Shown: positions 1 through 20,678 of the stretch, piece after piece
How positions within the stretch are numbered: the stretch's first letter is position 1
How the letters are laid out: each line of letters starts with the position of its first letter
Virus record (IMG/VR): IMGVR_UViG_2925939204_000008
Strand: one strand, 5' to 3'
Length of the DNA: 20,678 nucleotides
Source of the DNA: a virus
Lineage: Duplodnaviria; Heunggongvirae; Uroviricota; Caudoviricetes
Notes under the pieces: model-generated
Seen by the model: only the letters and a program-made list of their open reading frames with translations
The model's database searches: none
Told to the model about the DNA's origin: nothing
Made by a program: the position numbers and the translations under genes

Positions 1-552
1 TTACCTGGTTGCCGGAAATTTTTTATATAGCGTCGATATCCCAACATCGTAAATTAATGCCACACGCTGTCGTGATTCACCTGCTGCAATCAACCTGCCT
101 GCCTGCGCCCACTGTTCATCAGTTAGCTTTGATCGACGCCCACCTATTCGCCCTTCTTCACGAGCCGCAGCCAATCCCGCCCTGGTACGTTCGACTATCA
201 GCTCCCTTTCCATTTCTGCAAGTGCGCCCATGACATGGAAGAAAAAGCGTCCCATTGGTGAAGACGTATCTATGCTGTCGGTCAGGCTGCGAAAGTTAAT
301 ACCCTTTTCCCGAAGCTCCTCCACCAAAACGACAAGATGCCGCATGCTGCGACCGAGTCGATCCAATTTCCAGACCACCAGCGTATCGCCTTCAGACAGA
401 GTCCTGAGTACTTTCTTCAAGCCCGGCCTGTCAGACGTTCTGCCGCTGATCTTATCCTCGAATATCAGTTCACATCCTGCGCACTCCAGCGCGTTTCGTT
501 GCAATGCAGTGTTCTGGTCATTTGTTGACACGCGTACATAGCCGATGAGCAT
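1..552 (-). CDS. pin: Serine recombinase, DNA invertase of the Pin/Gin/Hin/Cin family
   Basis: 183-aa ORF with stop at 1-3; resolvase-type N-terminus (MLIGYVRVSTNDQ with the nucleophilic Ser, LDRLGRS, GRFFFHVMGALAEMERELI) and C-terminal HTH; close to Pin/Gin by recall. Confidence 0.9.
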   Translation of the reverse strand: MLIGYVRVSTNDQNTALQRNALECAGCELIFEDKISGRTSDRPGLKKVLRTLSEGDTLVVWKLDRLGRSMRHLVVLVEELREKGINFRSLTDSIDTSSPMGRFFFHVMGALAEMERELIVERTRAGLAAAREEGRIGGRRSKLTDEQWAQAGRLIAAGESRQRVALIYDVGISTLYKKFPATR

Positions 553-606
553 GAGAAATAACCCTGTAAAAATCCGGGATCATGCCATCTGAGCCGAATA
601 ACTGCA

Positions 607-632
607 TTTTCTAAAAGGTTGGTTTGGGAGAA
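607..632. other. pix/gix-like 26-bp invertase crossover site (one half well conserved, other half degenerate)
   Basis: Minus-strand reading TTCTCCCAAACC AA CCTTTTAGAAAA resembles the gix/hix pattern TTCnnnnAAACC..GGTTT..GA.AA; sits 55 bp upstream of the pin start, where the pin-proximal site is expected. Confidence 0.4.
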
Positions 633-971
633 GCGGCTAAAAGGAATGTAGGGACAGGGGCGAATCAGATACCTGATATGGGTAGCTTCACGCTTTCTGT
701 TTCAGGTACTGGATATCAAAAATTACCATCAGGTTTTATTCTTCAGTGGGGCTCAATCGGCGCACCAGGCATTGCACAGGATGTAGTAACCCATTTCCCG
801 ATTGCATTTCCAAACAGATGTCTGCGTGTTTTGGTCTCACAAGACTACACACCAGATAGCGGGGCTGTTGGTTATATTGCCTGTGCAGGTTTTAGTCCCG
901 ACCCGGTTAAATTTATATCCAGAGCCAGTACTCCTGGCCTCGGCGCTTCATTTTTAGCGTTAGGCTGTTAA
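624..971 (+). CDS. Tail fibre C-terminal (variable-region) fragment; reading frame opens inside the crossover site and has no canonical ATG
   Basis: 115-aa ORF starting with TTG inside the pix-like site and reading away from pin, as expected for the alternative variable tail-fibre segment of an invertible G/P-type region; Gly/Ser/Thr-rich composition. Confidence 0.4.
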
Positions 972-1155
972 TTTAGCTATATGGAGTGAAAAATGAATTA
1001 CATATATTCCGCGACTACAAACTCTTTCTATCCGCTGGAGATGAAAGAGGATTACCCCAGCTCGCGGACATCCTTCCCGGTGGGTTCATCAAACTCCAGT
1101 ACGGAGAGTGTCTCACCATGAGCGATAATCGGTTTCTTTAACTCAAGCTCTTTCA

Positions 1156-1512
1156 TTACTGGTAATCCCCTTCTTCACCGTGGAACTCAAGATCAACCGT
1201 GCCTTCTTCGGCATTATGGTTCGCTTCTCCGTGCAGCCAGGCGGACGACAATACATAGACCTGACCGTTCGCCAGCTCGGCAGTGATGGTCATCTCATCA
1301 GACGAGGTGATTTTGCTCACCGGAAAATTCTTCGGCACCTTGAAGGTCCCTTTGACATAAGGCGCACGGTGAGTTTCCTTGCGGTCCACTGAACCGTCCA
1401 GGCCGATGATGTCATCATTGACCGTCCTGTTCATGGGCACCTCAATGCCGCCGGTCAGCGATAGCTGCTGACCGTCAATTTTGAAATAACAGGTTCCCCC
1501 GATACGGGCCAT
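1156..1512 (-). CDS. Putative contractile-tail tube protein (Mu gpM-like)
   Basis: 118-aa ORF immediately downstream of the sheath-like gene with start/stop overlap at 1512; size and position fit a tube protein; not searched. Confidence 0.5.
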   Translation of the reverse strand: MARIGGTCYFKIDGQQLSLTGGIEVPMNRTVNDDIIGLDGSVDRKETHRAPYVKGTFKVPKNFPVSKITSSDEMTITAELANGQVYVLSSAWLHGEANHNAEEGTVDLEFHGEEGDYQ

Positions 1513-2651
1513 TATGCAGACTCCTCTGAATACTGAAGACGGAACTGGTTAACCACGGCAAAAACACGCAACTGGTTAACATAGTCAGGCGGGAACAGCG
1601 TGTTCAGGCGGTTCGGATCGCTGGCATCACGCTCAACAACCAGGTACTGCTTAAACAGTTCGTAGTTTTCCACGATCCCCGCACACTCAAGCTGACGGTA
1701 GGTTGCCAGCAGTTCCCCTTTGATTACCGCCGGGGTGACAATCGCCTGACCGGGACCAAAGCGGGTACCGTCGCTGGCAAGCTTGTGACGCCCGTACTTA
1801 CTGGTAATGACGGATTTCAGTTTGCGCAGTACATACGCACTGGTATGCAGCGTCTCGCTGTCGAGGTAGCTGTTATCCGCAACCCCGTAAGCATTTTTCC
1901 TGTACGTGGTGACATCACGCTGAATGCGCACCAGCGTGTTAACGGAGGCCGTGTCGTTGAACGGCAGACCGATATAATCAAACGGCTCATCCGCCATTGC
2001 AGCCACCGCGCCGGTGAGAACCGGAGCGCCCGTTCCGGCGGTCCCCGTCGCCACGGCAATCTGTACGCCCGCTGGCAGCACTTCACCCCCACCGAAGCCG
2101 TAGTAATTGAGGCTGACAGGAATTTCATTCCCGCAAAGCCCCTTATGACGCGCGGTCAGCGTGACAACACCAGCCGAAGATGAAGCTGTAAACGGCAGAG
2201 TCGGAACGGCATTGATGGCATCCTGGATACTGCTGGCAATCGTCGTGACGTTATCGCCGTTGGTCACCGGAGCCTGCACACGGGTACGTCCCACATAGAC
2301 ATTCACCGTGCCGCTTTCGGTTGCTTCCCCGGTCACCGTCAGCGTAACCGTTGCCGCCGCGCCTGTGGCTTCCGGAACGGCAATCACATACAGCTCGCCA
2401 AACGGGTCAGTCTGGCGATAAGCCTCGACCATACGCGCCAGCTGACTTCCCGCACCACAAATCTGGCGTGCATAGTCTGCCGACGGCATCAGCACCAGGC
2501 TGTTGGCAACAATCTCTGCACCGTTATTGGCATGACCAATCAGCAGCGATGCTCCGCTGTCCTGTGCAGTATTCGCCGCCGAGTTATCCATTTCCGCATA
2601 AAACAGCGGAACCAGCGTATTCGACGGAATGGTGTTAAAGCTTATCGTCAT
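1512..2651 (-). CDS. Putative contractile-tail sheath protein (Mu gpL-like)
   Basis: 379-aa ORF, Gly/Thr/Val-rich beta-type composition, tightly coupled to the 118-aa downstream gene; sheath-tube pairing inferred from order and size. Confidence 0.55.
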   Translation of the reverse strand: MTISFNTIPSNTLVPLFYAEMDNSAANTAQDSGASLLIGHANNGAEIVANSLVLMPSADYARQICGAGSQLARMVEAYRQTDPFGELYVIAVPEATGAAATVTLTVTGEATESGTVNVYVGRTRVQAPVTNGDNVTTIASSIQDAINAVPTLPFTASSSAGVVTLTARHKGLCGNEIPVSLNYYGFGGGEVLPAGVQIAVATGTAGTGAPVLTGAVAAMADEPFDYIGLPFNDTASVNTLVRIQRDVTTYRKNAYGVADNSYLDSETLHTSAYVLRKLKSVITSKYGRHKLASDGTRFGPGQAIVTPAVIKGELLATYRQLECAGIVENYELFKQYLVVERDASDPNRLNTLFPPDYVNQLRVFAVVNQFRLQYSEESA

Positions 2652-2805
2652 CGGTGTTCACCTTTTTATTCACGCGCCGGATATCACCCGCGGCTTCACG
2701 GCGCAGCCAGTAGTTGTTCTCGTCAACATTTCGCCCTTCGGCGGGCAAAAGGTCGCCGCGGGCAGGGTCAGGCACTGACCGCCCTTTAACAGGTTTCACA
2801 AACAT
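2635..2805 (-). CDS. Small conserved phage protein (56 aa) between terminase and sheath genes
   Basis: Not in the ORF track; ATG at 2805 lies 8 nt after the terminase stop and the ORF overlaps the sheath start by 17 nt; translation MFVKPVKGRSVPDPARGDLLPAEGRNVDENNYWLRREAAGDIRRVNKKVNTDDDKL. Confidence 0.4.
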   Translation of the reverse strand: MFVKPVKGRSVPDPARGDLLPAEGRNVDENNYWLRREAAGDIRRVNKKVNTDDDKL

Positions 2806-2813
2806 GATGATTC

Positions 2814-3944
2814 TCAGGAAGGAAGGGTTATTTCGGTGTGATGTTCGATATCGCCGTCAGGCCCGTTACCGGGATCGAGATAATCAACATCAATCGCCAG
2901 CGTTCGCAGTTCATCTAGACTGTTCAGGTCATCCTGCTGGCGGGTATCGTCTTCAGTCAGCTCGCTGATGACCGAAAAATCGAACTGATAAATCAGCTCA
3001 TGACGATTCAGATCCAGCAGCGTACCGCCGTCATAGGTAATCGGGTTACCGCACGCTTCCGGGTTAGCTTTTTCCAGCACCTGTGGGTCGGTCCAGTCGT
3101 CACCTTCGTCAACGGTATAGATGATCCCGAACAGTTCATCGTTGGGTACCGACCCGTTGAGCATCTCGATAACTTCCCGCCGCTTGTCGTAGCACGGCCC
3201 CTCAATGTTGTACCCGGCAGTAGTAATGGCCCACATCAGTGGCTGACGTCGCGCCCCCATCCCGGTAAGCATCGTGGTGTAAAGCGCGTCGGTGGCGTGC
3301 TCGTGATATTCATCCACCACCGCACAGTGGGGTGATGATCCATCACCGGGGTTACCGATCAGCGGTTCAAACCGCGCGCCATCCTCCGGACGGTTCATGT
3401 TTGAGGCGTTAACCTCAATCCCGAACGCTTCCGTCAGCATGGGTGTGCGTTTACACATCAGTCGCGCCGGGCGAAAGACTTCCCACGCCTGTTTCTCTGT
3501 CGTGGCACCGGAATACACTTCCGCGCCAAACTCGTTATCACAGGCAAAACAATACAGGGCGACACCGGCAGAGATTGCCGATTTGCCGTTCTTACGGGGA
3601 ATTTCGGTATACACCTCCCGGAAGCGGCGCAGCCGGATACCTTTATTGACCCAGCCAAACGCACAGCAGATCACAAAGAGCTGCCACGGCTCCAGCGTGA
3701 TGGGCATCCTCTTGAATGCCCACTCCCCCTTGGTGTGCGGCAACAGTTGAATAAATTTGGCGGCCCGTTCAGCCAGGTCCTTGTCGAAGCGGTAACGAAA
3801 CGACTTACTTTTTTCCGCCATCAGGTCATCAAGATGGCGCTGGCAGGCCTGAATCACAAACTGGCAGGCCACAATCTTTCCGCGCACGACATCACGGGCA
3901 TACTGATTGGCAGCATTTACGTTGGGGTAAGATTTCCGGCTCAT
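2814..3944 (-). CDS. Phage terminase large subunit, ATPase domain only (truncated; nuclease domain missing)
   Basis: Walker A-like PRKNGKS, Walker B-like [14 protein letters not shown] motif; 376 aa is too short for a full TerL and the C-terminal ~70 aa is an acidic low-complexity tail. Confidence 0.7.
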
Positions 3945-4406
3945 GACTCGATGATTTTCAGAAACGGGTTAGTGGCTTTCTTCTGCCCCGCCAGGCCAAT
4001 CAGACGCTGGCGGCTGCTGGGGTCGAGTCCGAGCATTGCCCCCGTGCTGCTCATCTCGGACTCCTGTTCTTTTTTGGCGGTCAGCTCCGGATTTTTGACC
4101 CTGCCGCCCATTGCACCGGTGATGGTGTTGCCCTGTATCAGGAAGAGACACAAAGACGCCATTTGCAGACTGCGCCACAGCGTCAGCAATGAAGTGAGTT
4201 CCACCTGCACGTTGCAAAATCATTGCCCATCCCAGCGGGAAAATCTGATCGCCATCGGCACGAAGGCGGTTAAATAATGCGTTCTCTGTTACATCCAGCC
4301 AGTCAGCAGCTTCAGCGTACCCCCCCGGCAACGCTGCGATAGTTTTTCTGACAGCTTTCACGTACCACTCAGGCTGTTTTTCTACTTTCCAGTGATGCTT
4401 ACCCAC
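3941..4406 (-). pseudogene. Frameshifted small DNA-binding gene upstream of terminase large subunit (terminase small subunit-like or CII-like)
   Basis: N-terminal part in ORF 3969..4406 (HTH-like GGYAEAADWLDVTENALFNRL) turns to low-complexity read-through; C-terminal part in the +1 frame (3941..4210) ends in an ATGA overlap with the terminase start; frames swap around 4110-4170. Confidence 0.45.
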
Positions 4407-4659
4407 GGTTCACCTCCTGTTCCTGTGGTTTAAACCCATTCTGGTTTTGGCTAGATTGAAAACGTGCCGGATAAAGAATCTGCATTTCGCTGACTTCACC
4501 CTTAAAAAAATTGGCTAAACGTTCTGCAAGCTCGATAGATGGAATCTGCTCCAGCCTCTCAATACGACTCAACGTCGCTGGATTGACTTGAACACCCGCA
4601 GCAACATGCTGCAAAGTGAAACCATGCGCCTTACGCACATTTCGTAATGGTGATTGCAT
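4399..4659 (-). CDS. Cro-like HTH (XRE family) DNA-binding protein
   Basis: 86-aa ORF with HTH (FTLQHVAAGVQVNPATLSRIE), divergent from the CI-like repressor across a 97-bp operator-containing intergenic region. Confidence 0.7.
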   Translation of the reverse strand: MQSPLRNVRKAHGFTLQHVAAGVQVNPATLSRIERLEQIPSIELAERLANFFKGEVSEMQILYPARFQSSQNQNGFKPQEQEVNRG

Positions 4660-4673
4660 ACGCCCTCCAAATA

Positions 4674-4736
4674 TTGCGCGTTATGCATGTTATTTCACGC
4701 AATTATTTTGCGCAAGTTGATTTGCTTATCACGCAA
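4674..4736. promoter_or_regulatory. Operator region of the cI-like/cro-like divergent pair (TTGCG..CGCAA palindromes)
   Basis: TTGCGCG-N15-CACGCAA (4674-4702), perfect palindrome TTGCGCAA (4708-4715), TTTGC-N7-CGCAA (4722-4736), all between the two divergent start codons. Confidence 0.45.
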
Positions 4737-4756
4737 TAAAGAAATGTAATAAACGC

Positions 4757-5449
4757 ATGAACATAGGAAACCGAGTCAGACAACTTCGCCAAGCGAAGAA
4801 CATGAAAATCGCCGATCTCGCTGAAGCGATAGGAGTAGATGCGGCGAACATCTCGCGCTTAGAAACGGGTAAGCAAAAACAATTTACCGAACAAACACTG
4901 AGTAATATTGCCAAGAGCTTAGGTGTTGATATTGCTGATCTCTTTACCTCTGCCCACAAAAGTAATACTGTATATAAAAACAGTAATAATGAGGATGTTG
5001 CGCAGGTGAAGGATGTGTTCCGTATTGAAATGCTGGATATCAGTGCCAGTGCGGGAAATGGCCTTATCCAGGGCGGTGATGTCATTGATGTGATTCATGC
5101 CATCGAATACAGAACTGATAATGCTGTATCAATGTTCGGCGGACGACCAGCCAATCACATCAAAGTTATCAACGTTCGTGGGGACAGTATGTGTCCAACC
5201 ATTGAGCCAGGAGATCTCATCTTCGTTGATGTCAGCATCAATCAGTTTGATGGTGATGGTATATATGTCTTTGGTTTTGATGACAAAATATACGTTAAAA
5301 GACTTCAAATGATTCCTGACAAACTGCTGGTGATTTCTGATAACCAGATTTACCGTGAATGGGGAATTACTAGCGAAAACGAACACCGATTCATGGTCTT
5401 TGGAAAGGTCTTAATCAGTCAGTCGCAAACCCTTAAGAGACATAATTAA
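4757..5449 (+). CDS. CI-like phage repressor, N-terminal HTH plus C-terminal LexA-like S24 peptidase domain
   Basis: 230 aa; N-terminal HTH (MKIADLAEAIGVDAANISRLETG); C-terminal S24 signature GDSM (Ser) and downstream KRL (Lys). Confidence 0.85.
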   Translation: MNIGNRVRQLRQAKNMKIADLAEAIGVDAANISRLETGKQKQFTEQTLSNIAKSLGVDIADLFTSAHKSNTVYKNSNNEDVAQVKDVFRIEMLDISASAGNGLIQGGDVIDVIHAIEYRTDNAVSMFGGRPANHIKVINVRGDSMCPTIEPGDLIFVDVSINQFDGDGIYVFGFDDKIYVKRLQMIPDKLLVISDNQIYREWGITSENEHRFMVFGKVLISQSQTLKRHN

Positions 5450-5468
5450 CCTCAATATCCCATCCATC

Positions 5469-5491
5469 GGCCACCGAAAGGTGGCTTTTTA
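5469..5491 (+). terminator. Rho-independent terminator after the repressor gene
   Basis: GC stem GCCACC / GGTGGC with GAAA loop followed by TTTTTA. Confidence 0.7.
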
Positions 5492-5502
5492 TTACCTATA
5501 AA

Positions 5503-5540
5503 TTTGCATATATAGCAAATATAACTTGCATATCTCGCAA
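5503..5540. promoter_or_regulatory. Two operator-like palindromes (TTTGC-N7-GCAAA and TTGC-N7-GCAA) upstream of the xis-int operon
   Basis: TTTGCATATATAGCAAA (5503-5519) and TTGCATATCTCGCAA (5526-5540) share the TTGC/GCAA half-sites seen in the cI-cro intergenic region. Confidence 0.4.
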
Positions 5541-5845
5541 TTTAATTTTATCTTTTGTTCCAGACCAACTACAGGATTACAACAAAATCTGGTTGCAACA
5601 CGGTGCATGTGTCGTAAGCAGTCAGTAAATGTCAAAAACGAACAGGCAGGACGCCCACGAAGTAGCCGCCTGGGGCATATGAAGTCCAGGATGATTCGTT
5701 AGCAACAAAAAAGCGCCCTACAGGACGCTTAGCTCTTTAACAATCTGGTCCCCATCAACAAGTAACTGATAACTTGAGGAGACCTTGAAAACGTCAATAT
5801 CACTCACTGGGCAGTAATGCCAAAAGCACCGGAGGCTGGAGCATA

Positions 5846-6151
5846 ATGACCACTTTTACCGACAAAGAACTGATTAAAGAAATTAAAGAGCGTATCAGCA
5901 GCCTTGACGTGCGAGACGATATTGAGCGCCGTGCTTATGAAATCGCACTCCTATCTCTGGAAGTAGAACCAGATGAACGCGAAGCTTATGAATTATTCAT
6001 GGAAAAGCGTTTCGGTGACTTAGTAGATCGTCGGAGAGCAAAAAACGGCGATAACGAATACATGGCATGGGATATGACTCTCGGTTGGATCGTCTGGCAG
6101 CAACGAGCAGGTATCCATTTTTCAACAATGTCACAACAAGAGGTGAAATAA
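5846..6151 (+). CDS. Hypothetical protein (101 aa), translationally coupled to xis
   Basis: ORF with acidic helical composition; stop TAA overlaps the xis ATG (TAATG at 6149-6153). Confidence 0.5.
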   Translation: MTTFTDKELIKEIKERISSLDVRDDIERRAYEIALLSLEVEPDEREAYELFMEKRFGDLVDRRRAKNGDNEYMAWDMTLGWIVWQQRAGIHFSTMSQQEVK

Positions 6152-6501
6152 TGGAGCCATACAGCCTCACACTCGATGAGGCCTGTCATTTTCTCAAGAT
6201 ATCCAGACCGACTGCCATTAACTGGATACGCACAGGGCGTCTTCAGGCAACACGCAAAGATCCCACTAAGAATAAATCTCCTTACCTCACAACACGACAA
6301 GCCTGCATTGCGGCTCTTCAGTCTCCGCTGCATACTGTCCAGGTGAGCGCGGGTGATGGCATAACAGAGGAAAGAAAATGTCACTCTTCCGCAGAGGTGA
6401 AATATGGTACGCCAGTTTCACATTGCCGAACGGTAAAAGATTTAAACAGTCTCTTGGAACAAAGGACAAAAGGCAGGCGACAGAACTCCATGACAAGCTA
6501 A
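6151..6501 (+). CDS. xis: Excisionase / AlpA-like DNA-binding protein
   Basis: [33 protein letters not shown] is a typical excisionase HTH; start chosen at the ATG at 6151; reading frame stays open to 6501, overlapping the int start by 124 nt, so the true end is uncertain. Confidence 0.65.
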
Positions 6502-7541
6502 AGGCTGAAGCATGGCGGGTCAGCAAACTTGGTGAAATACCTGATATAACGTTCGAGGAAGCGTGTGTCAGGTGGCTTGAAGAGAAAGCACATAAAAAAT
6601 CGCTGGACGATGACAAAAGCCGGATCGGATTCTGGCTTCAACATTTCGCAGGAATGCAACTAAGAGACATTACTGAATCAAAAATTTATTCAGCAATGCA
6701 GAAAATGACGAACCGGCGTCATGAGGAAAACTGGAAACTCAGGGCAGAAGCATGCAGAAAAAAAGGGAAACCTGTTCCAGAATACACGCCAAAACCAGCG
6801 TCCGTTGCAACGAAGGCTACGCATCTTTCATTTATAAAGGCCCTACTAAGAGCCGCAGAGCGTGAATGGAAAATGCTGGATAAGGCACCAATTATTAAAG
6901 TGCCTCAACCAAAGAATAAACGGATCCGCTGGCTGGAGCCCCATGAAGCACAAAGGCTGATTGATGAATGTCCGGAGCCATTAAAGTCTGTTGTTGAATT
7001 TGCACTGGCAACAGGCTTAAGACGCTCGAACATCATCAACCTTGAATGGCAACAAATAGATATGCAGCGCCGGGTGGCATGGATAAACCCGGAAGAGAGT
7101 AAATCAAACCGCGCAATTGGCGTTGCGCTGAATGATACTGCATGTCGCGTATTGAAAAAACAAATCGGGAATCATCACCGTTGGGTATTTGTGTACAAGG
7201 AAAGCTGTACCAAACCAGACGGAACGAAAGCGCCAACAGTAAGGAAGATGCGGTATGACGCAAACACAGCCTGGAAAGCGGCGCTGAGACGGGCTGGTAT
7301 TGATGATTTCAGATTTCACGACTTGAGACACACCTGGGCAAGTTGGCTGGTTCAAGCCGGAGTCCCGTTGTCAGTGTTACAGGAAATGGGAGGCTGGGAG
7401 TCTATCGAAATGGTTCGTCGATATGCTCACCTTGCACCTAATCACCTTACCGAACACGCACGGCAAATAGACTCGATCCTGAACCCATCGGTCCCAAATT
7501 TGTCCCAGTCAAAAAATAAGGAAGGTACTAATGATGTGTAA
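6378..7541 (+). CDS. int: Tyrosine recombinase, phage integrase (e14 IntE-like)
   Basis: 387 aa; N-terminus [14 protein letters not shown]; catalytic-type motifs HDLRHTWAS and VRRYAHL; good RBS GAGGAAAG. Confidence 0.9.
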
Positions 7542-7713
7542 CTTATTGATTTTAATGGTGCCGATAATAGGAGTGTAACACGCGATAAATCTTGTGTTCG
7601 GGTCTTCTTCTACGACCTTCGCAACTACCTGATTTAACGATTTTTACGCACACTGATAATCTGGCATTCATCATGCACATGATAAACGCCCCTAAACTTT
7701 AACGGGGTGGAAA

Positions 7714-8937
7714 ATGAAATACAAGCCGGATCAATACATCATATCTGATAGTTACGGAGTTTATTACGTCAGGATTTCAATTCCTGTATGGCTTCGTAAT
7801 GCATTTGGTGGAAGAAAAACTCTCGTCCGTAGTCTGAACACTTCCGATCTTCGTGTGGCTCGTAGGAAGCGTGATGTTATAGCCGACGAATTTCACCACA
7901 TCAGGCAAATTGCAGAGCCGCCAAAACCGGACAGCTTGCAGGACACGATCAGCTTTTTAAAGAGCGTGGCTAAGTACGCGAAAGCTGCCCCGAAAGCATC
8001 AGCTCCGATTATCTACCAATGCCCCTCTCTGAATAAGATGTTAGAGATTTACCTCACGCATAACGCTGATCGCCTGAAAATGGGAACATTAAGCAAGACC
8101 AGAAAAGCCGTTGAACTGTTCCTGAATTACCTGCGAAAGAAGGATGTTGAACTAAACGATATCAACCGTACCACCGTTACAGGCTGGCTTGATCATCTCC
8201 GAGAGACAAAGGCAGTCCAGACAGTGGCTAACTACCTATCAGCAATGGCAAACATTCTCGATCTTGCCTCTTCCCGATACCAGGACGCCCCACCGCTGGA
8301 AACTAACGTGTTCAGGGGGCATAAACTCAACACAGCGCAGAGCCGCCAGAGTTACGAGGCATTCACGGACGAAGAAATTACGAAGCTCATTAGCACGTTT
8401 AACAAGTTAGGAGAGGACGAATTAAGGGATGTGAGCGCCATCGCCGCTTATAGCGGAATGCGCATCAATGAAATAGCCAGTTTGAAATCTGACAATATCC
8501 GTGAAGTTGAGGGGGTGTTATGTTTCGAGGTGACGGAGGGTAAGACACGCAATGCGGCGCGGTTGGTTCCACTTCATAGTGCGATTAGAAAAATGGTTCT
8601 GGAACGCTGCCAGAAGCCGCACAACGGCTTTTTATTCTACCGTGCAAGTGTGACCAAGAGACAGGACGGCAAGCGCTCCTCATGGCACGTAAACCGCTTT
8701 GGACGGCTTAAACGCGATATTCTCCCAGGGCAGGAAAACAAGGTGTTTCACTCGTACCGCCATGCAGTGATCAGTAAGCTAAACGCCGCCGGAGTGGATG
8801 AATCTCGTATTGCCTTGCTCGCGGGTCACTCATTTGGAGAAACTGAGTCTTTCAAGACGTATTCGAAGAGTGTTCCTGAGCGTATTATGAAGGAGTTAGC
8901 GGGGTATATTGAATTAATAAATTACAACGTCCAGTAA
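7714..8937 (+). CDS. int: Tyrosine recombinase, integrase of genomic-island type
   Basis: 407 aa; C-terminal catalytic region with HSYRHAVIS and a downstream Tyr; long N-terminal arm/core-binding region. Confidence 0.85.
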   Translation: MKYKPDQYIISDSYGVYYVRISIPVWLRNAFGGRKTLVRSLNTSDLRVARRKRDVIADEFHHIRQIAEPPKPDSLQDTISFLKSVAKYAKAAPKASAPIIYQCPSLNKMLEIYLTHNADRLKMGTLSKTRKAVELFLNYLRKKDVELNDINRTTVTGWLDHLRETKAVQTVANYLSAMANILDLASSRYQDAPPLETNVFRGHKLNTAQSRQSYEAFTDEEITKLISTFNKLGEDELRDVSAIAAYSGMRINEIASLKSDNIREVEGVLCFEVTEGKTRNAARLVPLHSAIRKMVLERCQKPHNGFLFYRASVTKRQDGKRSSWHVNRFGRLKRDILPGQENKVFHSYRHAVISKLNAAGVDESRIALLAGHSFGETESFKTYSKSVPERIMKELAGYIELINYNVQ

Positions 8938-8941
8938 TTAA

Positions 8942-8961
8942 GGGGGGATTATACATCCCCC
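8942..8961. terminator. Hairpin between convergent int2 and the 92-aa gene (possible bidirectional terminator)
   Basis: GGGGGGAT-TATAC-ATCCCCC stem-loop; no strong U-tract on either side. Confidence 0.35.
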
Positions 8962-8967
8962 GATAAC

Positions 8968-9246
8968 TCATTTATTCCATTCGTTTTGAATTTGATTCTC
9001 AACTGCTGGCAAAAGGTTATACCAGGAAGCAGAGTTATTCTTAGCATCAACAACAATCAACTTATCATCGCTATCCATCGCTGCCCGAACTTTTCTGGCA
9101 GCCTCTTCAACCGAATAATTCGAATTTACGTACCAGTTCGACTCGGTAACTTTTGCCCAGTTGCCCAAGGCCTTGATAGCATCATGCACAGCAGCATAAT
9201 CTTTGGTTTTGATCAAGTCATAGGTTACAAACAAGTTGTTAGCCAT
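8968..9246 (-). CDS. Hypothetical small protein (92 aa)
   Basis: ORF at the distal end of the minus-strand operon; N-terminal beta-strand-like LFVTYDL. Confidence 0.5.
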   Translation of the reverse strand: MANNLFVTYDLIKTKDYAAVHDAIKALGNWAKVTESNWYVNSNYSVEEAARKVRAAMDSDDKLIVVDAKNNSASWYNLLPAVENQIQNEWNK

Positions 9247-9304
9247 TTAATTCTCTCCAGACATTCAAATGAATAAGCACCGCTATGGGCACTTTGAGAT
9301 ATTT

Positions 9305-9433
9305 TTATTTCTTAGCTTTCTTGGTAGGGATTTTGATAGTTTCAGTTATCGTAGTATCAGGATGTCGTTTAGCTTCAATGGGCTTAACAAACTGACCAGT
9401 TATCGCAGAACGAACTACTGTTTTCTTAGCCAT
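9305..9433 (-). CDS. Small basic protein (42 aa), not in the ORF track
   Basis: ATG at 9433 preceded by GAGGTG with 5-nt spacing; translation MAKKTVVRSAITGQFVKPIEAKRHPDTTITETIKIPTKKAKK. Confidence 0.3.
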   Translation of the reverse strand: MAKKTVVRSAITGQFVKPIEAKRHPDTTITETIKIPTKKAKK

Positions 9434-9468
9434 AAAAACACCTCATCTTGGAGATAAAGAGTGAACTG

Positions 9469-9488
9469 CTTACCCTTTTAAGGGTAAG
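9469..9488. terminator. Perfect hairpin downstream of the 616-aa gene
   Basis: CTTACCC-TTTTAA-GGGTAAG inverted repeat; no U-tract, so terminator function is uncertain. Confidence 0.3.
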
Positions 9489-9584
9489 GGACAAACGAAG
9501 CGGCGTCAAAGAAAAACACCACATATACACATCCTTTACAAACCGAGCGCAATATGTGGTATTCCCATGTGATTTACATCACAA

Positions 9585-11435
9585 TCATCCCCCTGTGGAT
9601 GACTGACCGCTCAAGGCTGATAGCGTAAGGCTACGAGTGAATGAATCCGCACTCGCTTTTGCAGACCAGTCGATATAGTCAGACAATCGAGAAACATCAC
9701 TTTGCAGAGTCAATCCCACTTGTGGATTCACTTGTAGGTTGAATATCGGGTTCAACGTGTACGCTGGCGCGTTGCTGCTGTTGAGCGACATTGCCGAAGC
9801 ACGGAGATTTTCCCCTGAAAGGCTGTATTGATTAGTCGCTGTCCCTGCTTGCTGATTACCAACGCCCAACCAATCCATGATAGCCGGAGCCACTGAACGG
9901 GTATCAAACCCCGTTTTATCCTGAATCCAATCGGCCGTAGCATTCGCAGAGCCACCCACAGCACCATCATAAAGATTTTGAACAGCAGGTTTCTTAGTAT
10001 CGCTAAACCATTCAGGGTGTTGTTGGCGGAGAGTACTGTTAAGATCAGACACTACGCTGGAGATTTCTCCAACAAAGCCCGTCACCTGTTTAGCCAGGTC
10101 GCCTAATCCCTCTCCGAGCATACCAGCAGATTCTGTTATCACTTTGGTGTTCTTCACCAGGTCGTCACCACCATCAGCAAAGCCTTTCATAAAGCCTGTA
10201 AACATGCTGTTATCAACGCCATTCATGAGATTACCCATCGCTACACTCAGATCACCATATGCAAGAGTTTGCTTGATCTGCTCCTCGTTAAGAGTTTGAC
10301 CACTATCGACAAGCTGTTTCAGCGTCTTGTTATATTCTGCACCGTTGTTCATGAACATATCGGTGTAGTGCATCAGGTCATCACCTAAACTCTCTATAAG
10401 CGTACCAATCTGAGCCTGTGACATACCACGGCGTTGCCCTTCATTGGTAACTGCTTGAAGTAGATCAGCAGGACGATCCTGGAAGGATTTAATCTGTTCT
10501 TTGCCCCATCCAAACTTATTCATAATAGAAGTGATACCACCATCGCCGCCTTTCCATTCGCCATTTTTAAACTGGCTATCGTTCAGGGTCATAGCGATAC
10601 GTTCACGTACATCTTTGAAATTGTCCGTCACTTTATCGACATTGGCGCTATCAACTCCGTGTTGCTGCCCCCATGCCACCATCGTTTTAACTACGTTAGG
10701 ATTAGTCTTAACAAGTTCCGATTTTCTAACCAAGTCAAGATTTTCATTCCCTTTGTCAACAATTCGCTGCCCCACTCCGAGGGAGCCAGCCGTTAACGCA
10801 AGGCTTCCTAATACCCCACCACCGACGATAGGAGCATTCCCGCCCTTCTGAGCCTTTAGCTTAGTGGCTGCTGCGGCATACTGGGTACGCTGTGCCTGTG
10901 TCACTTTCGCTTGTTGTGCGGCTTCTCTGCGTAACAGGGTTACACGCTCGCGTATAAGCGCATTCATACGTTGAGAGCTAATATTCCCCTTCGCAAACTC
11001 TTCGCTTTGCTGATGAATATAACGTAACGCTTCATACTGAGATTTAGGATCAAGCCCGTATTTACCTTTAATTCCTGACACTTGTAGCCCTGCATGGCGA
11101 AGTTTAAGCTCGGCTGTCTCTTGGCGCTTCTGTAGCTGCTGCTTCGCTTTCAGATTGGCCTTTTCATCCCTGGCTTTCTGCTTCTCCGCCGCACGTTGGG
11201 CTTTCATTTCCTTCGTATCACGAGGCTTATCATTAAAACGTGCATCATCGGCTTGTTGACGGGCTTTCTGTCTGCGCTGCTTCAGATCCTGGAAGCGAAT
11301 CTTGGGATCGGCTATTTTCTGGAAGTGCTTTTGAAGGTTATCCGCTGCGGCCTTAGCCTCTGCAATACTCCCTTTGTCAACGGTGAAAGTTACGGTGTTG
11401 ACGATCTTACTTGTATTAATCTCAAGCATCGCCAC
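9585..11435 (-). CDS. Large structural-type protein, tape-measure-like (coiled-coil N-terminus, Gly-rich hydrophobic segments)
   Basis: 616 aa; K/R/Q/E-rich coiled-coil N-terminus then APIVGGGVLGSLALTAGSLGVG-type segments; GTG at 11435 or ATG at 11429 as start; function inferred from composition only. Confidence 0.4.
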   Translation of the reverse strand: MAMLEINTSKIVNTVTFTVDKGSIAEAKAAADNLQKHFQKIADPKIRFQDLKQRRQKARQQADDARFNDKPRDTKEMKAQRAAEKQKARDEKANLKAKQQLQKRQETAELKLRHAGLQVSGIKGKYGLDPKSQYEALRYIHQQSEEFAKGNISSQRMNALIRERVTLLRREAAQQAKVTQAQRTQYAAAATKLKAQKGGNAPIVGGGVLGSLALTAGSLGVGQRIVDKGNENLDLVRKSELVKTNPNVVKTMVAWGQQHGVDSANVDKVTDNFKDVRERIAMTLNDSQFKNGEWKGGDGGITSIMNKFGWGKEQIKSFQDRPADLLQAVTNEGQRRGMSQAQIGTLIESLGDDLMHYTDMFMNNGAEYNKTLKQLVDSGQTLNEEQIKQTLAYGDLSVAMGNLMNGVDNSMFTGFMKGFADGGDDLVKNTKVITESAGMLGEGLGDLAKQVTGFVGEISSVVSDLNSTLRQQHPEWFSDTKKPAVQNLYDGAVGGSANATADWIQDKTGFDTRSVAPAIMDWLGVGNQQAGTATNQYSLSGENLRASAMSLNSSNAPAYTLNPIFNLQVNPQVGLTLQSDVSRLSDYIDWSAKASADSFTRSLTLSALSGQSSTGG

Positions 11436-11619
11436 CGCCTTTTTTACTCACCAGATAATTAAGTGCATCTGATACACTACGCCCACGATGTAATAACTGA
11501 CGTAGATGACCGTGATCTATTTCAAGCACACGACACACTCCCGCCAGATTTAATAACTCTTCTGCTGTTTCAGCATTTACGGCGAGGTGAAGCCCCGCGC
11601 TTTTTACAATCACTTGCAT
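11422..11619 (-). CDS. Hypothetical small protein (65 aa)
   Basis: ATG with upstream GAGGAAAG; overlaps the start of the 616-aa gene by 14 nt. Confidence 0.45.
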   Translation of the reverse strand: MQVIVKSAGLHLAVNAETAEELLNLAGVCRVLEIDHGHLRQLLHRGRSVSDALNYLVSKKGGGDA

Positions 11620-11738
11620 TTATCTTTCCTCATTCTGGAAATAAAAAAGGGCGGGAACACTGGGGAGATGTTCCCAACGTTCACACGCCCTATTCAATAG
11701 CCTGATTATTTCCAGCGGGTCAGGCTCCCGCTTGCTCA

Positions 11739-12770
11739 TTAAGCAGTGATGGTGATCTTCACCTGCATACCTAACGCATGGTTCACTGGTAATGCGCTGT
11801 TTTCGTGCATAACGTGGTAAGCATCGCCGCGCTCGCTCAGGTAGCCCCAAGAGTAGTATTCAGCAGGTGCAGCATCGATCAGCGCAAAGTTACCAGAGGC
11901 AGCGCCGTAGATGTTCTGATAAGCATTTGTGCCTTTACTGAACACCGGAACCGCCACCATGTCAGCATCATCTGGCATCTGTGCAAGGATCAGCGGATCT
12001 GTCACTTTAACAATGTCGATAGGCGCACCAGGTAGGCTAAACGTACTAACACCAGGGAGAAGCTCGTGACGCTGGTAGAATAGGTTACGGTCGTCATATG
12101 GCGCTACATACTGGAACGCCTTAGACATACTGTCAGAGAAGCGAATCTGGCTAAATGCAGCAGGTTTAGCGAATACGATCACTCGTTCAATCTGTCCAGC
12201 CAATCCACCTGCGGCAGCCTGAACTTTGTCTAAGATCGCATCAAAATCCTGTGCCGCTGTCGCTGTGCTCACGCTGGCTGTCATTGGCACCACACCGAAC
12301 AGTTCAGCATAAGAGATCAGTAGGTCATCAGTTGCAGGCGTATAAACTTCACCTTTGAACAGAGCACGGGCCAGGTAAGACTCACGGGTACGCAGATAAG
12401 CAATCTTATGTTTGCCAGTGTATTCGGTGTACAGGTCGGTAACGGTTTGCTCGTAGTCCGTTCCCTGCACTCTGCGGCCTTGTACGTCTACAGGTTTAAA
12501 CTCATCTTCCCTTGCAAACCAAGGAATCTCGATAAGGTATTCTTTGCCATTCTGACGCGCGGTAGTGTCGTGGTTTGATGAATAACGGCTCTGCGGGGTG
12601 TTAAACAGGCTGTAGTTATCATCCAGAAGCTGTGTCACCACCACTTTCGGATTCTGAACACCTACCCCGTCGAATAGGTCGAGGGCATTCATAAGATAGT
12701 TACGTTCCGGCAGAGCCTGGAAGATTGGCGCTAAATCGACCATCTCACGCCCAATTGCGATTTTACTCAT
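11739..12770 (-). CDS. Putative major capsid protein (lambda gpE-like size and position)
   Basis: 343 aa (lambda gpE is 341 aa), directly downstream of a ~119-aa gene as in the lambda D-E pair; assignment from size, order and composition, not from confirmed similarity. Confidence 0.45.
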   Translation of the reverse strand: MSKIAIGREMVDLAPIFQALPERNYLMNALDLFDGVGVQNPKVVVTQLLDDNYSLFNTPQSRYSSNHDTTARQNGKEYLIEIPWFAREDEFKPVDVQGRRVQGTDYEQTVTDLYTEYTGKHKIAYLRTRESYLARALFKGEVYTPATDDLLISYAELFGVVPMTASVSTATAAQDFDAILDKVQAAAGGLAGQIERVIVFAKPAAFSQIRFSDSMSKAFQYVAPYDDRNLFYQRHELLPGVSTFSLPGAPIDIVKVTDPLILAQMPDDADMVAVPVFSKGTNAYQNIYGAASGNFALIDAAPAEYYSWGYLSERGDAYHVMHENSALPVNHALGMQVKITITA

Positions 12771-12786
12771 TATTTATCTTCCTTGA

Positions 12787-13146
12787 TTAAGAGGTGAAGA
12801 ATGGACGGCATACGAACCCTTTGGATTCGAGCGTGGTGATAGCTGCGGCGTGATTAGCTGCGTGCAGGTTGTCGGCTTTCAGTGCTACGAAGCTACCAAC
12901 ATTAGGCGCACGTAGGACATTCACGGTTTTACCGTCGCCAGCACTCACGAAATCACTTACCACCACAAAGGCATCATCGCCGGAGGTGTATAGAGCGCCA
13001 TCAGCGCCGATAACATCGCCGCATTCAATATCTGCTGGCAGGTCGAAAACACGGCCTTCTACGACTGCAAAAGAATCAGTGGCGTAGCTCAATACGTCAG
13101 TGAAACTCTTACGAATTGGGAAAAGTTCGGTTAGGTCTACAATCAT
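12787..13146 (-). CDS. Putative head decoration or small capsid-associated protein (gpD-like position)
   Basis: 119 aa, Gly/Ala/Val-rich, immediately upstream of the capsid-like gene. Confidence 0.3.
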   Translation of the reverse strand: MIVDLTELFPIRKSFTDVLSYATDSFAVVEGRVFDLPADIECGDVIGADGALYTSGDDAFVVVSDFVSAGDGKTVNVLRAPNVGSFVALKADNLHAANHAAAITTLESKGFVCRPFFTS

Positions 13147-13358
13147 TGTTGTTTGATTTCCTTGGATTTGATTGCGATCCGTTCCTGCATACTAAGTTGA
13201 GGTGTGTCCTCAGAAGGGAAATACTGGTCTACAGCTTTTTCTATTTCTTCAACGGTACATCCTGCCATTTCAGCCACTTTAGCTATTAACTCAGGATTAA
13301 CTTGAATCACTTCGGATTTGTATTTTAGGATTCGGTCGCGATTGTTTATTAAGAACAT
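13143..13358 (-). CDS. Hypothetical small protein (71 aa), first gene of the structural operon
   Basis: ATG at 13358 preceded by GAAGGAA; stop overlaps the next start (ATGA at 13143-13146). Confidence 0.45.
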   Translation of the reverse strand: MFLINNRDRILKYKSEVIQVNPELIAKVAEMAGCTVEEIEKAVDQYFPSEDTPQLSMQERIAIKSKEIKQQ

Positions 13359-13433
13359 TGTGTTGTTCCTTCGCGTTATAACTGCGTTTATCCTTCCATT
13401 GATAACGGAAGTGTTACATGCAGATTGTTAAAA

Positions 13434-13451
13434 AGGGGCGATTAAGCCCCT
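13434..13451 (-). terminator. Intrinsic terminator on the minus strand between the regulatory and structural operons
   Basis: Minus-strand RNA AGGGGC-UUAAUC-GCCCCU followed by UUUU. Confidence 0.45.
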
Positions 13452-14024
13452 GGAGAATATGCCCTTGTTAGAAAGCATTCTGTTAAAATCATTTTCGTTT
13501 CGGAGGATTATGATGTTAAAGAATGGCTTCTTGAAAAAATGAAGGGCGCAACTGTTACGAATAACAGAAGTAGGATCGCCCGTCATTGCTCCCACTTCAA
13601 AACAGAAGCCCTTCTGTCATGGCGAGAAGTGGGAATGGAATCTCAATATCACCACTGGAATAGTAATAAGAGATTGCCAGCCTGAACGTAACTACCGCTG
13701 ACGGCGTTTATTCAGTCTGACTACATTCATCCTAACGGAATGAATGAGCAAAGAGCGAATGCCCTTTCTGAAAAAGTCGGAGATGCGCGGTGATTGCGAT
13801 GCAATACCAACACAACGAGATATTACATCCCGCGCATTCCTTCGGAACAAACAAGACAAAGAACCAACACTTTCAGAAATAGCATTCAGAGGGAGAGAAT
13901 GCCGCTATGGGAACGGCATTCTCAAGGAGTGCGTATTGACATACGAGGGTGAAGTGATTCGAATACTTACCCTATAACTCATTATGACACATATAGCACA
14001 TAATGTCAAGACATTTAGTAACTT

Positions 14025-14363
14025 TTATGTTATGGCGCATTCTTCCGCGATCTGGATGGAAAGCTCTCCGAGTTCAACGGTGATGTATTGCAGAGAGCAA
14101 GCAAGCTCCTCAAGGTCATTAGCTACACGCCACGCTTCTTCTGGTGTGATCGAACTGCCGTCACGCTGCACCAAACGAGCTACAGACGTTTGCAGATGTT
14201 CAAGGGCAGTGATTGCCTGTTCAGTGTATTGCACCGCTTCCAGAAGCGCGGAGGGCGTTCTCTCACGCCACGCTGCATTAACAAGCTGTAAGGTTGGTAA
14301 ATGCCAGTTGTCGTGGAAAGAGTTAATTAGGGTGTTCACTGTGTCCATAGTTTTATTATTCAT
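14025..14363 (-). CDS. Hypothetical protein (112 aa from the ATG at 14363)
   Basis: ORF track gives 14025..14459; the ATG at 14363 overlaps the upstream stop (14356-14358) and is the likelier start. Confidence 0.45.
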   Translation of the reverse strand: MNNKTMDTVNTLINSFHDNWHLPTLQLVNAAWRERTPSALLEAVQYTEQAITALEHLQTSVARLVQRDGSSITPEEAWRVANDLEELACSLQYITVELGELSIQIAEECAIT

Positions 14364-14739
14364 TGTTTTCCTTGTCGTCAAAGAGAATATCAAACTCTTG
14401 TGTGTGCTGGGATAGCCCCCAGGTTTGACAATACCCAATATAATCGGCGTAATGTTCAAATCCTGCTATTTGCCATTTCTTGAGATGGCTACTATCTATA
14501 ATATATTCGCGTCTGCGTCGTGGTTTGTAATAAACGTTATCCGTTGACGATAGAACATCCTGCAATAGTTCAAACTCTAATCCATTTGGTACTACTGCGG
14601 GATATTCTTTAATAGTTGTCACCATCTCACCAGGAATAGACTCTCGTGCGAGGTCTTGTAGAGAAGAGGTGTATTTACGTTTGCTGATGCGTGTGGCTTT
14701 TTCGATTCTAACAAGGTTACTTCGTTCTTTTCGTCCCAT
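14356..14739 (-). CDS. Hypothetical protein (127 aa)
   Basis: ORF in operon context; basic N-terminus; no recognisable motif. Confidence 0.45.
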   Translation of the reverse strand: MGRKERSNLVRIEKATRISKRKYTSSLQDLARESIPGEMVTTIKEYPAVVPNGLEFELLQDVLSSTDNVYYKPRRRREYIIDSSHLKKWQIAGFEHYADYIGYCQTWGLSQHTQEFDILFDDKENNE

Positions 14740-14843
14740 TCATTCCTCGTAGAGGGGAAACTCCTTGTCTGGTTATAACGTAAACGCCATAGAATATGGT
14801 GAACCACCATAAAGCAGTAATCATAAAAGTTTCCCGATTGTTG

Positions 14844-15305
14844 TTATTTAGTCGTAAGTGTAATGTCGCATCCTTTACCGCGACCAGGTTTGATTAACGT
14901 AGTAGTTAGATAATCATTGCGGCGAAGCTTGCGAATCGCACTGGATACAGTTGCCACACTTATCCCCAACACTATCGCTATTGACTCCTGTTTCACATTT
15001 GTTAATGATGGCAGTGATTCGAGGTGCATTAATACCAGACGTTCCGAAGGAGACAGATTCTTATCGTGAAGATGTGGGGATGTCATTTTACATTCTATCT
15101 CTTTCGGTGGCTTCATCGCTGCATTGAATAGCGTAACAAGAGCATTAGCGTAACTTGATTCACCTCGCTCAGCGTAAACATCTACAAGTTCTTGCGCTTG
15201 TTCGAATGCAACACCTCTTTCAACTTCTGGATTTAATAAACTGGCAAGATGGATGATGTTAAGATCACGTTCGTTGTATTGTTTGGGTATAACCGTTTTC
15301 AGCAT
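14844..15305 (-). CDS. Winged-helix (MarR-like) DNA-binding protein
   Basis: C-terminal wHTH-like LSPSERLVLMHLESLPSLTNVKQESIAIVLGISVATVSSAIRKL. Confidence 0.5.
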   Translation of the reverse strand: MLKTVIPKQYNERDLNIIHLASLLNPEVERGVAFEQAQELVDVYAERGESSYANALVTLFNAAMKPPKEIECKMTSPHLHDKNLSPSERLVLMHLESLPSLTNVKQESIAIVLGISVATVSSAIRKLRRNDYLTTTLIKPGRGKGCDITLTTK

Positions 15306-16039
15306 AAATGTTCTATTTCCTCGTAGATTGGTTTAAGTTTTGGATTCTTCTCTGTGTCCAGGTATCCGTTAATAAGTAGCCATCTGATTTTCGGATGTTG
15401 TGAAACTGGTAGATTCTTTTCAGGATTCTCCCATTCATCCCGATAACCCTCAAGAAAGTTTAAATTAACTGGCTCTATCTTAATATCTTTAGCTGGAATG
15501 GAGGCGGGTTTCTTCGTAGGCATTTTCTTTGGCTTCTCCGGCTTCGGATCTGCTTTGGCCTCTTCTGGCACTGACTGCTGTTTTTCTTCCTCTGGCGCTA
15601 CGTCTTCTTTAGCTTTGCCAAACACGGGATGTTTCAGACAATCTACCCATTCCGGCGCGGAATCACGTTCCATCGCATTACGATCACGTTCAAAGGTGAA
15701 GTTTTGCGGCGTGAGTGGCGTTATAGTCCATTGGTTAGAGCGCTTTGGCTTATTACTGGCGATCAGTCCGATTTTCTTCAACTTTGCAACAATACGTGTT
15801 GCCGTAGCCGAGCTGACACCAATACTTGCACCAAGTTGATCAATGTCATCGTAATAAGTACCGCCCAACTCTATCGCAAAGCGATAATAACGATGGCGCA
15901 TTCTGACGTAAAACTGCTTATCAGCAGGAGACAGGGACTCTGTTACGCCTGTTTTAAGATTGGTGATCCTGGTGCATTCGTTAAATGCGTCTTCGGTGTT
16001 GGTGAAACTAAAAGCCTTACTGTTTATAATGTCAGTCAT
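15299..16039 (-). CDS. DNA-binding protein with lambda O-like architecture (N-terminal wHTH, K/P/E-rich linker, C-terminal domain); possible replication initiator
   Basis: SPADKQFYVRMRHRYYRFAIELGG...GVSSATATRIVAKLKKIGLI resembles the replication protein O N-domain by recall; long low-complexity linker. Confidence 0.4.
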   Translation of the reverse strand: MTDIINSKAFSFTNTEDAFNECTRITNLKTGVTESLSPADKQFYVRMRHRYYRFAIELGGTYYDDIDQLGASIGVSSATATRIVAKLKKIGLIASNKPKRSNQWTITPLTPQNFTFERDRNAMERDSAPEWVDCLKHPVFGKAKEDVAPEEEKQQSVPEEAKADPKPEKPKKMPTKKPASIPAKDIKIEPVNLNFLEGYRDEWENPEKNLPVSQHPKIRWLLINGYLDTEKNPKLKPIYEEIEHLC

Positions 16040-16053
16040 GTTAGGGTGTATCC

Positions 16054-16230
16054 TTATTTGGTAGAACGTTCTCCGTTCTTAATTGATGTGGAAAGTGTGG
16101 TTGCAGCGTCAATTAACATCTCCTGCACTGTTACGCCTCTCGCTCGCGCCTCTTTGAACAAAGTACTAAACACTTCATCCGGCAGTTTTACGAATGTTCC
16201 GGCTGGTTTCTTCTTCTGGATTTCGCTCAT
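16054..16230 (-). CDS. Ribbon-helix-helix (Arc/CopG-like) DNA-binding protein, 58 aa, not in the ORF track
   Basis: ATG at 16230 preceded by AAGGAG; MSEIQKKKPAGTFVKLPDEVFSTLFKEARARGVTVQEMLIDAATTL has a beta-strand then two helices as in RHH repressors. Confidence 0.5.
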   Translation of the reverse strand: MSEIQKKKPAGTFVKLPDEVFSTLFKEARARGVTVQEMLIDAATTLSTSIKNGERSTK

Positions 16231-16248
16231 TTGGTTTCTCCTTCTGGT

Positions 16249-16497
16249 TTATTCGTTGGTGGTGGTTTCAGCCTGTTCAGCTTTCCATTGATCGTAAAGT
16301 TCGATTCCTTTACGCAATCTTTCAGCGTGTTCGAAATATCCTTGCCGTTGTGCGGCTGCTCGCTGGCTGTTTATTGCATTTCGCGTCTGGCTTCCGGCCT
16401 TTAAAGCCTCGAAGACAAGTTCTGGATTAAAATACTTAATTTTGGTTCTCCTTGCGTTAGAAACACAGAAACACCATCCAGGGAGAACGTTAATCAC
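16249..16497 (-). CDS. Hypothetical protein, first ORF of the regulatory operon (start uncertain)
   Basis: ORF track uses a GTG start at 16497; an ATT codon with AAGGAG 7 nt upstream is an alternative. Confidence 0.35.
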   Translation of the reverse strand: MINVLPGWCFCVSNARRTKIKYFNPELVFEALKAGSQTRNAINSQRAAAQRQGYFEHAERLRKGIELYDQWKAEQAETTTNE

Positions 16498-16592
16498 GTT
16501 GCCTGATAGTGCGGTGTAAGTTGGATTGTTTGCGTTAGGCTGGATGCCTGAGATGAGGACGGGATGAATGCTTTCATTACCCTACATCATTT

Positions 16593-16672
16593 ACTTTAAC
16601 ATGAAATGATTTAAGTGTCAACACTTATTTAAATCCCTTTCAAATTATAGCGCATTTCCACGTTGTGATCAA
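16593..16672 (-). promoter_or_regulatory. Two tandem sigma70-like promoters directed into the minus-strand regulatory operon
   Basis: TTGATC (16667-16672) 17 nt TATAAT (16644-16649), and TTGACA (16616-16621) 17 nt TAAAGT (16593-16598), read on the minus strand. Confidence 0.4.
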
Positions 16673-17223
16673 CTCATTCATGTCATCATAAAACGCGGTC
16701 TATCGCTTTCTAACAGGTTTGAAAGCCTGAGAGTTGCAATCCCCTCCCTATCCTCTCAAATTCGCTCTCAGCGCGTCTGGGGCGTTCCGTTTGCGTTACC
16801 GCCGCCCTCTGGCACTTACTCCCGAAACCAATAGCACAACTACTGAGGGATAACGTTAGTTATCAGGATAGTAGGTGATGGTATTGGATTGAGGCTGGAT
16901 GAACTGGAGCCATCAGCGACCAGTGAATCCTTAGCCGTGGGCTAACTTTGCATGGATGAATGCGGAGCATGGAAGACAGGCAGAAGTTATGCTGAAAGAC
17001 ATTGCGCACACGGCGCATAGCTTCTGTGCCTCGTTTCACGAGGGCGAAGCCCTGGCACAATCACAGACAGATGCGCTACGCTGCGTCGTGAGCGGCTGAC
17101 CGAGTAGCCCCCAAAGGCGAATCAGGTCACTTGCCAGGCGATACGCGCCAGCAAAGCGAATCTTTAACAAGATCTTCTAAAAGCTCTCTTTTAGAGATCG
17201 CTTTTAGAATCTCTTTGTATAGA

Positions 17224-17305
17224 ACATCAATTTGATGTGTAGTTTGCCGATCCATACATCAATTTGATGCGTATCCCATGCATCTATACATCATTTTGAT
17301 GTATA
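17224..17305. repeat. Three 18-bp direct repeats at exactly 32-bp spacing, each with an internal palindrome ACATCAA(t)TTGATGT
   Basis: ACATCAATTTGATGTGTA (17224-17241), ACATCAATTTGATGCGTA (17256-17273), ACATCATTTTGATGTATA (17288-17305). Confidence 0.8.
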
Positions 17306-18061
17306 ACGCCCCCAACTAACTCTGATTCATCCATGCAACAACACTAAGAGTAACGAGAGGTTATTCCTATCAAAACAACACGATAATCATAGCTAAGCCT
17401 ATCTTAAATGACAGGTAAAGATTGCCGTTGTTACATGGGTAAAGTTGCCATAGTCAGCAAGATAGTAACCATCACTCACTTTGCGTAAAGCCTTGCGCCA
17501 TGCGGCTCACAGCGATCATTGTCCACAATGAGGAGTTTCATGACAGGTGCAATGTGCTGAACGAGTTTTCTAAAATGAAACGATGTTTCTTTTTCATGCC
17601 AAAATCCACCAATTGATTAGCATTCTAATCATTTCATTACACACTCAGTTTCAAGTGCATAAACTCCGCATAATTTGTGCATACAGGCAGGTTAGCCCCG
17701 CCCTCGCCTAACAACCTTACATTTATCAGATTTAAATCAATGAGATAGACAATAACCACACACAAGCATTGGTAGTGTGATGTTCCGCTGTTGCCGCTGT
17801 TCTTCGTGCAGAGTTGAGGATTTGGCAATGTTCAAACACATGTTTATAAATGCCAACATCATGATTTTGTTCAAGATATTTAGAGGAGAAGAAATTTTCG
17901 ATCTGGAGGCGGCCCTGGAGGTCGTTAAGCACTGGACGCAATCGCGCCATTTACCACACACAAGACAGTTCGATTTTTGATCATTTATATTGCAACTTAC
18001 TGAAATTGATCATATTGTTTGTTTCGTTGAGTTTAGATGTGTGTCTTTATGGGAGGGTAAA

Positions 18062-18622
18062 TTGAACAGAGCAGTAGTGTTAGACGAACAGCAAGCCAAA
18101 GCGATCAGGGAGTGGCTAAACGCTCATAACAAGAGCCTGATAGCTGACGTTACGTTAATGATGCAAGCCGCTGTACTGCGTGTGGGGGATGCCGTAGCGT
18201 TACGCTTCGACGAAGTGATCAACGGTGAGATTGACATAGAAGAACAGAAGACAGGGAAGCGTAAAGCCCTCACTCTCCCTGCTCCAGTGGTGCAGATGAT
18301 TGCTCGTCGCCGTGCTGAGTATCCGCATGATGTGCATGTGTTCAGAAGCCAGCGTAACCGATCAATGAACAAGCAAGCGCCTGTACGACGCGAAGAAGTG
18401 AGCAAGCAGATCGCAGAGGCCGCTAAAGCTATCGGTATTCATGGCACTGTATCAGCTCACAGCTTCCGCAAAGCTGGCGGGAATGCCATCTACAAGCGTT
18501 CAGCAAACAACATCGCTTTAGCTATGACCGTGCTTAATCACAGCAACATCACTGACACCAGGCGCTATCTGGATTTAGACAAGCAAGCCGTTAGCCGTGT
18601 GATCAATGAGATGGACTTATAA
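18062..18622 (+). CDS. Small tyrosine recombinase, catalytic domain only (FimB/FimE-sized or truncated integrase)
   Basis: ORF open from 17990; likely start TTG at 18062 after GGGAGGG, or GTG at 18041; motifs ALRFDEV, HSFRKAGG and TRRYLDL fit the R...H-x-x-R...Y catalytic pattern. Confidence 0.65.
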   Translation: MNRAVVLDEQQAKAIREWLNAHNKSLIADVTLMMQAAVLRVGDAVALRFDEVINGEIDIEEQKTGKRKALTLPAPVVQMIARRRAEYPHDVHVFRSQRNRSMNKQAPVRREEVSKQIAEAAKAIGIHGTVSAHSFRKAGGNAIYKRSANNIALAMTVLNHSNITDTRRYLDLDKQAVSRVINEMDL

Positions 18623-18632
18623 GGAGATACGC

Positions 18633-18830
18633 ATGAAACGCTTGCTTGTGCTGACGCTGACAGTAATGCCAGTCCTGGCGAATGCCGGACAGATAACCCT
18701 GATTCTCAGTGACGAACAGGAGACAGACAACGCGAAGATTTGCGTTTATTCCAACGCCAACTTTACGGAGACAGTGACGCTCAGGCCGTCGCAGCAATGC
18801 CGCTACACAATGACCTTTGAAGAGGAGTAA
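18633..18830 (+). CDS. Small secreted or periplasmic protein with signal peptide (65-aa precursor)
   Basis: ATG at 18633 with AAGGAGA 5 nt upstream and 10 nt after the recombinase stop; MKRLLVLTLTVMPVLANA signal-like N-terminus; two Cys in the mature part. Confidence 0.5.
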   Translation: MKRLLVLTLTVMPVLANAGQITLILSDEQETDNAKICVYSNANFTETVTLRPSQQCRYTMTFEEE

Positions 18831-18888
18831 CAATTGAAGAAGGAAGACAAGCAGATAACCAGCGTGGTCTGGTGCGGTGTATAAGTAA

Positions 18889-19368
18889 TCACTGCTTGGA
18901 ATCACGTAGGATCAGAGACAATATCCACCACCAGCGACGACGCAGCCAACTAACATCACTGAACAGCTTCCCATCAGATGTAGTAACATACACCCCTCCG
19001 CGATGATGCACCTTATTATGGTGAGCCTTATTGATGAATGGTACTTCTAAGATCATTTCATCACGGGCTTTTAATCGGCGTGGCAACATGGGGCTGATCA
19101 TGTATTCATCACAATGTTCGTTAGAACAATCGCTAAGGCGTCCGCTGGCGGTTACTATGCCCGCCGAACTTATCGTCACATCATGGGCGCTTTTGTTGGA
19201 AACATAAATTCTGTCTTCATACTGATCGCAACCTAAGAAAAGGCGTAGATCTGTTCTGGATTTTAATAGCTGGAAAATGGATAGTGCAAACCCAGCCCAT
19301 GCGGCAAGCATGGTCAGATTATCAACATTAAGCAACCAATCTATCAAAGTTCCATCCCTTGAGAGCAA
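18889..19368 (-). CDS. Hypothetical membrane-associated protein (start uncertain)
   Basis: Hydrophobic helix LTMLAAWAGFALSIFQLL near the N-terminus; Trp/Arg-rich C-terminus WLRRRWWWILSLIL; TTG start at 19368 or ATG at 19311. Confidence 0.45.
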   Translation of the reverse strand: MLSRDGTLIDWLLNVDNLTMLAAWAGFALSIFQLLKSRTDLRLFLGCDQYEDRIYVSNKSAHDVTISSAGIVTASGRLSDCSNEHCDEYMISPMLPRRLKARDEMILEVPFINKAHHNKVHHRGGVYVTTSDGKLFSDVSWLRRRWWWILSLILRDSKQ

Positions 19369-19571
19369 AGATAATTAGCAATTCCTTGATGCTGTAAGTC
19401 AGTCAATTGGAAGTAGGAATCGAGTACGATTATGACTTGCGTGGCATTATCAGCATGAACAGAACCAGGGGTATCAGGAGGAAGCGAACCATCAAGGATG
19501 GCAGTAAAGTAACCCGATGAGATAGAGACTTTCAGGAAGCAATTGGGTAAAAATTCGTAACGTTCACTCAT
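19344..19571 (-). CDS. Hypothetical small protein (75 aa from the ATG at 19571)
   Basis: ATG at 19571 preceded by GAGGTGG; ORF track gives a longer version to 19658. Confidence 0.4.
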   Translation of the reverse strand: MSERYEFLPNCFLKVSISSGYFTAILDGSLPPDTPGSVHADNATQVIIVLDSYFQLTDLQHQGIANYLCSQGMEL

Positions 19572-19734
19572 AACCACCTCATTTTCAGATTGTTTCTGCA
19601 AAGCGTACATTACGAATTTTATTCTTTTACCGCATTTCAAACCAAATGACAATTCCATTGAATCAGTTGAGGATTTTAACCCTCACCGAAGATAACATAA
19701 CCTCAAAATGTCTATCGCTTCATTGAGGAAATGT

Positions 19735-20508
19735 ATGTCTACTGAAAATTTTGTCACCTTCTGGTTAGCCAGAGCCGATCTTCCATACTTTCTTGAACCC
19801 CATGAATTTTACGTTTCTGAGGCAAGGCGGCGGCTTCTCTCTCAGTTTGGTGATTTAGAACAAGAAGCAGAGAAGAGAGAACAACAGTTTTTGGAGACTA
19901 CTGCTGAGTATTTTGATCAAGATAACGATGACCCAATGGCGGCCTACGAGCAAGCCTATCATGAGGGAATTTATTATGTACGGTCGCTTCTGGAGATGCA
20001 AAATACCGTATTGTTGGCGTTGACAGCAGGTATGTATCATCAGTTTGATAAAAAACTAAGAGAACATACTATCAAAGAGCTAAGTAATTGGTGTGAAAGA
20101 GAATTGATTACCCCCATGATCTGGAATTTAACTTTCCATCAGCTAATTGATTTGCTCGAATGGATTGGCCTCACAATCAATGGAACCGAATACGGAGAAA
20201 GGATAAAAGCCTGTAACTTGGTGGTAAACGTATACAAGCATGGAGACGGCCCTGCACATCAAACACTATCAGTTGATCATCCTGAGTATTACCCAAACCC
20301 CACCGATGTTAGAGGCACGCAGATTGTCCCTAACCATGACGATTTACATGTCTCAGAAGATCAATTTGTAGATTTTGCTAACGCAATAACTGCTTTCTGG
20401 AACGCGGTTCCAGAAAATTGTTACTACTCAGATCTTAGAGAAGAACCCAAATGGTTGGATAGAGTTGTGACAAGATTCGAAAAAAAGCATAGGGGCAATA
20501 GGGGCTGA
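19735..20508 (+). CDS. Hypothetical protein (257 aa), function unknown
   Basis: ATG at 19735 with GAGGA 6 nt upstream (ORF open from 19708); no recognisable motif. Confidence 0.5.
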   Translation: MSTENFVTFWLARADLPYFLEPHEFYVSEARRRLLSQFGDLEQEAEKREQQFLETTAEYFDQDNDDPMAAYEQAYHEGIYYVRSLLEMQNTVLLALTAGMYHQFDKKLREHTIKELSNWCERELITPMIWNLTFHQLIDLLEWIGLTINGTEYGERIKACNLVVNVYKHGDGPAHQTLSVDHPEYYPNPTDVRGTQIVPNHDDLHVSEDQFVDFANAITAFWNAVPENCYYSDLREEPKWLDRVVTRFEKKHRGNRG

Positions 20509-20519
20509 TTAGCCCCATC

Positions 20520-20678
20520 TCAAAACATCAAGTTTGCAGCTCGCGCCAACTTGATTTCCTCTCGCTCTTCCTGCTTCTTAGCAAGCCAGGCTTTCCCCTC
20601 TGGTGTTGCCAGGAATTTACGGGCGTGAATCTTACGGTTGTTGCGCTTCGTGGCTGCTTTTTGGTTAGCTTTTGACAT
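20520..20678 (-). CDS. Small basic protein, possibly partial because the ATG is the last three bases of the window
   Basis: Minus-strand MSKANQKAATKRNNRKIHARKFLATPEGKAWLAKKQEEREEIKLARAANLMF with stop at 20520-20522; upstream context not visible. Confidence 0.3.
   Translation of the reverse strand: MSKANQKAATKRNNRKIHARKFLATPEGKAWLAKKQEEREEIKLARAANLMF

Follow-up and report, generated by a model that had tools for sequence, protein, structure and literature searches.

An intact pin invertase gene and a single pix-type site as the probable remains of an invertible tail-fibre switch in an e14-like prophage at thrW

The locus examined here raises the question of what a DNA invertase gene can still do when it stands beside one crossover site and a fragment of a tail-fibre gene. 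A complete switch of this kind has two inverted sites flanking the invertible segment, a constant 5' part of the fibre gene, and two opposed cassettes with their chaperones. The whole stretch of DNA that was analysed, referred to below as the window, is 20,678 nt long and is E. coli chromosome, 99.995% identical to that of AR_0118 across its full length. At its left end lies a gene for a Pin-type invertase, and the sequence features around it make it very probable that the locus is the pin-proximal end of a decayed invertible tail-fibre switch belonging to an e14-like prophage at thrW. The features on which the argument turns are the following.

1-552, minus strand: pin, an open reading frame with an ATG start encoding 183 amino acids; the window opens with its stop codon
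553-606, minus strand: 5' leader and presumptive promoter of pin, separating the crossover site from the start codon of pin
607-632, no strand assigned: pix-type crossover site of 26 bp, organized as 12-2-12, with the central TT at 619-620 on the plus strand
621-971, plus strand: tail-fibre C-terminal cassette (Sv'-type, gp53-like; Pfam Gp53-like_C, E=4e-15)
993-1055, plus strand: stub of the tail-fibre assembly gene tfa', its first 21 codons, annotated by PGAP as a partial tail fiber assembly protein

The invertase itself appears undamaged. Its length of 183 residues falls inside the range of about 180-195 expected of the small serine invertases Gin, Hin, Pin and Cin, and it has both domains of that group, a catalytic domain (Pfam Resolvase, E=8e-51) and a C-terminal DNA-binding domain (Pfam HTH_7 at residues 138-181, E=9e-13). 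Residues 1-183 align to residues 1-183 of Mu Gin, the sequence of structures 3UJ3 and 4M6F, with E=9e-92. Sequence identity is 87% with PinE of e14, 86% with the invertase of a P2-like prophage, 79% with Mu Gin and 40% with PinR of Rac, and in an alignment of these five proteins Y5, R7, S9, D64 and R65 are among the invariant columns. The minor-groove arm reads GRIGGRRS, compared to GRIGGRPP in Gin. Because PinE and the P2-like invertase have RRP at that place, and because a Pin protein identical to that of the window (RefSeq WP_023568707.1) is found under the same accession in the intact prophage of E. coli APEC20/16, the RRS arm is probably a natural variant. Judged from its sequence, Pin is thus an intact serine DNA invertase of the Gin/Pin family in which no lesion is apparent; it is probably still competent and may be expressed.

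The leader of pin contains blocks shared with e14 pinE, Mu gin and the P2-like invertase gene (e.g., ATGGCAT.AT and TTTT), and may act as a promoter; a simple scan of positions 1-1300 found no sigma-70 consensus promoter for either pin or the cassette. The 5' coding region of pin is conserved with gin and pinE, and a Fis-dependent recombinational enhancer is presumed to lie within it. In a phage database search with positions 1-1060 of the window, coverage reached only 57-66% at 74-81% identity. The matches were to the invertases of P2-like phages of Klebsiella, Escherichia and Yersinia, and nothing closer came up among sequenced phages.

The crossover site, TTTTCTAAAAGG-TT-GGTTTGGGAGAA, lies 54 bases upstream of the pin start codon. 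It reads TTCTCCCAAACC-AA-CCTTTTAGAAAA on the opposite strand, an imperfect 12-2-12 palindrome of the gix/hix/cix/pix type, and so has the arrangement by which such sites are recognized, with two imperfect inverted 12-bp half-sites (TTNTCNNAAACC-like) flanking a 2-bp core. There are no mismatches to a degenerate consensus of Gin, Hin, Pin and Cin sites, with 0 such matches expected in shuffled sequences. The site is identical to the pin-proximal pix of e14 (TTCTCCCAAACCAACGTTTATGAAAA, from K-12 MG1655) at 23 of 26 positions, and it holds 15 of the 16 nucleotides of the e14 inverted repeat TTGGTTTGGGAGAAGG as quoted in PMC12529663.

A partner for this site was not found. Exact searches, searches allowing up to three mismatches and searches with the degenerate family consensus gave no second site in the 20.7-kb window, and a half-site matrix scan gave none in 43 kb of the AR_0118 chromosome around the locus, a region that took in 20 kb upstream of pin, beyond the left edge of the window. 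One site, therefore, is present in the window and these 43 kb where a complete switch has two. The preliminary description of this DNA had reported an invertase gene, one pix-like site and no second site in the window. All three observations hold, and each element stands at the coordinates given for it. An inverted partner site only a few kb away would, by the same description, have spoken against decay; none lies in the 43 kb around the locus.

A diverged or distant second site could nevertheless be imagined, with Pin pairing 607-632 with a quasi-site, for instance 17173-17198, to invert a large chromosomal segment. Quasi-sites are used at low frequency by Cin and Gin, and the near-palindrome at 17173-17198, TCTTCTAAAAGC-TC-TCTTTTAGAGAT, scores 21 of 24 with a permissive half-site matrix. 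Such a score, however, occurs in 19% of random sequences of the same length and composition. Furthermore, the TC/GA core is incompatible with the TT/AA core of 607-632, and a mismatched central dinucleotide blocks productive strand exchange in Gin-family invertases. All seven or eight genomes compared are colinear across both 607-632 and 17173-17198. We regard inversion against such a quasi-site as extremely improbable and as already effectively refuted.

What a complete version of the locus looks like is apparent from E. coli APEC20/16, which carries a 35.5-kb near-intact e14-like prophage at the same position, i.e., at the tRNA-Thr gene thrW next to proA. This prophage serves as a proxy for the ancestor and is not the ancestor itself, its colinear blocks being 96.5-99.9% identical to the window; its cassette, like its Pin protein, is identical to that of the window. 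The order begins with pin, the site, the silent cassette and tfa'. On the opposite strand there follow tfa, the tail-fibre gene, ymfQ, baseplate J, gp46, V and the tape measure gene, then the genes for tail chaperone, tube and sheath, the head genes and terminase, and finally the lysis genes, Q, replication genes, cro/cI and int. With lambdoid early and head genes and a Mu-like contractile tail, the prophage is an e14-like lambdoid/Mu-tail hybrid.

Its distal site, TTCTCCCAAACCAAGGTTTTCGAGAG, is inverted and falls within the tail-fibre gene; 1870 bp separate the two arms of the repeat. Together with the pin-proximal site it forms the strongest inverted repeat of the region, and it is identical to the distal pix of e14 at all 26 positions. 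The core dinucleotides, TT and AA, are compatible in inverted orientation. When the segment is inverted in silico at the central dinucleotides, the fibre of 266 amino acids is converted to one of 213 amino acids, in which the same 98 N-terminal residues (ending in ALENLG), encoded by the constant part at 2519-2807 of the APEC20/16 prophage, run in frame into the cassette found in the window.

Because the in-silico inversion joins the constant part in frame to the cassette, the open reading frame of the window is best understood as a silent 3' cassette, open to exchange, from a fibre gene whose constant 5' part of 98 codons is missing here, and not as a self-starting gene. The plus-strand frame is open from 615, after a TAA at 612-614, through the right half of the site and up to the stop codon at 969-971. 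Start calls differ, with a TTG at 624 in the list of open reading frames and an ATG at 678 in the PGAP annotation (a CDS of 97 amino acids, 678-971). The earlier statement that the tail-fibre reading frame begins in the site is therefore right in that the cassette runs out of the crossover site, away from pin, in a frame that spans the right half; as a description of function it needs amendment, as the frame is the 3' part of a gene whose 98-codon 5' part has been lost. In APEC20/16 the same stretch carries the same gp53-like annotation, and the CDS at 678-971, called a gp53-like domain-containing protein, is better taken as a silent 3' cassette.

Many E. coli genomes carry the 415-bp cassette, with the start of tfa', at 100% identity. 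In some of these the gp53-like fragment stands beside an invertase gene; elsewhere, in P2-like prophages, the cassette is in the expressed position and supplies the C-terminus of a full-length gpH-like tail protein. The tfa' gene that follows it is complete in APEC20/16, encoding 146 amino acids (Pfam Caudo_TAP, E=1.5e-37).

The 97-residue CDS called by PGAP could also mean that the gp53-like fragment is expressed alone from the ATG at 678 and benefits the host, e.g., by receptor masking of the StfE2 kind. StfE2, derived from e14 fibre fragments, blocks adsorption of phage T2, but it is the chimeric product of a fusion generated by inversion, and its effect required that fusion (PMC12529663), which cannot be formed in the window. 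The scan of 1-1300 also found no promoter-like site on the plus strand, and the stretch is a silent cassette in intact relatives, where it is annotated in the same way. Expression of the fragment on its own is accordingly judged very improbable, and we retain the silent-cassette reading.

How the rest of the switch was lost became clear from a blastn comparison of the window with the 35.5-kb APEC20/16 prophage, in which six colinear blocks were found.

Block 1: window 1-1055, APEC20/16 prophage 1-1055
Block 2: window 1049-1930, APEC20/16 prophage 10628-11508
Block 3: window 1929-3065, APEC20/16 prophage 11864-13000
Block 4: window 3061-4136, APEC20/16 prophage 18903-19978
Block 5: window 4136-5781, APEC20/16 prophage 30134-31779
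Block 6: window 5778-7574, APEC20/16 prophage 33765-35561

Two further features follow from this map.

1049-1056, no strand assigned: deletion junction, GAGGATTAC joined to CCCAGC, at which about 9.57 kb is missing
1056-7574, minus strand: rest of the e14-like remnant, defined by the blastn blocks and by PGAP pseudogene annotations

The microhomology at the first junction is short and imperfect (GGATTAC versus GGATAC). The deletion of about 9.57 kb took the rest of tfa', the second tfa, the expressed cassette Sv, the distal pix and the constant part of the fibre gene, together with ymfQ, the baseplate genes, the tape measure gene and the 5' part of the gene for the tail assembly chaperone. Four further internal deletions are located at about 1929, 3063, 4136 and 5780, and the prophage now measures 7.6 kb, having lost about 80% of its DNA. 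An assembly artefact at 1055/1056 is unlikely, as the junction is common to seven independent complete assemblies: positions 1-3000 of the window, which span it, have matches of about 100% identity in seven complete E. coli genomes.

Beyond the first junction the remnant retains a tail chaperone fragment, the tail tube gene, a deleted sheath gene, terminase fragments, a ymfL fragment, cro/cI-like regulators and the integrase gene, and it ends in a 19-nt att core derived from tRNA-Thr at 7556-7574. The RefSeq annotation of AR_0118 gives the corresponding series as a recombinase family protein, a gp53-like domain protein, a partial tail fibre assembly protein, a partial tail assembly protein, tail tube, a shortened sheath, terminase fragments, a ymfL fragment, two regulators and an integrase. 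The sheath gene has an internal deletion of 355 bp at 1929-1930 and is still called as an intact CDS of 379 amino acids, annotated as 'phage tail sheath C-terminal domain-containing protein', so that a pseudogene is hidden there.

A related deletion was seen in EC361. It shares the left endpoint, position 1055 in tfa', and joins it to position 31965 of the APEC20/16 prophage instead of to about 10634. The EC361 junction lies at 12010-12020 of the EC361 sequence, the APEC20/16 partners being 10628-10634 for the lineage of the window and 31960-31965 for EC361, and neither deletion is derivable from the other. All three junction partners carry a patch resembling AGGAT(N)TAC, the sequence at 1055 being AGGATTAC. 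Position 1055 may be a hot spot for deletion, or the shared microhomology may be coincidental.

These data suggest the following history. In the intact element, Pin would bind a pair of inverted pix sites of 26 bp, separated by about 1.9 kb, one in the tail-fibre gene and the other beside pin, cut at the central 2 bp and invert the segment between the sites. As a result, two C-terminal cassettes for receptor binding, each accompanied by an assembly chaperone of its own, would alternate on the constant N-terminal part of 98 amino acids. An illegitimate deletion of about 9.57 kb at short microhomology, from codon 21 of tfa' into the tail assembly chaperone gene, took away the distal pix and most tail genes along with the constant part and the cassette in the expressed position; the other four deletions, in an order that we infer, brought the prophage down to 7.6 kb. 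The survivors are an intact pin, one pix and the formerly silent cassette.

Since the window keeps a single site and has lost the constant 5' stretch of the fibre gene, neither inversion on the spot nor a switch of fibres is predicted to be possible there, in agreement with the loss of P-segment inversion in e14 when either of the repeat-bearing genes is deleted (PMC12529663). Presumably no rearrangement takes place at the single site. By its recombinase and its site, the locus belongs to the Pin/pix branch of the Gin family, but it lacks what makes a complete switch: the constant 5' part of the fibre gene is deleted, and of two opposed cassettes with chaperones one cassette and 21 chaperone codons are left. 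The suggestion in the preliminary description that the switch is decayed and locally non-functional is borne out by the comparison with APEC20/16, which places the distal site within the deleted DNA.

Sequences of relatives suggest that the complete system is a working switch. A P2-like prophage in ATCC 8739 has an invertible segment that matches the 1.9-kb segment of APEC20/16 at 95% identity over 1.43 kb, but in the opposite orientation relative to the invertase gene. In the related prophage of LP50-1, positions 1-633 of the window, covering pin and the site, are matched at 99.5% DNA identity and similarity stops at 633; the homologous segment continues past the site in inverted form, opposite to APEC20/16. 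Inversion at the site would be expected to leave such patterns, which are seen here as differences between strains and not within a culture. In e14, inversion is visible in sequencing reads (PMC4272514).

The distal site of LP50-1 (7940-7970 of the LP50-1 sequence) has an outer half TGTTCCCAAACC instead of TTCTCCCAAACC, and the adjoining cassette is not joined in frame to the constant part, which carries the annotation partial stfP. This suggests that LP50-1 carries another, different and partly decayed version of the switch.

An intact invertase at a locus that cannot itself invert may have been kept for use elsewhere. Pin would then be useful in trans, acting on other prophages or on infecting Mu, P1 or P2-like phages, and the locus would be domesticated, perhaps for a PinQ-like defence. 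We consider this unlikely. Gin, Cin, Pin and Hin are interchangeable, and invertases of the Gin family substitute for one another in trans. The pin reading frame is intact with all catalytic motifs. Pin probably remains a competent enzyme, one able to act only in trans, its substrates being pix/gix-like sites in other phages, resident or incoming. The host chromosomes hold one or two further pin-like loci that are similar at the DNA level, AR_0118 has three further matches to the site plus cassette start, and PinQ of Qin inverts the P segment of e14 (PMC12529663).

The remnant is 96.5-100% identical to the intact APEC20/16 prophage, which points to recent deletions, and after recent decay an intact reading frame of 552 nt needs no selection to explain it and gives no evidence of selection. 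Other switches, if any, would bring their own invertases, and target sites at the other pin-like loci are putative. Chromosomes bearing the remnant gave two to three blastn matches to pin plus site and one to four to the site plus cassette start, so other switches may be present in some of them; in MS6192 and MS6193 the site plus cassette start was matched nowhere outside the locus itself. The 91-nt query used for the site plus cassette start is insensitive to bare sites and missed the genuine distal site of APEC20/16. In AR_0118, the Rac pinR (40% identity at the protein level) has no DNA match to pin and no pix-like site within 50 kb of its region, the Qin remnant is without a pin gene, and no pix-like site was found in the Rac and Qin regions inspected. 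AR_0118 was not among the matches listed for a query with the P2-like invertase. On balance, action of Pin in trans, for which the preliminary description had allowed, is a reasonable possibility of rather low likelihood, and the locus is still read primarily as a decayed switch.

Among the known systems closest to the locus is e14, with PinE at 87% identity, the proximal pix at 23/26 and the same gene order. The P-segment genes of e14 in E. coli K-12 are pinE, stfE, tfaE, tfaP and stfP. The order ymfQ, fibre, tfa / tfa, fibre fragment, pin is shared by e14 and the intact relative of the window element, and the segments are of similar size, 1.8 kb in e14 and about 1.9 kb in the relative. Both e14 and the window element are decayed lambdoid/Mu-tail hybrids with ymfL, ymfR and ymfQ. 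They differ in that e14, inserted at icd, keeps both sites and still inverts (PMC4272514, PMC12529663), whereas the window element, at thrW, has lost the distal site together with the constant part and one of the cassettes. The cassette adjoining pin in the window also differs from the stfE fragment of e14.

The G segment of Mu (S-U / U'-S') and the C segment of P1 follow the same logic, a constant 5' part with alternative 3' parts and chaperones. Mu Gin belongs to the same recombinase family and acts on sites of the same 12-2-12 architecture, and in Mu and P1, as in the window, one site adjoins the invertase gene, which is read in the direction away from that site. Both phages are complete, with two sites each and segments of 3-4.2 kb, in contrast to the single site of the window. 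The P2-like prophages share a closely related invertase (86%) and the identical 415-bp cassette, but they have a P2-type baseplate, sheath and tube, both sites, and the cassette in the expressed position. The present state of the locus resembles that of pinR of Rac and pinQ of Qin, orphan invertase genes next to tail-fibre and tfa remnants in defective prophages with no working local segment. PinR and PinQ are 40% identical to Pin of the window, and pinR has no pix-like site nearby, whereas the locus in the window keeps one bona fide site. PinQ works in trans (PMC12529663).

The DNA on either side of the remnant has features of its own. Between the remnant and tRNA-Thr lies a second integrative element in tandem, about 13.7 kb long, from 7575 to 20678 in the window and to about 21250 in AR_0118. 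It has its own integrase (7714-8937), a gene at 9585-11435 matching a tape-measure PHROG, one at 11739-12770 weakly matching a major-head PHROG, and a gene for a replication-initiator-like protein (15299-16039). The element resembles a small satellite or a defective phage, and only a few E. coli genomes were found to carry it.

Within this element, a perfect inverted repeat of 14 nt, TTGGCATGGATGAAT-type, with arms TTGCATGGATGAAT at 16948-16961 and ATTCATCCATGCAA at 17325-17338, flanks 363 bp. It sits in an unannotated stretch of 1.5 kb, about 0.7 kb upstream of a gene for a small tyrosine recombinase (18062-18619, 186 aa). An invertible promoter of the fim type was considered here and rejected, since all eight genomes with the full stretch are colinear across a 1-kb query, with no sign of inversion. 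In MS6192 and MS6193 the stretch with the repeat is 32 bp longer.

On the other side, beyond the 3' end of pin, lie a tRNA-Pro gene and genes for an SOS-response-associated peptidase, a DUF2188 protein and a hypothetical protein, followed by a DUF4113/umuC-like fragment. This block occupies 17504-19820 in AR_0118, 5243-7485 in L002 and 1160-4820 in LP50-1. In LP50-1 it stands beside yejM and tRNA-Pro (proL), and in AR_0118 and APEC20/16 it is in the thrW region. The presence of the block at both proL and thrW implies that the same prophage arm occurs at two chromosomal sites, with the tRNA-Pro copy travelling along.

Taken as a whole, the locus represents ordinary, already understood prophage decay, and nothing in it departs from known biology. 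Its value lies in a fully mapped path of decay to an orphan invertase; the reconstruction extends to an intact parent-like prophage, five deletion junctions and the in-frame fusion. By analogy with PinQ, an orphan Pin might be kept by the host, setting the orientation of tail-fibre segments and thereby altering phage susceptibility, with the remaining pix as a by-product; we hold this to be doubtful for the present locus. Orphan invertases are nevertheless of some current interest, as PinQ flips the P segment of e14 in trans and blocks phage T2 (PMC12529663).

Follow-up and report, generated by a model that had tools for sequence, protein, structure and literature searches.

Introduction

In bacteriophage lambda, cI bound at the left operator OL represses PL, the promoter whose transcript supplies Xis and Int upon induction. 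The operators of lambda, P22 and 434 share a pattern of three adjacent full sites per cluster at distances of 20-24 bp. A left operator with only two repressor sites has reportedly been described by the Koudelka laboratory for phage 933W, which is said to use N antitermination. Unlike lambda, the phages SfII, SfV and SfIV lack an N protein (PMC3851460). In the N-less lambdoid phages HK022 and HK639, the DNA directly following PL encodes a structured RNA, putL (PMC9378689). For the SfII/mEp460/ST64B/phiNP group, literature searches returned no published operator assignment, and nothing specific was found on the operators of SfII, ST64B or e14.

The DNA analyzed here, referred to as the window, comprises the complete 20,678 nucleotides of IMG/VR record IMGVR_UViG_2925939204_000008 and represents a decayed lambdoid prophage of E. 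coli that resembles SfII. E. coli chromosomes match it at 100% identity and Shigella phage SfII (NC_021857) at 99%. The order and strands of cro, cI, the terminator, the early-left genes, xis and int are likewise shared.

Organization of the immunity region

The cro-like gene (4399-4659, minus strand), taken from the list of open reading frames, encodes 86 aa with an HTH_3 domain (Pfam, 5e-10) and is annotated as cro in SfII. Across an intergenic region of 97 bp it diverges from the gene for a 230-aa CI-like repressor (4757-5449, plus strand; assigned as such by PHROG), in which an N-terminal HTH domain (HTH_3, 1e-11) is joined to a C-terminal S24 autopeptidase (Peptidase_S24, 6e-19) with an Ala99-Gly100 cleavage site and a Ser144/Lys181 dyad. 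The cleavage site and both dyad residues are invariant in the cI alignment of relatives, and the HTH helix is near-invariant. A predicted intrinsic terminator of the cI transcript (5469-5491, plus strand) is also annotated in SfII. Further along the plus strand lie yfdT (5846-6151; 101 aa, function unknown, PHROG 660), the excisionase gene xis (6151-6501; 116 aa, full-length match to PHROG 2907 excisionase at 1e-50, Pfam HTH_17) and, overlapping xis, the tyrosine integrase gene int (6378-7541; 387 aa, Pfam Phage_integrase 3e-48, 99% identity with the int region of SfII). A search for tRNA or tmRNA genes as attachment-site markers found none in the window.

As in lambda, operators are located between divergent cro and cI, and a cluster of the same sequence follows beyond the 3' end of cI, over a predicted early-left promoter leading to xis-int. 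The repressor likewise combines an HTH with a LexA-like self-cleaving domain, and its transcript is probably leaderless. Together with the small divergent HTH gene, the short intergenic region with repeated operators and an operator sequence that changes with repressor type, these features are those of a lambdoid immunity module. Judged from sequence, positions 5504-5540 are thus very probably the canonical two-site OL over PL of an SfII-type lambdoid immunity module, which heads the early-left operon to xis-int.

Several properties set the locus apart from lambda. The lambda sites measure 17 bp, whereas those of the window are 15 bp in length and read TTGC-N7-GCA(A/T); two full sites are present per cluster instead of three; and the distance between OL and OR is ~800 bp compared with 2.3 kb, which is due to the lack of rex genes. 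Moreover, the strongest OR site covers the -35 element of the inferred PRM, unlike in lambda. With phage 933W, the window has the two-site OL in common, while the repressor specificities are unrelated.

Candidate operator sites and their conservation

The operator motif, a 15-bp palindrome of the form TTGC-N7-GCAA, occurs three times without mismatch in the window (at 4722, 5504 and 5526), compared with 0.69 occurrences in shuffled sequences, and all three copies fall within the two regulatory regions. A conserved copy with one mismatch is found at 4674. Each of these four sites is located either between cro and cI or directly past the cI terminator. Allowing one mismatch throughout the window gives 14 matches against a background of 13.9, and the signal therefore resides in the clustering and the exact arms.

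Within OR, the operator nearest cro, TTGCGCGTTATGCAT (4674-4688), carries the arm GCAT, which is conserved in all relatives; its arms are invariant in the alignment, it scores 17.2 bits with a position weight matrix (PWM) and it spans the edge of the -10 element and the +1 of the inferred PR. The operator nearest cI, TTGCTTATCACGCAA (4722-4736), matches the motif perfectly, combines invariant arms with a variable spacer (18.8 bits) and extends over -35 to -21 of the putative PRM. Between them lies a conserved central element, TTGCGCAAGTTGATT (4708-4722), which is a half-site only and contains the 8-bp palindrome TTGCGCAA at 4708-4715. Its PWM score is low, and none of the 10 lineages departs from its segment TGCGCAAG. 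It overlaps the -35 element of PR and has its center near -42 relative to the inferred PRM; possibly, it is a weak, OR2-like site. Of the three palindromes that a first-pass annotation of this DNA had counted between cI and cro, two are hence full 15-bp sites, while the third is this conserved half-site or mini-palindrome.

The two further palindromes noticed by the same annotation at 5503-5540 are indeed perfect 15-bp sites. The distal OL site, TTGCATATATAGCAA (5504-5518), has invariant arms in the alignment of relatives and differs from SfII by one spacer substitution; all 24 SfII-type loci possess it, at a distance of 22-23 bp upstream from the proximal site except for one locus with 33 bp. 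The latter, TTGCATATCTCGCAA (5526-5540), scores 18.5 bits and covers -35 to -21 of PL. A third full operator was sought in OR as well as upstream and downstream of both OL sites, and only the half-site at 4708-4722 emerged. With the OL sites 22 bp apart and the full OR sites separated by 48 bp with the half-site in between, the window does not display the lambda/P22/434 pattern described above.

A weight matrix trained solely on sites from other phages and then run on the window placed the positions 4722, 5526, 4674 and 5504 in the first four ranks (18.8 to 14.9 bits; next hit 10.7), and four such hits were obtained in 0/500 shuffles, the test being partly dependent since the training sites are orthologues of those in the window. 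Phage DNA without this type of repressor (1.1 Mb) contains the perfect motif at 0.24 per 10 kb, and the same rate of 0.24 per 10 kb applies to bins below 38% GC. The motif is therefore not one of AT-rich background, the circumstance that had been named as fatal to a regulatory role.

Comparison with mEp460, Stx2a_WGPS2, ST64B, Klebsiella phage P7641 and Flotzy (90-70% identity) revealed a footprint of invariant arms and varying 7-nt spacers, and the operator sites occupy the same positions in the immunity regions of SfII and its relatives mEp460, ST64B and phiNP. Co-occurrence with the repressor was analyzed in about 100 phage loci that have a leader RNA element in common (element B, see below). 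All 24 loci with an SfII-type HTH, representing 10 distinct N-termini, carry at least two OL sites and at least one OR site, compared with 0/79 loci with any motif site among those with 46 other repressor N-termini. In 21 of the 24 SfII-type loci, the OR sites are fixed at -83 and -35 from the cI ATG, and the operator nearest cro by itself is found at -83 in 23/24. The heteroimmune SfIV, which has a different cI, instead harbors sites of the type TGTAC-N7-GTACA at OR and half-matching TGTAC sites at OL. The predicted operator sequence is thus characteristic of the immunity type and varies with the repressor. As both cI and cro travel with the motif, cI is not separable from Cro as the binding protein. 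The original proposal of the same operators at the switch and at 5504-5540 accordingly holds insofar as the sites are of one type, follow the repressor type and lie over a conserved predicted promoter.

Predicted promoters

The inferred PL (5526-5554, plus strand) consists of the -35 hexamer TTGCAT (5526-5531), a 17-nt spacer and the -10 hexamer TATCTT (5549-5554), with +1 near 5561. It agrees with the consensus at 7/12 positions, and its -35 (TTGCnn), 17-nt spacer and TATCTT are conserved in 14/15 distinct SfII-type OL contexts. At its place and in the same orientation, SfIV, AH07, YeP1 and ZF40 exhibit TTGACA, a spacer of 16 or 17 nt and CATAAT or TACATT. The inferred PR for cro (4687-4715, minus strand) combines a -35 of TTGCGC (reverse complement of 4710-4715) with a -10 of TAACAT (reverse complement of 4687-4692) over 17 nt, and in relatives the hexamers are conserved as TTGCGC and TAACAT or TAATAT. 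By analogy with lambda PRM, a putative PRM (4722-4750, plus strand) can be assigned with TTGCTT (4722-4727), 17 nt and TGTAAT (4745-4750), the latter being invariant in the alignment of relatives. Its predicted +1 is the A of the cI ATG, which would result in a leaderless cI mRNA without Shine-Dalgarno sequence. The overlap of the strongest OR site with the inferred PRM -35 would imply negative autoregulation and not a lambda-style order of occupancy.

In a consensus promoter scan, PL, PR and PRM all stayed below threshold and none was called; the assignments therefore rest on conservation and not on consensus score. No consensus-like plus-strand promoter other than PL was detected in 5440-7750. 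A leftward promoter from the OL sites, antisense to cI, was also considered; its hexamers can be drawn by eye, its -10 is not kept in mEp460, and it was discarded.

Leader RNA downstream of PL

PL is followed by a leader with two parts. Segment A (5556-5632, plus strand) is a ~75-nt insertion specific to the SfII/mEp460 lineage; it is present in SfII and mEp460 and absent in ST64B, Flotzy and phiNP, in which element B begins 12-16 nt past the PL -10. Element B (5637-5700, plus strand) is a predicted 64-nt three-helix RNA composed of P1 (GCGAAC/GAUUCGC), P2 (GGC/GCC) and P3, a 5-bp hairpin. At least 120 contigs of IMG/VR and numerous phages contain it, with no fewer than 46 repressor types upstream, and it is similarly placed after PL in SfIV, AH07, YeP1 and ZF40. 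Covariation favors the fold, with 97% of cells paired versus 21-41% with slid partners and a score of 0.25 versus 0.07. Rfam returned no match in the whole window at gathering thresholds or in 4300-6200 at E values up to 1.

In most relatives of the window, element B holds the position of putL, and both stem from N-less lambdoid phages; the leader thus shares with put the location just downstream of PL in such a phage. The pair of stem-loops that characterizes put, in which CGAACGGC and GGAUGA blocks are conserved, was not recovered in it, and element B is predicted to form a three-way junction, as opposed to the two stem-loops of put in HK022/HK639. An identity with put was consequently rejected: a covariance model of HK022 putL, putR and HK639 putL, which recovers these three sequences at 72-100 bits, gave no hit in the leader or its relatives at E values up to 10, the reciprocal element B model found no match in HK022 or HK639, and BLAST of HK022/HK639 putL against the window and its relatives yielded chance 11-mers only. 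A weak hit of the put model (13 bits, E 0.5) on the minus strand, at 11734-11802, falls within an open reading frame and was taken as noise.

Terminators on the plus strand follow element B in just 3/100 contexts, and a short terminated sRNA is therefore unlikely, while minus-strand terminators follow it in 39/100. In the window, a strong intrinsic terminator hairpin is predicted on the minus strand at 5711-5730, which is 100% identical to the SfIV leader; it is what remains of a convergent moron gene. Lying downstream of PL and ahead of xis-int, the hairpin may be an obstacle to PL transcripts, with possible attenuation of transcription. Conceivably, element B constitutes a novel type of RNA in N-less lambdoid phages that acts in cis as an antiterminator or processivity element, is functionally analogous but unrelated to put, and allows passage of convergent moron terminators on the way to xis-int, an idea that we put forward tentatively and regard as rather doubtful. 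If true, element B could bear on early antitermination in lambdoid phages without N such as those of the ST64B, SfV and LLS type, a process that has been raised as an open question for phage LLS (PMC12315714).

A deletion between PL and yfdT

Both the cro-cI-OL/PL region and yfdT-xis-int are 99% identical between the window and SfII. What the window does not have is ~1.8 kb of the SfII early-left region, namely orf35, yfdR and most of orf33. At the junction, 5440-5700 corresponds to SfII 4303-4563 and the sequence from 5778 onward to SfII from 6357 onward; 5690-5782 is a short SfIV-type segment, unlike SfII. On the right side of the deletion, a 3' remnant of an orf33/orf29-like gene (5778-5846, plus strand) aligns by BLAST with SfII 6357-6425 and is annotated by PGAP as a pseudogene without N-terminus. 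A truncated ymfL and terminase fragments are further marks of decay in the prophage.

In intact SfII, PL is ~2.0 kb away from yfdT and the operon reads orf35, yfdR, orf33, yfdT, xis, int, with all genes downstream of PL through int co-oriented and tightly packed. This early-left gene order was confirmed in SfII, mEp460 and ST64B, and in intact relatives at least 2 kb of early-left genes separate OL/PL from yfdT-xis-int. In the window, merely 306 bp with nothing else intact extend from 5540 to the yfdT ATG at 5846. That the hypothetical-xis-int genes lie about 300 bp away, as the first-pass annotation correctly reported, is thus a product of the ~1.8-kb deletion relative to SfII. At least seven E. 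coli chromosomes share exactly this deleted PL-yfdT-xis-int arrangement.

Alternative explanations

The OL region has a GC content of just 23%, and one-mismatch matches across the window stay at background (14 vs 13.9), so that the palindromes at 5504-5540 might be viewed as chance features of AT-rich intergenic DNA without regulatory role. Yet perfect sites are restricted to the two regulatory regions, AT-rich phage DNA contains only 0.24 of them per 10 kb, the arms remain invariant while the spacers change in relatives at 70% identity, and the association with repressor type (24/24 vs 0/79) is left unexplained. Chance is thereby effectively refuted, and its probability is practically nil. 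It is also very unlikely that 5504-5540 evolved as a dedicated xis-int operator, i.e. a separate excision switch distinct from the early-left operon. The 306 bp between PL and yfdT-xis-int without another intact gene, as well as the recurrence of exactly this arrangement in at least seven E. coli chromosomes, would be in line with such a switch; however, the proximity coincides with a deletion junction marked by the truncated gene stub at 5778-5846, intact relatives retain at least 2 kb of early-left genes in this interval, and the remainder of the prophage is decayed as well.

Alternatively, the downstream sites could be auxiliary operators that loop to OR over ~800 bp, in order to strengthen repression of PR or adjust PRM, or that serve mainly Cro, with xis-int driven by another promoter. 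Looping between OL and OR is well established in lambda, the motif is accompanied by cro as regularly as by cI, PL fits the consensus poorly and was not called by the scan, and some phages such as KplE1 with its intS control int separately. Against this stand the exact coincidence of the proximal site with a -35/17/-10 arrangement conserved in 14/15 contexts, the consensus promoter at the same position and in the same direction in heteroimmune relatives, the co-oriented and tightly packed SfII genes through int, and the lack of a detectable alternative plus-strand promoter before int. Looping would in any case be compatible with repression of PL. We consider a purely auxiliary function improbable.

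Proposed mechanism and implications

For the favored two-site OL over PL, the following scenario can be envisaged, in which binding by the proteins, the activity of the promoters, the reach of the transcripts and induction by SOS are what we infer from sequence. The module encodes a LexA-like, presumably SOS-cleavable cI and, very probably, Cro, both of which are expected to recognize the 15-bp TTGC-N7-GCA(A/T) sites. These would form OR, with two full sites and a half-site between cro and cI over the divergent PR and PRM, and OL, with 5504-5518 and 5526-5540 directly past the cI terminator. With -35 to -21 of PL lying within the proximal OL site, bound repressor would exclude RNA polymerase. 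In the lysogen, the whole early-left operon including xis and int as its last genes would hence be silent, until SOS-induced self-cleavage of cI allows PL to fire and excision functions to be made. The suggestion of the first-pass annotation that CI controls the excision genes is supported in part, in that xis and int lie downstream of PL, although by the canonical OL/PL of the early-left operon and not by a special excision operator. Repressor control of excision thus appears to follow the textbook lambda OL/PL logic, brought unusually close to xis-int by deletion.

Taken together, a candidate operator, TTGC-N7-GCA(A/T), as well as PL, PR and PRM can now be assigned to an immunity group that is common in prophages of E. 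coli, Shigella, Salmonella, Klebsiella and Citrobacter and includes some Stx2 phages (Stx2a_WGPS2, Stx2a_1447 and phiSTEC1575-Stx2k). With this assignment, immunity and superinfection groups as well as induction behavior become easier to predict. Furthermore, a decayed prophage can retain an intact chain from the repressor via PL to xis-int, and such a remnant may still excise upon SOS induction.

Layout of the prophage remnant

The element is a remnant of an SfII/CPS-53-like lambdoid prophage, as is evident from the decay to the left of cro (window 1-4400), where the cII-like gene ymfL is truncated and fused to fragments of the small and large terminase genes. Also present in this part are a small number of myovirus tail genes (sheath and tube), fragments of tail fibres and a gene for a recombinase/invertase, while cI, cro, xis and int are intact. 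Window 3900-7600 is 100% identical to several E. coli chromosomes, e.g. that of strain AR_0128, and 99% identical to Shigella phage SfII, except for one block that is absent from the window. According to the PGAP and SfII annotations and our own domain scans, a cro-like helix-turn-helix (HTH) gene (4399-4659, minus strand) is separated by an annotated intergenic region of 97 bp (between 4659 and 4757) from the gene for a cI-like repressor with HTH and S24 peptidase domains (4757-5449, plus strand). An intrinsic terminator (5469-5486) and an untranslated stretch follow, before the annotated gene yfdT (5846-6151) and the genes for excisionase (6151-6501) and integrase (6378-7541), both of which are supported by annotation and domain scans. 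A second, unrelated tyrosine integrase (7714-8937, plus strand; 407 aa with DUF6538 and SAM-like domains) begins 170 bp past the prophage int, which suggests that another mobile element has inserted in tandem, using the same attachment site. A tRNA gene was not detected anywhere in the window.

A shared candidate operator motif at the switch and downstream of cI

The palindromes with common half-sites that the first-pass annotation had described lie where it placed them and share the 15-bp form TTGC-N7-GCAA. Within the 20,678 bp, the perfect form is confined to three copies (at 4722, 5504 and 5526), where shuffled sequences yield 0.69, and a further copy at 4674 carries a single mismatch, its arm reading GCAT. 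Window-wide, matches with one mismatch are at background level (14 vs 13.9), and hence it is the exact arms and the clustering that carry the signal. The proposed motif scan, performed with a weight matrix trained exclusively on sites of other phages, placed 4722, 5526, 4674 and 5504 ahead of all other positions in the window (18.8 to 14.9 bits; next 10.7 bits), and four such matches appeared in 0 of 500 shuffles. In 1.1 Mb of phage DNA without an SfII-type repressor, the perfect motif was found at 0.24 per 10 kb, with the same rate in bins below 38% GC. This rate, the shuffles and the matrix ranking together argue against background occurrence in AT-rich DNA, and the sites are non-random. Of the three palindromes initially reported between cro and cI, those at 4674 and 4722 stand, but the third, the 8-bp TTGCGCAA at 4708-4715, differs in kind: it belongs to the conserved element TTGCGCAAGTTG(A/C)TT and represents a half-site only. 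An operator-like sequence, ATGCGCCTTACGCAC, is located inside cro (4624-4638, 21-35 nt into the coding sequence; 10.6 bits with the weight matrix) and was picked up as a hairpin as well. Its resemblance to the sites is probably due to chance, although it may act as a weak additional operator site.

The motif travels with the repressor type

Homologous regions were compared in six phages, i.e. mEp460, phiSTEC1575-Stx2k and Stx2a_WGPS2 (~90% identity), ST64B (74%), as well as Klebsiella phage P7641 and Escherichia phage Flotzy (~70%). Alignment of both operator regions shows unchanged TTGC and GCA(A/T) arms, while the 7-nt spacers and flanks vary. Among the same phages, the repressor HTH (residues ~17-40) is almost unchanged, and the Ala99-Gly100 cleavage site, Ser144 and Lys181 are likewise nearly invariant. 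A natural module-swap test was feasible because a structured leader RNA at 5637-5700 (element B) is common to phages with many different immunities and could be used to recover their loci. All 24 loci with an SfII-type HTH repressor (10 distinct N-termini) carry at least two sites in the region past cI and at least one between cro and cI; two are present there in 23 of the 24, and in 21 these sites lie at -83 and -35 relative to the cI ATG. The motif is absent from both regions in all 79 loci with 46 other repressor N-termini. Heteroimmune SfIV has the same leader and a different cI, and there OR, the cro-cI operator region, carries TGTAC-N7-GTACA-type palindromes, and OL, the region just past the cI terminator, contains half-matching TGTAC sites. 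Given this distribution (24/24 vs 0/79) and the different sites in SfIV, the motif travels with the cI/cro pair, and either cI or Cro may be the protein that uses a given site.

Predicted promoters under the operators

At the switch, the cro promoter PR probably corresponds to TTGCGC-17-TAACAT on the minus strand (4715 to 4687), so placed that the 4674-4688 operator would overlie the edge of its -10 and the start site. The cI promoter PRM is predicted as TTGCTT-17-TGTAAT (4722-4750). As transcription from it is predicted to start at the A of the cI ATG, the cI mRNA appears to be leaderless, as is the transcript from lambda PRM; the invariant TGTAAT -10 stops 6 nt short of this ATG (window 4745-4757), which no Shine-Dalgarno sequence precedes. 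The 4722-4736 operator would overlie the putative PRM -35, implying negative autoregulation, and the conserved half-site has its centre close to -42 of this promoter, the position of OR2 in lambda. All of these placements fit the conservation pattern.

The sites at 5504-5540 directly follow the cI terminator on the flank of cI that faces away from cro, upstream of co-oriented genes ending in xis and int; OL/PL are placed likewise in lambda. The proximal site starts with TTGCAT (5526-5531), followed 17 nt on by TATCTT (5549-5554), and 14 of the 15 distinct SfII-type contexts keep this -35/17/-10 arrangement. SfIV, AH07, YeP1 and ZF40 have consensus promoters (TTGACA, 16 or 17 nt, CATAAT or TACATT) in the equivalent position and with the same orientation, each flanked by the phage's own operators. 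Based on the position, the conserved arrangement and these heteroimmune equivalents, we assign a putative early-left promoter PL to 5526-5554, with a predicted +1 near 5561 and the proximal operator spanning -35 to -21. A consensus promoter scan did not call it because only 7 of 12 consensus positions match; nor did the same scan reveal any other plus-strand candidate as far as the end of int.

A deletion places the putative PL next to xis-int

The distance of ~300 bp between the left sites and the xis-int operon could point toward a dedicated excision operator, a reading that the relatives contradict. In SfII, where the region is intact, ~2.0 kb separate the proximal OL site from yfdT downstream, and orf35, yfdR and orf33 occupy this interval; its counterpart in mEp460, ST64B and the Stx2 phages contains yfdP, yfdQ and yfdR. 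Window 5440-5700 aligns with 4303-4563 of the SfII locus and the sequence from 5778 onward with 6357 onward. The segment 5690-5782 matches the SfIV leader at 100% identity, and of the gene that precedes yfdT, a 3' stub persists at 5778-5846. Thus, 5690-5846 is both mosaic and the junction of a deletion that, relative to SfII, removed ~1.8 kb of the early-left DNA (orf35, yfdR and the larger part of orf33), and the proximity of PL to xis-int is a deletion artefact. Element B sits where SfII-type sequence switches to SfIV-type and may be a recombination crossover point.

A structured RNA in the PL leader

Element B (~64 nt, plus strand; covariance-model match 5627-5706) lies just downstream of PL, in most lineages starting 12-16 nt past the -10. 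It is widespread among Enterobacterales phages: BLAST retrieved it from 49 phage records, covering Shigella, Escherichia, Salmonella, Citrobacter, Klebsiella, Yersinia, Pantoea and Pectobacterium phages and, with weak and partial matches, Providencia phages. At least 120 IMG/VR contigs also carry it, and the repressors upstream of it are of at least 46 different types. Those annotated relatives that were inspected have it ~75-115 bp downstream of a same-strand cI-like gene; in 103 of 129 occurrences, the 450 bp upstream contain the end of an ORF. The modelled fold is a three-way junction of three helices: in a set of 81 distinct sequences, standard pairs fill 97% of the pair cells (21-41% with slid partners), double changes occur at six pairs, and covariation scores 0.25 vs 0.07 in shuffles, being strong in P1 and P3. 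Rfam 15 contains no match.

As HK022 putL occupies the equivalent position (PMC9378689), membership in the put family was considered. A model of HK022 putL, putR and the annotated HK639 putL recovers these three and misses the window leader, and the element-B model matches neither HK022 nor HK639, which places element B outside this family. A copy on the PR side was seen in no locus, so that a putR equivalent is lacking; one IMG/VR contig carries two same-strand copies (977-1043 and 1645-1724), the second being weaker (44 bits). Between PL and element B, the SfII/mEp460 lineage alone has an insertion of ~75 nt (element A, 5556-5632, plus strand). The mEp460 version shares the 9-mer CAUGCGUCG with putL, yet BLAST and the put model give no support for homology. 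Element B is followed by a plus-strand terminator in 3 of 100 contexts and by minus-strand terminators of convergent genes in 39, including a strong intrinsic one at 5711-5730 in the window (AAGCGTCCTGTAGGGCGCTT, then a T-run), where no minus-strand gene remains to be terminated. As a hypothesis, element B may be a new PL-leader processivity or antitermination RNA of N-less lambdoid phages; it deserves to be recorded as a separate lead.

Proposed repressor control of early-left transcription

By analogy with lambda, cI dimers on OL and OR would block PL and PR, respectively, until RecA-stimulated self-cleavage at Ala-Gly relieves repression, and transcription from PL would then cross the early-left genes into xis and int. 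OL and OR are ~800 bp apart and might also be joined by a DNA loop. In the remnant, the repressor would gate yfdT-xis-int directly, which comes near the first-pass proposal that it controls the excision genes. That proposal was right in effect, but the sites form a textbook OL/PL that a deletion has made a neighbour of xis-int.

The OL/PL-cI-OR-cro architecture is that of lambda, from which the window differs in its 15-bp operator sequence, in having two rather than three full sites per cluster, and in lacking rex genes and an N protein. OL of phage 933W also comprises two sites. Homologues of N, cII and cIII are absent from SfII, SfV and SfIV (PMC3851460), and for related uncharacterised phages, whose repressor specificities are not known, it has been suggested that N-less members might use put-like RNA (PMC12315714). 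The literature searches revealed no published operator assignment for the SfII-type immunity group, and the arrangement belongs to a well-known kind.

Follow-up and report, generated by a model that had tools for sequence, protein, structure and literature searches.

Here we confirm that int1 and int2, two tyrosine integrase genes lying in tandem in a 20,678-nucleotide stretch of DNA (the window), belong to two separate mobile elements, both inserted in the same Escherichia coli threonine tRNA gene, thrW. Judging from sequence comparisons, the stack very probably arose in two steps, with a SfIV-like prophage (P1) integrating first and a capsid-encoding island (E2) second, the latter through the last 19-20 bp of thrW, which would have split the attL of P1. 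The sequence-only reading of this DNA had left open whether the integration was tandem or nested; the arrangement is a tandem at a single attB with offset crossover positions, and not a nesting of one element inside the genes of the other.

Two integrases in the thrW hot spot

The window covers the integration hot spot at thrW (tRNA-Thr CGU) of E. coli, adjoining proA. E. coli AR_0118 matches it at 100% identity and has thrW and proA just beyond the right end of the window. From left to right the array consists of native flank, a 45/46-bp copy of thrW sequence (outside the window), P1, a 19-bp copy, E2, intact thrW, and proA. The 46-bp, 19-bp, and full copies of thrW share one orientation, and each interval between them holds one integrase gene. 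P1 ends with xis-int1, the int-proximal attP arm, and the 19-bp copy at 7556-7574; E2 then begins with the int2-proximal arm and int2, and its capsid, tape-measure, and replication genes follow before intact thrW. The features of P1 and of the int1-int2 region are as follows.

1-6066: P1 remnant, a decayed SfV/SfIV/e14-like myovirus prophage continuing left of the window (Pfam and RefSeq)
6067-6501, + strand: excisionase-like gene of P1 (Pfam HTH_17), overlapping the start of int1
6378-7541, + strand: int1, SfIV/P22-type thrW-specific tyrosine integrase (387 aa, ATG start)
7542-7555: int-proximal arm of a SfIV-type attP, CTTATTGATTTTAA, identical to SfIV attP (L004, 5164-5177)
7556-7574, - strand: att junction, TGGTGCCGATAATAGGAGT on the + strand, an exact copy of thrW nt 58-76
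7575-7713: int2-proximal arm of the E2 attachment site, identical in XYEH3934, where E2 is alone
7714-8937, + strand: int2, tyrosine integrase of E2 (407 aa, ATG start) with DUF6538, SAM-like, and catalytic domains

The two genes had been described from the letters alone as tandem tyrosine integrases on the same strand, 172 bp apart, and both open reading frames, their coordinates, the spacer (7542-7713), and their Pfam Phage_integrase (PF00589) matches hold. Int1 scores 164 bits (E 3e-48) and Int2 50.8 bits (E 2e-13) against a cut-off of 27.1, Int2 also matching DUF6538 and a SAM-like domain. Catalytic residues are present in both: the Arg in ATGLRRS, H314-x-x-R317, W340, and Y349 in Int1, and R250, H346-x-x-R349, H372, and Y383 in Int2. 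RefSeq starts int1 at 6423; the 387-aa start is reasonable because the annotated SfIV integrase matches over its whole length. The impression that the second integrase looks unrelated to the first was borne out, as the two share only 24% identity over 180 aa, confined to the catalytic domain (pairwise E 1e-4).

Over its 387 aa, Int1 matches the integrase of Shigella phage SfIV at 100% identity, and it is 89.9% identical to Int of Salmonella phage SPN9CC. BLASTP found no significant similarity between Int1 and IntE of the K-12 prophage e14 (E 0.18), and only a 21-aa match between Int2 and IntE. Because of this lack of IntE similarity, together with the full identity to the P22-type SfIV Int, int1 is not an e14-type gene; the integration site also differs, being thrW/proA here and icd for e14. 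The earlier description of an e14-like element ending with int1 is thus correct as to gene order and kinship, since int1 is the last gene of P1 and e14 shares relatives of its structural and regulatory genes (ymfL, Pin invertase, tail-fibre assembly genes), which are e14/SfV-like in P1, but not as to the type of integrase.

P1 retains a Pin-type invertase, tail-fibre fragments, a tail tube gene, a truncated sheath gene, terminase fragments, a ymfL fragment, a Cro-like HTH gene, a cI-like S24 repressor, and yfdT, many of its genes being annotated as incomplete in RefSeq. Its full-length relative in H10407 aligns at 96.5% identity in six pieces; there, a complete P1-type prophage abuts thrW, and 14 bp separate int1 from the tRNA. 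An annotated 'tRNA-Pro' at L001 9504-9585 was not confirmed by ARAGORN. P1 has most parts of a SfIV/P22-type integration module: an orthologous Int, xis directly upstream (the HTH_17 gene occupies the same position as the annotated SfIV excisionase), and an attP arm directly downstream, identical to that of SfIV between int and core. Unlike SfIV, SfV, and P22, P1 has only 19 of the 46 core bp beside int1, carries no gtr serotype-conversion genes, and has lost most of its phage body.

It had also been suggested that cargo normally following an e14-type int is replaced here. This idea fails, as only the tRNA follows int in the H10407 prophage. In SfIV-type phages the cargo comes after attP in the phage map (PMC3306764) and is therefore found at the opposite (attR) end of the prophage; the sequence after int1 in the window is simply the neighbouring element E2.

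A displaced tRNA fragment between the elements

The spacer does contain the att junction that had been predicted for it: the 19 bp at 7556-7574 reproduce the 3' end of thrW exactly, a match for which shuffled sequences give an expectation of 0.00. This stretch is a displaced tRNA fragment at which E2 ends distally and P1 ends on its thrW side. Comparison with genomes carrying one element only, as the sequence-only reading had proposed, identifies thrW as attB and 7556-7574 as the core repeat: P1-only genomes align with the window up to 7574, and E2-only genomes from 7546.

On the P1 side, SfIV attP has CTTATTGATTTTAA and then a 46-bp stretch equal to thrW nt 76 to 31, 46 bp being the length of the attP core in SfI, SfIV, SfV, and P22 (PMC3851460; PMC3636060). 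In the window the same arm is followed by the first 19 bp only, so that nt 58-76 adjoin it and the complete core (thrW nt 31-76) is missing from the int side. The other end of P1, outside the window, is an attR in which a 45/46-bp core copy (L001 5233-5278) is followed by the SfIV attP arm. The last 10 bp of the CTTATTGATTTTAA arm equal the native chromosomal thrW flank, and the same 10 bp stand beyond the core in K-12 and XYEH3934 as well as at the distal junction of P1.

The int2-proximal arm carries a further piece of thrW, CTACGACCTTCGCA at 7610-7623 (nt 52 to 39), with 35 bp absent from thrW between it and the 19-bp core. This 14-bp piece (nt 39-52) overlaps the P22-type core; the P22 att site is quoted as ATGCGAAGGTCGTAGGTTCGACT (PMC8022706), which corresponds to thrW nt 38-60. 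The motif CAC-N2-GATAA occurs twice in the arm (7579 and 7676), with a near-copy, CACACTGATAA, around 7650, and the arm of the E2 relative in strain GF153 is homologous. A search of the spacer and its surroundings gave neither a sigma-70-like promoter nor an intrinsic terminator.

In XYEH3934 and RM10410, E2 stands alone between thrW and native flank, with a distal junction identical to window positions 7546-7713, and int2 does indeed head an adjacent island, as had been supposed. The int1-int2 junction itself occurs in 8 of 5426 complete genomes, 100% identical in all of them; these eight are identical over all 20.7 kb (one with an IS100 insertion) and hence represent one lineage.

A single composite element, with both integrases in one unit moving as a whole, could be imagined from the adjacency and shared orientation of int1 and int2, the lack of a terminator-like site between them, and the presence of both in 8/8 junction genomes. 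Those eight genomes count as one lineage, however, and each half is found alone at thrW elsewhere with its own repeat pair, which contradicts any assignment of both integrases to one element. The displaced tRNA fragment also lies exactly between int1 and int2, and P1 is a gene-decayed remnant. We regard a composite element as scarcely credible.

Order of integration at thrW

P1 most likely came first. In the proposed sequence of events, a SfIV-like phage would have integrated by its P22-type Int at the 46-bp identity block (thrW nt 31-76), regenerating thrW beside int1. E2 would then have entered the regenerated gene through Int2, recombining within its last 19-20 bp (nt 58-76), and would have given thrW a new 3' end while displacing the old 19 bp to their present place between int1 and int2. 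The Int2 crossover is placed by the 19-20-bp identity block only, and that of Int1 by the literature on P22 relatives.

In the reverse order, E2 would have entered an empty thrW, and the SfIV-like phage would later have used the displaced 19-bp fragment together with the native flank. The final arrangement would be formally the same had Int1 crossed over within nt 58-76, and the native 10-bp flank, TTGATTTTAA, is common to the SfIV attP arm and the chromosome, giving 29 bp of identity at the displaced-fragment site. That fragment, however, lacks thrW nt 31-57, which make up most of the 46-bp identity block, as well as 20 of the 23 bp of the quoted P22 att site. Entry through the nt 39-52 copy in the E2 arm predicts a 35-bp insert at the distal P1 junction and contiguous tRNA sequence at the int1-int2 junction, and the opposite is seen at both. 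When sequential lysogeny was followed experimentally, the incoming thrW phage, SfI, took the tRNA-proximal site, the attL of resident SfX (PMC3306764). GF153, moreover, offers an independent case: it carries an analogous tandem of a differently deleted P1 remnant and an E2 relative (Int 53% identical), with the same element order and the same 19-bp core. Taken together, this makes the reverse order improbable.

Population data speak less directly to the order. No complete genome has this P1 remnant next to thrW in the absence of E2; the remnant was seen only in E2-carrying strains, and the integration order is therefore not shown by the distribution of the elements. A chimeric query for the reverse order (E2 thrW-side arm, 46-bp core, and P1 distal arm; coverage of at least 80%) matched 0 of 5426 genomes, which is weak evidence because E2 is rare.

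It is also conceivable, though unlikely, that the complete array came from another strain when the thrW-pao region was exchanged by homologous recombination, and local order would then be uninformative on events in this lineage. The thrW region is mosaic among E. coli, and the E2 capsid protein is 100% identical in Pseudenterobacter, so that transfer is both frequent and recent. An import would nevertheless leave the reading of the structure unchanged, as the junction would still need two site-specific integrations somewhere, and no donor genome was seen beyond the eight among the 5426.

The preferred order, P1 and then E2, has a close parallel in the SfX/SfI tandem lysogeny (Sun et al. 2011, PMC3306764), which involves the same attB (thrW by proA), the same integrase family for the first element, a head-to-tail arrangement with an att copy between, and a newcomer on the tRNA side. 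Unlike in that tandem, the second element here is a 13.7-kb capsid-encoding island rather than a phage with a P22-type Int, its Int2 is unrelated and works within the last 19-20 bp of thrW only, the resident attL is split and not duplicated, and the first element is a decayed remnant. Islander describes tDNA sublocation classes and reports 125 tandem arrays (PMC4383910), the tRNA sublocation rule being set out there and in bioRxiv 2020.11.02.365908. In its arrays (Hudson et al. 2015, PMC4383910), as here, every element comes with an integrase gene and a displaced tDNA fragment of its own, the fragment being oriented like the tRNA gene; the fragment lengths of 46 and 19 bp at thrW represent different crossover sublocations. 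The tandem is a textbook Islander-type array with no essential difference, and the finding itself is ordinary, because tandem arrays at tRNA genes, thrW included, are already documented. As such it carries little weight beyond a clean, fully explained case of a tRNA-gene hot spot collecting elements, and its main use is the correct annotation of element borders.

The offset of the crossovers may have further consequences. E2 would now sit inside the former attL of P1: the int1-proximal arm retains nt 58-76 only, and the P22-type core (nt 38-60) lies 13.7 kb away, at the thrW end of E2. With attL so divided, P1 is predicted not to be excisable by Int1/Xis until E2 leaves, and E2, which keeps two identical 19-bp repeats, should still be excisable.

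E2 as a probable phage satellite

E2 spans about 13.7 kb and ends inside thrW about 580 bp beyond the window. Besides the int2-proximal arm and int2, it comprises the following.

8968-9433, - strand: variable accessory slot with ORFs of 92 and 42 aa (phrog_1090)
9585-11435, - strand: 616-aa tape measure protein homologue, named 'TolA' in RefSeq
11739-13358, - strand: capsid module with a 71-aa ORF, a decoration-protein-like ORF, and the major capsid protein
11739-12770, - strand: lambda-gpE-like major capsid protein (MCP)
12787-13146, - strand: 119-aa decoration-protein-like ORF (p119)
14025-16497, - strand: small conserved ORFs of 112 and 127 aa, plus a replication/regulation module with an HTH_36 protein and a DUF6945/O-like initiator
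16498-18061: non-coding region of 1.56 kb
18062-18622, + strand: small catalytic-domain-only tyrosine recombinase (186 aa; PF00589, E 4e-16)
18633-20678: thrW-proximal part with ORFs of 65, 152, 75, 257, and 52 aa

The family to which E2 belongs has a conserved architecture and is found in many enterobacterial genera, with int2 orthologues (49-66% identity, 32% in L023) at the same end of the elements in other genera and the small recombinase 96-99% identical there. Among complete E. coli genomes, about 6% have detectable capsid-gene relatives. Target tRNAs of Int2 variants in the family are Thr-CGU, Leu-CAA, and Gly-CCC. The contents of the accessory slot vary among relatives, one of which carries Kiwa; the 92-aa ORF is 78% identical to an ORF in the variable region of P2-EC53, and PADLOC gave no defence-system match for ten E2 proteins.

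The 616-aa protein is a full-length homologue of the tape measure protein (TMP) of lytic Phapecoctavirus (Stephanstirmvirinae) myoviruses, with 32% identity end to end to the ESCO5 TMP (E 5e-88) and a match to phrog_16051 (E 2e-98); one E2 variant also carries the next tail gene. The MCP and p119 showed no similarity to the ESCO5 major head and decoration proteins by BLASTP or hhalign. Neither Pfam nor PHROG gave a portal, protease, or terminase match for any E2 ORF, and the 257-aa ORF had no match in the phage collection.

In the non-coding region, three 18-nt palindromic repeats with 32-bp spacing (17224-17305; four copies in strain MS6192) are putative iterons or an origin, and a perfect 14-bp inverted repeat lies at 16948-16961 and 17325-17338. 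A role of the small recombinase in a switch based on this inverted repeat was not supported, since no inverted orientation was found in relatives and the eight identical genomes are collinear. Rfam returned no family match anywhere in the window.

E2 is probably a phage satellite. Like cf-PICIs, P4-like elements, and PLE satellites, it is small (12-14 kb), integrative, and tRNA-targeting, and like phage satellites it has its own replication module, variable accessory slots, and capsid proteins, with no complete virion set. Unlike a capsid-forming PICI, which would hold a full head and packaging set with TerS, E2 has no detectable portal, protease, terminase subunit, or head-tail connector, only the MCP and the decoration-like protein being found. 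No P4-type Psu, Sid, Delta, or alpha genes are suggested by Pfam or PHROG matches. Two genes set E2 apart from the compared satellites, one for a full-length homologue of the tape measure of a lytic myovirus and one for an additional, small tyrosine recombinase. Neither an excised circle nor an attP form of E2 was recovered, and metagenome contigs of 12-14 kb with E2 relatives had no terminal overlap and no thrW fragment. Literature searches found no description of the family, which is apparently undescribed.

What such a satellite would do can be put forward only tentatively. E2 would build a lambda-like shell from its own MCP and a gpD-like cement protein and, having no portal, terminase, or rest of the tail, would parasitise or interfere with large lytic myoviruses. 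Indirect indications of helper-dependent induction, packaging, and transfer come from a compact, conserved architecture without virion-completion genes and from the Phapecoctavirus TMP homologue, and we offer an undescribed Enterobacterales satellite family with its own shell and such targets as a possibility that we do not favour outright.

If E2 recombines in the last 19-20 bp of thrW, a possible side effect of its arrival is to split the attL of any resident P22/SfIV-type prophage, which would, if true, be held in the chromosome for as long as the satellite remains. Offset crossovers, in which a newcomer disrupts a resident attL, would give one mobile element a simple means of immobilising another. 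In E2, capsid genes of its own stand beside a tape measure gene with kin in strictly lytic therapy phages; should E2 act as a satellite or as a tail-interference defence, it would matter for the host range of phages used in therapy.

The thrW locus and prophage P1

The window matches the chromosomes of E. coli AR_0118 and six further complete genomes at 100% identity, and is placed between paoABCD and thrW, the tRNA-Thr(CGU) gene, with proA-proB beyond thrW. The site is the classical hot spot for integration at thrW, occupied in K-12 by CP4-6. The locus was analyzed with 12 kb of flank (L001; window coordinates are L001 coordinates minus 12000). The two tandem, same-strand integrase genes 172 bp apart proposed by the sequence-only reading are confirmed.

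P1, the integrase pair and its target (window coordinates)
4399-5449: divergent Cro-like HTH gene and cI-like repressor (HTH plus S24 peptidase) of P1, intact, most late genes being fragments
6378-7541, + strand: int1, upstream tyrosine integrase, complete ORF, 387 aa
7542-7555: SfIV-type arm
7556-7574: 19-bp thrW fragment
7575-7713: arm of E2
7714-8937, + strand: int2, downstream tyrosine integrase, complete ORF, 407 aa
21259-21334 (window-equivalent, ~580 bp past the window), - strand: thrW, tRNA-Thr(CGU)

Both products match the Pfam phage-integrase catalytic domain and keep the catalytic Arg, His-x-x-Arg, His-or-Trp and Tyr residues, with DUF6538 and SAM-like domains in addition at the N-terminus of int2. 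The second integrase had been described as unrelated-looking, in keeping with 24% identity across the catalytic domain only (pairwise E 1e-4); judged from these alignments, the two are related only distantly. The int1 product shares all 387 aa with the integrase of the Shigella serotype-converting phage SfIV (100% identity); against the integrase of Salmonella phage SPN9CC, identity is 89.9%. RefSeq starts int1 at 6423 (372 aa); the ATG further upstream at 6378 gives the 387-aa form, which is the protein annotated in SfIV and overlaps the excisionase gene.

The element ending with int1, a decayed prophage designated P1, had been called e14-like, which holds for its gene content (ymfL, Pin, tail-fibre assembly genes) but not for its integrase, which shows no significant resemblance to K-12 IntE in BLASTP (E 0.18), e14 itself being located in icd. 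A full-length relative of ~37 kb, with a myovirus-type tail and lambdoid regulation, lies directly at thrW in ETEC H10407, where the int1 end is 14 bp from the tRNA. P1 in the window is a remnant: its sheath gene is truncated, terminase and ymfL are present as fragments, and the annotation marks many genes as incomplete. Its cI-like repressor, xis and int remain intact, and the repressor may still give immunity. In SfIV attP, CTTATTGATTTTAA past the int stop codon is followed by 46 bp equal to thrW nt 76->31, in agreement with the 46-bp core common to SfI, SfIV, SfV and P22 (PMC3851460; PMC3636060). The far end of P1, outside the window at L001 5233-5278, comprises native flank ending in TCTTTGATTTTAA, a 45/46-bp thrW copy and the SfIV attP distal arm. 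The idea that cargo normally following an e14-type int had been replaced here does not hold, since in SfIV-type phages cargo follows attP and so lies at the far prophage end (PMC3306764).

An 82-nt 'tRNA-Pro' annotated in RefSeq at L001 9504-9585, outside the window and left of the P1 invertase, was not found by ARAGORN; the cargo genes around it encode a HEPN protein, IS1 and a SOS-response-associated peptidase. In H10407 (locus L002, 1672-3097), a third thrW-targeting element lies on the distal side of the SfIV-like prophage, preceded by a further copy of the 46-bp core with one mismatch, and its own integrase is directed away from the tRNA; three-element arrays therefore occur at thrW.

The spacer junction and the borders of E2

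The element headed by int2, designated E2, was delimited through XYEH3934 and RM10410, which have no P1; the sequence-only reading had proposed a comparison with genomes lacking either element. In both strains, a relative of E2 (~89% DNA identity, Int 95%) stands alone, with thrW on one side and the same native flank on the other, its distal junction identical to window 7546-7713 and its proximal junction inside thrW. The borders of E2 are therefore the 19-bp direct repeat TGGTGCCGATAATAGGAGT (thrW nt 76->58; 20 bp counting one extra shared A), which occurs in the window genome at 7556-7574 and inside thrW, with 0.00 copies expected from shuffles. The att junction anticipated in the spacer is thus present as this thrW fragment, and the homology limits are consistent, P1-only genomes aligning to 7574 and E2-only genomes from 7546. 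int2 lies at the tRNA-far end of E2 and is transcribed inward. As P1 and E2 each occur separately in other genomes, int1 and int2 do not derive from a single element, and tandem integration of two elements stands.

Of 5426 complete E. coli genomes, 8 contain the hybrid junction, which is 100% identical in all of them and so represents one lineage. GF153 provides an independent analogue, made up of a P1 remnant that has other deletions and carries the same int1, then the identical 19-bp fragment, an E2 relative (Int 53% identical) and thrW. The int2-side arm of E2 also contains, within 7575-7623, CTACGACCTTCGCA, equal to thrW nt 52->39, which overlaps the quoted P22-type att core; between it and the 19-bp core lie 35 bp absent from thrW. 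This layout, including CTACGACC, is kept in the GF153 relative with the 53%-identical Int.

Order of arrival at thrW

Both arrival orders give one map, and the argument therefore depends on possible crossover positions. The P22 att site, quoted as ATGCGAAGGTCGTAGGTTCGACT (PMC8022706), corresponds to thrW nt 38-60, and the P22/SfIV-type attP has 46 bp in common with thrW. The fragment between int1 and int2 spans nt 58-76 only and is without 20 of the 23 bp of the quoted site, which makes entry of an SfIV-type phage into the fragment displaced by E2 unlikely. Entry by Int1 through the nt 39-52 copy in the E2 arm was also considered and rejected: it predicts the 35-bp insert at the distal junction of P1, which is absent there.

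We infer that P1 most likely came first, its integration regenerating thrW, and that E2 came second; Int2 would need no more than the final 19-20 bp and the flank, available in the P1-regenerated thrW, with nothing unusual required. The P1-first order agrees with laboratory lysogeny in which SfI entered the tRNA-proximal attL of resident SfX (PMC3306764), and is consistent with the general sublocation rule for tDNA integrases (PMC4383910; bioRxiv 2020.11.02.365908). No reverse-order junction was found in the 5426 complete E. coli genomes, and no P1 remnant of the window type without E2 among complete genomes.

E2 would accordingly sit within the former attL of P1 (its end at the thrW side), leaving the int1-proximal arm 13.7 kb from the core needed for its action, so that excision of P1 by Int1/Xis would be blocked until E2 leaves; both E2 sites are intact. 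Islander lists 125 tandem arrays among 3919 islands (PMC4383910), and SfX/SfI tandem lysogeny has been made experimentally at thrW, the same site as the P1-E2 array (PMC3306764). With tandem arrays at tRNA genes, thrW included, so well documented, the P1-E2 tandem is an ordinary, fully explained structure.

The E2 family

Features of E2 (window coordinates)
7556-20678, on to thrW ~580 bp past the window: E2
9585-11435, - strand: tape measure homologue, 616 aa, RefSeq name 'TolA'
16498-18061: non-coding stretch, 1.56 kb
18062-18622: tyrosine recombinase, catalytic domain only, 186 aa

E2 is one of a family of compact, conserved elements of ~12-14 kb, for which literature searches found no published description. 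Members occur in Escherichia, Enterobacter, Pseudenterobacter (major capsid protein 100% identical), Klebsiella, Citrobacter, Kluyvera, Buttiauxella, Scandinavium, Cronobacter and Pantoea, and target tRNA-Thr(CGU), tRNA-Leu(CAA) or tRNA-Gly(CCC) according to the Int variant. DNA resembling the E2 capsid gene is present in 338 of the 5426 complete E. coli genomes, a close variant in only 12-13 of these.

E2 encodes its own major capsid protein, a decoration-like protein, a replication module (O-like/DUF6945) and two tyrosine recombinases; Pfam and PHROG profile searches of its ORFs detected no portal, protease, terminase or further tail genes. The 616-aa protein aligns over its full length with the tape measure protein of ESCO5, a lytic Phapecoctavirus myovirus (32% identity, E 5e-88). 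In GF153 (locus L005, 17821-20404), the gene beside the tape measure homologue matches, at 57% identity, the gene that comes after the tape measure gene in the phage, and the integrative island thus carries part of a lytic-phage tail module in syntenic order. A metagenomic relative (locus L007, 9566-11108) has the Kiwa defence genes KwaA/KwaB in the tape-measure slot, so that the slot between capsid gene and integrase acts as a variable cargo/defence hot spot.

The non-coding stretch holds three 18-nt palindromes (ACATCAATTTGATGTGTA) at 32-bp spacing (17224-17305; four copies in MS6192) and a perfect 14-bp inverted repeat (16948-16961/17325-17338) with 363 bp between its two copies. Together with the replication module and the small recombinase, the palindromes are among the conserved parts of the family. 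The stretch may serve as an origin or as an array of operators, or the small recombinase encoded next to it may invert it; the relatives showed no inverted orientation. The 186-aa recombinase is 96-99% identical in the Pseudenterobacter, Buttiauxella and Citrobacter elements, and the capsid proteins of the latter two are just 56-59% identical; this module seems to have been exchanged among family members.

E2 is probably a phage satellite. The most economical reading would be a helper-dependent satellite or tail-interference island tied to Stephanstirmvirinae phages, and E2 is worth follow-up in its own right.

Follow-up and report, generated by a model that had tools for sequence, protein, structure and literature searches.

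A compact integrative element of Enterobacterales with its own capsid protein and tape measure, probably a satellite of Stephanstirmvirinae-type phages

The Escherichia coli island found in the 20,678-nt stretch of DNA analysed here (the window) is an intact integrative element, ~13.7 kb in all, inserted at the tRNA-Thr gene thrW. With moderate confidence, we regard it as most likely a satellite that exploits virulent myoviruses of the Stephanstirmvirinae type (phAPEC8, ESCO5 and phi92 relatives). If so, this satellite encodes its own capsid shell, cement protein and tape measure yet no packaging genes, whereas the previously described capsid-encoding satellites all also encode a portal, a terminase subunit or adaptors (PMC12822802, PMC10085698), a difference that counts against this reading. 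The initial annotation had hesitated between a heavily deleted lambdoid prophage and a satellite-like element; comparative evidence backs the latter, short of demonstrating it. The family is apparently undescribed, and we found no paper in the literature that describes it.

The element is larger than the island first proposed (7666-17317), which was misplaced at both ends. On the left it is bounded by a thrW-derived attL site (7552-7623), a split pseudo-thrW composed of block 1 (TGGTGCCGATAATAGGAGT, the 3' end of tRNA-Thr), a 30-nt spacer and block 2 (CTACGACCTTCGCA, a thrW-internal sequence). Both blocks are direct repeats with thrW in locus L001. There, thrW is at 25594-25669, corresponding to window coordinates 21259-21334, and this right end thus lies outside the window, ~600 bp past its end. 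To the right of 17317, the element goes on with a conserved block of non-coding DNA, a gene for a tyrosine recombinase of 186 aa, cargo and then thrW. It leaves the window within a conserved right-end segment (20520-20678, minus strand) with a 52-aa ORF adjoining thrW; this segment is ~87% identical in L012, L014, L038 and L047, though the cargo there differs. The att structure of L004, a clean thrW insertion, is identical to that of the window element, and that of L005, a leuX insertion, is analogous. The window element itself sits at the thrW hotspot in a tandem array, and the prophage next to it is clearly degraded.

As initially noted, an integrase gene, int2, is found at one end (7714-8937, plus strand), and the remaining gene set of the island as first delimited is all on the minus strand. 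Int2 (407 aa) is a tyrosine recombinase whose N-terminal domain is DUF6538 (Pfam Phage_integrase 2e-13, DUF6538 2e-11; phrog_1 9e-36). The 186-aa recombinase (18062-18622, plus strand) comprises the catalytic domain only (Pfam Phage_integrase 3.5e-16; phrog_216 5e-27). It is conserved in the family (L004, L006, L009, L012 and others) with dN/dS values of 0.03-0.05, and a serine resolvase takes its place at the same position in 9 loci. Next comes a variable cargo region (18626-20508), where two ORFs of 152 and 75 aa lie on the minus strand and one of 257 aa (phrog_19541) on the plus strand; the cargo slot of relatives differs, harbouring for example a YecR lipoprotein, SieB or IS3. This module of small recombinase and cargo had been overlooked. 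Another variable slot, downstream of the tape-measure gene, codes for a 92-aa accessory protein (8968-9246, minus strand; phrog_1090), and relatives have a Dit-like gene, an EAL-domain gene or others in it. A 42-aa ORF annotated by PGAP (9305-9433, minus strand) is kept in close relatives.

The same compact gene order was found at E. coli thrW with no adjoining prophage (L004) and at leuX, with an integrase 48% identical to that of the window (L005). Further loci, 29 from IMG/VR and 12 from GTDB, belong to Klebsiella, Enterobacter, Citrobacter, Kluyvera, Buttiauxella, Scandinavium, Pantoea and Erwinia. The family thus comprises ~50 loci in at least 10 genera of Enterobacterales, at two tRNA sites (thrW and leuX) and with different integrases. 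L006 is a circular contig of 13,624 bp, its ends overlapping by 55 bp, that carries ParA and no large integrase. The IMG/VR matches represent proviruses in integrated form and not contigs derived from virions. The ORFs are all intact, and the core genes are all under purifying selection, with dN/dS values of about 0.04-0.4. In agreement with the first reading of the island, searches of the window ORFs against Pfam, PHROGs, NCBIfam and PADLOC gave no match to a terminase, portal or protease family, nor to any other tail family. No portal or terminase gene is present between the element ends in any of the ~50 related loci examined.

The morphogenetic operon, on the minus strand, codes in order for a 71-aa protein, a gpD-like decoration protein, an HK97 capsid protein, a 65-aa protein and the tape measure. 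Its first gene (13143-13358) is conserved across the family (dN/dS 0.12-0.25). The 343-aa protein (11739-12770), initially described as an E-like capsid protein, is a major capsid protein of the lambda gpE class, and profile and structure checks agree on this: it matches Pfam Phage_cap_E at 8e-15, and Foldseek searches with its AlphaFold (AF2) model (pLDDT 79) retrieved the HK97-fold capsids of PhiTE, ICP1, Bas63 and Sf14 and lambda gpE. Among PDB entries, the capsid-family profile matched phi92 gp124 best (69.8 bits, full length), and PhiTE scored nearly as high; the ESCO5 capsid protein was matched at 3e-16. Identity between the element capsid and those of Stephanstirmvirinae is only ~22%. 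The capsid gene is strongly constrained, with dN/dS values of 0.04-0.08, and is directly followed by a terminator-like hairpin and T-run (11652-11676, minus strand). For the 119-aa protein (12787-13146), the AF2 model (pLDDT 81) indicates a gpD/SHP-like decoration (cement) protein. In Foldseek it best matches the Bas63 and Sf14 decoration proteins (E ~4e-3, TM ~0.6, full length), followed by YSD1, P21 SHP and lambda gpD. Sequence-level searches with this protein gave no similarity, and the earlier D-like assignment is backed by the structural model, not by sequence.

The link to a candidate helper, which had gone unnoticed, was suggested by the tape measure. The 616-aa protein (9585-11435, minus strand), mislabelled 'TolA' by PGAP, matches phrog_16051 at 2e-98 and aligns end-to-end with gp244 of Escherichia phage ESCO5 (32% identity, E 5e-88), with both termini conserved. 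The tape-measure assignment of the initial annotation thus stands and, judging by sequence, the protein is orthologous over its full length to that of Stephanstirmvirinae. The Stephanstirmvirinae are virulent myoviruses of ~150 kb (145-155 kb), including phAPEC8, ESCO5 and phi92 relatives. Using tblastn, the tape measure matched 134 Stephanstirmvirinae records and nothing else among 50,697 phage records, and three divergent tape-measure variants (27-30% mutual identity) each match only these same 134 genomes. Its dN/dS values are 0.14-0.20. In 21 sibling loci, the next gene codes for a Dit-like tail protein (tail-tube initiator; PF21821, 4e-29) that is 57% identical to ESCO5 gp243 and 62% to phi92 gp135, in the same order as in the phage; unlike many siblings, the window element has no such gene. 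In one lineage a Kiwa defence system is found instead of the tape measure, which is therefore dispensable for that lineage. The 65-aa protein (11422-11619, minus strand), whose frame overlaps the tape-measure start, is conserved across the family. Pfam, PHROGs and further searches detected no homologue of it, and it may be a tape-measure chaperone. Stephanstirmvirinae-type phages have direct terminal repeats (PMC12695924). Comparison of ESCO5 and element DNA showed no similarity that might mark a common packaging site.

A sigma-70 promoter (13981-14009, minus strand; TTGACA, 17-nt spacer and TG-extended CATAAT, 11/12 positions) is the best-conserved part of the intergenic region across the family and is predicted to drive the leader and the capsid/tail operon. 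Of the initial promoter claims, that for this near-consensus, conserved site holds, whereas promoter-like sites overall are not commoner than in shuffled sequence (19 vs 15.5 expected). The structured leader RNA of ~560 nt (13359-13975, minus strand) has a conserved terminator hairpin and U-run at its end (13430-13450). Its minimum free energy is -213 kcal/mol, vs -157 +/- 6.7 for shuffles (z = -8.5), and all the leaders across the family have z values between -4.8 and -11. Compensatory changes occur in 23/76 consensus pairs, terminator stem included, and for 12 of the 13 sequences the fold of the sense strand is more stable than that of the antisense strand. The initial annotation had missed this structured leader and its terminator ahead of the capsid operon.

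Profile matches also back the proposed replication module, which codes on the minus strand for a 246-aa O-like initiator (15299-16039; DUF6945 and phrog_8102, replication initiation) and a 153-aa HTH_36 protein (14844-15305). In relatives, this HTH_36/DUF6945 cassette can be swapped for a helicase-type module. Three 18-nt palindromic iterons, ACATCAATTTGATGTGTA, with 32-bp spacing (17224-17305) represent a putative origin or operator; there are four copies in E. coli MS6192, and the iteron block co-varies with the DUF6945 Rep module across the family. Two small early proteins of 58 and 82 aa are encoded at 16054-16497 (minus strand), and no profile match supports the RHH assignment previously given to the former. 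Upstream of the early operon are two tandem sigma-70-like promoters (16593-16672, minus strand; 10/12 positions each), which are consensus matches only. Proteins of 112 aa (14025-14363) and 127 aa (14356-14739), both encoded on the minus strand in nearly all family loci, belong to the conserved core (dN/dS 0.2-0.5); profile searches gave no family match for either. The most widely conserved non-coding block of the family (17476-17635) shows 74-90% identity among loci whose adjacent DNA is otherwise unalignable, and is a candidate packaging or resolution site.

As genes for DNA packaging and for the rest of the tail are absent from the element, its most likely means of spread is parasitism of large virulent phAPEC8/phi92-type phages, and from the sequence comparisons we infer dependence on a Stephanstirmvirinae helper. 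At rest, transcripts starting at the strong promoter would end at the leader terminator. Read-through might be permitted by helper infection or by a protein of the element itself (one of the conserved 112-aa and 127-aa proteins, for example), upon which the element would excise and then replicate from the iterons. Its capsid and decoration proteins would form a small shell sized for ~14 kb, with the portal and assembly factors supplied by the helper, whose terminase would package the element. The element tape measure would take the place of the helper's in otherwise helper-made contractile tails, yielding chimeric virions by analogy with PLE/ICP1. Nevertheless, given the low capsid identity and the similar profile scores of PhiTE and phi92, assembly on the helper portal and scaffold is a problem for this model.

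A heavily deleted lambdoid prophage can be rejected: the full-length relatives with portal or terminase that were sought are absent among the ~50 related loci, the structural genes are akin to those of virulent Stephanstirmvirinae and not to lambdoid ones, and the core genes are under purifying selection. More generally, it is highly improbable that the element is a decayed remnant of a temperate phage (a lambdoid one, or some temperate relative of phi92-like phages) that kept a few structural genes by chance. Such decay would fit the tandem arrangement with a degraded prophage at the thrW hotspot and the fact that most element genes are 'hypothetical' in PGAP. Nevertheless, the gene set and size recur in ~50 loci, at least 10 genera, two tRNA sites and one circular contig, with intact ORFs under purifying selection. 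Moreover, no relative has portal, terminase, lysis or other tail genes, and the only phage homologues of the tape measure belong to strictly virulent 150-kb phages.

An unlikely but more serious alternative is an anti-phage decoy island, whose capsid, decoration and tape-measure homologues would be mainly dominant-negative poisons of Stephanstirmvirinae head and tail assembly. Mobile by integrase or as a plasmid, it would protect the host population and not package itself. That Kiwa can fill the tape-measure slot, that SieB-type and other accessory genes occupy the cargo slots, and that our searches identified neither packaging genes nor a packaging site are consistent with this idea, and tail-assembly interference is a documented satellite defence strategy (PMC11364771; Rta, PMC12987554). 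Yet a decoy needs neither a dedicated cement protein of gpD-like type, which binds shells once they are assembled, nor a full-length tape measure with both termini conserved, nor the syntenic tail-tube initiator of siblings, and the strong constraint on the capsid protein also argues against it. Interference and satellite transfer are compatible in any case, as PLE does both. We consider it rather unlikely that the element is a satellite or phage-plasmid of another, unsampled helper (e.g. a temperate myovirus with a phi92-like tail module), or that, with no classical helper, it makes HK97 shells lacking a portal, in the manner of encapsulins or gene-transfer particles. The capsid protein has no specific affinity with that of Stephanstirmvirinae, phage databases are biased towards isolates, and the plasmid-like Rep protein, iterons, resolvase-type recombinase and ParA (L006) suit a phage-plasmid; small HK97 elements without portals have already been proposed (bioRxiv 10.1101/2025.06.18.659913). 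However, the homologues of the tape measure and of the Dit-like protein indicate Stephanstirmvirinae exclusively or above all others, and without a tail a tape measure has no role.

Like P4-like satellites (11-14 kb), the element is small, inserts in a tRNA gene (leuX or thrW) by a tyrosine integrase, can be integrated or in a plasmid state (P4; the L006 form of our family) and has a cargo/defence hotspot. P4 CI RNA immunity similarly uses a constitutive promoter and a terminated structured leader as a regulatory device. Nevertheless, our profile searches gave no Sid, Psu, Delta, Epsilon or alpha primase, and P4 resizes the P2 capsid and encodes no capsid protein, whereas the element encodes one. 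O157 Sakai has a true P4-like element (Sp2) at thrW, to which ours is unrelated. Cf-PICIs are also enterobacterial integrative elements of ~15 kb with their own HK97 capsids and helper tails, the latter being presumed for the element. Their 11 core components are integrase, regulator, primase, capsid, protease, HNH, TerS, TerL, portal, adaptor and connector, of which at least nine are required, and tail genes are 'forbidden' (PMC10085698); by contrast, the element has the integrase and capsid components only, plus a tail gene. The earlier statement that P4-like, PICI and cf-PICI satellites have other structural sets holds. Putative tape-measure genes are present in some cf-PICIs (PMC12987554, Extended Data Fig. 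10). The EPIPs, Mycolicibacterium satellites (bioRxiv Dec 2025, PMC12822802), likewise encode a capsid protein and a tape measure and lack most tail genes, and their particles have small heads and altered tails (PMC12822802). Compared by description, they differ in their TerS, head-to-tail adaptor and stopper, scaffold and serine integrase (PMC12822802), their actinobacterial host and their temperate siphovirus helper.

With the corresponding Stephanstirmvirinae module (ESCO5 gp254/gp253/gp244/gp243; phi92 gp124/gp135), the element family shares the decoration-capsid and tape measure-tube initiator orders, capsid class and length, and tape-measure and Dit-like proteins with 32-41% and 57-62% identity, respectively. 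Those phages differ by having portal, terminase, scaffold, sheath, tube and baseplate genes, none of which is in the element, and by decoration proteins without sequence similarity to the element's, in addition to the divergent capsid. Lastly, PLEs are satellites of ICP1, a virulent myovirus with a lambda-E-class capsid protein, as the putative helper would be here. Set side by side by description, PLE and the element have similar sizes, an integrase and their own replication initiator. Nevertheless, PLE reuses the helper capsid, resized by the external scaffold TcaP (PDB 8g1r), whereas the element encodes capsid and decoration proteins. PLE has a large serine recombinase and RepA_N in place of tyrosine integrases and an O-like initiator, and the host clades are not the same. 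Both encode a tape measure: that of PLE is ~20% identical to its helper's, PLE11 also encoding a baseplate hub (PMC12987554), and that of the element is 32-41% identical to the candidate helper's, with siblings adding a tail-tube initiator. PLE tape measures enter chimeric tails, and their deletion lowers transduction by 96-99.9% (PMC12987554). PLE now provides a published precedent for a tape measure encoded by a satellite (PMC12987554).

The interval 7666-17317, delimited as an island by the initial annotation, has a 100% identical counterpart on the chromosome in eight complete E. coli genomes. In one of them, AR_0128, it is part of a tandem array of foreign DNA flanked by yagP'/paoD-side sequence and by the tRNA-Thr gene thrW, beside proA. 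A blastn search with the capsid gene matched two places of this chromosome (NZ_CP021722.1), which appears to carry a second, divergent member of the same family elsewhere. In E. coli XYEH3934, the element is found alone between yagP'/paoD and thrW, with the order integrase, 92 aa, 42 aa, tape measure, 65 aa, capsid, 119 aa, 71 aa, a gap, 112 aa, 127 aa, DEAD-box helicase, 1.5 kb of non-coding DNA, 186-aa tyrosine recombinase, cargo and thrW. The helicase stands where the window has its O-like module. In E. coli E203449, the core is found at leuX with a 48%-identical integrase, and the small recombinase and cargo end lie beside the tRNA gene.

The integrase-proximal att has an unusual split structure (7552-7623 in the window; 8890-8958 and 5649-5730 in the related loci L004 and L005, respectively). 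It is composed of a copy of the tRNA 3' end (20-26 nt), an unrelated spacer of 30-42 nt (30 nt in the window) and a 14-nt tRNA-internal block whose sequence is exactly that of the anticodon-arm region in the target tRNA. The left junction of XYEH3934 is identical to that of the window, and the leuX element has an analogous structure; this design is common to the thrW and leuX elements though their integrases are only 48% identical. Relatives with differing cargo share the last 157 bp of the window. Based on these sequence comparisons with the two relatives, on the left junction and on the conserved last 157 bp, we therefore place the element between ~7552 and thrW, ~600 bp past the window end, for a size of ~13.7 kb. 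Thus, the initially proposed gene content holds and its boundaries do not: the right end at 17317 cuts the element just after the iterons.

The first part of the window (1-7541) is a degraded prophage distinct from the element. It harbours genes for a serine invertase (1-552), a tail tube (1156-1512), a sheath (1512-2651) and an integrase, int1 (6378-7541), as well as gp53-like tail-fibre fragments, broken genes for the large and the small terminase subunit, a YmfL fragment and an XRE/HTH pair. As it adjoins the pseudo-thrW att of the element, it probably integrated into the latter as a secondary site.

Profile searches identified int2 (7714-8937) as a tyrosine integrase, as had been proposed, and the three virion genes of the element also proved to be correctly recognized. 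The 343-aa protein matches Pfam Phage_cap_E (PF03864; 8e-15, 55.1 bits for a cutoff of 22.9). Its AlphaFold model, built on a 27-sequence alignment (pLDDT 79, pTM 0.78), retrieved with Foldseek the solved HK97 capsids of PhiTE, ICP1, Bas63, Sf14, YSD1, Chi and lambda gpE, with E values from 1e-16 to 1e-9. A BFVD fold search yielded mostly unnamed entries and gave no help in assigning the capsid to a clade. A profile of the capsid family detected the capsid proteins of the Stephanstirmvirinae phages ESCO5 and 05F01 (3e-16 and 2e-15), and its best match among PDB sequences was gp124 of phi92 over the full length (69.8 bits), with PhiTE a close second (57 bits). Pairwise identity to Stephanstirmvirinae capsid proteins is ~22%, and the homology to those of ESCO5 and 05F01 is detected by family profiles only: BLASTP of the element capsid and decoration proteins against these two phages returned nothing, or a weak match (E 4e-4).

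The 119-aa gene directly precedes the capsid gene. Its product has no relatives outside the element family according to Pfam, PHROGs and other sequence searches. Nevertheless, its model (pLDDT 81) matches best the decoration proteins of Bas63 and Sf14 over the full length (E ~4e-3, probability 1.0, TM 0.55-0.62), followed by those of YSD1, P21 (SHP) and lambda (gpD). With these moderate fold matches and no sequence support, the 119-aa protein is a putative gpD/SHP-like decoration protein, and the earlier description of the gene as D-like is valid at the fold level.

The 616-aa protein is a bona fide tape measure, as it matches phrog_16051 'tail length tape measure' (2e-98) and can be aligned over its whole length with ESCO5 gp244 (32% identity, E 5e-88). 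The extreme N- and C-termini are conserved in this alignment, and the element protein is 46 residues shorter. In ESCO5 and in Klebsiella phage 05F01, the tape-measure gene is found between tail chaperone and baseplate genes. The RefSeq/PGAP name of the element gene (9585-11435) is 'cell envelope integrity protein TolA', presumably because of a Lys/Ala/Gln/Glu-rich coiled segment, and this label hides a tail gene from annotation-based screens. Pfam, PHROGs, NCBIfam and PADLOC searches revealed no terminase, portal, protease, sheath, tube, baseplate or lysis family match in any ORF of the element, in line with the reported lack of terminase, portal, protease and other tail genes.

The tape measures point to a specific group of phages. 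That of the window and two variants only 27-30% identical to it match exactly the same 134 of 50,697 phage records, all of which are Stephanstirmvirinae or mislabelled relatives of ~145-155 kb. Phages of this subfamily are virulent, with direct terminal repeats (PMC12695924). In 21 sibling loci, the tape-measure gene is directly followed by a Dit-like tail gene (PF21821, 4e-29; e.g. L026 13191-13904, L057 11566-12279), whose product shares 57% identity with ESCO5 gp243 and 59-62% with Justusliebigvirus/phi92 gp135 proteins. The latter, tail-tube initiators of the phages, occupy the same slot after the phage tape measure. In the window element, 42-aa and 92-aa ORFs are found in this slot. Among family members, tape-measure identity does not follow capsid identity, a pattern expected if the tail genes are swapped or follow different helpers. 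When the complete ESCO5 genome was searched for DNA in common with the element, such as a packaging site or promoter, the matches did not exceed chance level (21 nt or less). On the basis of sequence similarity, the link to Stephanstirmvirinae is strong for the tail and weak for the capsid.

Relatives of the capsid protein form 46 clusters among 5.8 billion proteins, all from Enterobacterales. A core composed of the integrase, tape-measure, 65-aa, capsid, decoration, 71-aa, 112-aa and 127-aa genes is conserved in 29 IMG/VR and 12 GTDB loci, usually with the small recombinase. All the IMG/VR matches are integrated proviruses, which provide no evidence of encapsidation. Among 5,426 complete E. 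coli genomes, 337 harbour a capsid homologue detected by blastn, always on the chromosome. In the one of them that we inspected, E. coli 08_3323, the element is at thrW and has the same layout, with a 'phage baseplate protein' after the tape measure. One family member, L006, is a circular-looking, plasmid-like 13,624-bp ENA metagenome contig with a 55-bp terminal overlap, which codes for ParA, a Dam/HTH_7 protein and the small recombinase without the large integrase. The core genes are under purifying selection, with dN/dS values of 0.04-0.08 for the capsid, 0.14-0.20 for the tape measure and <0.5 for the others.

One of two readings offered initially was that of a heavily deleted lambdoid prophage. 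No close full-length relatives that would indicate such a derivation were found among ~50 loci, and no relics of tail, portal, terminase or lysis genes, of Q or of a lambdoid immunity region were detected in the element or in these loci. In addition, the nearest phage homologues are not lambdoid, and the family shares a core under purifying selection. No portal or terminase gene is present inside the element in any family locus examined. We therefore reject this reading, given a conserved family with swapped cassettes, low dN/dS values and neither portal nor terminase. The element is very probably an intact member of a conserved family of mobile elements rather than a prophage remnant.

The replication modules are exchanged as cassettes among family loci. 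In the window, profile searches assigned the 246-aa protein to DUF6945, an O-like replication initiator, and found HTH_36 in the 153-aa protein, which supports the proposed replication module. By contrast, the 58-aa protein described as RHH has no profile support even at E <= 5. The same is true of the 42-, 65-, 71-, 82-, 92-, 112- and 127-aa proteins, and PADLOC and NCBIfam returned nothing for this set. The 65-aa ORF upstream of the tape-measure gene, for which no homology was found, could be a tape-measure chaperone. Close to the thrW end, the 257-aa cargo protein (19735-20508) matches phrog_19541 (3e-72), and the neighbouring 152-aa and 75-aa ORFs have no match in Pfam, PHROGs or PADLOC.

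Palindromic 18-nt iterons with a 32-bp period (17224-17305 in the window, 613-726 in the related locus L056) co-vary with the O-like initiator. Their number differs between otherwise 99.9%-identical elements: E. coli MS6192/MS6193 have four copies and the window has three. In the window, the iterons lie within a 363-bp segment bracketed by a perfect 14-nt inverted repeat (16948-16961/17325-17338; chance expectation ~0.006), ~700 bp from the small recombinase gene. We considered a fim-like invertible switch and discarded it, as the segment is inverted in no related locus. A non-coding block with no convincing ORF (17476-17635) is 74-90% conserved across members whose flanking DNA is otherwise unalignable, and is a candidate site for packaging or resolution. 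The small tyrosine recombinase gives way to a serine resolvase in the same position in nine loci, an indication that the recombinase may serve to resolve multimers.

Regulatory signals of the element are on the minus strand. Two sigma-70-like sites (16672-16593) are present ahead of the early operon. An extended -10 promoter close to consensus (14009-13981; 11 of 12 positions) lies immediately after the 112-aa gene, and no other part of the intergenic region is as well conserved in the family. This promoter precedes a structured leader RNA of ~560-620 nt (13359-14009 with the promoter) located ahead of the capsid operon. The predicted fold of this leader is much more stable than those of shuffled controls (z = -8.5), and the same applies to all other family leaders tested (z from -4.8 to -11), including a 350-nt version only ~50% identical. 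RNAalifold analysis of 13 leaders predicted 76 pairs, 23 of them with compensatory double changes. Many pairs are G-U, and in 12 of the 13 sequences the sense strand folds more stably than the antisense strand. At its end, ~75 nt before the 71-aa gene, the leader has a conserved GC hairpin followed by a U-run (13450-13430), and the variation in the hairpin stem is compensatory. Another terminator-like hairpin (11676-11652) is located after the capsid gene. These features lead us to infer that termination and read-through gate the capsid/tail operon, and the leader could also act by itself as a stable regulatory RNA. Rfam yielded no family at gathering thresholds and, at E <= 1, only a spurious miRNA match on the palindrome 17160-17224.

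The other initial reading, that of a satellite-like element, is supported by comparative genomics. The element is compact and mobile, with its own integration (integrase and att repeats) and replication (Rep and iterons) functions, and its virion genes are limited to those of the capsid, decoration protein and tape measure. We favour, as the more probable reading, a helper-dependent satellite of Stephanstirmvirinae-type phages. The element would supply its own capsid shell, cement and tape measure, and all other virion parts, namely portal, terminase, sheath, tube, baseplate and fibres, would come from a helper of the phi92/phAPEC8 type. Its HK97 capsid and gpD-like cement would replace the capsid shell of the helper, and its tape measure, together with a tube initiator in the siblings, would replace the tail core. 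The structured leader RNA and terminator switch would gate the whole morphogenetic operon. The weakest point of this model is how a capsid protein only ~22% identical to that of the helper would nucleate on the helper portal. The chief alternative is a mobile defence island acting as a 'decoy'. It is supported by a Pantoea-like lineage in which a Kiwa system (KwaA/KwaB) takes the tape-measure slot while the capsid, decoration and 63-aa genes are kept (L009 9566-11108, also L010). Nevertheless, a decoy leaves unexplained both the conserved cement protein and the strong constraint on the capsid gene. Going beyond the satellite reading itself, we propose more tentatively that these elements form an unrecognized satellite family in E. 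coli and other Enterobacterales that exploits large virulent Stephanstirmvirinae by a new, leader-gated replacement of both shell and tail core.

Phages of the genera Phapecoctavirus and Justusliebigvirus are popular candidates for therapy and biocontrol against E. coli and Klebsiella. If the model is correct, a resident satellite hijacking therapy phages would reduce the phage yield and make treatment a vehicle for gene transfer. To our knowledge, the satellites of virulent phages described so far are PLE and PICMI, in vibrios, and the present family would extend them to Enterobacterales. A shell and tail core encoded without portal or terminase also raise the question of how a foreign capsid assembles on the helper portal.

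Among known satellites, cf-PICIs are defined by portal, prohead protease, TerS, TerL, HNH, head-tail adaptor and connector genes, with at least nine of 11 core components, and tail genes are forbidden (PMC10085698). The element is not a cf-PICI, since Pfam and PHROGs searches of all its ORFs revealed none of these seven components and it codes for a tape measure. SatelliteFinder-type models do not allow tail genes and, for capsid-forming elements, demand both portal and terminase, so that this family escapes them, which creates a blind spot in detection (definition in PMC10085698). PICIs have an AlpA-type regulator, a pri-rep primase and no structural genes, whereas the element has no AlpA or primase matches, an O-like DUF6945 initiator, and capsid and tape-measure genes. 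It also differs from P4-like satellites, as none of Sid, Psu, Delta, Epsilon and the alpha primase-helicase was found with Pfam or PHROGs. The 'P4-like' element Sp2 at thrW of the Sakai O157 strain does not belong to the family: it carries psu, sid and primase and is thus truly P4-like. Similarly, we discarded an identity between the leuX variant and SpLE5, as this variant is present in only one of the 5,426 genomes.

P4, SaPIs and PLE resize the capsid protein of their helper, and in cf-PICIs, MulchRoom/MiniFlayer and EPIPs, portal, terminase or adaptor genes accompany the capsid gene. The capsid part of our model has no exact precedent. PLE is characterized by a large serine recombinase, RepA_N, TcaP, a Vibrio host and ICP1 as helper, in contrast with the tyrosine integrases, O-like Rep and Enterobacterales hosts of the present family. 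The element has a tape-measure gene orthologous to that of its candidate helper, and the product would be incorporated into chimeric tails. All V. cholerae PLEs code for tape-measure and chaperone proteins, PLE virions contain the PLE tape measure and not that of ICP1, and its deletion reduces transduction by 96-99.9% (PMC12987554). These results are a direct experimental precedent for the tape-measure part of the model. Our literature search, which is incomplete and does not establish absence, found no description of this family or of any Stephanstirmvirinae satellite. We regard these elements as a family of a known kind, new in itself and in how its parts are combined.

Follow-up and report, generated by a model that had tools for sequence, protein, structure and literature searches.

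The closest described counterpart of the locus analyzed here is the Q/PR'/6S/tR' region of phage lambda, in which the last regulatory gene is followed by a strong sigma-70 promoter, a terminated noncoding transcript, and the structural genes. The lambda 6S RNA is ∼194 nt long and StxS is ∼74 nt long. The PR' transcript of Stx phages, once terminated, itself functions as a small RNA (PMC7547250). RNA elements in operon leaders, such as P4 CI RNA (with its segments seqA, seqB, and seqC) and the c4 antisense RNA of P1/P7, are a second point of comparison. ROOL, GOLLD, HEARO, OLE, and raiA, large structured RNAs of bacteria and phages whose functions have been found recently or are unknown, are a third; these RNAs are several hundred nucleotides long, have many covarying helices, occur in mobile or prophage-like DNA, and show neither clear coding capacity nor the role of a classical riboswitch. 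Bacterial RNAs that are large and heavily covarying but belong to no family are rare and have repeatedly been a source of new biology. Finally, structured RNA lies directly 3' of a strong promoter in HK022 put, which consists of two short stem-loops (∼70 nt), and in the boxA-containing rrn and lambda leaders.

The locus considered here is a 666-bp interval (13359 to 14024) of the window, that is, of the whole 20,678-nt stretch of DNA that was analyzed. In layout, the island that carries it appears to work like the lambda PR' system but is not a member of it. A strong sigma-70 promoter, recognized solely by its match to the consensus, lies right after p112 and before the late genes, a terminator lies between this promoter and the late genes, and no other sigma-70-like late promoter was found in 16 variants; as in lambdoid phages, the structural genes have no detected sigma-70-type promoter of their own. 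The island differs from the lambdoid phages in the size of its RNA (∼545 nt, with about 19 covarying helices), in having no Q-family protein, and in lacking sequence similarity to any phage PR' region. As with P4 and c4, an RNA element appears to occupy the leader of a satellite operon. However, the island RNA has no match to the Rfam C4 model (RF01695), its pairing is intramolecular, and it precedes capsid genes, whereas the P4 leader precedes early/replication genes. None of the P4 hallmark genes (sid, psu, delta, and alpha) was detected among the ten main minus-strand proteins of the element. In length, covarying helices, mobile location, and lack of a clear coding or riboswitch role, the RNA resembles ROOL, GOLLD, HEARO, OLE, and raiA, but it matches none of these Rfam models, has so far been found in only one family of islands in Enterobacteriaceae, and keeps one position between two operons, where a promoter and a terminator flank it.

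The island and its intergenic interval

The host element is a ∼13-kb, capsid-carrying, tRNA-integrating island of Enterobacteriaceae, and the family to which it belongs is an uncharacterized, satellite-like element. Judged by protein homologs, the family occurs in E. coli, Klebsiella, Enterobacter, Citrobacter, and Cronobacter. Carriers include E. coli AR_0128, MS6192, and Ecol_224. Searches of the literature turned up neither the element or its protein accessions nor an RNA like this one. A ∼13.7-kb metagenome contig (L207) was considered as an excised circle and rejected; it proved to be a copy in the integrated state, bordered by a tRNA gene and by a repeat of the 3' end of that gene.

All genes flanking the interval run on the minus strand, in the same direction as the proposed transcription unit within it. 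The capsid operon encodes p71, p119, a gpE-like major capsid protein, p65, and a 616-amino-acid tape-measure-like protein; none of 50,697 sequenced phages has a close relative of the capsid protein. The replication module consists of the island's own initiator (DUF6945/O-like plus HTH_36) and is replaced by a helicase in other members. Iteron-like repeats lie in another gap, at ∼17225 to 17300, about 3.5 kb from the RNA. No recognizable Q, Ogr/Delta, or AlpA-type regulator is present in the island.

Among the best 120 of 134 matching clusters, homologs of p112 were widespread in Enterobacteriaceae and were all labeled "hypothetical"; for p127, the best 120 of 165 matching clusters were considered. 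Neither protein had a Pfam or PHROG match. The AlphaFold model of p112 is a three-helix bundle (pLDDT 93) for which a Foldseek search of the PDB returned nothing informative (the top match, E = 0.25, was a designed or spectrin-like bundle), and the model of p127 (pLDDT 60) was unreliable and too poor for a structure search. No antiterminator was identified, and neither family, fold, nor the association of alleles with promoter types supports a Q-like role for p112 or p127.

The interval has no annotation in RefSeq. It separates two minus-strand genes and, as an earlier note on this DNA had proposed, is noncoding; no open reading frame (ORF) on either strand is conserved. The accompanying statement that there is no minus-strand ORF was literally untrue; two 55-codon ORFs with GTG/TTG starts are present, and neither is conserved. 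ARAGORN and Tandem Repeats Finder detected nothing in the interval.

Features of the interval and its flanking genes, in the order of predicted transcription
Feature	Positions	Strand	Description
p112 gene	14025..14363	-	Upstream flank; RefSeq-annotated CDS; last gene of the early/regulatory operon
Sigma-70 promoter (consensus match)	13981..14009	-	-35 TTGACA 14009-14004, 17-bp spacer, TG-extended -10 CATAAT 13986-13981
Structured noncoding RNA, proposed capsid-operon leader	13430..13974	-	∼545 nt; about 19 helices, 176 modeled base pairs
P1, 5'-terminal hairpin	13946..13973	-	Begins at predicted +1/+2, AGGGU.../...ACCCU
P3 hairpin	13895..13923	-	GAGAAUGCCG...CGGCAUUCUC; sequence almost invariant across the family
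Domain II	13757..13887	-	Long-range closing helix P4, 13887-13864 with 13780-13757
Alternative local hairpin	13750..13771	-	P4 3' arm AAAGGGC with downstream GCUCUUU; excludes base of P4
P12, nested inverted repeats	13589..13635	-	Outer stem 13635-13626 with 13598-13589
P13	13538..13587	-	AAUGA/UCAUU and GGGCG/CGCCC stems around a UUCG-loop hairpin
P14, long hairpin	13470..13531	-	Apical loop CCUCC 13506-13502, complement of GGAGGA
Intrinsic terminator	13430..13451	-	Stem (A)GGGGC/GCCCC(U), loop UUAAUC, U5 13434-13430
Post-terminator hairpin or dyad	13382..13423	-	CUGC...GCAG around dyad GUAAC-N6-GUUAU 13417-13402
AACGCGAAGGAA block with Shine-Dalgarno (SD) of the 71-aa gene	13366..13377	-	Identical in all subfamily-A variants
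71-aa gene (p71)	13143..13358	-	First gene of the capsid operon; ATG 13358-13356

A structured RNA maintained by compensatory changes

The promoter is the top consensus match in the whole element (11/12, with an extended -10), and its -35 hexamer begins 16 nt past the stop codon of p112. The arrangement TTGAC(A/T)-17 bp-TAnnnT, scoring at least 9/12 at the same place, was kept in 14 of 17 subfamily-A variants and in 3 subfamily-B variants. Transcription is predicted to start near 13974. By sequence, the spacers sort into about five discrete types, which, when set against identity tables, do not track the alleles of p112 or p127. It may be that the promoter is controlled through this variable, dyad-containing spacer. 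BLAST searches against phages for a shared helper PR'/Q-binding element returned, for the first promoter type, only phages of Gram-positive hosts and, for the second type, weak 30- to 38-nt matches to assorted phages (the best a Fusobacterium phage, E = 5e-4) and marginal matches (E = 3) to three T4-size (∼167- to 170-kb) E. coli/Shigella phage records; neither query matched a lambdoid or PR'-like region. At about +1 to +6 stands a TAGGGT, which has the -10-like form (TAnnnT) of the promoter-proximal, sigma-dependent pause elements of lambdoid late promoters; these bases also make up the 5' strand of helix P1. The same TAGGGT recurs after the early promoter (16584 to 16577). The earlier note had missed both the promoter at 14009 to 13981 and the fact that the whole interval is one structured RNA.

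The RNA of the window folds with a minimum free energy (MFE) of -195.6 kcal/mol (z = -8.9), and eight homologs folded independently gave z-scores of -4.7 to -10.9. Covariance models (R1 and R2) recovered 21 distinct homologs from seven enterobacterial genera, in which 93.0% (R1) and 94.6% (R2) of the pair cells were paired. Double-sided changes were found in 54 of 102 pairs in R1 and 36 of 74 in R2 (90 of 176 in total). None of 500 shuffles scored as high, and pairing in slid registers was 40 to 52%. On whole-length MAFFT alignments, mosaic modules and many indels left RNAalifold with a poor consensus, and it was replaced by covariance-model realignment with a structure-blind control. In that structure-blind MAFFT alignment, 80.2% of the cells were still paired, compared with 43 to 48% in slid controls, and 56 pairs had double-sided changes, compared with 23 to 36. 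Folding with covariation, the check called for in the earlier note, placed the terminator and each of the two inverted repeats among the helices that covary in homologs, beyond chance.

The RNA is assigned to the minus strand because of the orientation of the promoter and terminator and because G-U pairs outnumber A-C pairs (321 versus 73, or 4.4 to 1). MFE z-scores were clearly better for the sense strand in five of eight homologs and about equal in the other three, which is not robust on its own. Where the elements diverge most, conservation was higher in the RNA than in either flank; in one such element (L013), the RNA had 78% nucleotide identity, compared with 54 to 65% for the flanking genes.

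No Rfam 15 model (4,227 models, among them those for 6S RNA, tmRNA, RNase P, riboswitches, and ribozymes) matched anywhere in the window at its gathering score, and an E-value search of 13300 to 14100 gave four chance-level matches only (14.5 to 18.2 bits against thresholds of 49 to 90; E, 1.1 to 9.4). BLAST of the interval and the RNA against 50,697 phage and 72,556 plasmid records, at E values of up to 1, found no homolog; what was left were chance matches of 22 to 32 nt (E ≥ 0.2). Most matches in a metagenome scan with a 16-nt motif were due to chance; no more than four were new, true homologs.

The earlier note had also raised a packaging or replication site, and nothing was found in favor of one. 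A satellite depends on a packaging site that its helper can use, no such site has been located in this element, and the interval is intergenic and has many inverted repeats. Even so, conservation of a DNA site rather than an RNA (cos/pac for a helper terminase, or a replication origin) is quite improbable. It is pairing and not sequence that is conserved, over about 19 helices; the excess of G-U over A-C pairs, the promoter at the start and the terminator at the end of the conserved block, the lack of similarity to phage or plasmid records, and the presence of the iteron-like repeats in the other gap all argue against it.

Replication could also be served by an RNA. ColE1 RNA II is likewise ∼550 nt long and structured and has a strong promoter. 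Despite these similarities in length, promoter strength, and heavy structure, we give very little credence to the idea that the island RNA serves the excised element in replication, as an RNA II-like pre-primer or as a copy-control RNA: it ends at an intrinsic terminator, not at an origin; the element has its own initiator module and distant iteron-like repeats; and the RNA remains unchanged where the replication module is swapped.

Individual helices differ in how they are conserved. In P1, 4 of 9 pairs had double-sided changes, and the loop carries UCGAAUCAC, within which AAUCAC is invariant. The 10-nt arms of P3 are 100% complementary, with five pairs that never vary and a U-A/U-G alternation. 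P4 encloses helices at 13863 to 13838, 13837 to 13783, and 13829 to 13798, and double-sided changes in the four helices of domain II affected 5 of 7, 8 of 15, 3 of 8, and 11 of 11 pairs; the hairpin at 13829 to 13798 exists in four different sequence versions among the homologs.

Segment Y of the island (13780 to 13757) is complementary to both X (13887 to 13864) and Z (13756 to 13750), formally as seqB of P4 CI RNA is to seqA and seqC. The alternative local hairpin (7 to 8 bp) formed in 10 of 10 sequence variants, representing 21 homologs, at -5.8 to -8.7 kcal/mol, compared with shuffle means of -0.6 to -3.2 kcal/mol. In these folding models, helix P4 and the alternative hairpin could act as a switch. 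The linker of many island variants contains CGCUCUUU(A/G), resembling boxA, the site of NusB/NusE. In the window this is CGCUCUUUG at 13757 to 13749, compared with single-stranded, boxA-type GCUCUUUA; eight homologs have CGCUCUUUA, and others have UGCUCUAAA, UGCUUUUUA, or UGUUCUAAG. Because covariation also places this segment in a hairpin, as one of the two arms, the resemblance may be incidental.

P12 contains the inverted repeat TCCCACTTC/GAAGTGGGA that the earlier note had pointed out. It is real, at 13590 to 13598 and 13626 to 13634 (a shift of 1 nt), and the CAGAAG (13603 to 13608) and CTTCTG (13611 to 13616) said to be enclosed are present between its arms. The inner hairpin (13618 to 13612 with 13607 to 13601) is followed by UUUU. 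Double-sided changes affected 8 of 10 outer and 4 of 7 inner pairs, as in CCCACUUC/GAAGUGGG versus GCCUAUUA/UAAUAGGC versus CCUCAUUUA/UAAAUGAGG. In P13, which holds a 20-nt block (GCAAUGACGGGCGAUCCUAC) conserved in most variants, GGG/CCC is exchanged for CCC/GGG in four sequences, and double-sided changes affected each of the 6 inner-hairpin pairs. The loop of P14 displays CCUCC in most variants and CUCC in one (L030); two variants (L019 and L020) lack this motif. When the translation initiation regions of the element were inspected by eye, this anti-SD loop had no convincing partner among the element's own ribosome-binding sites.

P13 and P14 overlap the sequences that might encode small proteins or a leader peptide with translation-coupled attenuation. 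On the plus strand, GGAGGA (13502 to 13507) stands 2 nt ahead of ATGATG, and the 10-codon ORF that the earlier note had described there (13510 to 13542; MMLKNGFLKK) does exist, ∼10 nt from where it had been placed, but is not conserved: it has 7, 10, or >23 codons depending on the variant, overlies the 5' arm of P14, and does not share a strand with the promoter and terminator. On the minus strand, GGGAG lies 2 nt ahead of an AUG within the 20-nt conserved block and opens a 52-amino-acid frame (MTGDPT...). However, this ORF ranges from 10 to 54 codons with frame shifts between homologs, the AUG motif was not found in 8 of 21 homologs, and the frames read through the conserved block differ from one homolog to another. 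No ORF of at least 40 codons is common to the family. A peptide-encoding function therefore seems extremely unlikely.

Predicted termination and proposed entry into the capsid operon

The intrinsic terminator that had been proposed at 13434 to 13451 was borne out. GGGGC-TTAATC-GCCCC is followed by T5 to 13430, and the U-tract occurs on the minus strand only. The GC-rich hairpin (-11.5 kcal/mol by RNAfold) immediately precedes the U-tract on the transcribed strand, 71 nt upstream of the 71-aa gene. Homologs keep the structure by compensatory changes (double-sided in 5 of 6 pairs), with different stems, such as GGGCUAC-UUCG-GUAGCCC and GGCGAC-UUCG-GUCGCC, and a U-rich tract after each. A simple terminator scan did not list the site at 13451 to 13430, probably because the stem is extended by an A-U pair, after which only 4 T's are counted. 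The terminator is modest (6-bp stem, U5) and therefore may only attenuate.

The candidate promoter that the earlier note had placed just upstream of the 71-aa gene could not be sustained: no sigma-70-like site of at least 8/12 was present in the 46 to 76 nt between terminator and ATG in any of the 16 variants that the scan covered (the 17 less L019). A promoter that is activator dependent or of a non-sigma-70 type could lie past the terminator and would be beyond the reach of a consensus scan. In most variants, the post-terminator region can form the CUG...CAG stem with a covarying interior. A role of the dyad as a DNA operator is equally possible because related dyads sit in the promoter spacer of other variants.

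With moderate confidence, we read the RNA as a long structured leader, with the terminator as the gate of the capsid operon. The strong promoter straight after the last early gene would produce the ∼545-nt noncoding RNA, which would stop at the conserved terminator ahead of the first capsid-operon gene. The capsid operon would then most likely be transcribed by read-through of the terminator, because no variant has a recognizable sigma-70-type promoter past it. Terminated transcripts would accumulate as a discrete structured RNA, and those that read through would be the capsid-operon mRNA. We infer the transcript ends, termination, read-through, and any regulation from sequence features. The strong promoter and the terminator just before the capsid genes suggest that the RNA probably gates them, and the lack of a promoter at the front of the capsid operon further marks the interval as a likely entry point for late transcription. 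Of the functions that had been suggested for the interval, a regulated late-operon junction thus fits best, although attenuation by a leader peptide is unsupported because the mini-ORF is on the strand opposite the transcript and is not conserved. A small RNA had also been suggested, which was right in kind but wrong in scale.

It is rather unlikely that the RNA is instead the product of a free-standing, trans-acting large noncoding RNA gene with its own promoter and terminator, the capsid operon being transcribed from an activator-dependent promoter at the post-terminator dyad. Its job in trans might be, for example, protein binding, the targeting of helper-phage or host RNAs via the CCUCC or AAUCAC loops, or particle assembly. 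The promoter and terminator bracket the conserved structure exactly, a conserved dyad lies between the terminator and the SD, and the RNA outdoes its flanks in conservation in distant elements. Furthermore, the CCUCC loop is kept in most variants, and the covarying helices together with the near-invariant UCGAAUCAC, CCGUUAGG, and P3 hairpin exceed the needs of known leaders. However, the center of the dyad is only ∼28 nt (an estimate for L027, in which terminator and ATG are 46 nt apart) to ∼50 nt from the ATG, which leaves too little room for a promoter and 5' untranslated region; no -10/-35 pair of at least 8/12 occurs there in the 16 variants; and the RNA has no extended complementarity to 50,697 phage genomes. 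A function in trans is also compatible with the gated leader and does not exclude it.

It is not obvious why a simple leader would require about 19 conserved helices, and their number speaks for a further function. Tentatively, the RNA may belong to an undescribed ∼550-nt class that is specific to this island family and has a role beyond gating of the capsid operon in cis, either as a protein-binding or scaffold RNA that would serve particle formation or helper exploitation or as a conformational switch, between helix P4 and the alternative hairpin, that senses a helper or host signal. The site of the RNA, where the regulatory operon of a mobile island gives way to the capsid operon, is a switch point. 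Should the RNA gate capsid expression, late-gene control in a satellite-like element could be studied in a compact, testable model; a function in trans as well would make it a new class of functional RNA. Either way, promoter, RNA, and terminator form a defined cassette. The leader of the sister subfamily B is different and shorter, with a ∼210-nt folded region (z = -5.75), and likewise has the order promoter, structured RNA, terminator, dyad, and SD.

Promoter, terminator and fold of the gap

The 666-bp gap between the early and late operons (13359-14024) was without annotation. On the minus strand, the interval from promoter to terminator folded at -195.6 kcal/mol, compared to -137.8 ± 6.5 kcal/mol in dinucleotide shuffles (z = -8.9); the plus-strand fold of the same interval had a z-score of -4.2. 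Homologous islands were gathered from genomes, viral contigs, and metagenomes by searching for the capsid protein and for conserved DNA words, and eight homologs, each folded alone without alignment, had z-scores of -4.7 to -10.9. The minimum free energy (MFE) was clearly better on the sense strand in five of eight homologs, an asymmetry that alone is not decisive for strand.

RNA-bearing loci were found in Escherichia, Pseudenterobacter, Enterobacter, Kluyvera, Scandinavium, Buttiauxella, and Citrobacter, and in gut metagenomes. The distance from the -10 hexamer to the ATG of p71, the 71-aa first gene of the capsid operon, was 590 to 690 nt in all members of subfamily A, the islands carrying this RNA. 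The RNA interval is mosaic, some islands having parts exchanged by recombination, and in the most distant islands it was more conserved than both flanks. In one of them, L013, the RNA region had 78% nucleotide identity, versus 54 to 65% for p112 (the last early gene), p71, p119, and the capsid gene. Searches against 4,227 Rfam families, including C4/CI RNA, ROOL, GOLLD, HEARO, and OLE, gave no match in either search mode, and no tRNA or tmRNA was found in the gap. We take the gap most probably to be a terminated late-promoter leader whose structured RNA belongs to a family that is new and of unusual size.

Features of the gap RNA and of the island that contains it
Feature	Position	Strand	Remarks
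Sigma-70 promoter	14009-13981	minus	TTGACA-17-(TG)CATAAT, starts 16 nt past p112 stop codon
P1	13973-13946	minus	5' hairpin, loop UCGAAUCAC, AAUCAC invariant
P2	13945-13932	minus	
P3	13923-13895	minus	hairpin, near-invariant
Domain II	13887-13864 with 13780-13757	minus	long-range closing helix P4
Hairpin	13746-13724	minus	loop CCGUUAGG
GUCAG/CUGGC-closed domain	13721-13676	minus	
Hairpin	13675-13639	minus	
P12	13635-13589	minus	nested repeats
P13	13587-13538	minus	
P14	13531-13470	minus	long hairpin; CCUCC in apical loop, most variants
Terminator	13451-13430	minus	
Island			~13 kb, contains gap; adjoins tRNA-Thr
Island integrase	7714-8937	plus	
"Late" operon		minus	p71, p119, gpE-like major capsid protein (PF03864), p65, 616-aa tape-measure-like protein
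"Early" operon		minus	p82, p58, DUF6945/O-like initiator, HTH_36 protein, p127, p112

Several elements described in the earlier note proved to be parts of this RNA, its nested repeats and terminator corresponding to helices 5, 6, and 11. The terminator hairpin was recovered at exactly the coordinates claimed (13434-13451), on the minus strand only, as GGGGC-UUAAUC-GCCCC followed by U5 (13434-13430; -11.5 kcal/mol). The inverted repeat TCCCACTTC/GAAGTGGGA, enclosing CAGAAG and CTTCTG, was found with a 1-nt offset at 13590-13598 and 13626-13634. The GGAGGA, complementary to the CCUCC of the P14 loop, and its 10-codon ORF are present about 10 nt from where they had been placed (13502-13507 and 13510-13542), but the mini-ORF did not hold up as a coding unit, its length being 7, 10, or >23 codons across variants. 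No conserved ORF was found on either strand, and the reading frame of a 20-nt block, GCAAUGACGGGCGAUCCUAC, differs among homologs. Leader-peptide attenuation and small proteins were rejected because neither ORF length nor frame is conserved.

An alternative hairpin (13771-13750, minus strand) pairs the 3' arm of P4 with a downstream boxA-like GCUCUUU over 7 to 8 bp. All 10 sequence variants formed it, at -5.8 to -8.7 kcal/mol versus shuffle means of -0.6 to -3.2. The boxA-like sequence of the 3' arm reads CGCUCUUUG/A. Since this hairpin and the base of P4 are mutually exclusive, a role as a conformational switch is conceivable; a NusB/E site is also possible.

Covariation and strand of the RNA

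Covariance models were built from the MFE structure of the window with isolated pairs removed (R1, 13748-13424, 102 bp; R2, 13976-13749, 74 bp), and 21 distinct homologs were realigned to them. Standard pairs made up 93.0% of pair cells in the 3' half and 94.6% in the 5' half, whereas sliding the 3' partner left 40 to 48% and 43 to 52% paired, respectively. Double-sided changes occurred in 54 of 102 pairs (3' half) and 36 of 74 pairs (5' half). Cells changed on both sides numbered 241 and 166, versus shuffle means of 75 and 49, and none of 500 shuffles of either half was as high, counts that overstate independent events because the homologs are related and mosaic. Compensatory pairs were seen in the nested repeats (8/10 in helix 5; 4/7 in helix 6) and in the terminator (5/6 in helix 11).

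Model-fitted alignments favor the model, and therefore the structure was also projected onto a plain, structure-blind MAFFT alignment of 17 sequences. In this control, 80.2% of cells were paired, compared to 43 to 48% when slid, and double-sided changes occurred in 56 pairs versus 23 to 36; the count of further pair types was not above shuffles (335/500 as high). R1 and R2 derive from the window's own MFE, a limitation mitigated by this control, by z-scores obtained independently, and by the several different sequences in which many helices occur.

Modelled pairs included 321 G-U cells versus 73 A-C cells, and some G-U pairs were invariant in all sequences. Promoter direction, a U-tract after the hairpin on that strand only, and the G-U excess agree on a predicted minus-strand RNA. 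A DNA packaging or replication site in the gap is unlikely, given the conservation of pairing type and the G-U bias; furthermore, promoter and terminator bracket the conserved block exactly, no similarity to phages or plasmids was found, and iteron-like repeats sit elsewhere. An RNA II-like primer is likewise unlikely because the RNA stops at the terminator and persists while relatives swap their replication module, which is replaced by a helicase.

Proposed control of the late operon

The earlier note had proposed a promoter just upstream of p71, yet none scoring at least 8/12 was found between terminator and ATG (46 to 76 nt; 16 variants, L019 left out). This space is 46 nt in L027 and too short for a promoter in some variants. 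Thus, the capsid operon probably relies on read-through from the gap promoter, the closest sigma-70 match in the whole island and absent from that note. Transcription would start there, pass the terminator, and probably reach the capsid operon; these regulatory steps are predictions, as are where the transcript starts and stops, how efficiently it is terminated, and whether the terminator is read through. The terminator of the window is modest and may only attenuate.

The layout is that of the lambdoid PR'-6S/StxS-tR'-late genes. The lambdoid late-promoter leader works alike, but membership judged by a Q protein came out negative in this island. The likeness to the P4 immunity leader is limited to one segment complementary to two others. 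In the lambdoid system, the RNA left by termination can have a function of its own (PMC7547250). A free-standing trans-acting RNA, compatible with a leader role, is the serious, though less likely, alternative here; the number of covarying helices and the conserved loops seem beyond the needs of a leader. Tentatively, the RNA could make up a new class of its own, by function, among large ncRNAs, one linked to the particle biology of the island.

Sister islands of subfamily B (L018, L033-L042, L047, and L048; mostly E. coli) have the same order of parts as subfamily A: p112 stop, TTGACA-17-TAATAT, structured RNA, terminator, dyad, SD, and p71. Their leader is shorter and unrelated (folded region, ~210 nt; z = -5.75), and covariance models of the window RNA did not match it. 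Thus, the architecture is kept even in islands in which the RNA is not. The subfamily B leader has a CU-rich CUUCUCCUCCUU stretch.

No antiterminator was identified; p112 and p127 had no Pfam or PHROG match. The structure of p112 is predicted with confidence (pLDDT, 93) as a three-helix bundle, and its matches are all designed or spectrin-like (E at least 0.25); the model of p127 is poor. In our own comparison, the alleles of neither followed the promoter-spacer types. There are about five such types, with dyads within the spacer, which could also allow regulation at the initiation step. The promoter types matched no enterobacterial phage promoter.

A dyad after the terminator (13382-13423; GTAAC-N6-GTTAT type) resembles promoter-spacer dyads of other family members (CGTAACGAAAATGTTATAG in L019 and TTAACAGAAATGTTA in L032/L030, versus TAACAGAAAAGTTA post-terminator in L027), a resemblance suggesting that DNA-binding regulators of a single family act at either end of the RNA gene. 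In window-type variants only, the ribosome-binding region before p71, which contains GAAGGA, is present twice, as a 24-nt tandem direct repeat (13359-13406; 71% identity).

At the head of the early operon lies another strong promoter (16577-16621, minus strand; TTGACA-17-TAAAGT with TG, 10/12). The octamer TAGGGTAA follows both it (16584-16577) and the gap promoter (13974-13967), with no other copy in the window; 0.31 copies were expected by chance, and two were reached in 5 of 100 shuffles. The octamer is a possible sign of a 5'-end hairpin design, a regulator, or a pause site common to the two promoters.

The island and its neighborhood

The window comes from an E. coli chromosome: strain AR_0128 and seven further complete genomes match it at 100% identity, and among 5,426 complete E. 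coli genomes, 13 carry related copies. Relatives are integrated at tRNA-Leu or another tRNA gene (L207; anticodon CCC by our reading). The closest match of the capsid protein among 50,697 phage records was 27% identical, and no description of the island family was found in the literature searched. The family looks like an undescribed, satellite-like one. A gpE-like capsid protein, a possible decoration protein, and the tape-measure-like protein lie together at 9585-12770, and L207 has an additional Dit-like (PF21821) distal tail protein (11629-12303). No portal or terminase match was found among ten island proteins scanned.

Beside the island is a decayed prophage remnant (1-7541) with a DNA invertase, frameshifted genes for terminase, tail sheath, and tail tube, and another integrase (6378-7541); together, remnant and island are integrative elements arrayed in tandem at the tRNA-Thr site. 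Besides the full-length integrase there is a short, 186-aa tyrosine recombinase (18062-18622, plus strand), kept in relatives beside a large noncoding gap. Its resemblance to FimB/FimE-type invertases raises the possibility of an invertible switch. Three iteron-like palindromes, CATCAAA(A/T)TGATG, about 30 nt apart (~17225-17300, minus-strand reading) within a 1.5-kb unannotated gap (16498-18061), are probably the island origin or operators.

Follow-up and report, generated by a model that had tools for sequence, protein, structure and literature searches.

Six small genes on the minus strand of a 20,678-nucleotide stretch of caudoviral DNA (IMG/VR record IMGVR_UViG_2925939204_000008, hereafter the window) probably constitute the early leftward operon of a satellite-like element integrated at thrW, in which the third gene, together with an upstream array of iterons, forms a replicon cassette of the RepA_N type. 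The operon comprises two units, namely an exchangeable replication cassette, which includes the putative origin, the promoters and g1-g4, and the invariant core genes g5 and g6. An earlier sequence-only reading had recognized in positions 14025-16672 a replication and control module distinct from a CI/Cro switch. This view is borne out by the initiator homology of g3, its cognate iteron array, the lack of any strong similarity to early genes of ordinary lambdoid phages, which would have told against it, and the location of the CI/Cro pair in a neighboring prophage, but the cis element that would make the module a replicon lies outside that range, at 17161-17305. The genes and promoters are:

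Promoter P1, 16644..16672, minus strand: TTGATC-17-TATAAT.
Promoter P2, 16593..16621, minus strand: TTGACA-17-TAAAGT, with an upstream TG.
g1, longest form of the ORF, 16497-16249, minus strand: 82 aa from a GTG start.
g1, probable form, 16249..16440, minus strand: 63 aa from an ATT start, with no family match.
g2, 16054..16230, minus strand: 58 aa, putative ribbon-helix-helix DNA-binding protein.
g3, 15299..16039, minus strand: 246 aa, putative replication initiator.
g4, 14844..15305, minus strand: 153 aa, with a C-terminal winged helix (HTH_36).
sORF35, 14717..14824, minus strand: hydrophobic peptide of 35 aa, MITALWWFTIFYGVYVITRQG...
g5, 14356..14739, minus strand: core protein of 127 aa.
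g6, 14025..14363, minus strand: core protein of 112 aa from ATG, or 144 aa from an upstream TTG.
Promoter P3, 13981..14009, minus strand: TTGACA-17-CATAAT with TG, agreeing at 11 of 12 positions; start of the next transcription unit.

All six open reading frames were found where the sequence-only reading had placed them, and the RefSeq annotation contains the same six genes. Their dN/dS values, calculated against the orthologues in the related loci L006 and L014, range from 0.08 to 0.26, and they are real genes under purifying selection. The count of six is nevertheless likely to be one short, because a conserved 35-aa ORF (sORF35) lies inside the 104-nt gap between g4 and g5, so that the operon probably has seven genes. 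The statement that most stop and start codons overlap proved to be overstated: only two of the five junctions do so, g3/g4 (ATGCTGA, a 7-nt overlap between the g4 start and the g3 stop) and g5/g6 (ATGAATAA, with an overlap of 8 nt), and the others are gaps of 18, 14 and 104 nt. The last gene, g6, ends 16 nt before P3. As for the first gene, the 82-aa GTG-initiated ORF does exist, but the protein is probably a 63-aa product initiated at ATT. The distant homologues of g1 have their initiator methionine exactly at codon 20 of the window ORF, which is this ATT (16440-16438), situated six nt after a strong AAGGAGA; at the same position L015 and L025 have CTG, and L007 and L008 have ATG. The g1 core shows a dN/dS of 0.10 as against 0.6-1.1 for the 19-codon GTG extension, which is also disrupted by a 13-nt indel in L003 and L015.

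Both sequence searches and structural modeling support g3 as a homologue of replication initiators, belonging to a RepA_N/DUF6945-like family. It matches two PHROG replication-initiation families (phrog_8102, E 5e-10; phrog_391, "O-like", E 4e-5) and covers 82 of the 83 model positions of DUF6945 (PF22182) with 27.9 bits (E 2.5e-6; gathering threshold 28.0), a domain with which relatives of 51-64% identity are annotated. A profile of 24 homologues searched against the PDB recovered 4RO3 (E 3e-6, residues 11-103), and the same structure was the top Foldseek match (E 4e-5, target-normalized TM 0.69-0.72) of an AF2 model of the N-terminal domain (pLDDT about 80-94 over residues 21-120), making it the best and only significant match of g3 in sequence and fold. 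4RO3 is the N-terminal domain of RepA from PLE, an experimentally shown initiator, which recognizes semi-palindromic iterons centered on a poly-A tract and was itself placed in the RepA_N family by structure and not by BLAST (PMC7145576). The identity of g3 to PLE RepA is about 22%, in the N-terminal domain only. The next fold matches are the staphylococcal RepA_N structures 4PQL, 4PTA, 4PT7 and 5KBJ (probability 1.0, E 0.02-0.05, TM ~0.5), which stand among ArsR/MarR regulators, and a comparison of the model with BFVD yielded phage DUF6945 entries, "replication protein" entries and ORF88 of ICP1.

After the winged-helix N-terminal domain of g3 (about residues 13-120) come the invariant P.W.DCLK.PVFG motif (residues 129-141), then a disordered linker rich in acidic residues, Lys and Pro, and finally a type-1 C-terminal partner domain. 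Comparison of relatives shows that the DNA-binding domain recombines independently of the C-terminal domain, of which there are two alternative types. The epithet "O-like" in the sequence-only reading suits this architecture and the predicted function of g3, but not its ancestry, as homology to lambda O is undetectable: hhalign gave a probability of 0.15%, and the Pfam search gave no match to Phage_rep_O (PF04492).

Upstream of the promoters, on the same strand, lies a candidate origin region:

Iteron array, 17224..17305, minus strand: three palindromes of 15-18 nt, ACATCAAATTGATGT, 32 bp apart.
AT-rich element, 17161..17223, minus strand: 30% GC, adjoining the last iteron, TCTATACAAAGAGATTCTAAAAGCGATCTCTAAAAGAGAGCTTTTAGAAGATCT.
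Y-shaped hairpin, 17003..17058, minus strand: GUGCC[AGGGC-UUCG-GCCCU][CGU-GAAA-ACG]AGGCAC, followed by the hairpin UGCGCCGUGUGCGCA.

In every copy of the iteron the two arms of an inverted repeat meet at an A/T tract, and three sites (six strand matches) are found where 0.01 would be expected by chance. The array is located ~0.55 kb upstream of the promoters and 1.17 kb upstream of g3, and no iteron-like repeat family is present within the g3 coding sequence (15299-16039). Relatives possess four copies with a spacing of 42/32/32, and in E. coli MS6192 an otherwise identical element has exactly one extra 32-bp iteron unit. We propose that this array is the binding site of the g3 initiator. The adjoining AT-rich element, with an imperfect 29-nt inverted repeat and two GATC sites, is a candidate for the DNA-unwinding element of the origin; ten loci with iterons of classes A, B and C have it in nearly invariant form, L003 and L023 show greater divergence, and siblings of the helicase type described below lack it.

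The palindromic form of these sites is typical of operators as well. A comparison of 11 loci, a small sample falling into four classes, revealed that the iteron sequence covaries with the DNA-binding domain of g3. Class A domains pair with ACATCAAATTGATGT, class B with ATACGGGAAAAACCCGTAT, class C with GGTGTCAAAATGGCACC and class D with ACACGGGAAAAACCCGACT; the last three iterons are of the same design as the first, with AAAAA or AAAA centers, and classes B and D have a CGGGAAAAACCCG core in common despite very different DNA-binding domains. The covariation persists though the intervening promoter, g1 and g2 have been reshuffled, and neither these nor the small recombinase follow the classes. 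Thus, L001, L005, L021 and L023 are alike in promoter and g1 type and differ in iteron and domain, whereas L007 has the same iteron and domain as the window with a different promoter, g1, g2 and C-terminal domain. Furthermore, the siblings L004 and L008 retain the flanks, g5 and g6, but between about 17400 and the g4 stop they have a replacement segment, free of iterons, that codes for a 482-aa DEAD/ResIII helicase and a small protein of RHH-like character. The block from the origin to g4 hence behaves as a single exchangeable replicon cassette.

These observations bear on the alternative that the winged-helix and RHH proteins are merely on/off regulators of the ArsR/MarR/CopG type, with the palindromes as their operators or an enhancer and no self-replication. 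The N-terminal domain of g3 does match SmtB, ArsR and MarR structures (E about 0.01-0.05), and its relatives bear the database names of ArsR or MarR regulators (for example, "ArsR family transcriptional regulator" at NCBI). A helicase and a primase are not encoded by the element, and a DnaA box is found nowhere in the window. Relatives of g3 were also absent from 72,556 plasmids and 50,697 phages in tblastn searches, and consequently no member of the family is known to support autonomous replication. We still regard this alternative as unlikely: the sole significant match of g3 is a proven initiator, its PHROG matches are replication initiators, and the repeats form a phased array beside an AT-rich element, well away from the promoters instead of over them. 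A DNA-binding domain joined by a disordered linker to an exchangeable C-terminal domain is typical initiator architecture, and the whole block is swapped for a helicase-encoding one in siblings.

The likely composition of the replicon cassette extends to g4, which matches HTH_36 (PF13730) over the full model (residues 82-133), scoring 34.6 bits where the cut-off is 25. Its description as MarR-like captured the winged-helix superfamily and not the family, as the MarR model (PF01047) scored 20.4 bits, under its cut-off of 24.6. This gene accompanies the type-1 C-terminal domain of g3 in 6 of 6 distinct type-1 loci examined and is absent from all five type-2 loci, which carry instead mutually homologous small proteins of 92-94 aa, weakly wHTH-like in L007. 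Given this exclusive association, we propose g4 to be an accessory partner of the initiator; in BLASTP its comparison with lambda P gave E 0.2 over 20 residues.

The tandem promoters posited for the operon are both present. Judged by count a promoter scan is not significant (14 sites against 9.2 +/- 3.5 expected), but six to eight divergent relatives retain the hexamer pairs of P1 and P2 around spacers that have drifted; the P1 pair, for instance, is kept with a varying spacer in L006, L014, L003, L021 and L005. In L015 and L025, where the region has been replaced, there are again two tandem consensus-like promoters. The P2 spacer contains a 13-bp palindrome, T(G/T)AAATCATTTCA, a candidate operator, which is present in every locus with a window-type g1 and replaced where g1 is divergent, a co-change that may be due to linkage alone since g1 and the promoter are adjacent. 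No match for g1 was obtained in Pfam, PHROG, NCBIfam or PADLOC, and a PDB search gave nothing meaningful; its leading position in the operon, common to both cassette types, makes it a candidate regulator. For g2, an invariant motif (PDE.F..LFKEA) and a strand-helix-helix layout make a ribbon-helix-helix protein plausible. It had no match in Pfam, PHROG or NCBIfam, and the best hit of its profile in the PDB was the RHH antitoxin MazE6 (E 0.22, with a plausible alignment), followed by a second antitoxin that was not significant. A weak RHH-like character is likewise seen in the gene at the equivalent position of the helicase cassette. The type of g2 does not follow that of the promoter, the iteron or the DNA-binding domain.

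Among the distal genes, sORF35 overlaps the g5 start by 23 nt and is conserved at 54-94% in L004, L006, L008, L015, L025 and L027, and missing in L003, L014 and L021; its dN/dS is 0.41. It is predicted to be a membrane peptide. The sequence-only reading had found no recognizable motifs in the 127-aa and 112-aa proteins, and database searches agree: Pfam and PHROG gave no function for g5, and g6 has neither a family match nor a match among phage records. All elements of the family have g5, irrespective of their replication cassette. A set of 1.84 billion proteins contained no more than 29 clusters of g5 at 50% identity, and the AF2 model of the protein was unusable (pLDDT 57). Lying in the backbone immediately ahead of P3 and the terminator-containing leader of the capsid/tail operon, g5 and g6 most likely have a role in late-stage control or service. 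This leader is a conserved ~540-nt segment downstream of P3, ending in a GGGGC-loop-GCCCC + U5 hairpin (about 13425-13450). Of the 9 loci compared, most have conserved P3 and leader blocks; L007 is largely divergent, and the terminal hairpin block is missing in L006 and L007.

Some of these small genes, either g1/g2 or g5/g6 with the 35-aa peptide, might instead be toxin-antitoxin, anti-phage defense or interference cargo unrelated to replication, as interference genes are frequent on satellites, the best PDB matches of g2 are antitoxins, a small hydrophobic peptide is present and g5 and g6 are without known function. We consider this improbable: PADLOC returned nothing for g1, g5 or g6, there is no recognizable toxin, and g2 holds the same position in both replication cassette types. 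Moreover, the backbone of which g5 and g6 are part is invariant, whereas the cargo of the family is variable between loci and located at the opposite end from them.

The operon belongs to a 13.7-kb element bounded by thrW att repeats, and not to the adjoining degraded prophage, which has a pair of CI-like (HTH + Peptidase_S24) and Cro-like (HTH_3) proteins; an att repeat stands between the two. The element carries a tyrosine recombinase (Phage_integrase + DUF6538) as its integrase, a Phage_cap_E (lambda-E-like) capsid protein and a homologue of the tape-measure gene of virulent Phapecoctavirus phages, and a Dit-like gene of a sibling is 71% identical to the gene adjoining the ESCO5 tape-measure gene. 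Its relatives are widespread in Enterobacteriaceae, and in many genera the same compact gene order of 13-14 kb is intact at thrW, leuX, glyU and other sites; a search of metagenome contigs did not turn up the exact attP junction. The element looks like an undescribed phage satellite. That the operon is instead a decayed lambdoid early-right region (O/P-type and nin-like genes) of the neighboring prophage is highly improbable, for despite the phrog_391 match, an iteron and AT-rich layout reminiscent of ori-lambda and the adjoining CI and Cro genes, homology to lambda O/P is undetectable, tblastn of g3-g6 against 50,697 phage records gave no match, the att repeat separates the two elements, the gene order is intact with genes under purifying selection, and the origin lies outside the initiator gene.

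In the replicon model that we favor, the two tandem sigma-70 promoters would transcribe g1, g2, g3, g4, the 35-aa membrane peptide, g5 and g6, with the ATT start of g1 perhaps being deliberately weak and the promoters autoregulated by g1 and/or g2. Dimers of g3 would bind the 3-4 palindromic, poly-A-centered iterons via the RepA_N-type winged-helix domain and open the adjoining 30%-GC element, following which the variable C-terminal domain, with g4, would recruit the replisome. As the element encodes no helicase or primase, the replisome would have to be provided by the host or, as in PLE, by a helper phage. The core genes g5 and g6 would control or serve the late stage. The roles envisaged here for g1, g4, g5 and g6 are inferred from position and co-occurrence, and that of g2 likewise remains conjectural.

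The closest parallel to this arrangement is PLE, the phage satellite of Vibrio cholerae (Barth et al., NAR 2019, PMC7145576), whose RepA is the top structural match and a detectable homologue of the g3 N-terminal domain. In both cases, semi-palindromic iterons converging on poly-A lie in a non-coding region (with binding being predicted for g3), the initiator has an additional C-terminal domain, unrelated between the two, and the integrative element lacks its own helicase and primase and has a link to a virulent myovirus, PLE to ICP1 and the 13.7-kb element through tail genes of the Phapecoctavirus type. However, the host families differ, the similarity of the initiators is confined to the N-terminal domain, PLE uses a large serine recombinase as against the tyrosine integrase at a tRNA gene seen here, and PLE is devoid of the capsid and tape-measure genes that the 13.7-kb element possesses. 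The RepA N-terminal domain is all that the element has in common with the PLE gene set; with this and its tyrosine recombinase, it was rejected as a PLE.

The staphylococcal RepA_N proteins (RepA of pSK41/pTZ2162), which g3 is predicted to resemble in its dimeric winged-helix N-terminal fold, also recognize iterons with inverted sub-repeats round an A tract and have a genus- or partner-specific C-terminal domain (PMC7145576), both features being paralleled in g3 and its array. Yet, Pfam RepA_N (PF06970) does not match g3, even at E <= 1. Most plasmids of the RepA_N family have their iterons within rep itself, in contrast to the position of the array here, 1.17 kb upstream of g3. With lambda O/P and ori-lambda, the system has in common four palindromic iterons (in relatives) followed by an AT-rich region, iteron-specific N-terminal and partner-specific C-terminal initiator domains that recombine independently, as in lambdoid O, a next gene overlapping the initiator stop and an early promoter putatively under the control of a small regulator. 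It differs in the lack of O/P sequence homology, in an origin not within the initiator gene, in having a winged-helix protein (g4) in place of a P-like helicase loader and in the absence of a CI/Cro switch. The pri-rep-ori modules of SaPIs and PICIs likewise pair an initiator with an iteron origin flanking an AT-rich region in a satellite replicon, and are exchanged as cassettes between related islands, a sibling cassette here encoding a helicase; unlike them, g3 has no helicase or primase domain, and no Stl-type repressor or AlpA regulator is present. The CopG-RepB operons of the pMV158 type similarly have a ~55-aa RHH-like protein directly upstream of the replication gene, as is the case in both cassette types, but RepB is a rolling-circle nuclease, which g3 is not, and the fold of g2 is at most RHH-like by prediction.

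We also considered the cfPICIs, whose core comprises int, an AlpA-type regulator, pri-rep, capsid, protease, portal, terS, terL, HNH and head-tail adaptor/connector genes, and whose model forbids tail profiles (PMC10085698). The 13.7-kb element was rejected as a member, as it has only int and capsid from this core, and a tape-measure gene, with Dit in addition in siblings.

A final feature of the region is the Y-shaped hairpin, which is conserved between the origin and the promoters. Of its 23 predicted pairs, 8 retain pairing through two-sided changes (in seven sequences from about three lineages), and it could serve as a priming signal or a structured RNA.

All six genes (g1-g6) described for the minus strand at 14025-16672 are present there as stated, and RefSeq annotates the same six. 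They are expressed genes rather than chance ORFs, as follows from their dN/dS of 0.08-0.26 (against orthologues diverged by about 10-50% at synonymous sites). Most of their junctions had been thought to have overlapping stop and start codons, but such overlap occurs at only 2 of the 5, and the 104-nt gap between g4 and g5 encloses a conserved, hydrophobic small ORF. The principal features of the module, including its upstream and downstream non-coding regions, are:

17224-17305: iteron array, three copies of the palindrome ACATCAAATTGATGT
17161-17223: AT-rich element adjoining the iterons
17003-17058, minus strand: Y-shaped hairpin with UUCG and GAAA loops, and a second GC hairpin, between the candidate origin and the promoters
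16672-16644 and 16621-16593, minus strand: tandem promoter-like sites P1 and P2
16039-15299, minus strand: g3, putative initiator of 246 aa
15305-14844, minus strand: g4
14717-14824, minus strand: unannotated hydrophobic ORF of 35 aa (MITALWWFTIFYGVYVITRQG...), overlapping the g5 start and found in several siblings, including those of the helicase type
14009-13981, minus strand: promoter P3, near-consensus TTGACA-17-CATAAT with TG, 16 nt after the end of g6
13425-14009, minus strand: P3 and its leader

The protein central to our reading of the module is g3. It scores 27.9 bits against Pfam DUF6945 (cut-off 28), and matches the PHROGs 'replication initiation protein' (E 5e-10) and 'replication initiation O-like' (E 4e-5). 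A profile of 24 homologues retrieved a single significant PDB entry, 4RO3 (E 3e-6), the N-terminal domain of RepA from the Vibrio cholerae satellite PLE, a proven initiator of the RepA_N class, which binds semi-palindromic iterons around a poly-A tract and requires the helper phage ICP1 for firing (PMC7145576). The AF2 model of g3, confident over residues 21-120 (pLDDT ~80-94) and poor in the linker, likewise had 4RO3 as its top structural match; weaker fold matches included the staphylococcal RepA_N initiators and a RepA-iteron DNA complex, interspersed among ArsR and MarR regulators, while the viral matches comprised phage DUF6945 proteins, entries named 'replication protein' and ICP1 ORF88. 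Searches with tblastn recovered no match for g3-g6 in 50,697 phage records, and none for g3 in 72,556 plasmids.

The promoters lie ~0.55 kb and the g3 ATG 1.17 kb downstream of the iteron array. The three palindromes of this array are spaced at 32 bp, an arrangement with a chance expectation of 0.01, and are directly adjoined by the AT-rich element, a 63-bp imperfect palindrome of 30% GC with two GATC sites. In relatives, four iterons with a spacing of 42/32/32 abut the same AT-rich element, and in E. coli MS6192 and MS6193 the element is identical save for exactly one extra 32-bp iteron unit (relative to window 17256-17287). The design is that of RepA_N iterons, with inverted sub-repeats converging on an A tract, and the layout, a phased array with an adjacent AT-rich region, also resembles that of ori-lambda. 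No DnaA-box consensus was found in the window. The hairpin region between the origin and the promoters displays compensatory changes in relatives at 8 of its 23 pairs, and may serve as an ssi-like signal for priming or form a structured RNA. In one Klebsiella-type sibling (L007) a Dam-family adenine methyltransferase gene (2928-3614 of that locus) is situated between the small recombinase gene and the iterons; together with the two GATC sites of the AT-rich element, it hints at methylation-linked origin control.

Comparison of the sibling loci revealed that the DNA-binding domain of g3 falls into four sequence classes, each of which is accompanied by its own iteron at the same position:

Iteron classes and the loci in which they occur
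Class A: window, L006, L014, L007; iteron ACATCAAATTGATGT
Class B: L005, L015, L025, L026; iteron ATACGGGAAAAACCCGTAT
Class C: L021, L003; iteron GGTG(T/A)CAAAATGGCACC
Class D: L023; iteron ACACGGGAAAAACCCGACT

The DNA from the origin to g3 has been reshuffled independently of these classes. Thus, the window, L005, L021 and L023 have the same promoter and g1 type and differ in iteron and domain class, whereas L007 and the window have iteron and domain class in common and differ in promoter, g1, g2 and the g3 C-terminal domain. Neither g2, g1 nor the small recombinase tracks the iteron class. Since the pairing of iteron and domain outlasts recombination of the intervening kilobase, it argues for functional coupling rather than mere linkage, though in a small covariation sample in which classes B and D have a common iteron core.

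The g3 protein is itself a mosaic, consisting of the DNA-binding domain, an invariant P.W.DCLK.PVFG motif, a disordered linker rich in acidic, Lys and Pro residues, and one of two unrelated C-terminal domains (types 1 and 2), which assort independently of the DNA-binding domain. In all 6 distinct type-1 loci g3 is directly followed, with a 7-nt overlap, by g4, an HTH_36 protein (34.6 bits). None of the 5 type-2 loci has g4, its place being taken by mutually homologous small proteins of 92-94 aa, weakly wHTH-like in L007. This restriction of g4 to loci with the type-1 domain points to a partnership between the two, formally like that of the lambda O C-terminal domain with P, though the proteins are unrelated. 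At a larger scale, two siblings (L004 and L008) have the whole stretch from ~17400 to the g4 stop replaced, that is, the iterons, AT-rich element, hairpin-rich 450 bp, promoters and g1-g4; in its stead they encode a small RHH-like protein and a 482-aa helicase of the DEAD/ResIII type, along with a g1 homologue in L008. The flanks, the 35-aa ORF, g5 and g6 are retained. Given that the block from origin to g4 is swapped while g5 and g6 are kept, the flagged operon is, to judge from these comparisons, an exchangeable replicon cassette joined to backbone genes.

The tandem promoters proposed earlier do exist as promoter-like sites. The number of such sites was not significant in a promoter scan by itself, and their support comes from conservation: the P1 and P2 hexamers are retained in six to eight relatives while the spacers drift, and in L015 and L025, where the region has been replaced outright, there are again two tandem near-consensus promoters. 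The first gene is an ORF as described, though probably shorter than the 82 aa given for it, the most likely product being 63 aa from an ATT start at 16440. This codon lies six nt downstream of AAGGAGA, and the initial Met of distant homologues falls exactly at its position; the start is CTG in L015 and L025 and ATG in L007 and L008. The 19 codons upstream of the ATT evolve neutrally, with a 13-nt indel disrupting them in two lineages. The conservation of a non-AUG start behind a strong Shine-Dalgarno sequence suggests that translation is deliberately kept low. Among the relatives of g1 none has a known function; the sole PDB matches of its profile, to designed PPR proteins, were discarded as a repeat-summation artefact. 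The P2 spacer contains a 13-bp palindrome that is present wherever the window-type g1 is present, an association that may reflect linkage alone, being inseparable from it because g1 and P2 are adjacent. The operon 5' leader (16441-16500, minus strand) contains a small hairpin, AACGT-GATTA-ACGTT, which a 13-nt indel in L003 and L015 exchanges for AGCC-GTCA-GGCT; leader structure may thus be conserved. The product of the second gene, g2, follows the RHH order of strand, helix and helix; its equivalent in the helicase cassette is weakly RHH-like too, an arrangement that echoes operons of the CopG-RepB type.

We consider it probable that g3 and the iterons constitute a replicon. P1 and P2 would drive g1-g6; g3 would bind the iterons as dimers and melt the AT-rich element; its C-terminal domain and g4 would jointly recruit a replisome encoded outside the element; and g1 and g2 would autoregulate. 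The main rival reading takes the proteins to be transcription factors only and the palindromes to be their operators. ArsR and MarR regulators do occur among the weaker fold matches of g3, but PLE RepA is its only significant profile match in PDB, and we judge this reading improbable. A decayed lambdoid region is unlikely: no similarity is detectable between g3 and lambda O or between g4 and lambda P, so that the strong homology to ordinary lambdoid early genes which would have spoken against the sequence-only reading was not seen. A toxin-antitoxin or defence module is unlikely as well; the best PDB matches of g2 are RHH antitoxins, at non-significant scores, and neither g5 nor g6 has a family match in Pfam, PHROG, NCBIfam or PADLOC.

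The last two genes, g5 and g6, are limited to this element family. An exhaustive profile search among 1.84 billion proteins gave only 29 small clusters for g5 at 50% identity, none of them with a functional annotation in Pfam or PHROGs, and its predicted structure, from a 20-sequence alignment, was too poor for use (pLDDT 57, pTM 0.22). Of the nine loci compared, most retain P3 together with the leader downstream of it, an ORF-poor stretch of ~540 nt that ends in a GGGGC/GCCCC hairpin with U5, ~70 nt short of the capsid operon; in L007 most of P3 and the leader has diverged, and the terminal hairpin block is missing in L006 and L007. The leader may mediate terminator/antiterminator control or be a long non-coding RNA. 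By position, g5/g6 stand where lambda has Q, which brings to mind antitermination as a means of late-gene control.

The window derives from an E. coli chromosome; strain AR_0128 and five further genomes match it at 100% identity. A 13.7-kb element is delimited by two copies of the 28-nt 3' end of thrW (tRNA-Thr) in direct repeat, at window 7552-7579 and at 28256-28283 of the enclosing locus L001 (the intact tRNA, just past the window end). A second tRNA fragment, CTACGACCTTCGCA, occurs at 7611-7624, and two integrase genes (6378-7541 and 7714-8937) are both oriented towards the middle att copy, a sign that thrW received tandem insertions. The components are:

1-7541: separate degraded prophage, left of the repeat, with a divergent CI-like (HTH + Peptidase_S24)/Cro-like pair at 4399-5449, and invertase, tail-fibre fragment, tail tube, sheath, truncated terminase, ymfL, yfdT and integrase genes
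Start of the element: tyrosine integrase gene, then two small genes
9585-11429, minus strand: tape-measure homologue of 614 aa, matching the Phapecoctavirus tape-measure protein over its full length
Between this and the capsid gene: 65-aa gene
11739-12770, minus strand: lambda-E-type major capsid protein (Phage_cap_E, E 8e-15)
After the capsid gene: two small genes, a 620-bp spacer, the flagged operon and ~1.5 kb without ORFs
18062-18622, plus strand: FimB-sized tyrosine recombinase of 186 aa, catalytic domain only, in which the R, HxxR, H and Y residues were recognised by eye
18633-20508: cargo genes of 65, 152, 75 and 257 aa at the variable end

The 614-aa protein is 31% identical to the Phapecoctavirus tape measure overall and ~40% over the C-terminal 385 aa, and occupies the same position after the tail chaperone. 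In many siblings a Dit-like tail gene follows it; that of L021 is 71% identical to the gene next after the tape measure in ESCO5. The cargo genes have no Pfam or PADLOC match, and siblings carry EAL, pentapeptide/glycosyltransferase, SieB-like or DUF4145 genes in their place. The same architecture occurs at thrW, leuX, glyU and other sites in Escherichia, Klebsiella, Enterobacter, Citrobacter, Kluyvera and other genera. We identified no terminase, portal, protease, sheath, tube or lysis genes in the element, no regulator of the CI, Stl or AlpA type, and nothing credible with Rfam; megablast of the whole element against phages gave no match. Scans of IMG/VR yielded only 4 loci, and a genome-collection scan with the capsid protein only 5. 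The exact attP junction was not found in metagenome contigs. Two Logan contigs of ~13.7 kb span the whole element, one (L006) with a 17-nt att overlap at its ends and the other (L007) without; we considered these contigs as possible evidence of circularity but rejected that reading, since breaks at repeats are usual in assembly graphs.

The gene set is satellite-like in content. SatelliteFinder models four families, and forbids tail genes for cfPICI (PMC10085698); the element fits none of the four, and since tail genes are exclusion criteria in current satellite finders, these would overlook it. Helper-dependent replication is a serious possibility, given the lack of a DnaA box and of any encoded helicase or primase, the PLE precedent and the Phapecoctavirus-type tail genes. 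Going further, we tentatively propose, as a possibility rather than an expectation, that Enterobacteriaceae harbour a so far undescribed family of satellites exploiting virulent Phapecoctavirus/Stephanstirmvirinae myophages (~150 kb); its members would have their own capsid, a helper-type tape measure (and Dit in siblings), a PLE-like RepA_N replicon that fires only on helper infection, and a new late-gene switch formed by g5/g6 and the terminator-containing leader. If true, RepA_N replicons would have come together with lytic-phage satellites a second time and independently, here in hosts of clinical importance (E. coli, Klebsiella, Enterobacter, Citrobacter).

RepA_N initiators have been held to be essentially Gram-positive, PLE RepA being the first functional Gram-negative case (PMC7145576). 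A related initiator family is common in Enterobacteriaceae, where it is filed as uncharacterised DUF6945 by Pfam and as 'ArsR family regulator' by NCBI. Literature searches on DUF6945, tape-measure/Dit satellites, Phapecoctavirus satellites and RepA_N in Enterobacteriaceae found no description of the element. What appears new is the occurrence of a RepA_N/PLE-RepA-like iteron replicon in this host family and in an element type without earlier description, the kind of replicon being itself known. Its readable origin and at least four natural specificity classes offer a ready-made system for studying initiator-iteron recognition. The element also combines a capsid gene and tail genes, the latter close to their counterparts in virulent Phapecoctavirus phages. 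Such phages are used in phage therapy, and if the element is a satellite, it could influence both the outcome of therapy and the transfer of genes in E. coli and Klebsiella.

The gene for the 186-aa recombinase is divergent from the operon, and the backbone segment between them (17400-18070) is kept in all siblings. Within it TTGTGTGTGGT occurs in direct orientation at 17750-17766 and 17948-17964 and inverted at ~18034-18047, and this repeat segment may be a resolution or inversion site.

Follow-up and report, generated by a model that had tools for sequence, protein, structure and literature searches.

A conserved, folded non-coding element, probably an RNA, beside the putative replication origin of a phage-satellite-like island in Escherichia coli

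The DNA analysed here (the window; 20,678 nt) is a stretch of E. coli chromosome in which a GC-rich block of about 420 bp, seemingly empty of genes, raises the question of what has been conserved there. A preliminary description of the window had offered three readings: a structured non-coding RNA, a remnant of the integration-target gene, or a small-protein gene. Its account of the composition was borne out, with 55.1% GC in 16740-17160 vs 42.1% in the 420 nt to the left and 39.0% in the 420 nt to the right, a value reached by just 0.1% of 421-nt windows across the island (7600-20678); the + strand of the block is also purine-rich. The placement between promoter-like sites (16593-16672) and a three-copy repeat array (17224-17305) was likewise correct. 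The RefSeq annotation of the E. coli AR_0128 chromosome, which is 99.9% identical, shows nothing between window positions 16497 and 18062. Alignments, RNAalifold consensus folding and pair counts delimit the element as follows:

16745..17160, + strand: conserved structured non-coding block

Our data suggest that the block does not encode protein and forms a conserved, tight fold, probably as an RNA.

The coding potential of the block was assessed among its homologues. The 47-codon + strand ORF at 16956-17099 is present, with its translation exactly as given in the preliminary description. The accompanying statement, that no ORF exceeds about 50 codons on either strand, does not hold literally, since one longer ORF had been overlooked:

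16863-17060, - strand: 65-codon ORF with a TTG start

In substance the block is nevertheless ORF-poor, because neither ORF is conserved. The frame of the 47-codon ORF is shifted by a 1-nt insertion directly after the ATG in at least 20 of 29 homologues, which read ATGAAATGC where the window has ATGAATGC and so leave the frame after the first codon, and it is interrupted by stops in several others. The 65-codon ORF is disrupted by a frameshift or stop in most homologues, and 1-nt and 2-nt indels relative to the window occur within both ORFs. With no reading frame preserved among homologues on either strand, the small-protein option falls away, and on this alignment evidence the block is non-coding. 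ARAGORN detected no tRNA or tmRNA in the window.

The boundaries of the island were located from a 20-bp direct repeat, ATGGTGCCGATAATAGGAGT, found at window positions 7555-7574 and again at the 3' end of a tRNA-Thr gene (window-equivalent position 21258); this second att copy falls beyond the end of the window. The repeats enclose a 13.7-kb island, which includes the gene:

7714-8937: integrase

Other island genes encode a lambda-gpE-like capsid protein (PF03864, 8e-15), a tape-measure-like protein (PHROG 16051, 2e-98), several small proteins, two HTH proteins and a short tyrosine recombinase; no terminase or portal match was obtained among the island proteins tested, and none is annotated in the island. 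We regard this as an integrative, phage-satellite-like island. The block, ~9.2 kb and ~4.1 kb from the two island ends, is internal, and not next to a putative end as had been supposed. A remnant of the integration-target gene is therefore contradicted by its location, by the same internal position in islands at five insertion sites, and by the negative ARAGORN result. The five sites of the carrier islands are tRNA-Thr, tRNA-Leu, tRNA-Gly, the thiM TPP-riboswitch leader, and the interval between rluB and yciQ, and the block is internal in every one of these islands.

Homologues were collected using nhmmer and alignments of 31 distinct copies. A total of ~40 homologous copies was obtained from E. 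coli, Citrobacter, a Scandinavium MAG, viral contigs and metagenomes, with the 31 distinct ones being 53-97% identical to the window. Searches of 5,426 complete E. coli genomes (megablast and blastn) located it in 25, always on the chromosome and solely in islands of this kind, and the same programs returned no block match from plasmid and phage collections. The E. coli strains AR_0128, AR_0118, Ecol_224 and MS6192 are among the carriers. A pattern of invariant positions (GGCT-N3-TGAAC ... GTGA ... CCTTAGCCG) recovered 2 true copies in viral contigs and 29 in metagenomes. Scanning species-representative genomes for the capsid protein gave only 7 loci, 1 with the block, and added the Citrobacter copy, and look-ups of homologues of the small protein p58 (see below) added the Scandinavium MAG copy, which was found on two contigs. 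Where islands have diverged, the similarity that remains is that of the block (88.5% identity in E203449 and 75.8% in A35), and it is the best-conserved part of the module in which it resides.

That module consists, from left to right, of a leftward rep operon (HTH153, Rep246, p58 and p82), a promoter/operator region, the block, an AT-rich region with GATC sites, and iterons:

14844..15305, - strand: HTH153, second HTH protein of the module (Pfam HTH_36 at 1.6e-8)
15299..16039, - strand: Rep246, winged-helix replication-initiator-like protein (Pfam and PHROG matches)
16054..16230, - strand: p58, small protein encoded in nearly all loci that carry the block, ~500 nt to its left
16249..16497, - strand: p82, first ORF of the leftward operon, with no family match and a doubtful N-terminal part
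16454..16568, + strand: diverged direct copy of block part 16798-16907 (local alignment, z=8.0; exact repeats)
16583-16592: iteron-like half-site TACATCATTT, overlapping the promoter P_L (repeat search)
16593..16621, - strand: P_L, leftward promoter of the rep operon, TTGACA-17-TAAAGT (promoter scan; upstream alignment)
16644..16673, - strand: second promoter-like site, TTGATC-17-TATAAT, overlapping the palindrome GTTGTGATCAAC (16662-16673)
17161..17223: AT-rich region of 63 bp, 30% GC, with GATC sites at 17171 and 17196 and tandem 13-mer-like repeats
17224..17305: three palindromic iterons ACATCAATTTGATGT at 32-bp spacing (repeat search)

Rep246 matched PHROG 8102 ("replication initiation protein", 5e-10) and PHROG 391 ("O-like", 4e-5), along with a MarR-like HTH and Pfam DUF6945, the last at 27.9 bits and so just below the 28-bit cut-off; tblastn with Rep246 against phage and plasmid collections, and PDB sequence searches with p58 and Rep246, gave no match. 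The protein p58 is possibly of the ribbon-helix-helix type, as judged from matches that were all sub-threshold (E=0.002) and were obtained with the 52-aa protein that the related locus L013 encodes at the corresponding position. Its family comprises 29 protein clusters in the database, all from Enterobacteriaceae (Escherichia, Enterobacter, Citrobacter and Scandinavium). Homologues of p82 in relatives start later (51-57 aa). Spacing across the module is regular: in all loci, 230-250 nt separate the block from the start of the p82-type ORF, and the p58-type protein (52-58 aa) and the initiator-like protein lie ~500 nt and ~700 nt away from it, respectively.

Promoter scans covered both sides of the block. 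The -35 element of P_L (GTCAA when read on the + strand) is invariant across the family, with an equivalent site in L010, L013 and L019, and since this conserved promoter lies between block and operon, the block would fall outside the rep-operon mRNA. The commonest relatives carry a rightward extended -10 promoter, TTCAAA-16-TG-TATAAT, aimed at the block and situated just left of the equivalent of 16644..16673; the rightward promoter of L019 (10/12 plus TG) lies ~90 nt upstream of the block. No rightward promoter above the scan threshold was found in the window, L010 or L013. Neither an intrinsic terminator closing the block nor a conserved - strand promoter inside it was detected, and the sole - strand promoter-like site to its right (17414-17386) is not conserved. 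As a separate observation, made by eye, L010-type copies have TGnTATGAT at the position of the rightward promoter.

To the right of the block, the sequence has the features of an iteron-type theta origin: phased repeats, an AT-rich region, and a winged-helix initiator-like gene nearby. The AT-rich region (17161..17223) is a candidate DNA-unwinding element; it is kept with the block in close relatives, and other AT-rich, repeat-bearing sequence is found in distant ones. The window's only three copies of the iteron sit at 17224..17305 (7 pattern matches vs 1.9 expected), and these repeats are putative initiator-binding sites. Iteron sequence varies between related islands, being GCCAnnTTGTCA in L002 and ACGGGTTTTTCCCGT in L003, and the initiators likewise differ between islands. 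No site resembling the DnaA box TTATNCACA (≤1 mismatch) occurs in 16740-17340; the nearest DnaA-box-like sites are at 17519, 17654 and 17676, and their window-wide count is not above chance. On these features the surrounding origin is of the iteron type, except that it has no DnaA box beside the AT-rich region.

Comparison of related islands indicates that the block belongs to the replication module, because a single unit containing it has been exchanged, because it co-occurs with winged-helix proteins, and because it recurs in a second type of island. Islands L004 and L008 share the capsid and recombinase regions with the window island (nucleotide identity of 94% and 89%, respectively, for L004, and of 69% and 85% for L008), with window 14845-17399, a stretch that includes HTH153, replaced as one unit. 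In L004 the replacing segment encodes a DEAD/ResIII helicase-type protein in place of a winged-helix initiator, and its non-coding region is AT-rich and has no block; the small upstream proteins of L004 resemble those of the block-bearing L010. All block-bearing modules encode winged-helix proteins, which fall into at least three sequence families and match PHROG families described as "replication initiation", "O-like" or "DnaD-like". The second island type, with a TIR protein and a serine recombinase and without a capsid gene, carries both the block and a winged-helix initiator. In islands of the L012 and L056 type, a Dam gene lies to the right of the block and is transcribed toward it. A packaging (cos/pac) site was considered as a further candidate and rejected: the sister islands L004 and L008 have the same capsid genes without the block, and there was no match to phage records.

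The structure of the block was predicted on the + strand using RNAalifold on an alignment of 30 sequences. The consensus model contains the following elements:

16764-16767/17090-17093, + strand: closing helix of the core domain
16828-16887, + strand: long hairpin, with its tip at 16849-16864
16890-16896/16927-16933, + strand: helix around a hairpin at 16903-16924
16934-17056, + strand: multi-branch region
17029-17043, + strand: hairpin
17094-17135, + strand: 3' domain, followed by a hairpin at 17137-17149

Of the 64 pairs in this model, 28 show compensatory double changes, compared with 11.3±2.1 pairs changed on both sides in 500 shuffles, a comparison in which the fold was predicted on the same MAFFT alignment that served for the pair counts and in which the sampled diversity amounts to essentially three clades. 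The proportion of pair cells actually paired was 96.5% (89.3% in shuffles), and the covariation score was 0.200 (shuffles, 0.082; slid controls, no more than 0.036). The slid controls, in which the partner was moved by 1-3 columns, had 4-12 pairs changed on both sides, and none of the 500 shuffles equalled the observed values on any measure. The covariation analysis that the preliminary description had called for therefore came out in favour of a fold.

Compensated forms are found throughout the model. The hairpin at 17029-17043 occurs as CTCG/CGAG, ACCG/CGGT, CCTG/CAGG and CTGAC/GTCAG, and that at 16903-16924 as CTGG/CCAG and CCGT/ACGG, with a 9-nt indel in its loop; the long hairpin at 16828-16887 has an A-U to U-A exchange in 10 sequences, and the 3' domain (17094-17135) exists in three compensated versions. 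Five distant copies contain an insertion of ~70-100 nt in the loop after CCTTAGCCG, itself a stem-loop with its own compensatory changes (CTACG/CGTAG vs CTAAC/GTTAG). Length changes, namely this insert and the 9-nt indel, are located in hairpin loops, and the block also has long unpaired stretches that are invariant. As far as the sequence allows a judgement, the first of the three original readings, a structured non-coding RNA, is thus the one supported, in the form of a conserved, non-coding, covarying multi-helix fold. One helix proposed by single-sequence folding was discarded: the 11-bp helix 16981-16991/17015-17025 was judged by eye to be broken in L003 and in the long forms, and therefore lies outside the family consensus.

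Fold energies were compared between strands and between RNA and DNA parameters. The single-sequence RNA fold reached -156.1 kcal/mol on the + strand (z=-3.07; equalled by 0 of 100 shuffles) and -142.1 kcal/mol on the - strand (z=-1.44), and the corresponding DNA folds had z-scores of -5.62 and -2.58. Consensus energies for the + and - strands were -43.0 and -37.8 kcal/mol with all 30 sequences and -113.5 and -92.4 kcal/mol with the 25 short-form sequences, and single-sequence energy was lower on the + strand in 24 of 25 sequences. With the AT-rich flanks included, the consensus energy was slightly better on the - strand (-49.8 vs -46.4). For the block itself, all composition-controlled comparisons favour the + strand. 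Among the helices common to the two strand predictions, nearly all pairs are Watson-Crick (of 809 cells, 6 are G.U and 3 are A.C), so that covariation alone cannot separate RNA from single-stranded DNA, or + from -; helices unique to either strand's prediction show little covariation. RNA rather than single-stranded DNA is likely but unproven, and is favoured because of the size of the element, its nested long-range helices, its expandable domain and its long invariant unpaired stretches.

We propose that the block is the core of a structured RNA of ~0.4-0.5 kb that would be transcribed toward the origin and act on origin firing, a reading to which we would give a probability of about 0.45. 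Transcription of the block, its direction and its function are inferred, and a role at the origin is suggested by position and co-occurrence. Transcription would run rightward, starting in the divergent promoter region and yielding a non-coding + strand RNA of ~0.5 kb, which would fold and extend into the unwinding region and the origin. Possible modes of action there, all in cis, are transcriptional activation, formation of an R-loop or primer, and control of copy number. The block, together with the AT-rich region, might thus form a host-facing, initiator-independent half of the origin, with the iterons and initiator conferring specificity, an arrangement that would suit initiators bringing neither helicase nor primase.

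The main rival, which we consider unlikely, is that the fold acts as single-stranded DNA. Once the initiator had opened the AT-rich region and the host helicase had unwound leftward, hairpins would form in the block and serve in priming or primosome assembly, much like the G-site/ssi signals found beside plasmid origins or the single-strand origins of rolling-circle plasmids. DNA synthesis could then begin even though the initiator brings neither helicase nor primase. Consistent with this are the almost entirely Watson-Crick hairpins, as DNA stems would be, the z-score of the + strand under DNA parameters, the location of the block against the unwinding region, its occurrence with winged-helix initiators and absence from the helicase-type module, and the fact that a strong promoter was not found in the window. 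Known ssi signals measure ~60-150 nt, however, and the block, at ~400 nt, is several times that size, with nested long-range helices, a structured insert of 70-100 nt and invariant unpaired stretches; many relatives, moreover, have a rightward promoter aimed at it.

A regulatory RNA acting in trans, in immunity or against a helper, was also weighed and appears rather improbable. Such an RNA would derive from an untranslated leader in the manner of P4 CI RNA or P1 c4 RNA, and its pairing target would be either the mRNA of the rep operon or a transcript of a helper phage; its proximity to the origin would be incidental. In the window, the diverged copy of 16798-16907 at 16454-16568 lies at the 5' end of the operon, where it overlaps the beginning of p82, encoded on the opposite strand. 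A + strand RNA of the block would thus show partial complementarity to that mRNA; a conserved binding partner is also suggested by the long unpaired stretches that do not vary. The similarity is lineage-specific, however: beyond the window it reaches significance in L022, L024, L042 and L003, and it falls short of significance in L002, L010, L028, L034, L038 and L047; in RNAduplex comparisons with the operon 5' end only the window stood out, with energies that are not meaningful. Rfam gave no match to C4 or other antisense families, and the block tracks the type of replication module, not the capsid or recombinase genes.

It seems very unlikely that transcription of the - strand starts from a promoter in or beyond the iterons and provides the rep operon with a long, structured 5' leader, for instance in autoregulation of the initiator. 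The rep promoter of iteron plasmids is often beside the iterons, the consensus fold with flanks is slightly better on the - strand, and the Dam gene of L012/L056-type islands is transcribed toward the block. Against such a leader stand the conserved P_L between block and operon, the lack of conservation of the sole right-hand - strand promoter-like site, and a fold that is weaker in 24 of 25 sequences and has a z-score of only -1.44. A decayed fragment of the target gene or another pseudogene, or a small-protein gene, is hardly credible: the 47-codon and 65-codon ORFs exist in the window copy, but both are frameshifted or stopped in most homologues, the block lies 4-9 kb from the att repeats with its position kept at five insertion sites, there are no tRNA or tmRNA features, E. 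coli matches occur only in such islands, and decay would not be expected to leave a covarying fold.

The proposed cis-acting RNA was compared with catalogued families and known systems. Rfam 15 returned no match in the whole window at gathering thresholds. In E-value mode, run on the window gap, L011 and L012, only chance-level matches to miRNA, ctRNA and RT-6 were reported (E≥0.06, far below gathering), none of them in the central conserved helices of the block. The Rfam search suggested in the preliminary description thus assigned the block to no known family, with three divergent copies tested. By analogy, the element would work most like an origin-proximal pre-primer or activator RNA, and the mechanism proposed resembles those of ColE1 RNA II, lambda transcriptional activation and transcript-primed Rep-dependent plasmids. 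ColE1 RNA II is likewise ~0.5 kb, untranslated, highly structured and immediately upstream of the point of origin opening, and the candidate promoter of the block would lie ~500 nt upstream of the AT-rich region. ColE1, however, has no plasmid initiator or iterons, and sequence and Rfam similarity are lacking. Membership of the ColE1 class fails because the module has a winged-helix initiator gene and three iterons and because RNAI (Rfam) was not matched.

Several other systems share part of this arrangement. Lambda requires transcription near its origin, and the module resembles it in an O-like winged-helix initiator (PHROG 391/8102), phased palindromic iterons and an adjacent AT-rich region; the lambda origin, however, lies within the O gene and has no structured block, whereas here ~1.2 kb separates the origin from the rep gene, with the promoter region and the block in between. 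Single-strand initiation signals (ssi or G-sites), primosome assembly sites and the single-strand origins of rolling-circle plasmids are, like the block, orientation-specific, hairpin-rich non-coding DNA beside an origin with Watson-Crick stems, but known signals are much shorter than this ~400-nt element with its nested long-range helices and expandable domain, and nothing in the plasmid collection was similar to it. P4 CI and P1 c4 RNAs are also untranslated elements beside the main promoter of a satellite-like element and, in the window lineage, the partial complementarity to the 5' end of the neighbouring operon adds to the likeness; those RNAs are 70-80 nt with short complementary boxes, however, compared with ~400 nt for the block, whose complementarity is not family-wide, and Rfam C4 was not matched. 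GOLLD, ROOL, HEARO and OLE are similar in size class, complex fold, carriage on mobile elements and mostly unknown function, and differ from the block, which has no Rfam 15 match, Enterobacteriaceae hosts, and a fixed linkage to a replication origin.

On the alignment and fold evidence, the block is a real, conserved, structured and uncatalogued non-coding element of the replication module. Whether it represents a new class of large RNA (~400-500 nt) that primes or licenses a modular iteron origin for the interchangeable winged-helix initiators of Enterobacteriaceae satellite-like islands is a more ambitious proposition, which we regard as possible but doubtful. To the best of our knowledge, no phage satellite or chromosomal island has been described in which an origin with iterons and initiator is combined with a long, structured transcript upstream of it, and searches of the literature turned up no account of the island family or the block element. 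The block marks the origin of a poorly described family of islands that have their own capsid-like and tape-measure-like genes and no terminase. The rep operon, block, AT-rich region and iterons form a compact cassette for mini-replicon work. Were its active form single-stranded DNA, the block would be unusually large for a priming signal; were it an RNA, it would give the best-studied bacterial family, the Enterobacteriaceae, a further large structured RNA that no catalogue lists, and would link that RNA to a concrete job at the origin.

The island that carries the block resembles a phage satellite. It is 13.7 kb long, is inserted at a tRNA-Thr site with 20-bp direct repeats at both ends, and extends over window 7555-20678 and onward to window-equivalent position 21277 (10956-24678 of locus L001). 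Its genes include an integrase, a lambda-gpE-like capsid protein, a 616-aa tape-measure-like protein and a short tyrosine recombinase; no terminase or portal was found by family match among the island proteins tested or in the island annotation. A description of its satellite family was not found in the literature. Related islands occupy four insertion sites other than tRNA-Thr. Immediately to the left (window 1-7550) lies a decayed prophage, and the thrW region therefore holds two integrated elements in tandem.

Genes neighbouring the island or the block, in the window and in related loci
Window 1-7550: decayed prophage, with tail sheath and tube genes, a repressor pair, and terminase and tail-assembly pseudogenes
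Window 6378-7541: the decayed prophage's own integrase
Window 18062-18622: short tyrosine recombinase gene of the island
L012 9404-10090 and L056 1122-1823: Dam-type adenine methyltransferase gene, transcribed toward the block

The same block, together with a winged-helix initiator, was also found in a distinct island type (L011 6482-17468; L013 6299-17364), which encodes a TIR-domain protein and a serine recombinase and is without a capsid gene. Two annotated copies of the TPP riboswitch flank this island type, so its integration target was apparently the leader of the thiM riboswitch, which was duplicated in the process. In L012 and L056, the most divergent of the block-bearing islands, the Dam-type gene is located just past the AT-rich region, a position of note since this putative unwinding region holds GATC sites.

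Within the promoter region, a palindrome that includes a GATC site (GTTGTGATCAAC, window 16662-16673) lies immediately downstream of the position of the rightward promoter in relatives. It is retained nearly identically in relatives whose p58 protein, from the leftward rep operon, is just 42% identical, and is replaced by different inverted repeats in distant relatives; it probably serves as an operator or forms a 5' hairpin. Further left, window 16454-16568 repeats the block's 5' part (16798-16907; z=8 versus shuffles) as a diverged direct copy, with AGGCTGGATG and GGATGAATGC as exact repeats common to both; the similarity is significant in some lineages only. This duplication overlaps, on the opposite strand, the start of the p82 ORF of the same operon, and p82 homologues in other loci are 51-57 aa long; on both grounds the annotated p82 N-terminus is doubtful.

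In one metagenomic copy of the block (L022), the loop of the hairpin equivalent to 17029-17043 is reverse-complemented with the stem intact (CTCG-TGAAA-CGAG in place of CTCG-TTTCA-CGAG), which is a template-switch inversion signature within a DNA palindrome.

To the right of the iterons, ∼700 nt without annotation (window 17340-18060) reach to the short tyrosine recombinase gene and contain DnaA-box-like sites at positions 17519, 17654 and 17676. Most of this stretch (starting at 17399-17555) retains 84-89% identity in L004, L008 and L010, despite a replication module that is completely different (sister islands L004 and L008) or diverged (block-bearing L010). It is a conserved non-coding element separate from the block and may be a site for recombination, packaging or regulation.

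Follow-up and report, generated by a model that had tools for sequence, protein, structure and literature searches.

The window, a stretch of 20,678 nucleotides, is part of an Escherichia coli chromosome that is 99.9% identical to strain AR_0128, and all coordinates refer to it (window position equals the position in locus L001 minus 3501). An approximately 13.7-kb integrative, phage-satellite-like island lies here in the threonine tRNA gene thrW; it is an ordinary kind of element that belongs to an uncharacterised family. The true left end of the island is an attL core at 7556-7574 (no strand assigned), where 19 nt from the thrW 3′ end are duplicated, and the right bound is the intact thrW gene approximately 580 bp past the end of the window. 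Because a related island in E. coli XYEH3934 meets ordinary chromosome (the pao genes) at the same 19-nt core, the left boundary of the island is fixed. A decayed prophage ending in int1, unrelated to the island, is found left of the thrW fragment.

The tyrosine integrase of the island, int2, is encoded at 7714-8937 (plus strand), and a leftward operon extends from 16497 to 9585. Its first gene (16249-16497, minus strand) encodes an 82-aa protein whose C-terminal 51 aa are 94% identical in the related locus L002, followed by a 58-aa protein (16054-16230, minus strand) that the earlier note had called the RHH protein and for which no family match was found. Next are a 246-aa winged-helix protein of the Pfam family DUF6945 (15299-16039, minus strand; PHROG 'replication initiation protein' or 'O-like'), which we propose as the initiator, and a 153-aa HTH_36 protein (14844-15305, minus strand), its proposed partner. 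Several genes for proteins of unknown function precede the capsid and tape-measure genes, whose products are a major capsid protein of the lambda E type and a 616-aa protein resembling a tape measure. Two sigma-70-like promoters for this leftward replication operon are predicted from consensus matches at 16593-16672 (minus strand). A 1.5-kb stretch without an annotated gene (16498-18061) holds the repeats that are the subject of this analysis and is followed by a small tyrosine recombinase of 186 aa that consists of the catalytic domain only (18062-18622, plus strand); this recombinase and a few accessory genes make up the rest of the island.

The array consists of three copies of the 18-nt repeat ACATCAWTTTGATGYRTA that start at 17224, 17256 and 17288, with start-to-start distances of 32 and 32 bp. 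The units are ACATCAATTTGATGTGTA (17224-17241), ACATCAATTTGATGCGTA (17256-17273) and ACATCATTTTGATGTATA (17288-17305), none of them assigned to a strand, and every unit contains a 15-bp palindrome, ACATCA-WTT-TGATGY, with the 6-bp arms ACATCA/TGATGT (ACATCAATTTGATGT at 17224-17238 in the first, ACATCAATTTGATGC in the second and ACATCATTTTGATGT in the third copy). When the 20.7-kb window was searched for the pattern ACATCAWTTTGATGT with up to three mismatches, seven strand-matches were obtained, six of them at the three repeats; the expectation from shuffled windows was 1.9 ± 1.35 matches, and none of 100 shuffles reached seven. The positions and the shuffle test bear out the earlier description of three palindromic 18-bp repeats phased at exactly 32 bp. 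No further copy of the motif was found in the window outside 17224-17305. The genome-wide motif search that had been suggested as a check showed that this is not a common dispersed repeat: of 5,426 complete E. coli genomes, 8 carry the array, each of them a single time, and among 67 fetched loci the motif (class A below) is confined to such arrays. E. coli MS6192 has a fourth copy in register. The usual fourth copy, 42 bp further on, is missing from the window, the third repeat of which, set against four-copy relatives, has the appearance of copies 3 and 4 fused into one.

Directly before the repeats lies an A+T-rich tract (17161-17223, no strand assigned) with a GC content of approximately 0.32, a 13-bp tandem periodicity, two GATC sites and an inverted repeat with 9-bp arms. 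The GC content is 0.32 at 17170-17229 compared with 0.53-0.65 in the preceding 400 bp. The inverted repeat reads TTCTAAAAG (17175-17183), N17, CTTTTAGAA (17201-17209), which places the inverted repeats TCTAAAAG and CTTTTAGA, previously noticed within 17171-17213, at exactly these positions. In a second haplotype, TTTTCAAAG-N17-CTTTGAAAA, two positions are changed on both arms in a compensatory manner, and the compensated inverted repeat might be bound by a protein or fold into a hairpin instead of simply melting. The tract is 100% identical in L002 although the repeats of L002 differ. A search of the tract for the oriC 13-mer consensus gave no significant match, and DnaA boxes were found neither in or beside the array nor enriched across the window. 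The tract is a putative unwinding region and/or factor-binding site.

The earlier note had also seen a degenerate copy of the motif at 7666-7698, next to int2, and had suggested that the motif marks both ends of the island. The local alignment of 7666-7698 with the third repeat scores 13-15, while other places in the window score up to 17 and shuffled sequences 14-19. The same stretch is 100% identical upstream of the int2 homolog in E. coli XYEH3934, the island of which carries a helicase-type replication module and has neither the conserved anchor tract nor class A repeats. Because the score is at chance level and the stretch is conserved in an island without such repeats, 7666-7698 is not a copy of the repeat, and an iteron copy near int2 was ruled out; by this comparison, the stretch is part of the int2 upstream region, and it contains a distinct palindrome of its own (ATCATGCACATGAT at 7670-7683). 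The idea of end markers fails on the same chance-level resemblance and on the thrW ends: the empty-site comparison, which had been named beforehand as refuting that idea, places the island boundary at the thrW repeats instead. Because the ends are the thrW fragment at 7556-7574 and thrW beyond the window, the repeats, which lie approximately 9.6 kb from the attL core and approximately 4 kb from thrW, are interior to the island.

Relatives of the island occupy tRNA-Thr, tRNA-Gly and tRNA-Leu genes of E. coli and also occur in Citrobacter, Pseudenterobacter and Buttiauxella; at these three kinds of tRNA gene, the family extends over E. coli, Klebsiella, Enterobacter and Citrobacter. Two blocks are conserved, namely, the capsid region (approximately 11385-14845) and the small recombinase with its upstream region (approximately 17400-18700). 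The segment between them (approximately 14845-17400) is swapped as a cassette, at the right edge of which the repeats are located. In E. coli 2023CK-01509, for example, 52 bp of the A+T tract are identical and are followed by four copies of a different palindrome, ACGGGTTTTTCCCGT. Using the conserved A+T tract as an anchor pattern, we retrieved 3 viral and 50 metagenome loci. Because retrieval was by the tract and not by the repeats or the protein, an association between repeats and protein is not built into this collection.

The comparison of 59 related loci yielded four palindrome classes at the same position after the tract and a fifth beside its own tract. Class A (ACATCAwTTTGATG) starts after the conserved anchor, and class B (ACGGGTTTTTCCCGT, or ACrGGTTTTTCCyGT), class D (GTGCCAwwTTGwCAC) and class E (CCCTCAwTTTGAGGG) occupy the same post-anchor position, while the class C repeat, TATCAn4TGATAGGGG, adjoins a different A+T-rich tract of its own. 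In 49 distinct arrays, the only spacings are 32/33 and 42-44 bp, which correspond to approximately three and four helical turns, the copy number varies in register from 2 to 5, and the first copy of classes A, B and D lies 7 nt after the anchor, as does the first repeat of the window. The sequences between the repeats are visibly related in classes A, B and E (e.g., TGCCGAT, TGCCGAA and TGCCAAT), so the classes look like one ancestral array with changed palindrome arms. Most of the loci came in through the tract and many are close relatives, so the independent evolutionary events that underlie the co-variation described next are few (approximately 5 classes plus a few recombinants).

The class of the repeats follows only the N-terminal approximately 130 aa of the DUF6945 protein, its winged-helix domain. 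N-domain cluster N1 occurs with class A (19 loci), N3 with class B (7 loci), N4 with class E (3 loci), and N2 and N5 with two sub-variants of class D (10 loci). The C-terminal domain is independent of the repeat class and instead follows the type of the next gene, which encodes either the 153-aa HTH_36 protein or a protein of 92-94 aa; because its type tracks that of the initiator C-terminal domain, the HTH_36 protein is the proposed partner. Recombinants separate the two domains: L010 and L011 agree in their N-domain and in having class D repeats but not in their C-termini, whereas the window has the C-terminus and partner of L010 together with a different N-domain and different repeats. L046 and L051 are apparent exceptions: they have a different winged-helix protein and also carry, inserted just upstream, a second full unit with its own A+T tract and class C repeats that match this protein, so we regard them as tandem origins. 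One locus, L030, runs counter to the co-variation in that its class D repeats lie beside an unrelated 247-aa protein.

No such relation was seen for the other candidate binders. A class A and a class B island have 58-aa proteins with 88% identity, and a single RHH cluster is found alongside classes A, B and D, so the RHH protein was excluded as the repeat binder by its lack of co-variation. Islands whose repeats differ have small recombinases with 96-99% identity, so this protein is not the binder either, and the repeat class is likewise independent of int2.

Several comparisons characterise the 246-aa protein. Its PHROG matches are 'replication initiation protein' (E 5e-10) and 'replication initiation O-like' (PHROG 391, E 3.7e-5), and in a Foldseek search, the RepA_N initiators 4pta, 4pql, 5kbj and 4pt7 rank next after the homologous structure 4ro3, the function of which is unknown. 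The protein has two domains, an N-terminal one for DNA binding and a C-terminal interface for a partner or the host, which is the plan of lambda O and of RepA_N initiators. Direct homology to lambda O is not supported: PF04492 (Phage_rep_O) gave no match at E ≤ 0.01, and the hhalign comparison with an O-family alignment was not significant (E 0.021, probability 2.3%). In relatives, the cassette slot is filled by a winged-helix protein matching five PHROG families of initiators or helicase loaders or by a DEAD/ResIII helicase. The origin DNA and the initiator had no plasmid or phage relatives in PLSDB or INPHARED, the fetched metagenome contigs contained no excised or circular form as judged by terminal overlaps or an attP junction, and the term 'DUF6945' was not found in the literature searched.

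Taken together, the repeats are probably iterons, the sites bound by the initiator at the origin from which the island replicates vegetatively, and the DUF6945 protein would recognise them through its N-terminal winged-helix domain. Because membership of the lambda O family is not demonstrable, the A+T tract matches neither the oriC 13-mer nor the DnaA box above chance and no circular form was found among the fetched contigs, the replication function is deduced from the anatomy of the locus and the co-variation. Each 15-bp palindrome, ACATC-N5-GATGT, would bind a dimer of the 246-aa protein through its N-terminal domain. Because the centres are spaced by 32 bp (approximately three turns) and the fourth site of the relatives follows after 42-44 bp (approximately four turns), the dimers would sit on one face of the DNA, where they could assemble a higher-order complex. 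This complex would adjoin the approximately 60-bp A+T tract at 17161-17223, in which strand opening is predicted to start, and the C-terminal domain of the initiator, together with the partner protein, would recruit host replication factors there so that replication fires. The earlier suggestion that the exact phasing places the sites on one face for a dimeric protein is supported by the conserved spacing and by the N-domain co-variation, with dimers as the predicted binding form; of the three functions offered for the sites, iterons have gained support, and integrase arm-type sites have not.

Operators were the remaining function on offer, and the main rival reading, an array in which an ArsR/MarR-type DUF6945 regulator (repressor or activator) binds cooperative operators of a nearby promoter, with no role in replication, is unlikely. 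Because approximately 550-630 bp separate the repeats from the closest promoter-like sequences of the operon, the repeats are not an operator that overlaps the promoter of the regulator's own operon; other targets, for instance the promoter of the structured non-coding region described below or that of the small recombinase, are likewise improbable. An operator array fits poorly with 3-5 copies in variable number at three- and four-turn spacing beside an A+T tract, with a two-domain protein that matches initiator families in PHROG and whose C-terminal domain co-varies with a partner, with initiator-like or helicase proteins in the same slot elsewhere, and with the tandem arrangement of full units of A+T tract and repeats in L046 and L051.

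Phased arrays of palindrome-containing repeats resemble centromeres of the sopC type, and a small RHH-type protein is encoded nearby, so a partition site that segregates an excised episome, as sopC/parC arrays do, was considered; it is very unlikely given that the island proteins include no NTPase of the ParA, ParM or TubZ type, that the RHH protein does not co-vary with the repeat class and that the protein that does co-vary matches initiator families. Even less probable is a role in recombination, be it as arm-type sites of int2, sites of the small recombinase, markers of the island ends or part of an invertible switch. A perfect 14-nt inverted repeat (16948-16961 and 17325-17338) brackets the three repeats, and a FimB-sized tyrosine recombinase is encoded 760 bp downstream, as such a role might lead one to expect, but the ends of the island are the fragment at 7556-7574 and the thrW gene outside the window, and the small recombinase hardly differs between islands with different repeats. 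Integrase arm-type sites, which would be expected within a few hundred bp of the att core and together with the integrase, were excluded by the distances of 9.6 kb from the attL core and approximately 4 kb from thrW and by XYEH3934, in which the upstream region of int2 is identical, yet anchor and class A repeats are absent. A Fim-like invertible switch at 16948/17325 was rejected because the 14-nt inverted repeat is not conserved in relatives (6-8-nt cores in some, a mutated right arm in L002) and because all of approximately 52 loci are collinear, with none inverted. Finally, the array would almost certainly not be a neutral tandem duplication without function; three versus four copies would suit a copy number that changes by unequal crossing-over, but all five sequence classes keep the position, the phasing and the palindromic form, and one domain of a protein varies in step with the class.

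The origin and initiator that we propose resemble those of phage lambda, whose iterons are bound by dimers of O and adjoin an A+T-rich tract (PMC7466680). The likeness extends to several dyad-symmetric iterons of 15-19 bp with arms around a short A/T-rich centre and to an initiator whose N-terminal domain binds as a dimer (predicted for the island) and whose C-terminal domain engages a partner (P in lambda). As among lambdoid phages, the N-domain and the iteron specificity switch together between relatives. The lambda iteron TCCCTC-AAAAC-GAGGGA and class E, CCCTC-ATTTT-GAGGG, have the same arms and spacing, a 5-5-5 palindrome geometry that the two systems share. In contrast to lambda, in which the origin lies inside the initiator gene and the spacing is approximately 20-24 bp, the repeats of the island are intergenic, approximately 1.2 kb upstream of the start of the initiator gene, and are spaced by 32 or 42 bp (three or four turns). 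Furthermore, the island initiator differs in having no PF04492 match and no significant O profile comparison, the partner is a small HTH protein and not a P homolog, and the proposed origin is bordered by non-coding DNA with a conserved structure.

RepA_N replicons have iterons that are semi-palindromes converging on an A tract, and the PLE of Vibrio cholerae carries a RepA module in an integrative phage satellite with its origin in a non-coding region (PMC7145576). In common with these systems (RepA of pSK41 and pTZ2162 and RepA of PLE; Pfam PF06970 for the RepA_N initiators), the island has a winged-helix N-domain that would bind direct repeats of semi-palindromic form, with arms converging on an A/T run, and a variable C-terminal domain specific for a host or partner. 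With the PICI and SaPI elements such as EcCICFT073, it has in common that it is a small tRNA- or site-specific island with an integrase, a capsid homolog and an iteron origin beside an A+T region (PMC6092414). PICI origins, however, consist of two iteron sets that flank the A+T region directly 3′ of the pri-rep primase/helicase initiator (PMC6092414), whereas the island has a single set on one side, upstream of an operon with a winged-helix initiator that is not pri-rep. A BLASTP comparison of the capsid and the neighbouring (decoration) proteins with those of EcCICFT073 gave no similarity, and kinship to EcCICFT073 was rejected on this ground.

In the iteron plasmids F (RepE), R6K (pi), pSC101 (RepA) and RK2 (TrfA), Rep monomers bind asymmetric direct repeats, and Rep dimers bind separate inverted repeats at the rep promoter. 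The island has phased repeats of variable number, an A+T-rich element that would be unwound and a cognate candidate Rep in common with them and differs in that every repeat is itself a palindrome and that neither DNA nor protein has a match in PLSDB.

An iteron origin is of a known kind and by itself unsurprising to a specialist. Its location here nevertheless provides a probable origin and initiator for an uncharacterised island family, with the initiator so far annotated as DUF6945 or as an 'ArsR-type regulator', and corrects the island map, which ends at the thrW repeats. The five repeat classes with matched N-domains on a conserved scaffold of fixed phasing represent a natural specificity-switch series that could be used to study the ways in which winged-helix initiators change their DNA specificity and in which incompatibility groups of satellites come about.

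Between the promoter region of the operon and the A+T tract, and abutting the tract, lies a G+C-rich conserved region of approximately 470 nt (16700-17167), which appears to be structured and non-coding, as RNA or as single-stranded DNA, and which accompanies the winged-helix/iteron modules. Because its indels are not in threes, it is not conserved as an open reading frame. A three-way junction, GUGCC[UCG-UUUCA-CGA][GGGC-GAA-GCCC]GGCAC, is replaced by GUGCA[CCG..CGG][GGC..GCC]UGCAC in relatives with compensatory changes. A covariance model of the 3′ half, R1, matches the window at 16993-17167 and every iteron-type locus (70-189 bits), and it matches no helicase-type locus. In the R1 alignment, which was fitted to the model and thus favours structure, 99.6% of the cells are paired, a value that drops to 20-51% once the partners are slid, and both sides have changed in 10 of the 24 pairs; the covariation score, which is subject to the same bias of a model-fitted alignment, is 0.198 compared with 0.067 in shuffles, with none of 500 shuffles reaching it. 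A search of the 1.5-kb gap against Rfam gave no match, only sub-threshold noise of miRNA models on the A+T-rich palindrome, and a conserved structured element that is absent from Rfam thus lies next to the probable origin. We tentatively consider a composite origin of a kind undescribed for iteron replicons, in which the repeats would be one half and the structured element might act with the initiator, for example in the form of a transcript that primes or activates or of a signal for priming, in an undescribed Enterobacteriaceae family of satellites that bear capsid genes and swap N-domains and arms. The plus strand is weakly indicated for the structured element by its wobble cells (11 U-G on the plus strand and 0 A-C) and by its folding z-scores of −2.83 for the plus and −2.05 for the minus strand.

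The array of three palindromic 18-nt repeats (17224, 17256 and 17288) recurs with four copies in E. coli MS6192 (locus L003, 3725-3834), where the additional 32-bp unit stands in register. Two other related loci, L046 and L051, carry probable tandem composite origins in which a class C unit comes first and is followed by an orphan unit of class A or class B. The class C unit, which in L046 lies ~280 bp upstream of the anchor (the conserved A+T-rich tract used to retrieve the loci) and in L051 at the same position, is complete, with an A+T tract and 5-6 GGGTATCAnnnnTGATAGGGG repeats, and it matches the resident proposed winged-helix initiator. The sole exception to the pairing of repeats and initiator was L030 (anchor at 10952), in which class D repeats adjoin an unrelated 247-aa protein (MTKTIAQIRADYQY...) that had no match in a family search.

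Two inverted repeats accompany the array. The first, TTCTAAAAG-N17-CTTTTAGAA, has 9-bp arms (17175-17183 and 17201-17209) and lies within the A+T-rich tract; 14 loci carry a second haplotype, TTTTCAAAG-N17-CTTTGAAAA, in which two double changes keep the arms complementary. The second is a perfect 14-nt inverted repeat, TTGCATGGATGAAT/ATTCATCCATGCAA (16948-16961 and 17325-17338), that encloses 363 bp including the repeats and is reduced to 6-8-nt cores in some relatives. The inverted orientation of the enclosed segment was not seen among the relatives.

The ~470 nt at 16700-17167, beside the probable origin, are G+C-rich, non-coding and conserved, and their base pairs show compensatory changes. 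This region, which had no match in an Rfam search, is a constant companion of the winged-helix/iteron replication modules, and the + strand is only weakly indicated for the structure. In four loci (L004, L005, L007 and L012), the slot corresponding to 14845-17400 is occupied by another replication cassette, whose genes specify a DEAD/ResIII helicase of 485 aa and an HTH protein of 94 aa. At the place corresponding to the iterons, two of these loci (L004 and L007) carry short repeats of their own, GCTAAwTACATTCTAAATA.

A tyrosine recombinase of 186 aa without an N-terminal DNA-binding domain is encoded at 18062-18622 and shows 96-99% identity among islands whose replication modules differ. It is preceded by ~650 bp of conserved non-coding DNA (17400-18061) containing the direct repeats GGTAAAGATTGCC (17414-17426) and GGTAAAGTTGCC (17438-17449). 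As a guess, the recombinase might serve in multimer resolution.

Upstream of int2, the island tyrosine integrase gene, we found a palindrome separate from the iterons, ATCATGCACATGAT (7670-7683), and a 14-nt stretch, CTACGACCTTCGCA (7610-7623), that exactly matches a segment from the interior of tRNA-Thr. These two elements are kept in XYEH3934, an E. coli strain with a related island and a helicase-type module, and they are possibly parts of an attL arm or of the int2 control region.

Within the island, 9585-13358 encodes a 343-aa lambda-E-type major capsid protein and a 616-aa tape-measure-like protein, and neither a portal nor a terminase was recognisable. All phage relatives of the capsid protein are distant, and it is not similar to the capsid homologue that the PICI EcCICFT073 encodes. 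The island family appears to be undescribed, and none of the papers searched names 'DUF6945', the family of the proposed initiator. The first 7555 nt of the window are a decayed prophage remnant that shares the thrW site with the island, the two lying in tandem, and that retains genes for a tail tube and sheath, truncated terminase genes, XRE/HTH regulators and int1 (6378-7541).

Follow-up and report, generated by a model that had tools for sequence, protein, structure and literature searches.

Comparison of sequences and modelling of the protein structure showed that the gene at positions 18062-18622 of the window (by which we mean the whole analysed stretch of DNA, 20,678 nucleotides long) encodes a functional, free-standing tyrosine recombinase built of the catalytic domain only, and that this gene is the first one of a rightward unit. 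The surrounding sequence, by its gene content and attachment repeats, shows it to be a second recombinase of an element of about 13.7 kb, integrated at tRNA-Thr and bearing a capsid gene. The gene resides in a slot that has the non-coding region with the origin on one side and the variable cargo on the other. This slot is fixed across related elements, and its occupant changes. Positions of the features discussed below are collected in Table 1.

Results

Start, domain content and catalytic residues of the recombinase

The longest open reading frame found by the ORF scan, 17990-18622, would give 210 amino acids from a TTG codon, and the region marked in the first-pass annotation begins at the same position. 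As a start codon this TTG did not hold, as in the alignment of class A loci (the class of the present gene) the TTG at 17990 coincides with the first base of the conserved -35 hexamer TTGCAA. Judging from the sequence, the true start is almost certainly the TTG at 18062, giving 186 amino acids, because the Shine-Dalgarno motif stands before it and because the RefSeq CDS and all homologues begin at the same point. The RefSeq entry, WP_032937054.1, is identical to our protein and bears a generic label; the frame closes with the TAA codon at 18620-18622.

The Pfam profile PF00589 matched residues 6-175 along profile positions 2-171 of 172 (E=3.5e-16), by which the protein is assigned to the tyrosine recombinase superfamily. 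The profile is covered nearly in full, and no residues are left for a core-binding or an arm-binding domain. The catalytic R40, K63, H133, R136, H160 and Y169 are invariant in an alignment of 16 homologues, down to 26% identity. The AF2 model (pLDDT 91.9) folds as a single domain and matched catalytic domains only. Best among these were XerH, XerA, IntI4, lambda Int and Cre; relative to the isolated catalytic core of lambda Int, TM was 0.73-0.75. The earlier description of the product as a catalytic-domain-only tyrosine recombinase devoid of the N-terminal arm was thus borne out, with PF00589 covered over its full profile and all six catalytic residues in place.

Table 1. Positions of features in the window, with the basis of each assignment
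Feature	Position	Strand	Basis and remarks
Left attachment repeat ATGGTGCCGATAATAGGAGT, 20 bp	7555..7574	.	exact direct repeat (L001)
Element's own integrase, 407 aa, DUF6538 + SAM-like + catalytic domain	7714..8937	+	domain searches
Replication-type genes: 246-aa DUF6945/wHTH and 153-aa HTH_36	14844..16039	-	Pfam/PHROG matches to replication initiators
Three palindromic iterons ACATCAATTTGATGT, 32-bp spacing	17224..17305	.	replication module
Block B1, conserved non-coding block	17462..17570	+	nhmmer, all recombinase classes
Dyad AATTGATTAG-CATT-CTAATCATTT	17611..17634	.	9/11 arm matches
Three GCATA-type repeats, ~11-bp spacing, GTGCATAAACTCCGCATAATTTGTGCATA	17655..17683	+	core invariant in nine class A loci
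Direct repeat CCACACACAAG, distal copy	17756..17766	+	class A specific; -305
Direct repeat CCACACACAAG, proximal copy, 25 nt upstream of -35	17954..17964	+	class A specific; -107
Two TTGATCAT copies, 17977-84 and 18006-13	17977..18013	.	bracket -35, abut -10; both conserved in alignment
Putative promoter: -35 TTGCAA 17990-95, 17-nt spacer, -10 TATTGT 18013-18	17990..18018	+	conservation and consensus
Shine-Dalgarno GGAGG, 5 nt ahead of TTG	18052..18056	+	sequence; AGGAGGG in close relatives, conserved
Small tyrosine recombinase CDS, 186 aa, catalytic domain only, TTG start	18062..18622	+	PF00589, RefSeq, AF2
65-aa secreted-type small protein, ATG start	18633..18830	+	phrog_4641 E=7e-15; own SD AAGGAG 18621-26

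Family, selection and the question of decay

It had been proposed as an alternative that the gene is a C-terminal remnant of a longer integrase which underwent decay, and the small size of the product alone speaks for such an origin. Several observations stand against it. When six close relatives, at 90-96% nucleotide identity, were compared, dN/dS was 0.02-0.09, and the length is exactly 186 amino acids in every class A and class B relative examined, at identities from 43 to 99%. With a profile, 422 clusters were retrieved from the full library at a threshold of E<=1e-30, and of the 150 best ones nearly all are 180-200 amino acids long and align from residue 1, end to end. A conserved Shine-Dalgarno motif and a conserved promoter are located directly upstream of the gene, and tblastn of positions 16498-18100 with the N-terminal half of XerD, and with those of two full integrases, gave a best match of only E=5.7 and so revealed no remnant. 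Purifying selection, fixed length, the size of the family and the clean upstream region rule out the decayed integrase, and we regard such an origin as hardly conceivable.

Relatives of the recombinase family were also found on 323 plasmid records. The family of enzymes of about 190 amino acids is very large, common in temperate phages and plasmids, and distinct from FimB/FimE; our literature search, which covered the element, its domains and small phage recombinases, found no characterised member of it, no experiment on it, and no paper on either the family or the element.

The host element

The window is 100% identical to the chromosome of E. coli AR_0128, beside proA/tRNA-Thr. The partner of the left attachment repeat lies in the 3' end of tRNA-Thr, about 580-600 bp past the end of the window, so the two 20-bp copies delimit an element of about 13.7 kb. 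From the left end it contains, in this order, the 407-aa integrase, a 616-aa TolA/tape-measure-like protein, a major capsid protein of the lambda E type and small open reading frames, the HTH replication-type proteins, a gene-free region of 1.56 kb, the recombinase, the 65-aa protein and variable genes. Elements with the same gene order are inserted at several tRNA sites in other genera, among them Leclercia, Enterobacter, Citrobacter, Kluyvera and Buttiauxella.

DNA of the locus gave no match in the phage and plasmid collections, and a close relative of the capsid protein is lacking among phages (<=27% identity), so that we cannot name a helper phage or a cos site in common with one. In PADLOC neither the recombinase nor the small protein nor the cargo genes matched a defence system. 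The element is apparently undescribed.

A conserved slot with a changing occupant

Three classes of recombinases sharing 25-43% identity occupy the slot in different loci: class A, with the present gene; class B, of 186 amino acids and 43% identical to it; and class C, of about 202-205 amino acids and about 25% identity. Similarity tied to the recombinase begins near position 17475 and stops exactly at its stop codon; in otherwise near-identical elements it ends at the same point, and the genes beyond differ. The palindrome of block B1, used alone as a query, retrieved 54 metagenome contigs, and in all 50 informative ones a small recombinase (15 of class A, 15 of class B and 20 of class C) follows on the same strand, at a distance of 545-640 bp downstream.

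The equivalent slot of a related island at leuX is taken by a serine resolvase (PF00239) of 191 amino acids. This island has an integrase of the same DUF6538 type, and 87 bp of the origin-side flank are in common.

The upstream non-coding region

The first-pass annotation mentioned about 700 bp of AT-rich non-coding DNA, with short palindromes and direct repeats, ahead of the gene. The gene-free stretch is longer (16498-18061, about 1565 bp) and only mildly AT-rich, GC being 0.40 for 17300-18061 versus 0.51 for the genes. Small open reading frames found there (one of 21 amino acids on the minus strand, MKLLIVDNDRCEPHGARLYAK, and others of 63-75 amino acids) shift their frames among close relatives and reveal no clear three-base periodicity; on this ground they were treated as non-coding, without certainty. 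The short palindromic direct repeats at 17224-17305, the iterons, track the replication protein and not the recombinase: locus L017 has the same iterons with a Rep 90% identical and a recombinase only 43% identical, and strain MS6192 bears four copies. Due to this co-variation with Rep we rejected the iterons as candidate sites for the recombinase.

As to the direct repeats, the TTGATCAT copies are real, but their count in the window (4 found versus 1.38 expected) is not significant by itself; they acquire meaning because they are conserved in relatives, where they bracket the promoter. Each of the two copies at the promoter holds a GATC (Dam) site, at 17979 and 18008, and a motif (A)TGATCA(A/T) recurs ahead of the class C gene as well as in L143, a related island. 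The arrangement TTGCAA..N17..TA(A/T)T(G/A)T is kept in nine class A loci, and class B carries a similar one, TTGTAA..TGATCATAAT.

A second kind of repeat is specific to the recombinase class. The CCACACACAAG pair is found at -305 and -107 in 6/6 close class A loci and is absent from classes B and C. Class B has a direct-repeat pair of its own, ATGTGAGAT at -346/-80, and class C has TCAATCAGT at -376/-250 in L048 and L050; L142, placed in class C, lacks TCAATCAGT. This co-variation of repeat and class is broken in the hybrid locus L015. An array related to the GCATA-type repeats, TGCATAAACCGTGCATAG, occurs in class B at -260, and the dyad at 17611-17634 is conserved throughout classes A and C but only in part of the class B loci.

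Block B1 was detected by nhmmer with all classes, on the same strand, 580-672 bp upstream of the gene. It contains the 19-bp AGCC-N11-GGCT (17489-17507) and the palindrome CAGCGATCATTGT-CC-ACAATG (17510-17530). RNAalifold produced no consensus RNA fold for B1, and a search of Rfam gave nothing at gathering thresholds; its sole match, to a miRNA at E about 0.1, is a chance one. A G-rich dyad at 17690-17712, which we take to resemble the cohesive ends of P2 and lambda, is mentioned as a lead only.

The downstream secreted-type protein

The 65-aa open reading frame recorded in the first pass was confirmed at its positions, with a Shine-Dalgarno sequence of its own. The gap between the recombinase stop codon and this frame is exactly 10 nt, and the AAGGAG motif overlaps the TAA codon of the recombinase. 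These positions establish the close spacing and the separate Shine-Dalgarno motif, but not the translational coupling named in the first-pass annotation. The signal peptide, MKRLLVLTLTVMPVLANA followed by GQ, comprises about residues 1-18 with cleavage at ANA/GQ; it has the Sec form and is conserved in homologues, as are two invariant cysteines, C37 and C56, in the alignment of homologues.

We found 216 clusters homologous to the small protein, in Enterobacteriaceae, and in 8/8 contexts inspected it is encoded directly 3' of the small recombinase. Conservation is stronger in the 65-aa family than in the recombinase, and many loci of all three recombinase classes have a member of it behind the recombinase gene. 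In other loci its place is taken either by different tiny open reading frames with a signal peptide, which overlap the stop codon (L002, L005), or by genes in convergent orientation. The noted pairing of a recombinase with a small signal-peptide frame recurs across the element family.

Search for a local invertible switch

A phase-variation switch had been one suggestion of the first-pass annotation, and inverted repeats flanking an invertible segment and the presence of both orientations in population genomes had been indicated as its signs. Neither was found in the loci, genomes and contigs compared. Upstream of the gene no inverted repeat of at least 7 nt is positionally conserved among the nine class A loci, none within -700..+600 is common to any recombinase class, and the best inverted repeats of individual loci are short and inconsistent in position. 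Reverse-strand BLAST among 22 loci (-2300..+1400) detected no minus-strand similarity. Eight E. coli genomes with a near-identical locus are collinear, as are 17/17 E. coli genomes with the full non-coding block, and the order and strand are constant in 50/50 informative metagenome contigs.

One perfect 14-nt inverted repeat is present in the window (16948-61 / 17325-38). As a boundary of a switch it was rejected, being lineage-specific, bracketing the Rep iterons and never seen inverted.

Some distant members of the family (27-30% identity) do lie inside inverted repeats of 32-33 nt. In L139 the gene is placed between 32-nt repeats directly upstream of csrA-flagellin, with an outward promoter-like sequence at one end, and in L039 and L040 repeats of 33 nt surround the recombinase gene. 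An invertase-like activity is thus plausible, on this anatomy, in the wider family; for the present element we found no sign of it.

Discussion

Comparison with known systems

The size and domain content of the present protein, 186 amino acids in a single catalytic domain, are indeed those of the FimB/FimE-type invertases, as had been pointed out; the latter have about 190-200 amino acids, the catalytic domain only and the same catalytic residues, and hhalign aligned the recombinase with FimE end to end with a probability of 97.7%. Nevertheless, a profile search against FimB/FimE, Xer and integrase models, indicated previously as a check, assigned it to none of them. With NF007370/NF007371 (cut-offs 221-222 bits) it gave no match at E<=0.01, compared to 450-458 bits scored by the FimB and FimE controls, and BLASTP against FimB was not significant (E=5.3). 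The present locus also differs from that of FimB/FimE by having neither flanking inverted repeats nor an orientation polymorphism, and the gene is located in a mobile element by the replication origin, not by fimbrial genes.

The Xer recombinases (XerA, XerC/D, XerH) provide the best matches of the catalytic domain in both sequence and structure. However, the N-terminal core-binding domain of Xer is missing here, the matches begin at about position 95 of the Xer models or later, and the scores are 27-42 bits against cut-offs of 220-335, which places the protein outside this group; no dif-like 11-6-11 site specific to the recombinase gene was identified. Unlike integron integrases, the protein scores 20 bits on TIGR02249 (cut-off 265), and no attC-like repeated sites were found downstream of it, between the cargo genes. 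The arm- and core-binding domains of the phage and ICE integrases are likewise absent; in this element such domains belong to the 407-aa integrase, which is paired with the 20-bp att repeat. Therefore, judged by the models of these families, the recombinase has the FimB/FimE architecture and is outside the FimB/FimE, Xer and integron-integrase families.

Other parallels concern position. In Cre-loxP of P1, ResD-rfsF of F and TnpI-IRS of Tn4430 a recombinase is encoded beside the origin region of a replicon, with repeated motifs just upstream, as in our case, but those enzymes have core-binding domains and defined sites. Of the serine resolvases (PF00239 + HTH_7), one fills the equivalent slot in the leuX island; their fold and chemistry are unrelated, and only the position is alike. 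The 'integrase' genes of about 190 amino acids from streptococcal, clostridial and Bacillus temperate phages and plasmids are of the same family (26-31% identity) and the same length, and are placed at the junction of early/replication genes and the next module, although in other hosts and elements. No published function was found for them in the literature.

A possible role on the excised circle

Multimer resolution is the standard role for a recombinase acting on an excised replicating circle. The explanation that we prefer, though with low confidence and by analogy to Cre-loxP, ResD-rfsF and TnpI-IRS, would be that multimers arising when the excised circle replicates are processed or resolved by the small recombinase at a site upstream of its gene. 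The large integrase would excise the element, and replication in circular form would start at the iterons; the small recombinase might act on this circle at a site in the conserved region of about 600 bp upstream, and convert multimers to monomers or otherwise set the multimeric state for maintenance or packaging. The class-specific direct repeats by the promoter could be binding or autoregulatory sites of the recombinase, and the GATC sites of the promoter might tie its expression to replication; the P1 cre promoter reportedly carries GATC sites as well. A role on the excised circle is proposed because of the fixed origin-side position, the interchangeable recombinases including a resolvase, the class-specific repeats and the presence of a separate, complete integrase.

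Some observations agree with multimer processing: B1 is found 545-672 bp upstream in every locus, the iterons co-vary with Rep, the catalytic gene is under selection, the slot has experienced non-orthologous replacement, and members of the family reside on plasmids. Others do not. When upstream dyads, repeats and conserved blocks were compared, no recombination site for the small recombinase was identified; the best dyads (B1 and B2) are common to classes only 25-43% identical, which would be unexpected for a class-specific core site, and the class-specific repeats are direct, 126-266 bp apart, and do not form a dyad of the lox/dif type. The hybrid locus disturbs the co-variation, the serine-resolvase parallel comes from a single island type, and some distant relatives look like invertases. 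Moreover, that the gene shares a unit with a secreted protein of the 'moron-like' kind hints that it is expressed in the lysogen and not solely when the element replicates.

Alternative roles

Invertase-like relatives bring back the question of a fimS-like switch, in which the recombinase would invert a nearby promoter segment and in this way control the small protein or neighbouring genes. The FimB/FimE-like size and domain content, the end-to-end hhalign match to FimE, the distant relatives within 32-33-nt inverted repeats and the 14-nt inverted repeat of the window would fit such a mechanism. Nevertheless, no inverted repeat is conserved, the 14-nt one is lineage-specific and surrounds the Rep iterons, neither the 22 loci nor the 8 and 17 E. 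coli genomes nor the 50 contigs gave any sign of inversion, and the small frame follows the recombinase with no invertible element in between. A local phase-variation switch is thus largely refuted by the sequences compared, and we consider it very unlikely. The invertase or recombinase could instead work in trans, on host switches, on the genome of a helper phage or on another mobile element. FimB-like recombinases encoded on islands are known to act in trans, the catalytic residues are retained in our protein, some relatives have invertase anatomy, and the unit is shared with a secreted protein of the lysogen type. A further precedent is RecV of C. difficile, which acts in trans (PMC5903667). 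However, no target can be named and the comparison with FimB was not significant, the class-specific repeats adjoin the recombinase's own gene, and the strict position beside the element's origin region suggests a role in cis; a function in trans seems to us unlikely.

Another way to account for the class-specific direct repeats just upstream of the promoter, with the proximal copy 25 nt from the -35 sequence, would be that the protein is a DNA-binding regulator of its own promoter and of the cargo operon, with recombination being secondary or absent. The streptococcal phage relatives, which occupy a regulatory position between the late activator and the packaging genes, point in the same direction. 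Yet the invariance of six catalytic residues down to 26% identity, together with strong purifying selection, is hard to explain without catalysis, and we find a purely or mainly regulatory function improbable. The end of similarity exactly at the recombinase stop codon, the different genes downstream and the variable cargo reaching as far as the att site might in turn indicate exchange or capture of cargo at the boundary of the variable region, in an integron-like manner, or integration of the element at a second site. Against this are the lack of attC-like or repeated sites between cargo genes, scores far below the integron-integrase NCBIfam cut-offs, and the full integrase that the element possesses in any case, together with the att repeats that match it, so that a contribution of this sort appears rather improbable. 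Finally, one may speculate that the slot is a swappable specificity module of undescribed satellite-like elements of Enterobacteriaceae, which carry a capsid gene and integrate at tRNA genes. The enzyme would then govern multimer formation by the replicon after excision, making or resolving, for example, such multimers as the packaging machinery of a helper phage requires; or else it would exchange the cargo region, which begins exactly at its stop codon. Its substrate would include the adjacent B1, with the two 'flip-flop' hairpin loops of that block. To this broader picture we attach little credence.

Significance

To our knowledge, nearly all that is known of catalytic-domain-only tyrosine recombinases comes from the FimB/FimE invertases. 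The gene described here is in itself ordinary; more worthy of attention are the slot with its conserved position, the family, which is large and uncharacterised, and the element, which is apparently undescribed. A recombinase kept in a strictly conserved position of a compact element, next to a normal integrase, would offer a clean genetic system for studying enzymes of about 190 amino acids. If it serves neither multimer control nor cargo exchange, the locus would represent an ordinary accessory recombinase gene; if one of these roles in a phage-satellite-like element is true, the enzyme would be a new component of satellite biology.

The tRNA-Thr element and its surroundings

The small tyrosine recombinase lies within an element of approximately 13.7 kb integrated at tRNA-Thr, which encodes an integrase of the DUF6538 type, a lambda-E-like capsid gene, a 616-aa TolA/tape-measure-like protein and a module comprising Rep and the iterons. 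The capsid gene has no close relative among phages, the identities to its phage counterparts being at most 27%, and neither a portal nor a terminase was detected in HMM scans that covered most, but not all, of the ORFs of the element. No resemblance to satellites of the P4-like, PICI, cfPICI or PLE types was apparent, and our literature search found no published description of this element. Apart from the non-coding DNA preceding the recombinase, there is a second gene-free gap, and relatives have a gap of similar size. A separate observation concerns Citrobacter sp. NCU1 (L013 1-20227), in which a second integrase and a tape-measure-like set follow the cargo of the first element, and where two elements of the same family as ours appear to be arranged in tandem.

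The element is preceded by a degraded prophage array which, besides a serine invertase and a second integrase, retains tail-fibre fragments and genes for the tail sheath and tube, together with cI-like regulators and terminase genes that are truncated. The presence of such an array, with an integrase of its own, ahead of the element suggests that the two occupy one tRNA site in tandem.

Coordinates of features in the window and in comparison loci from other genomes (L008, L139, L143)
Feature	Location	Strand	Remarks
Degraded prophage array	window 1-7541		ahead of the element
Pin/Gin-type serine invertase	window 1-552		in the prophage array
Second integrase	window 6378-7541		in the prophage array
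tRNA-Thr-integrated element	window 7555-20678		runs on ~600 bp past the window end
Second gene-free gap, ~650 bp	window 13359-14024		separates the capsid operon from the genes that follow
Perfect 14-nt inverted repeat TTGCATGGATGAAT	window 16948-16961 and 17325-17338		
Iterons	window 17224-17305; L008 10725-10850		copy number variable
Two adjoining 'flip-flop' elements	window 17489-17530		within non-coding block B1
G-rich imperfect dyad GTTAGGCGAGGGCGGGGCTAACC	window 17690-17712	minus	kept in close relatives
Recombinase homologue and inverted repeats	L139 7793-8877		
leuX island, E. coli EcPF7	L143 2995-12692		related to the element; same integrase type

Repeats upstream of the small recombinase

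Both flip-flop elements vary between loci. The palindrome TCATTGT-CC-ACAATGA has the CC centre in about half of the loci and GG in the remaining ones, while CG or GC was never seen, even when loci with identical flanks were compared; its 19-bp neighbour, AGCC-N11-GGCT, is present as the exact reverse complement in five loci.

Three iteron copies are found in the window versus four in E. coli MS6192/MS6193, the difference being a 32-bp insertion. The 14-nt inverted repeat brackets 363 bp that include the iterons, and about 0.04 perfect pairs of this length would be expected by chance in a 4.4-kb region, according to a rough estimate. This repeat is absent in relatives, and the inverted orientation of the enclosed segment was never observed. 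As to the G-rich dyad, it may be a packaging site, given its resemblance to the cohesive ends of P2 and lambda; no phage match for its region was found.

Recombinases in related loci

In the related leuX island, whose genes include Kiwa (kwaAB) and an Eco29kI restriction-modification system, a serine resolvase occupies the place corresponding to that of the small tyrosine recombinase. Ahead of this resolvase come DNA rich in GATC and a small ORF with a signal peptide and a frameshift. A distant homologue of the small recombinase (195 aa, 27% identity) was found in L139 inside 32-nt inverted repeats, each copy of which is a 12-4-12 dyad, ATGCAACAGTTT-AGAC-AAACTGTTGCAT. Immediately downstream of this unit lie csrA and a flagellin gene, and the unit looks like a recombinase-in-switch element for flagellar phase variation.
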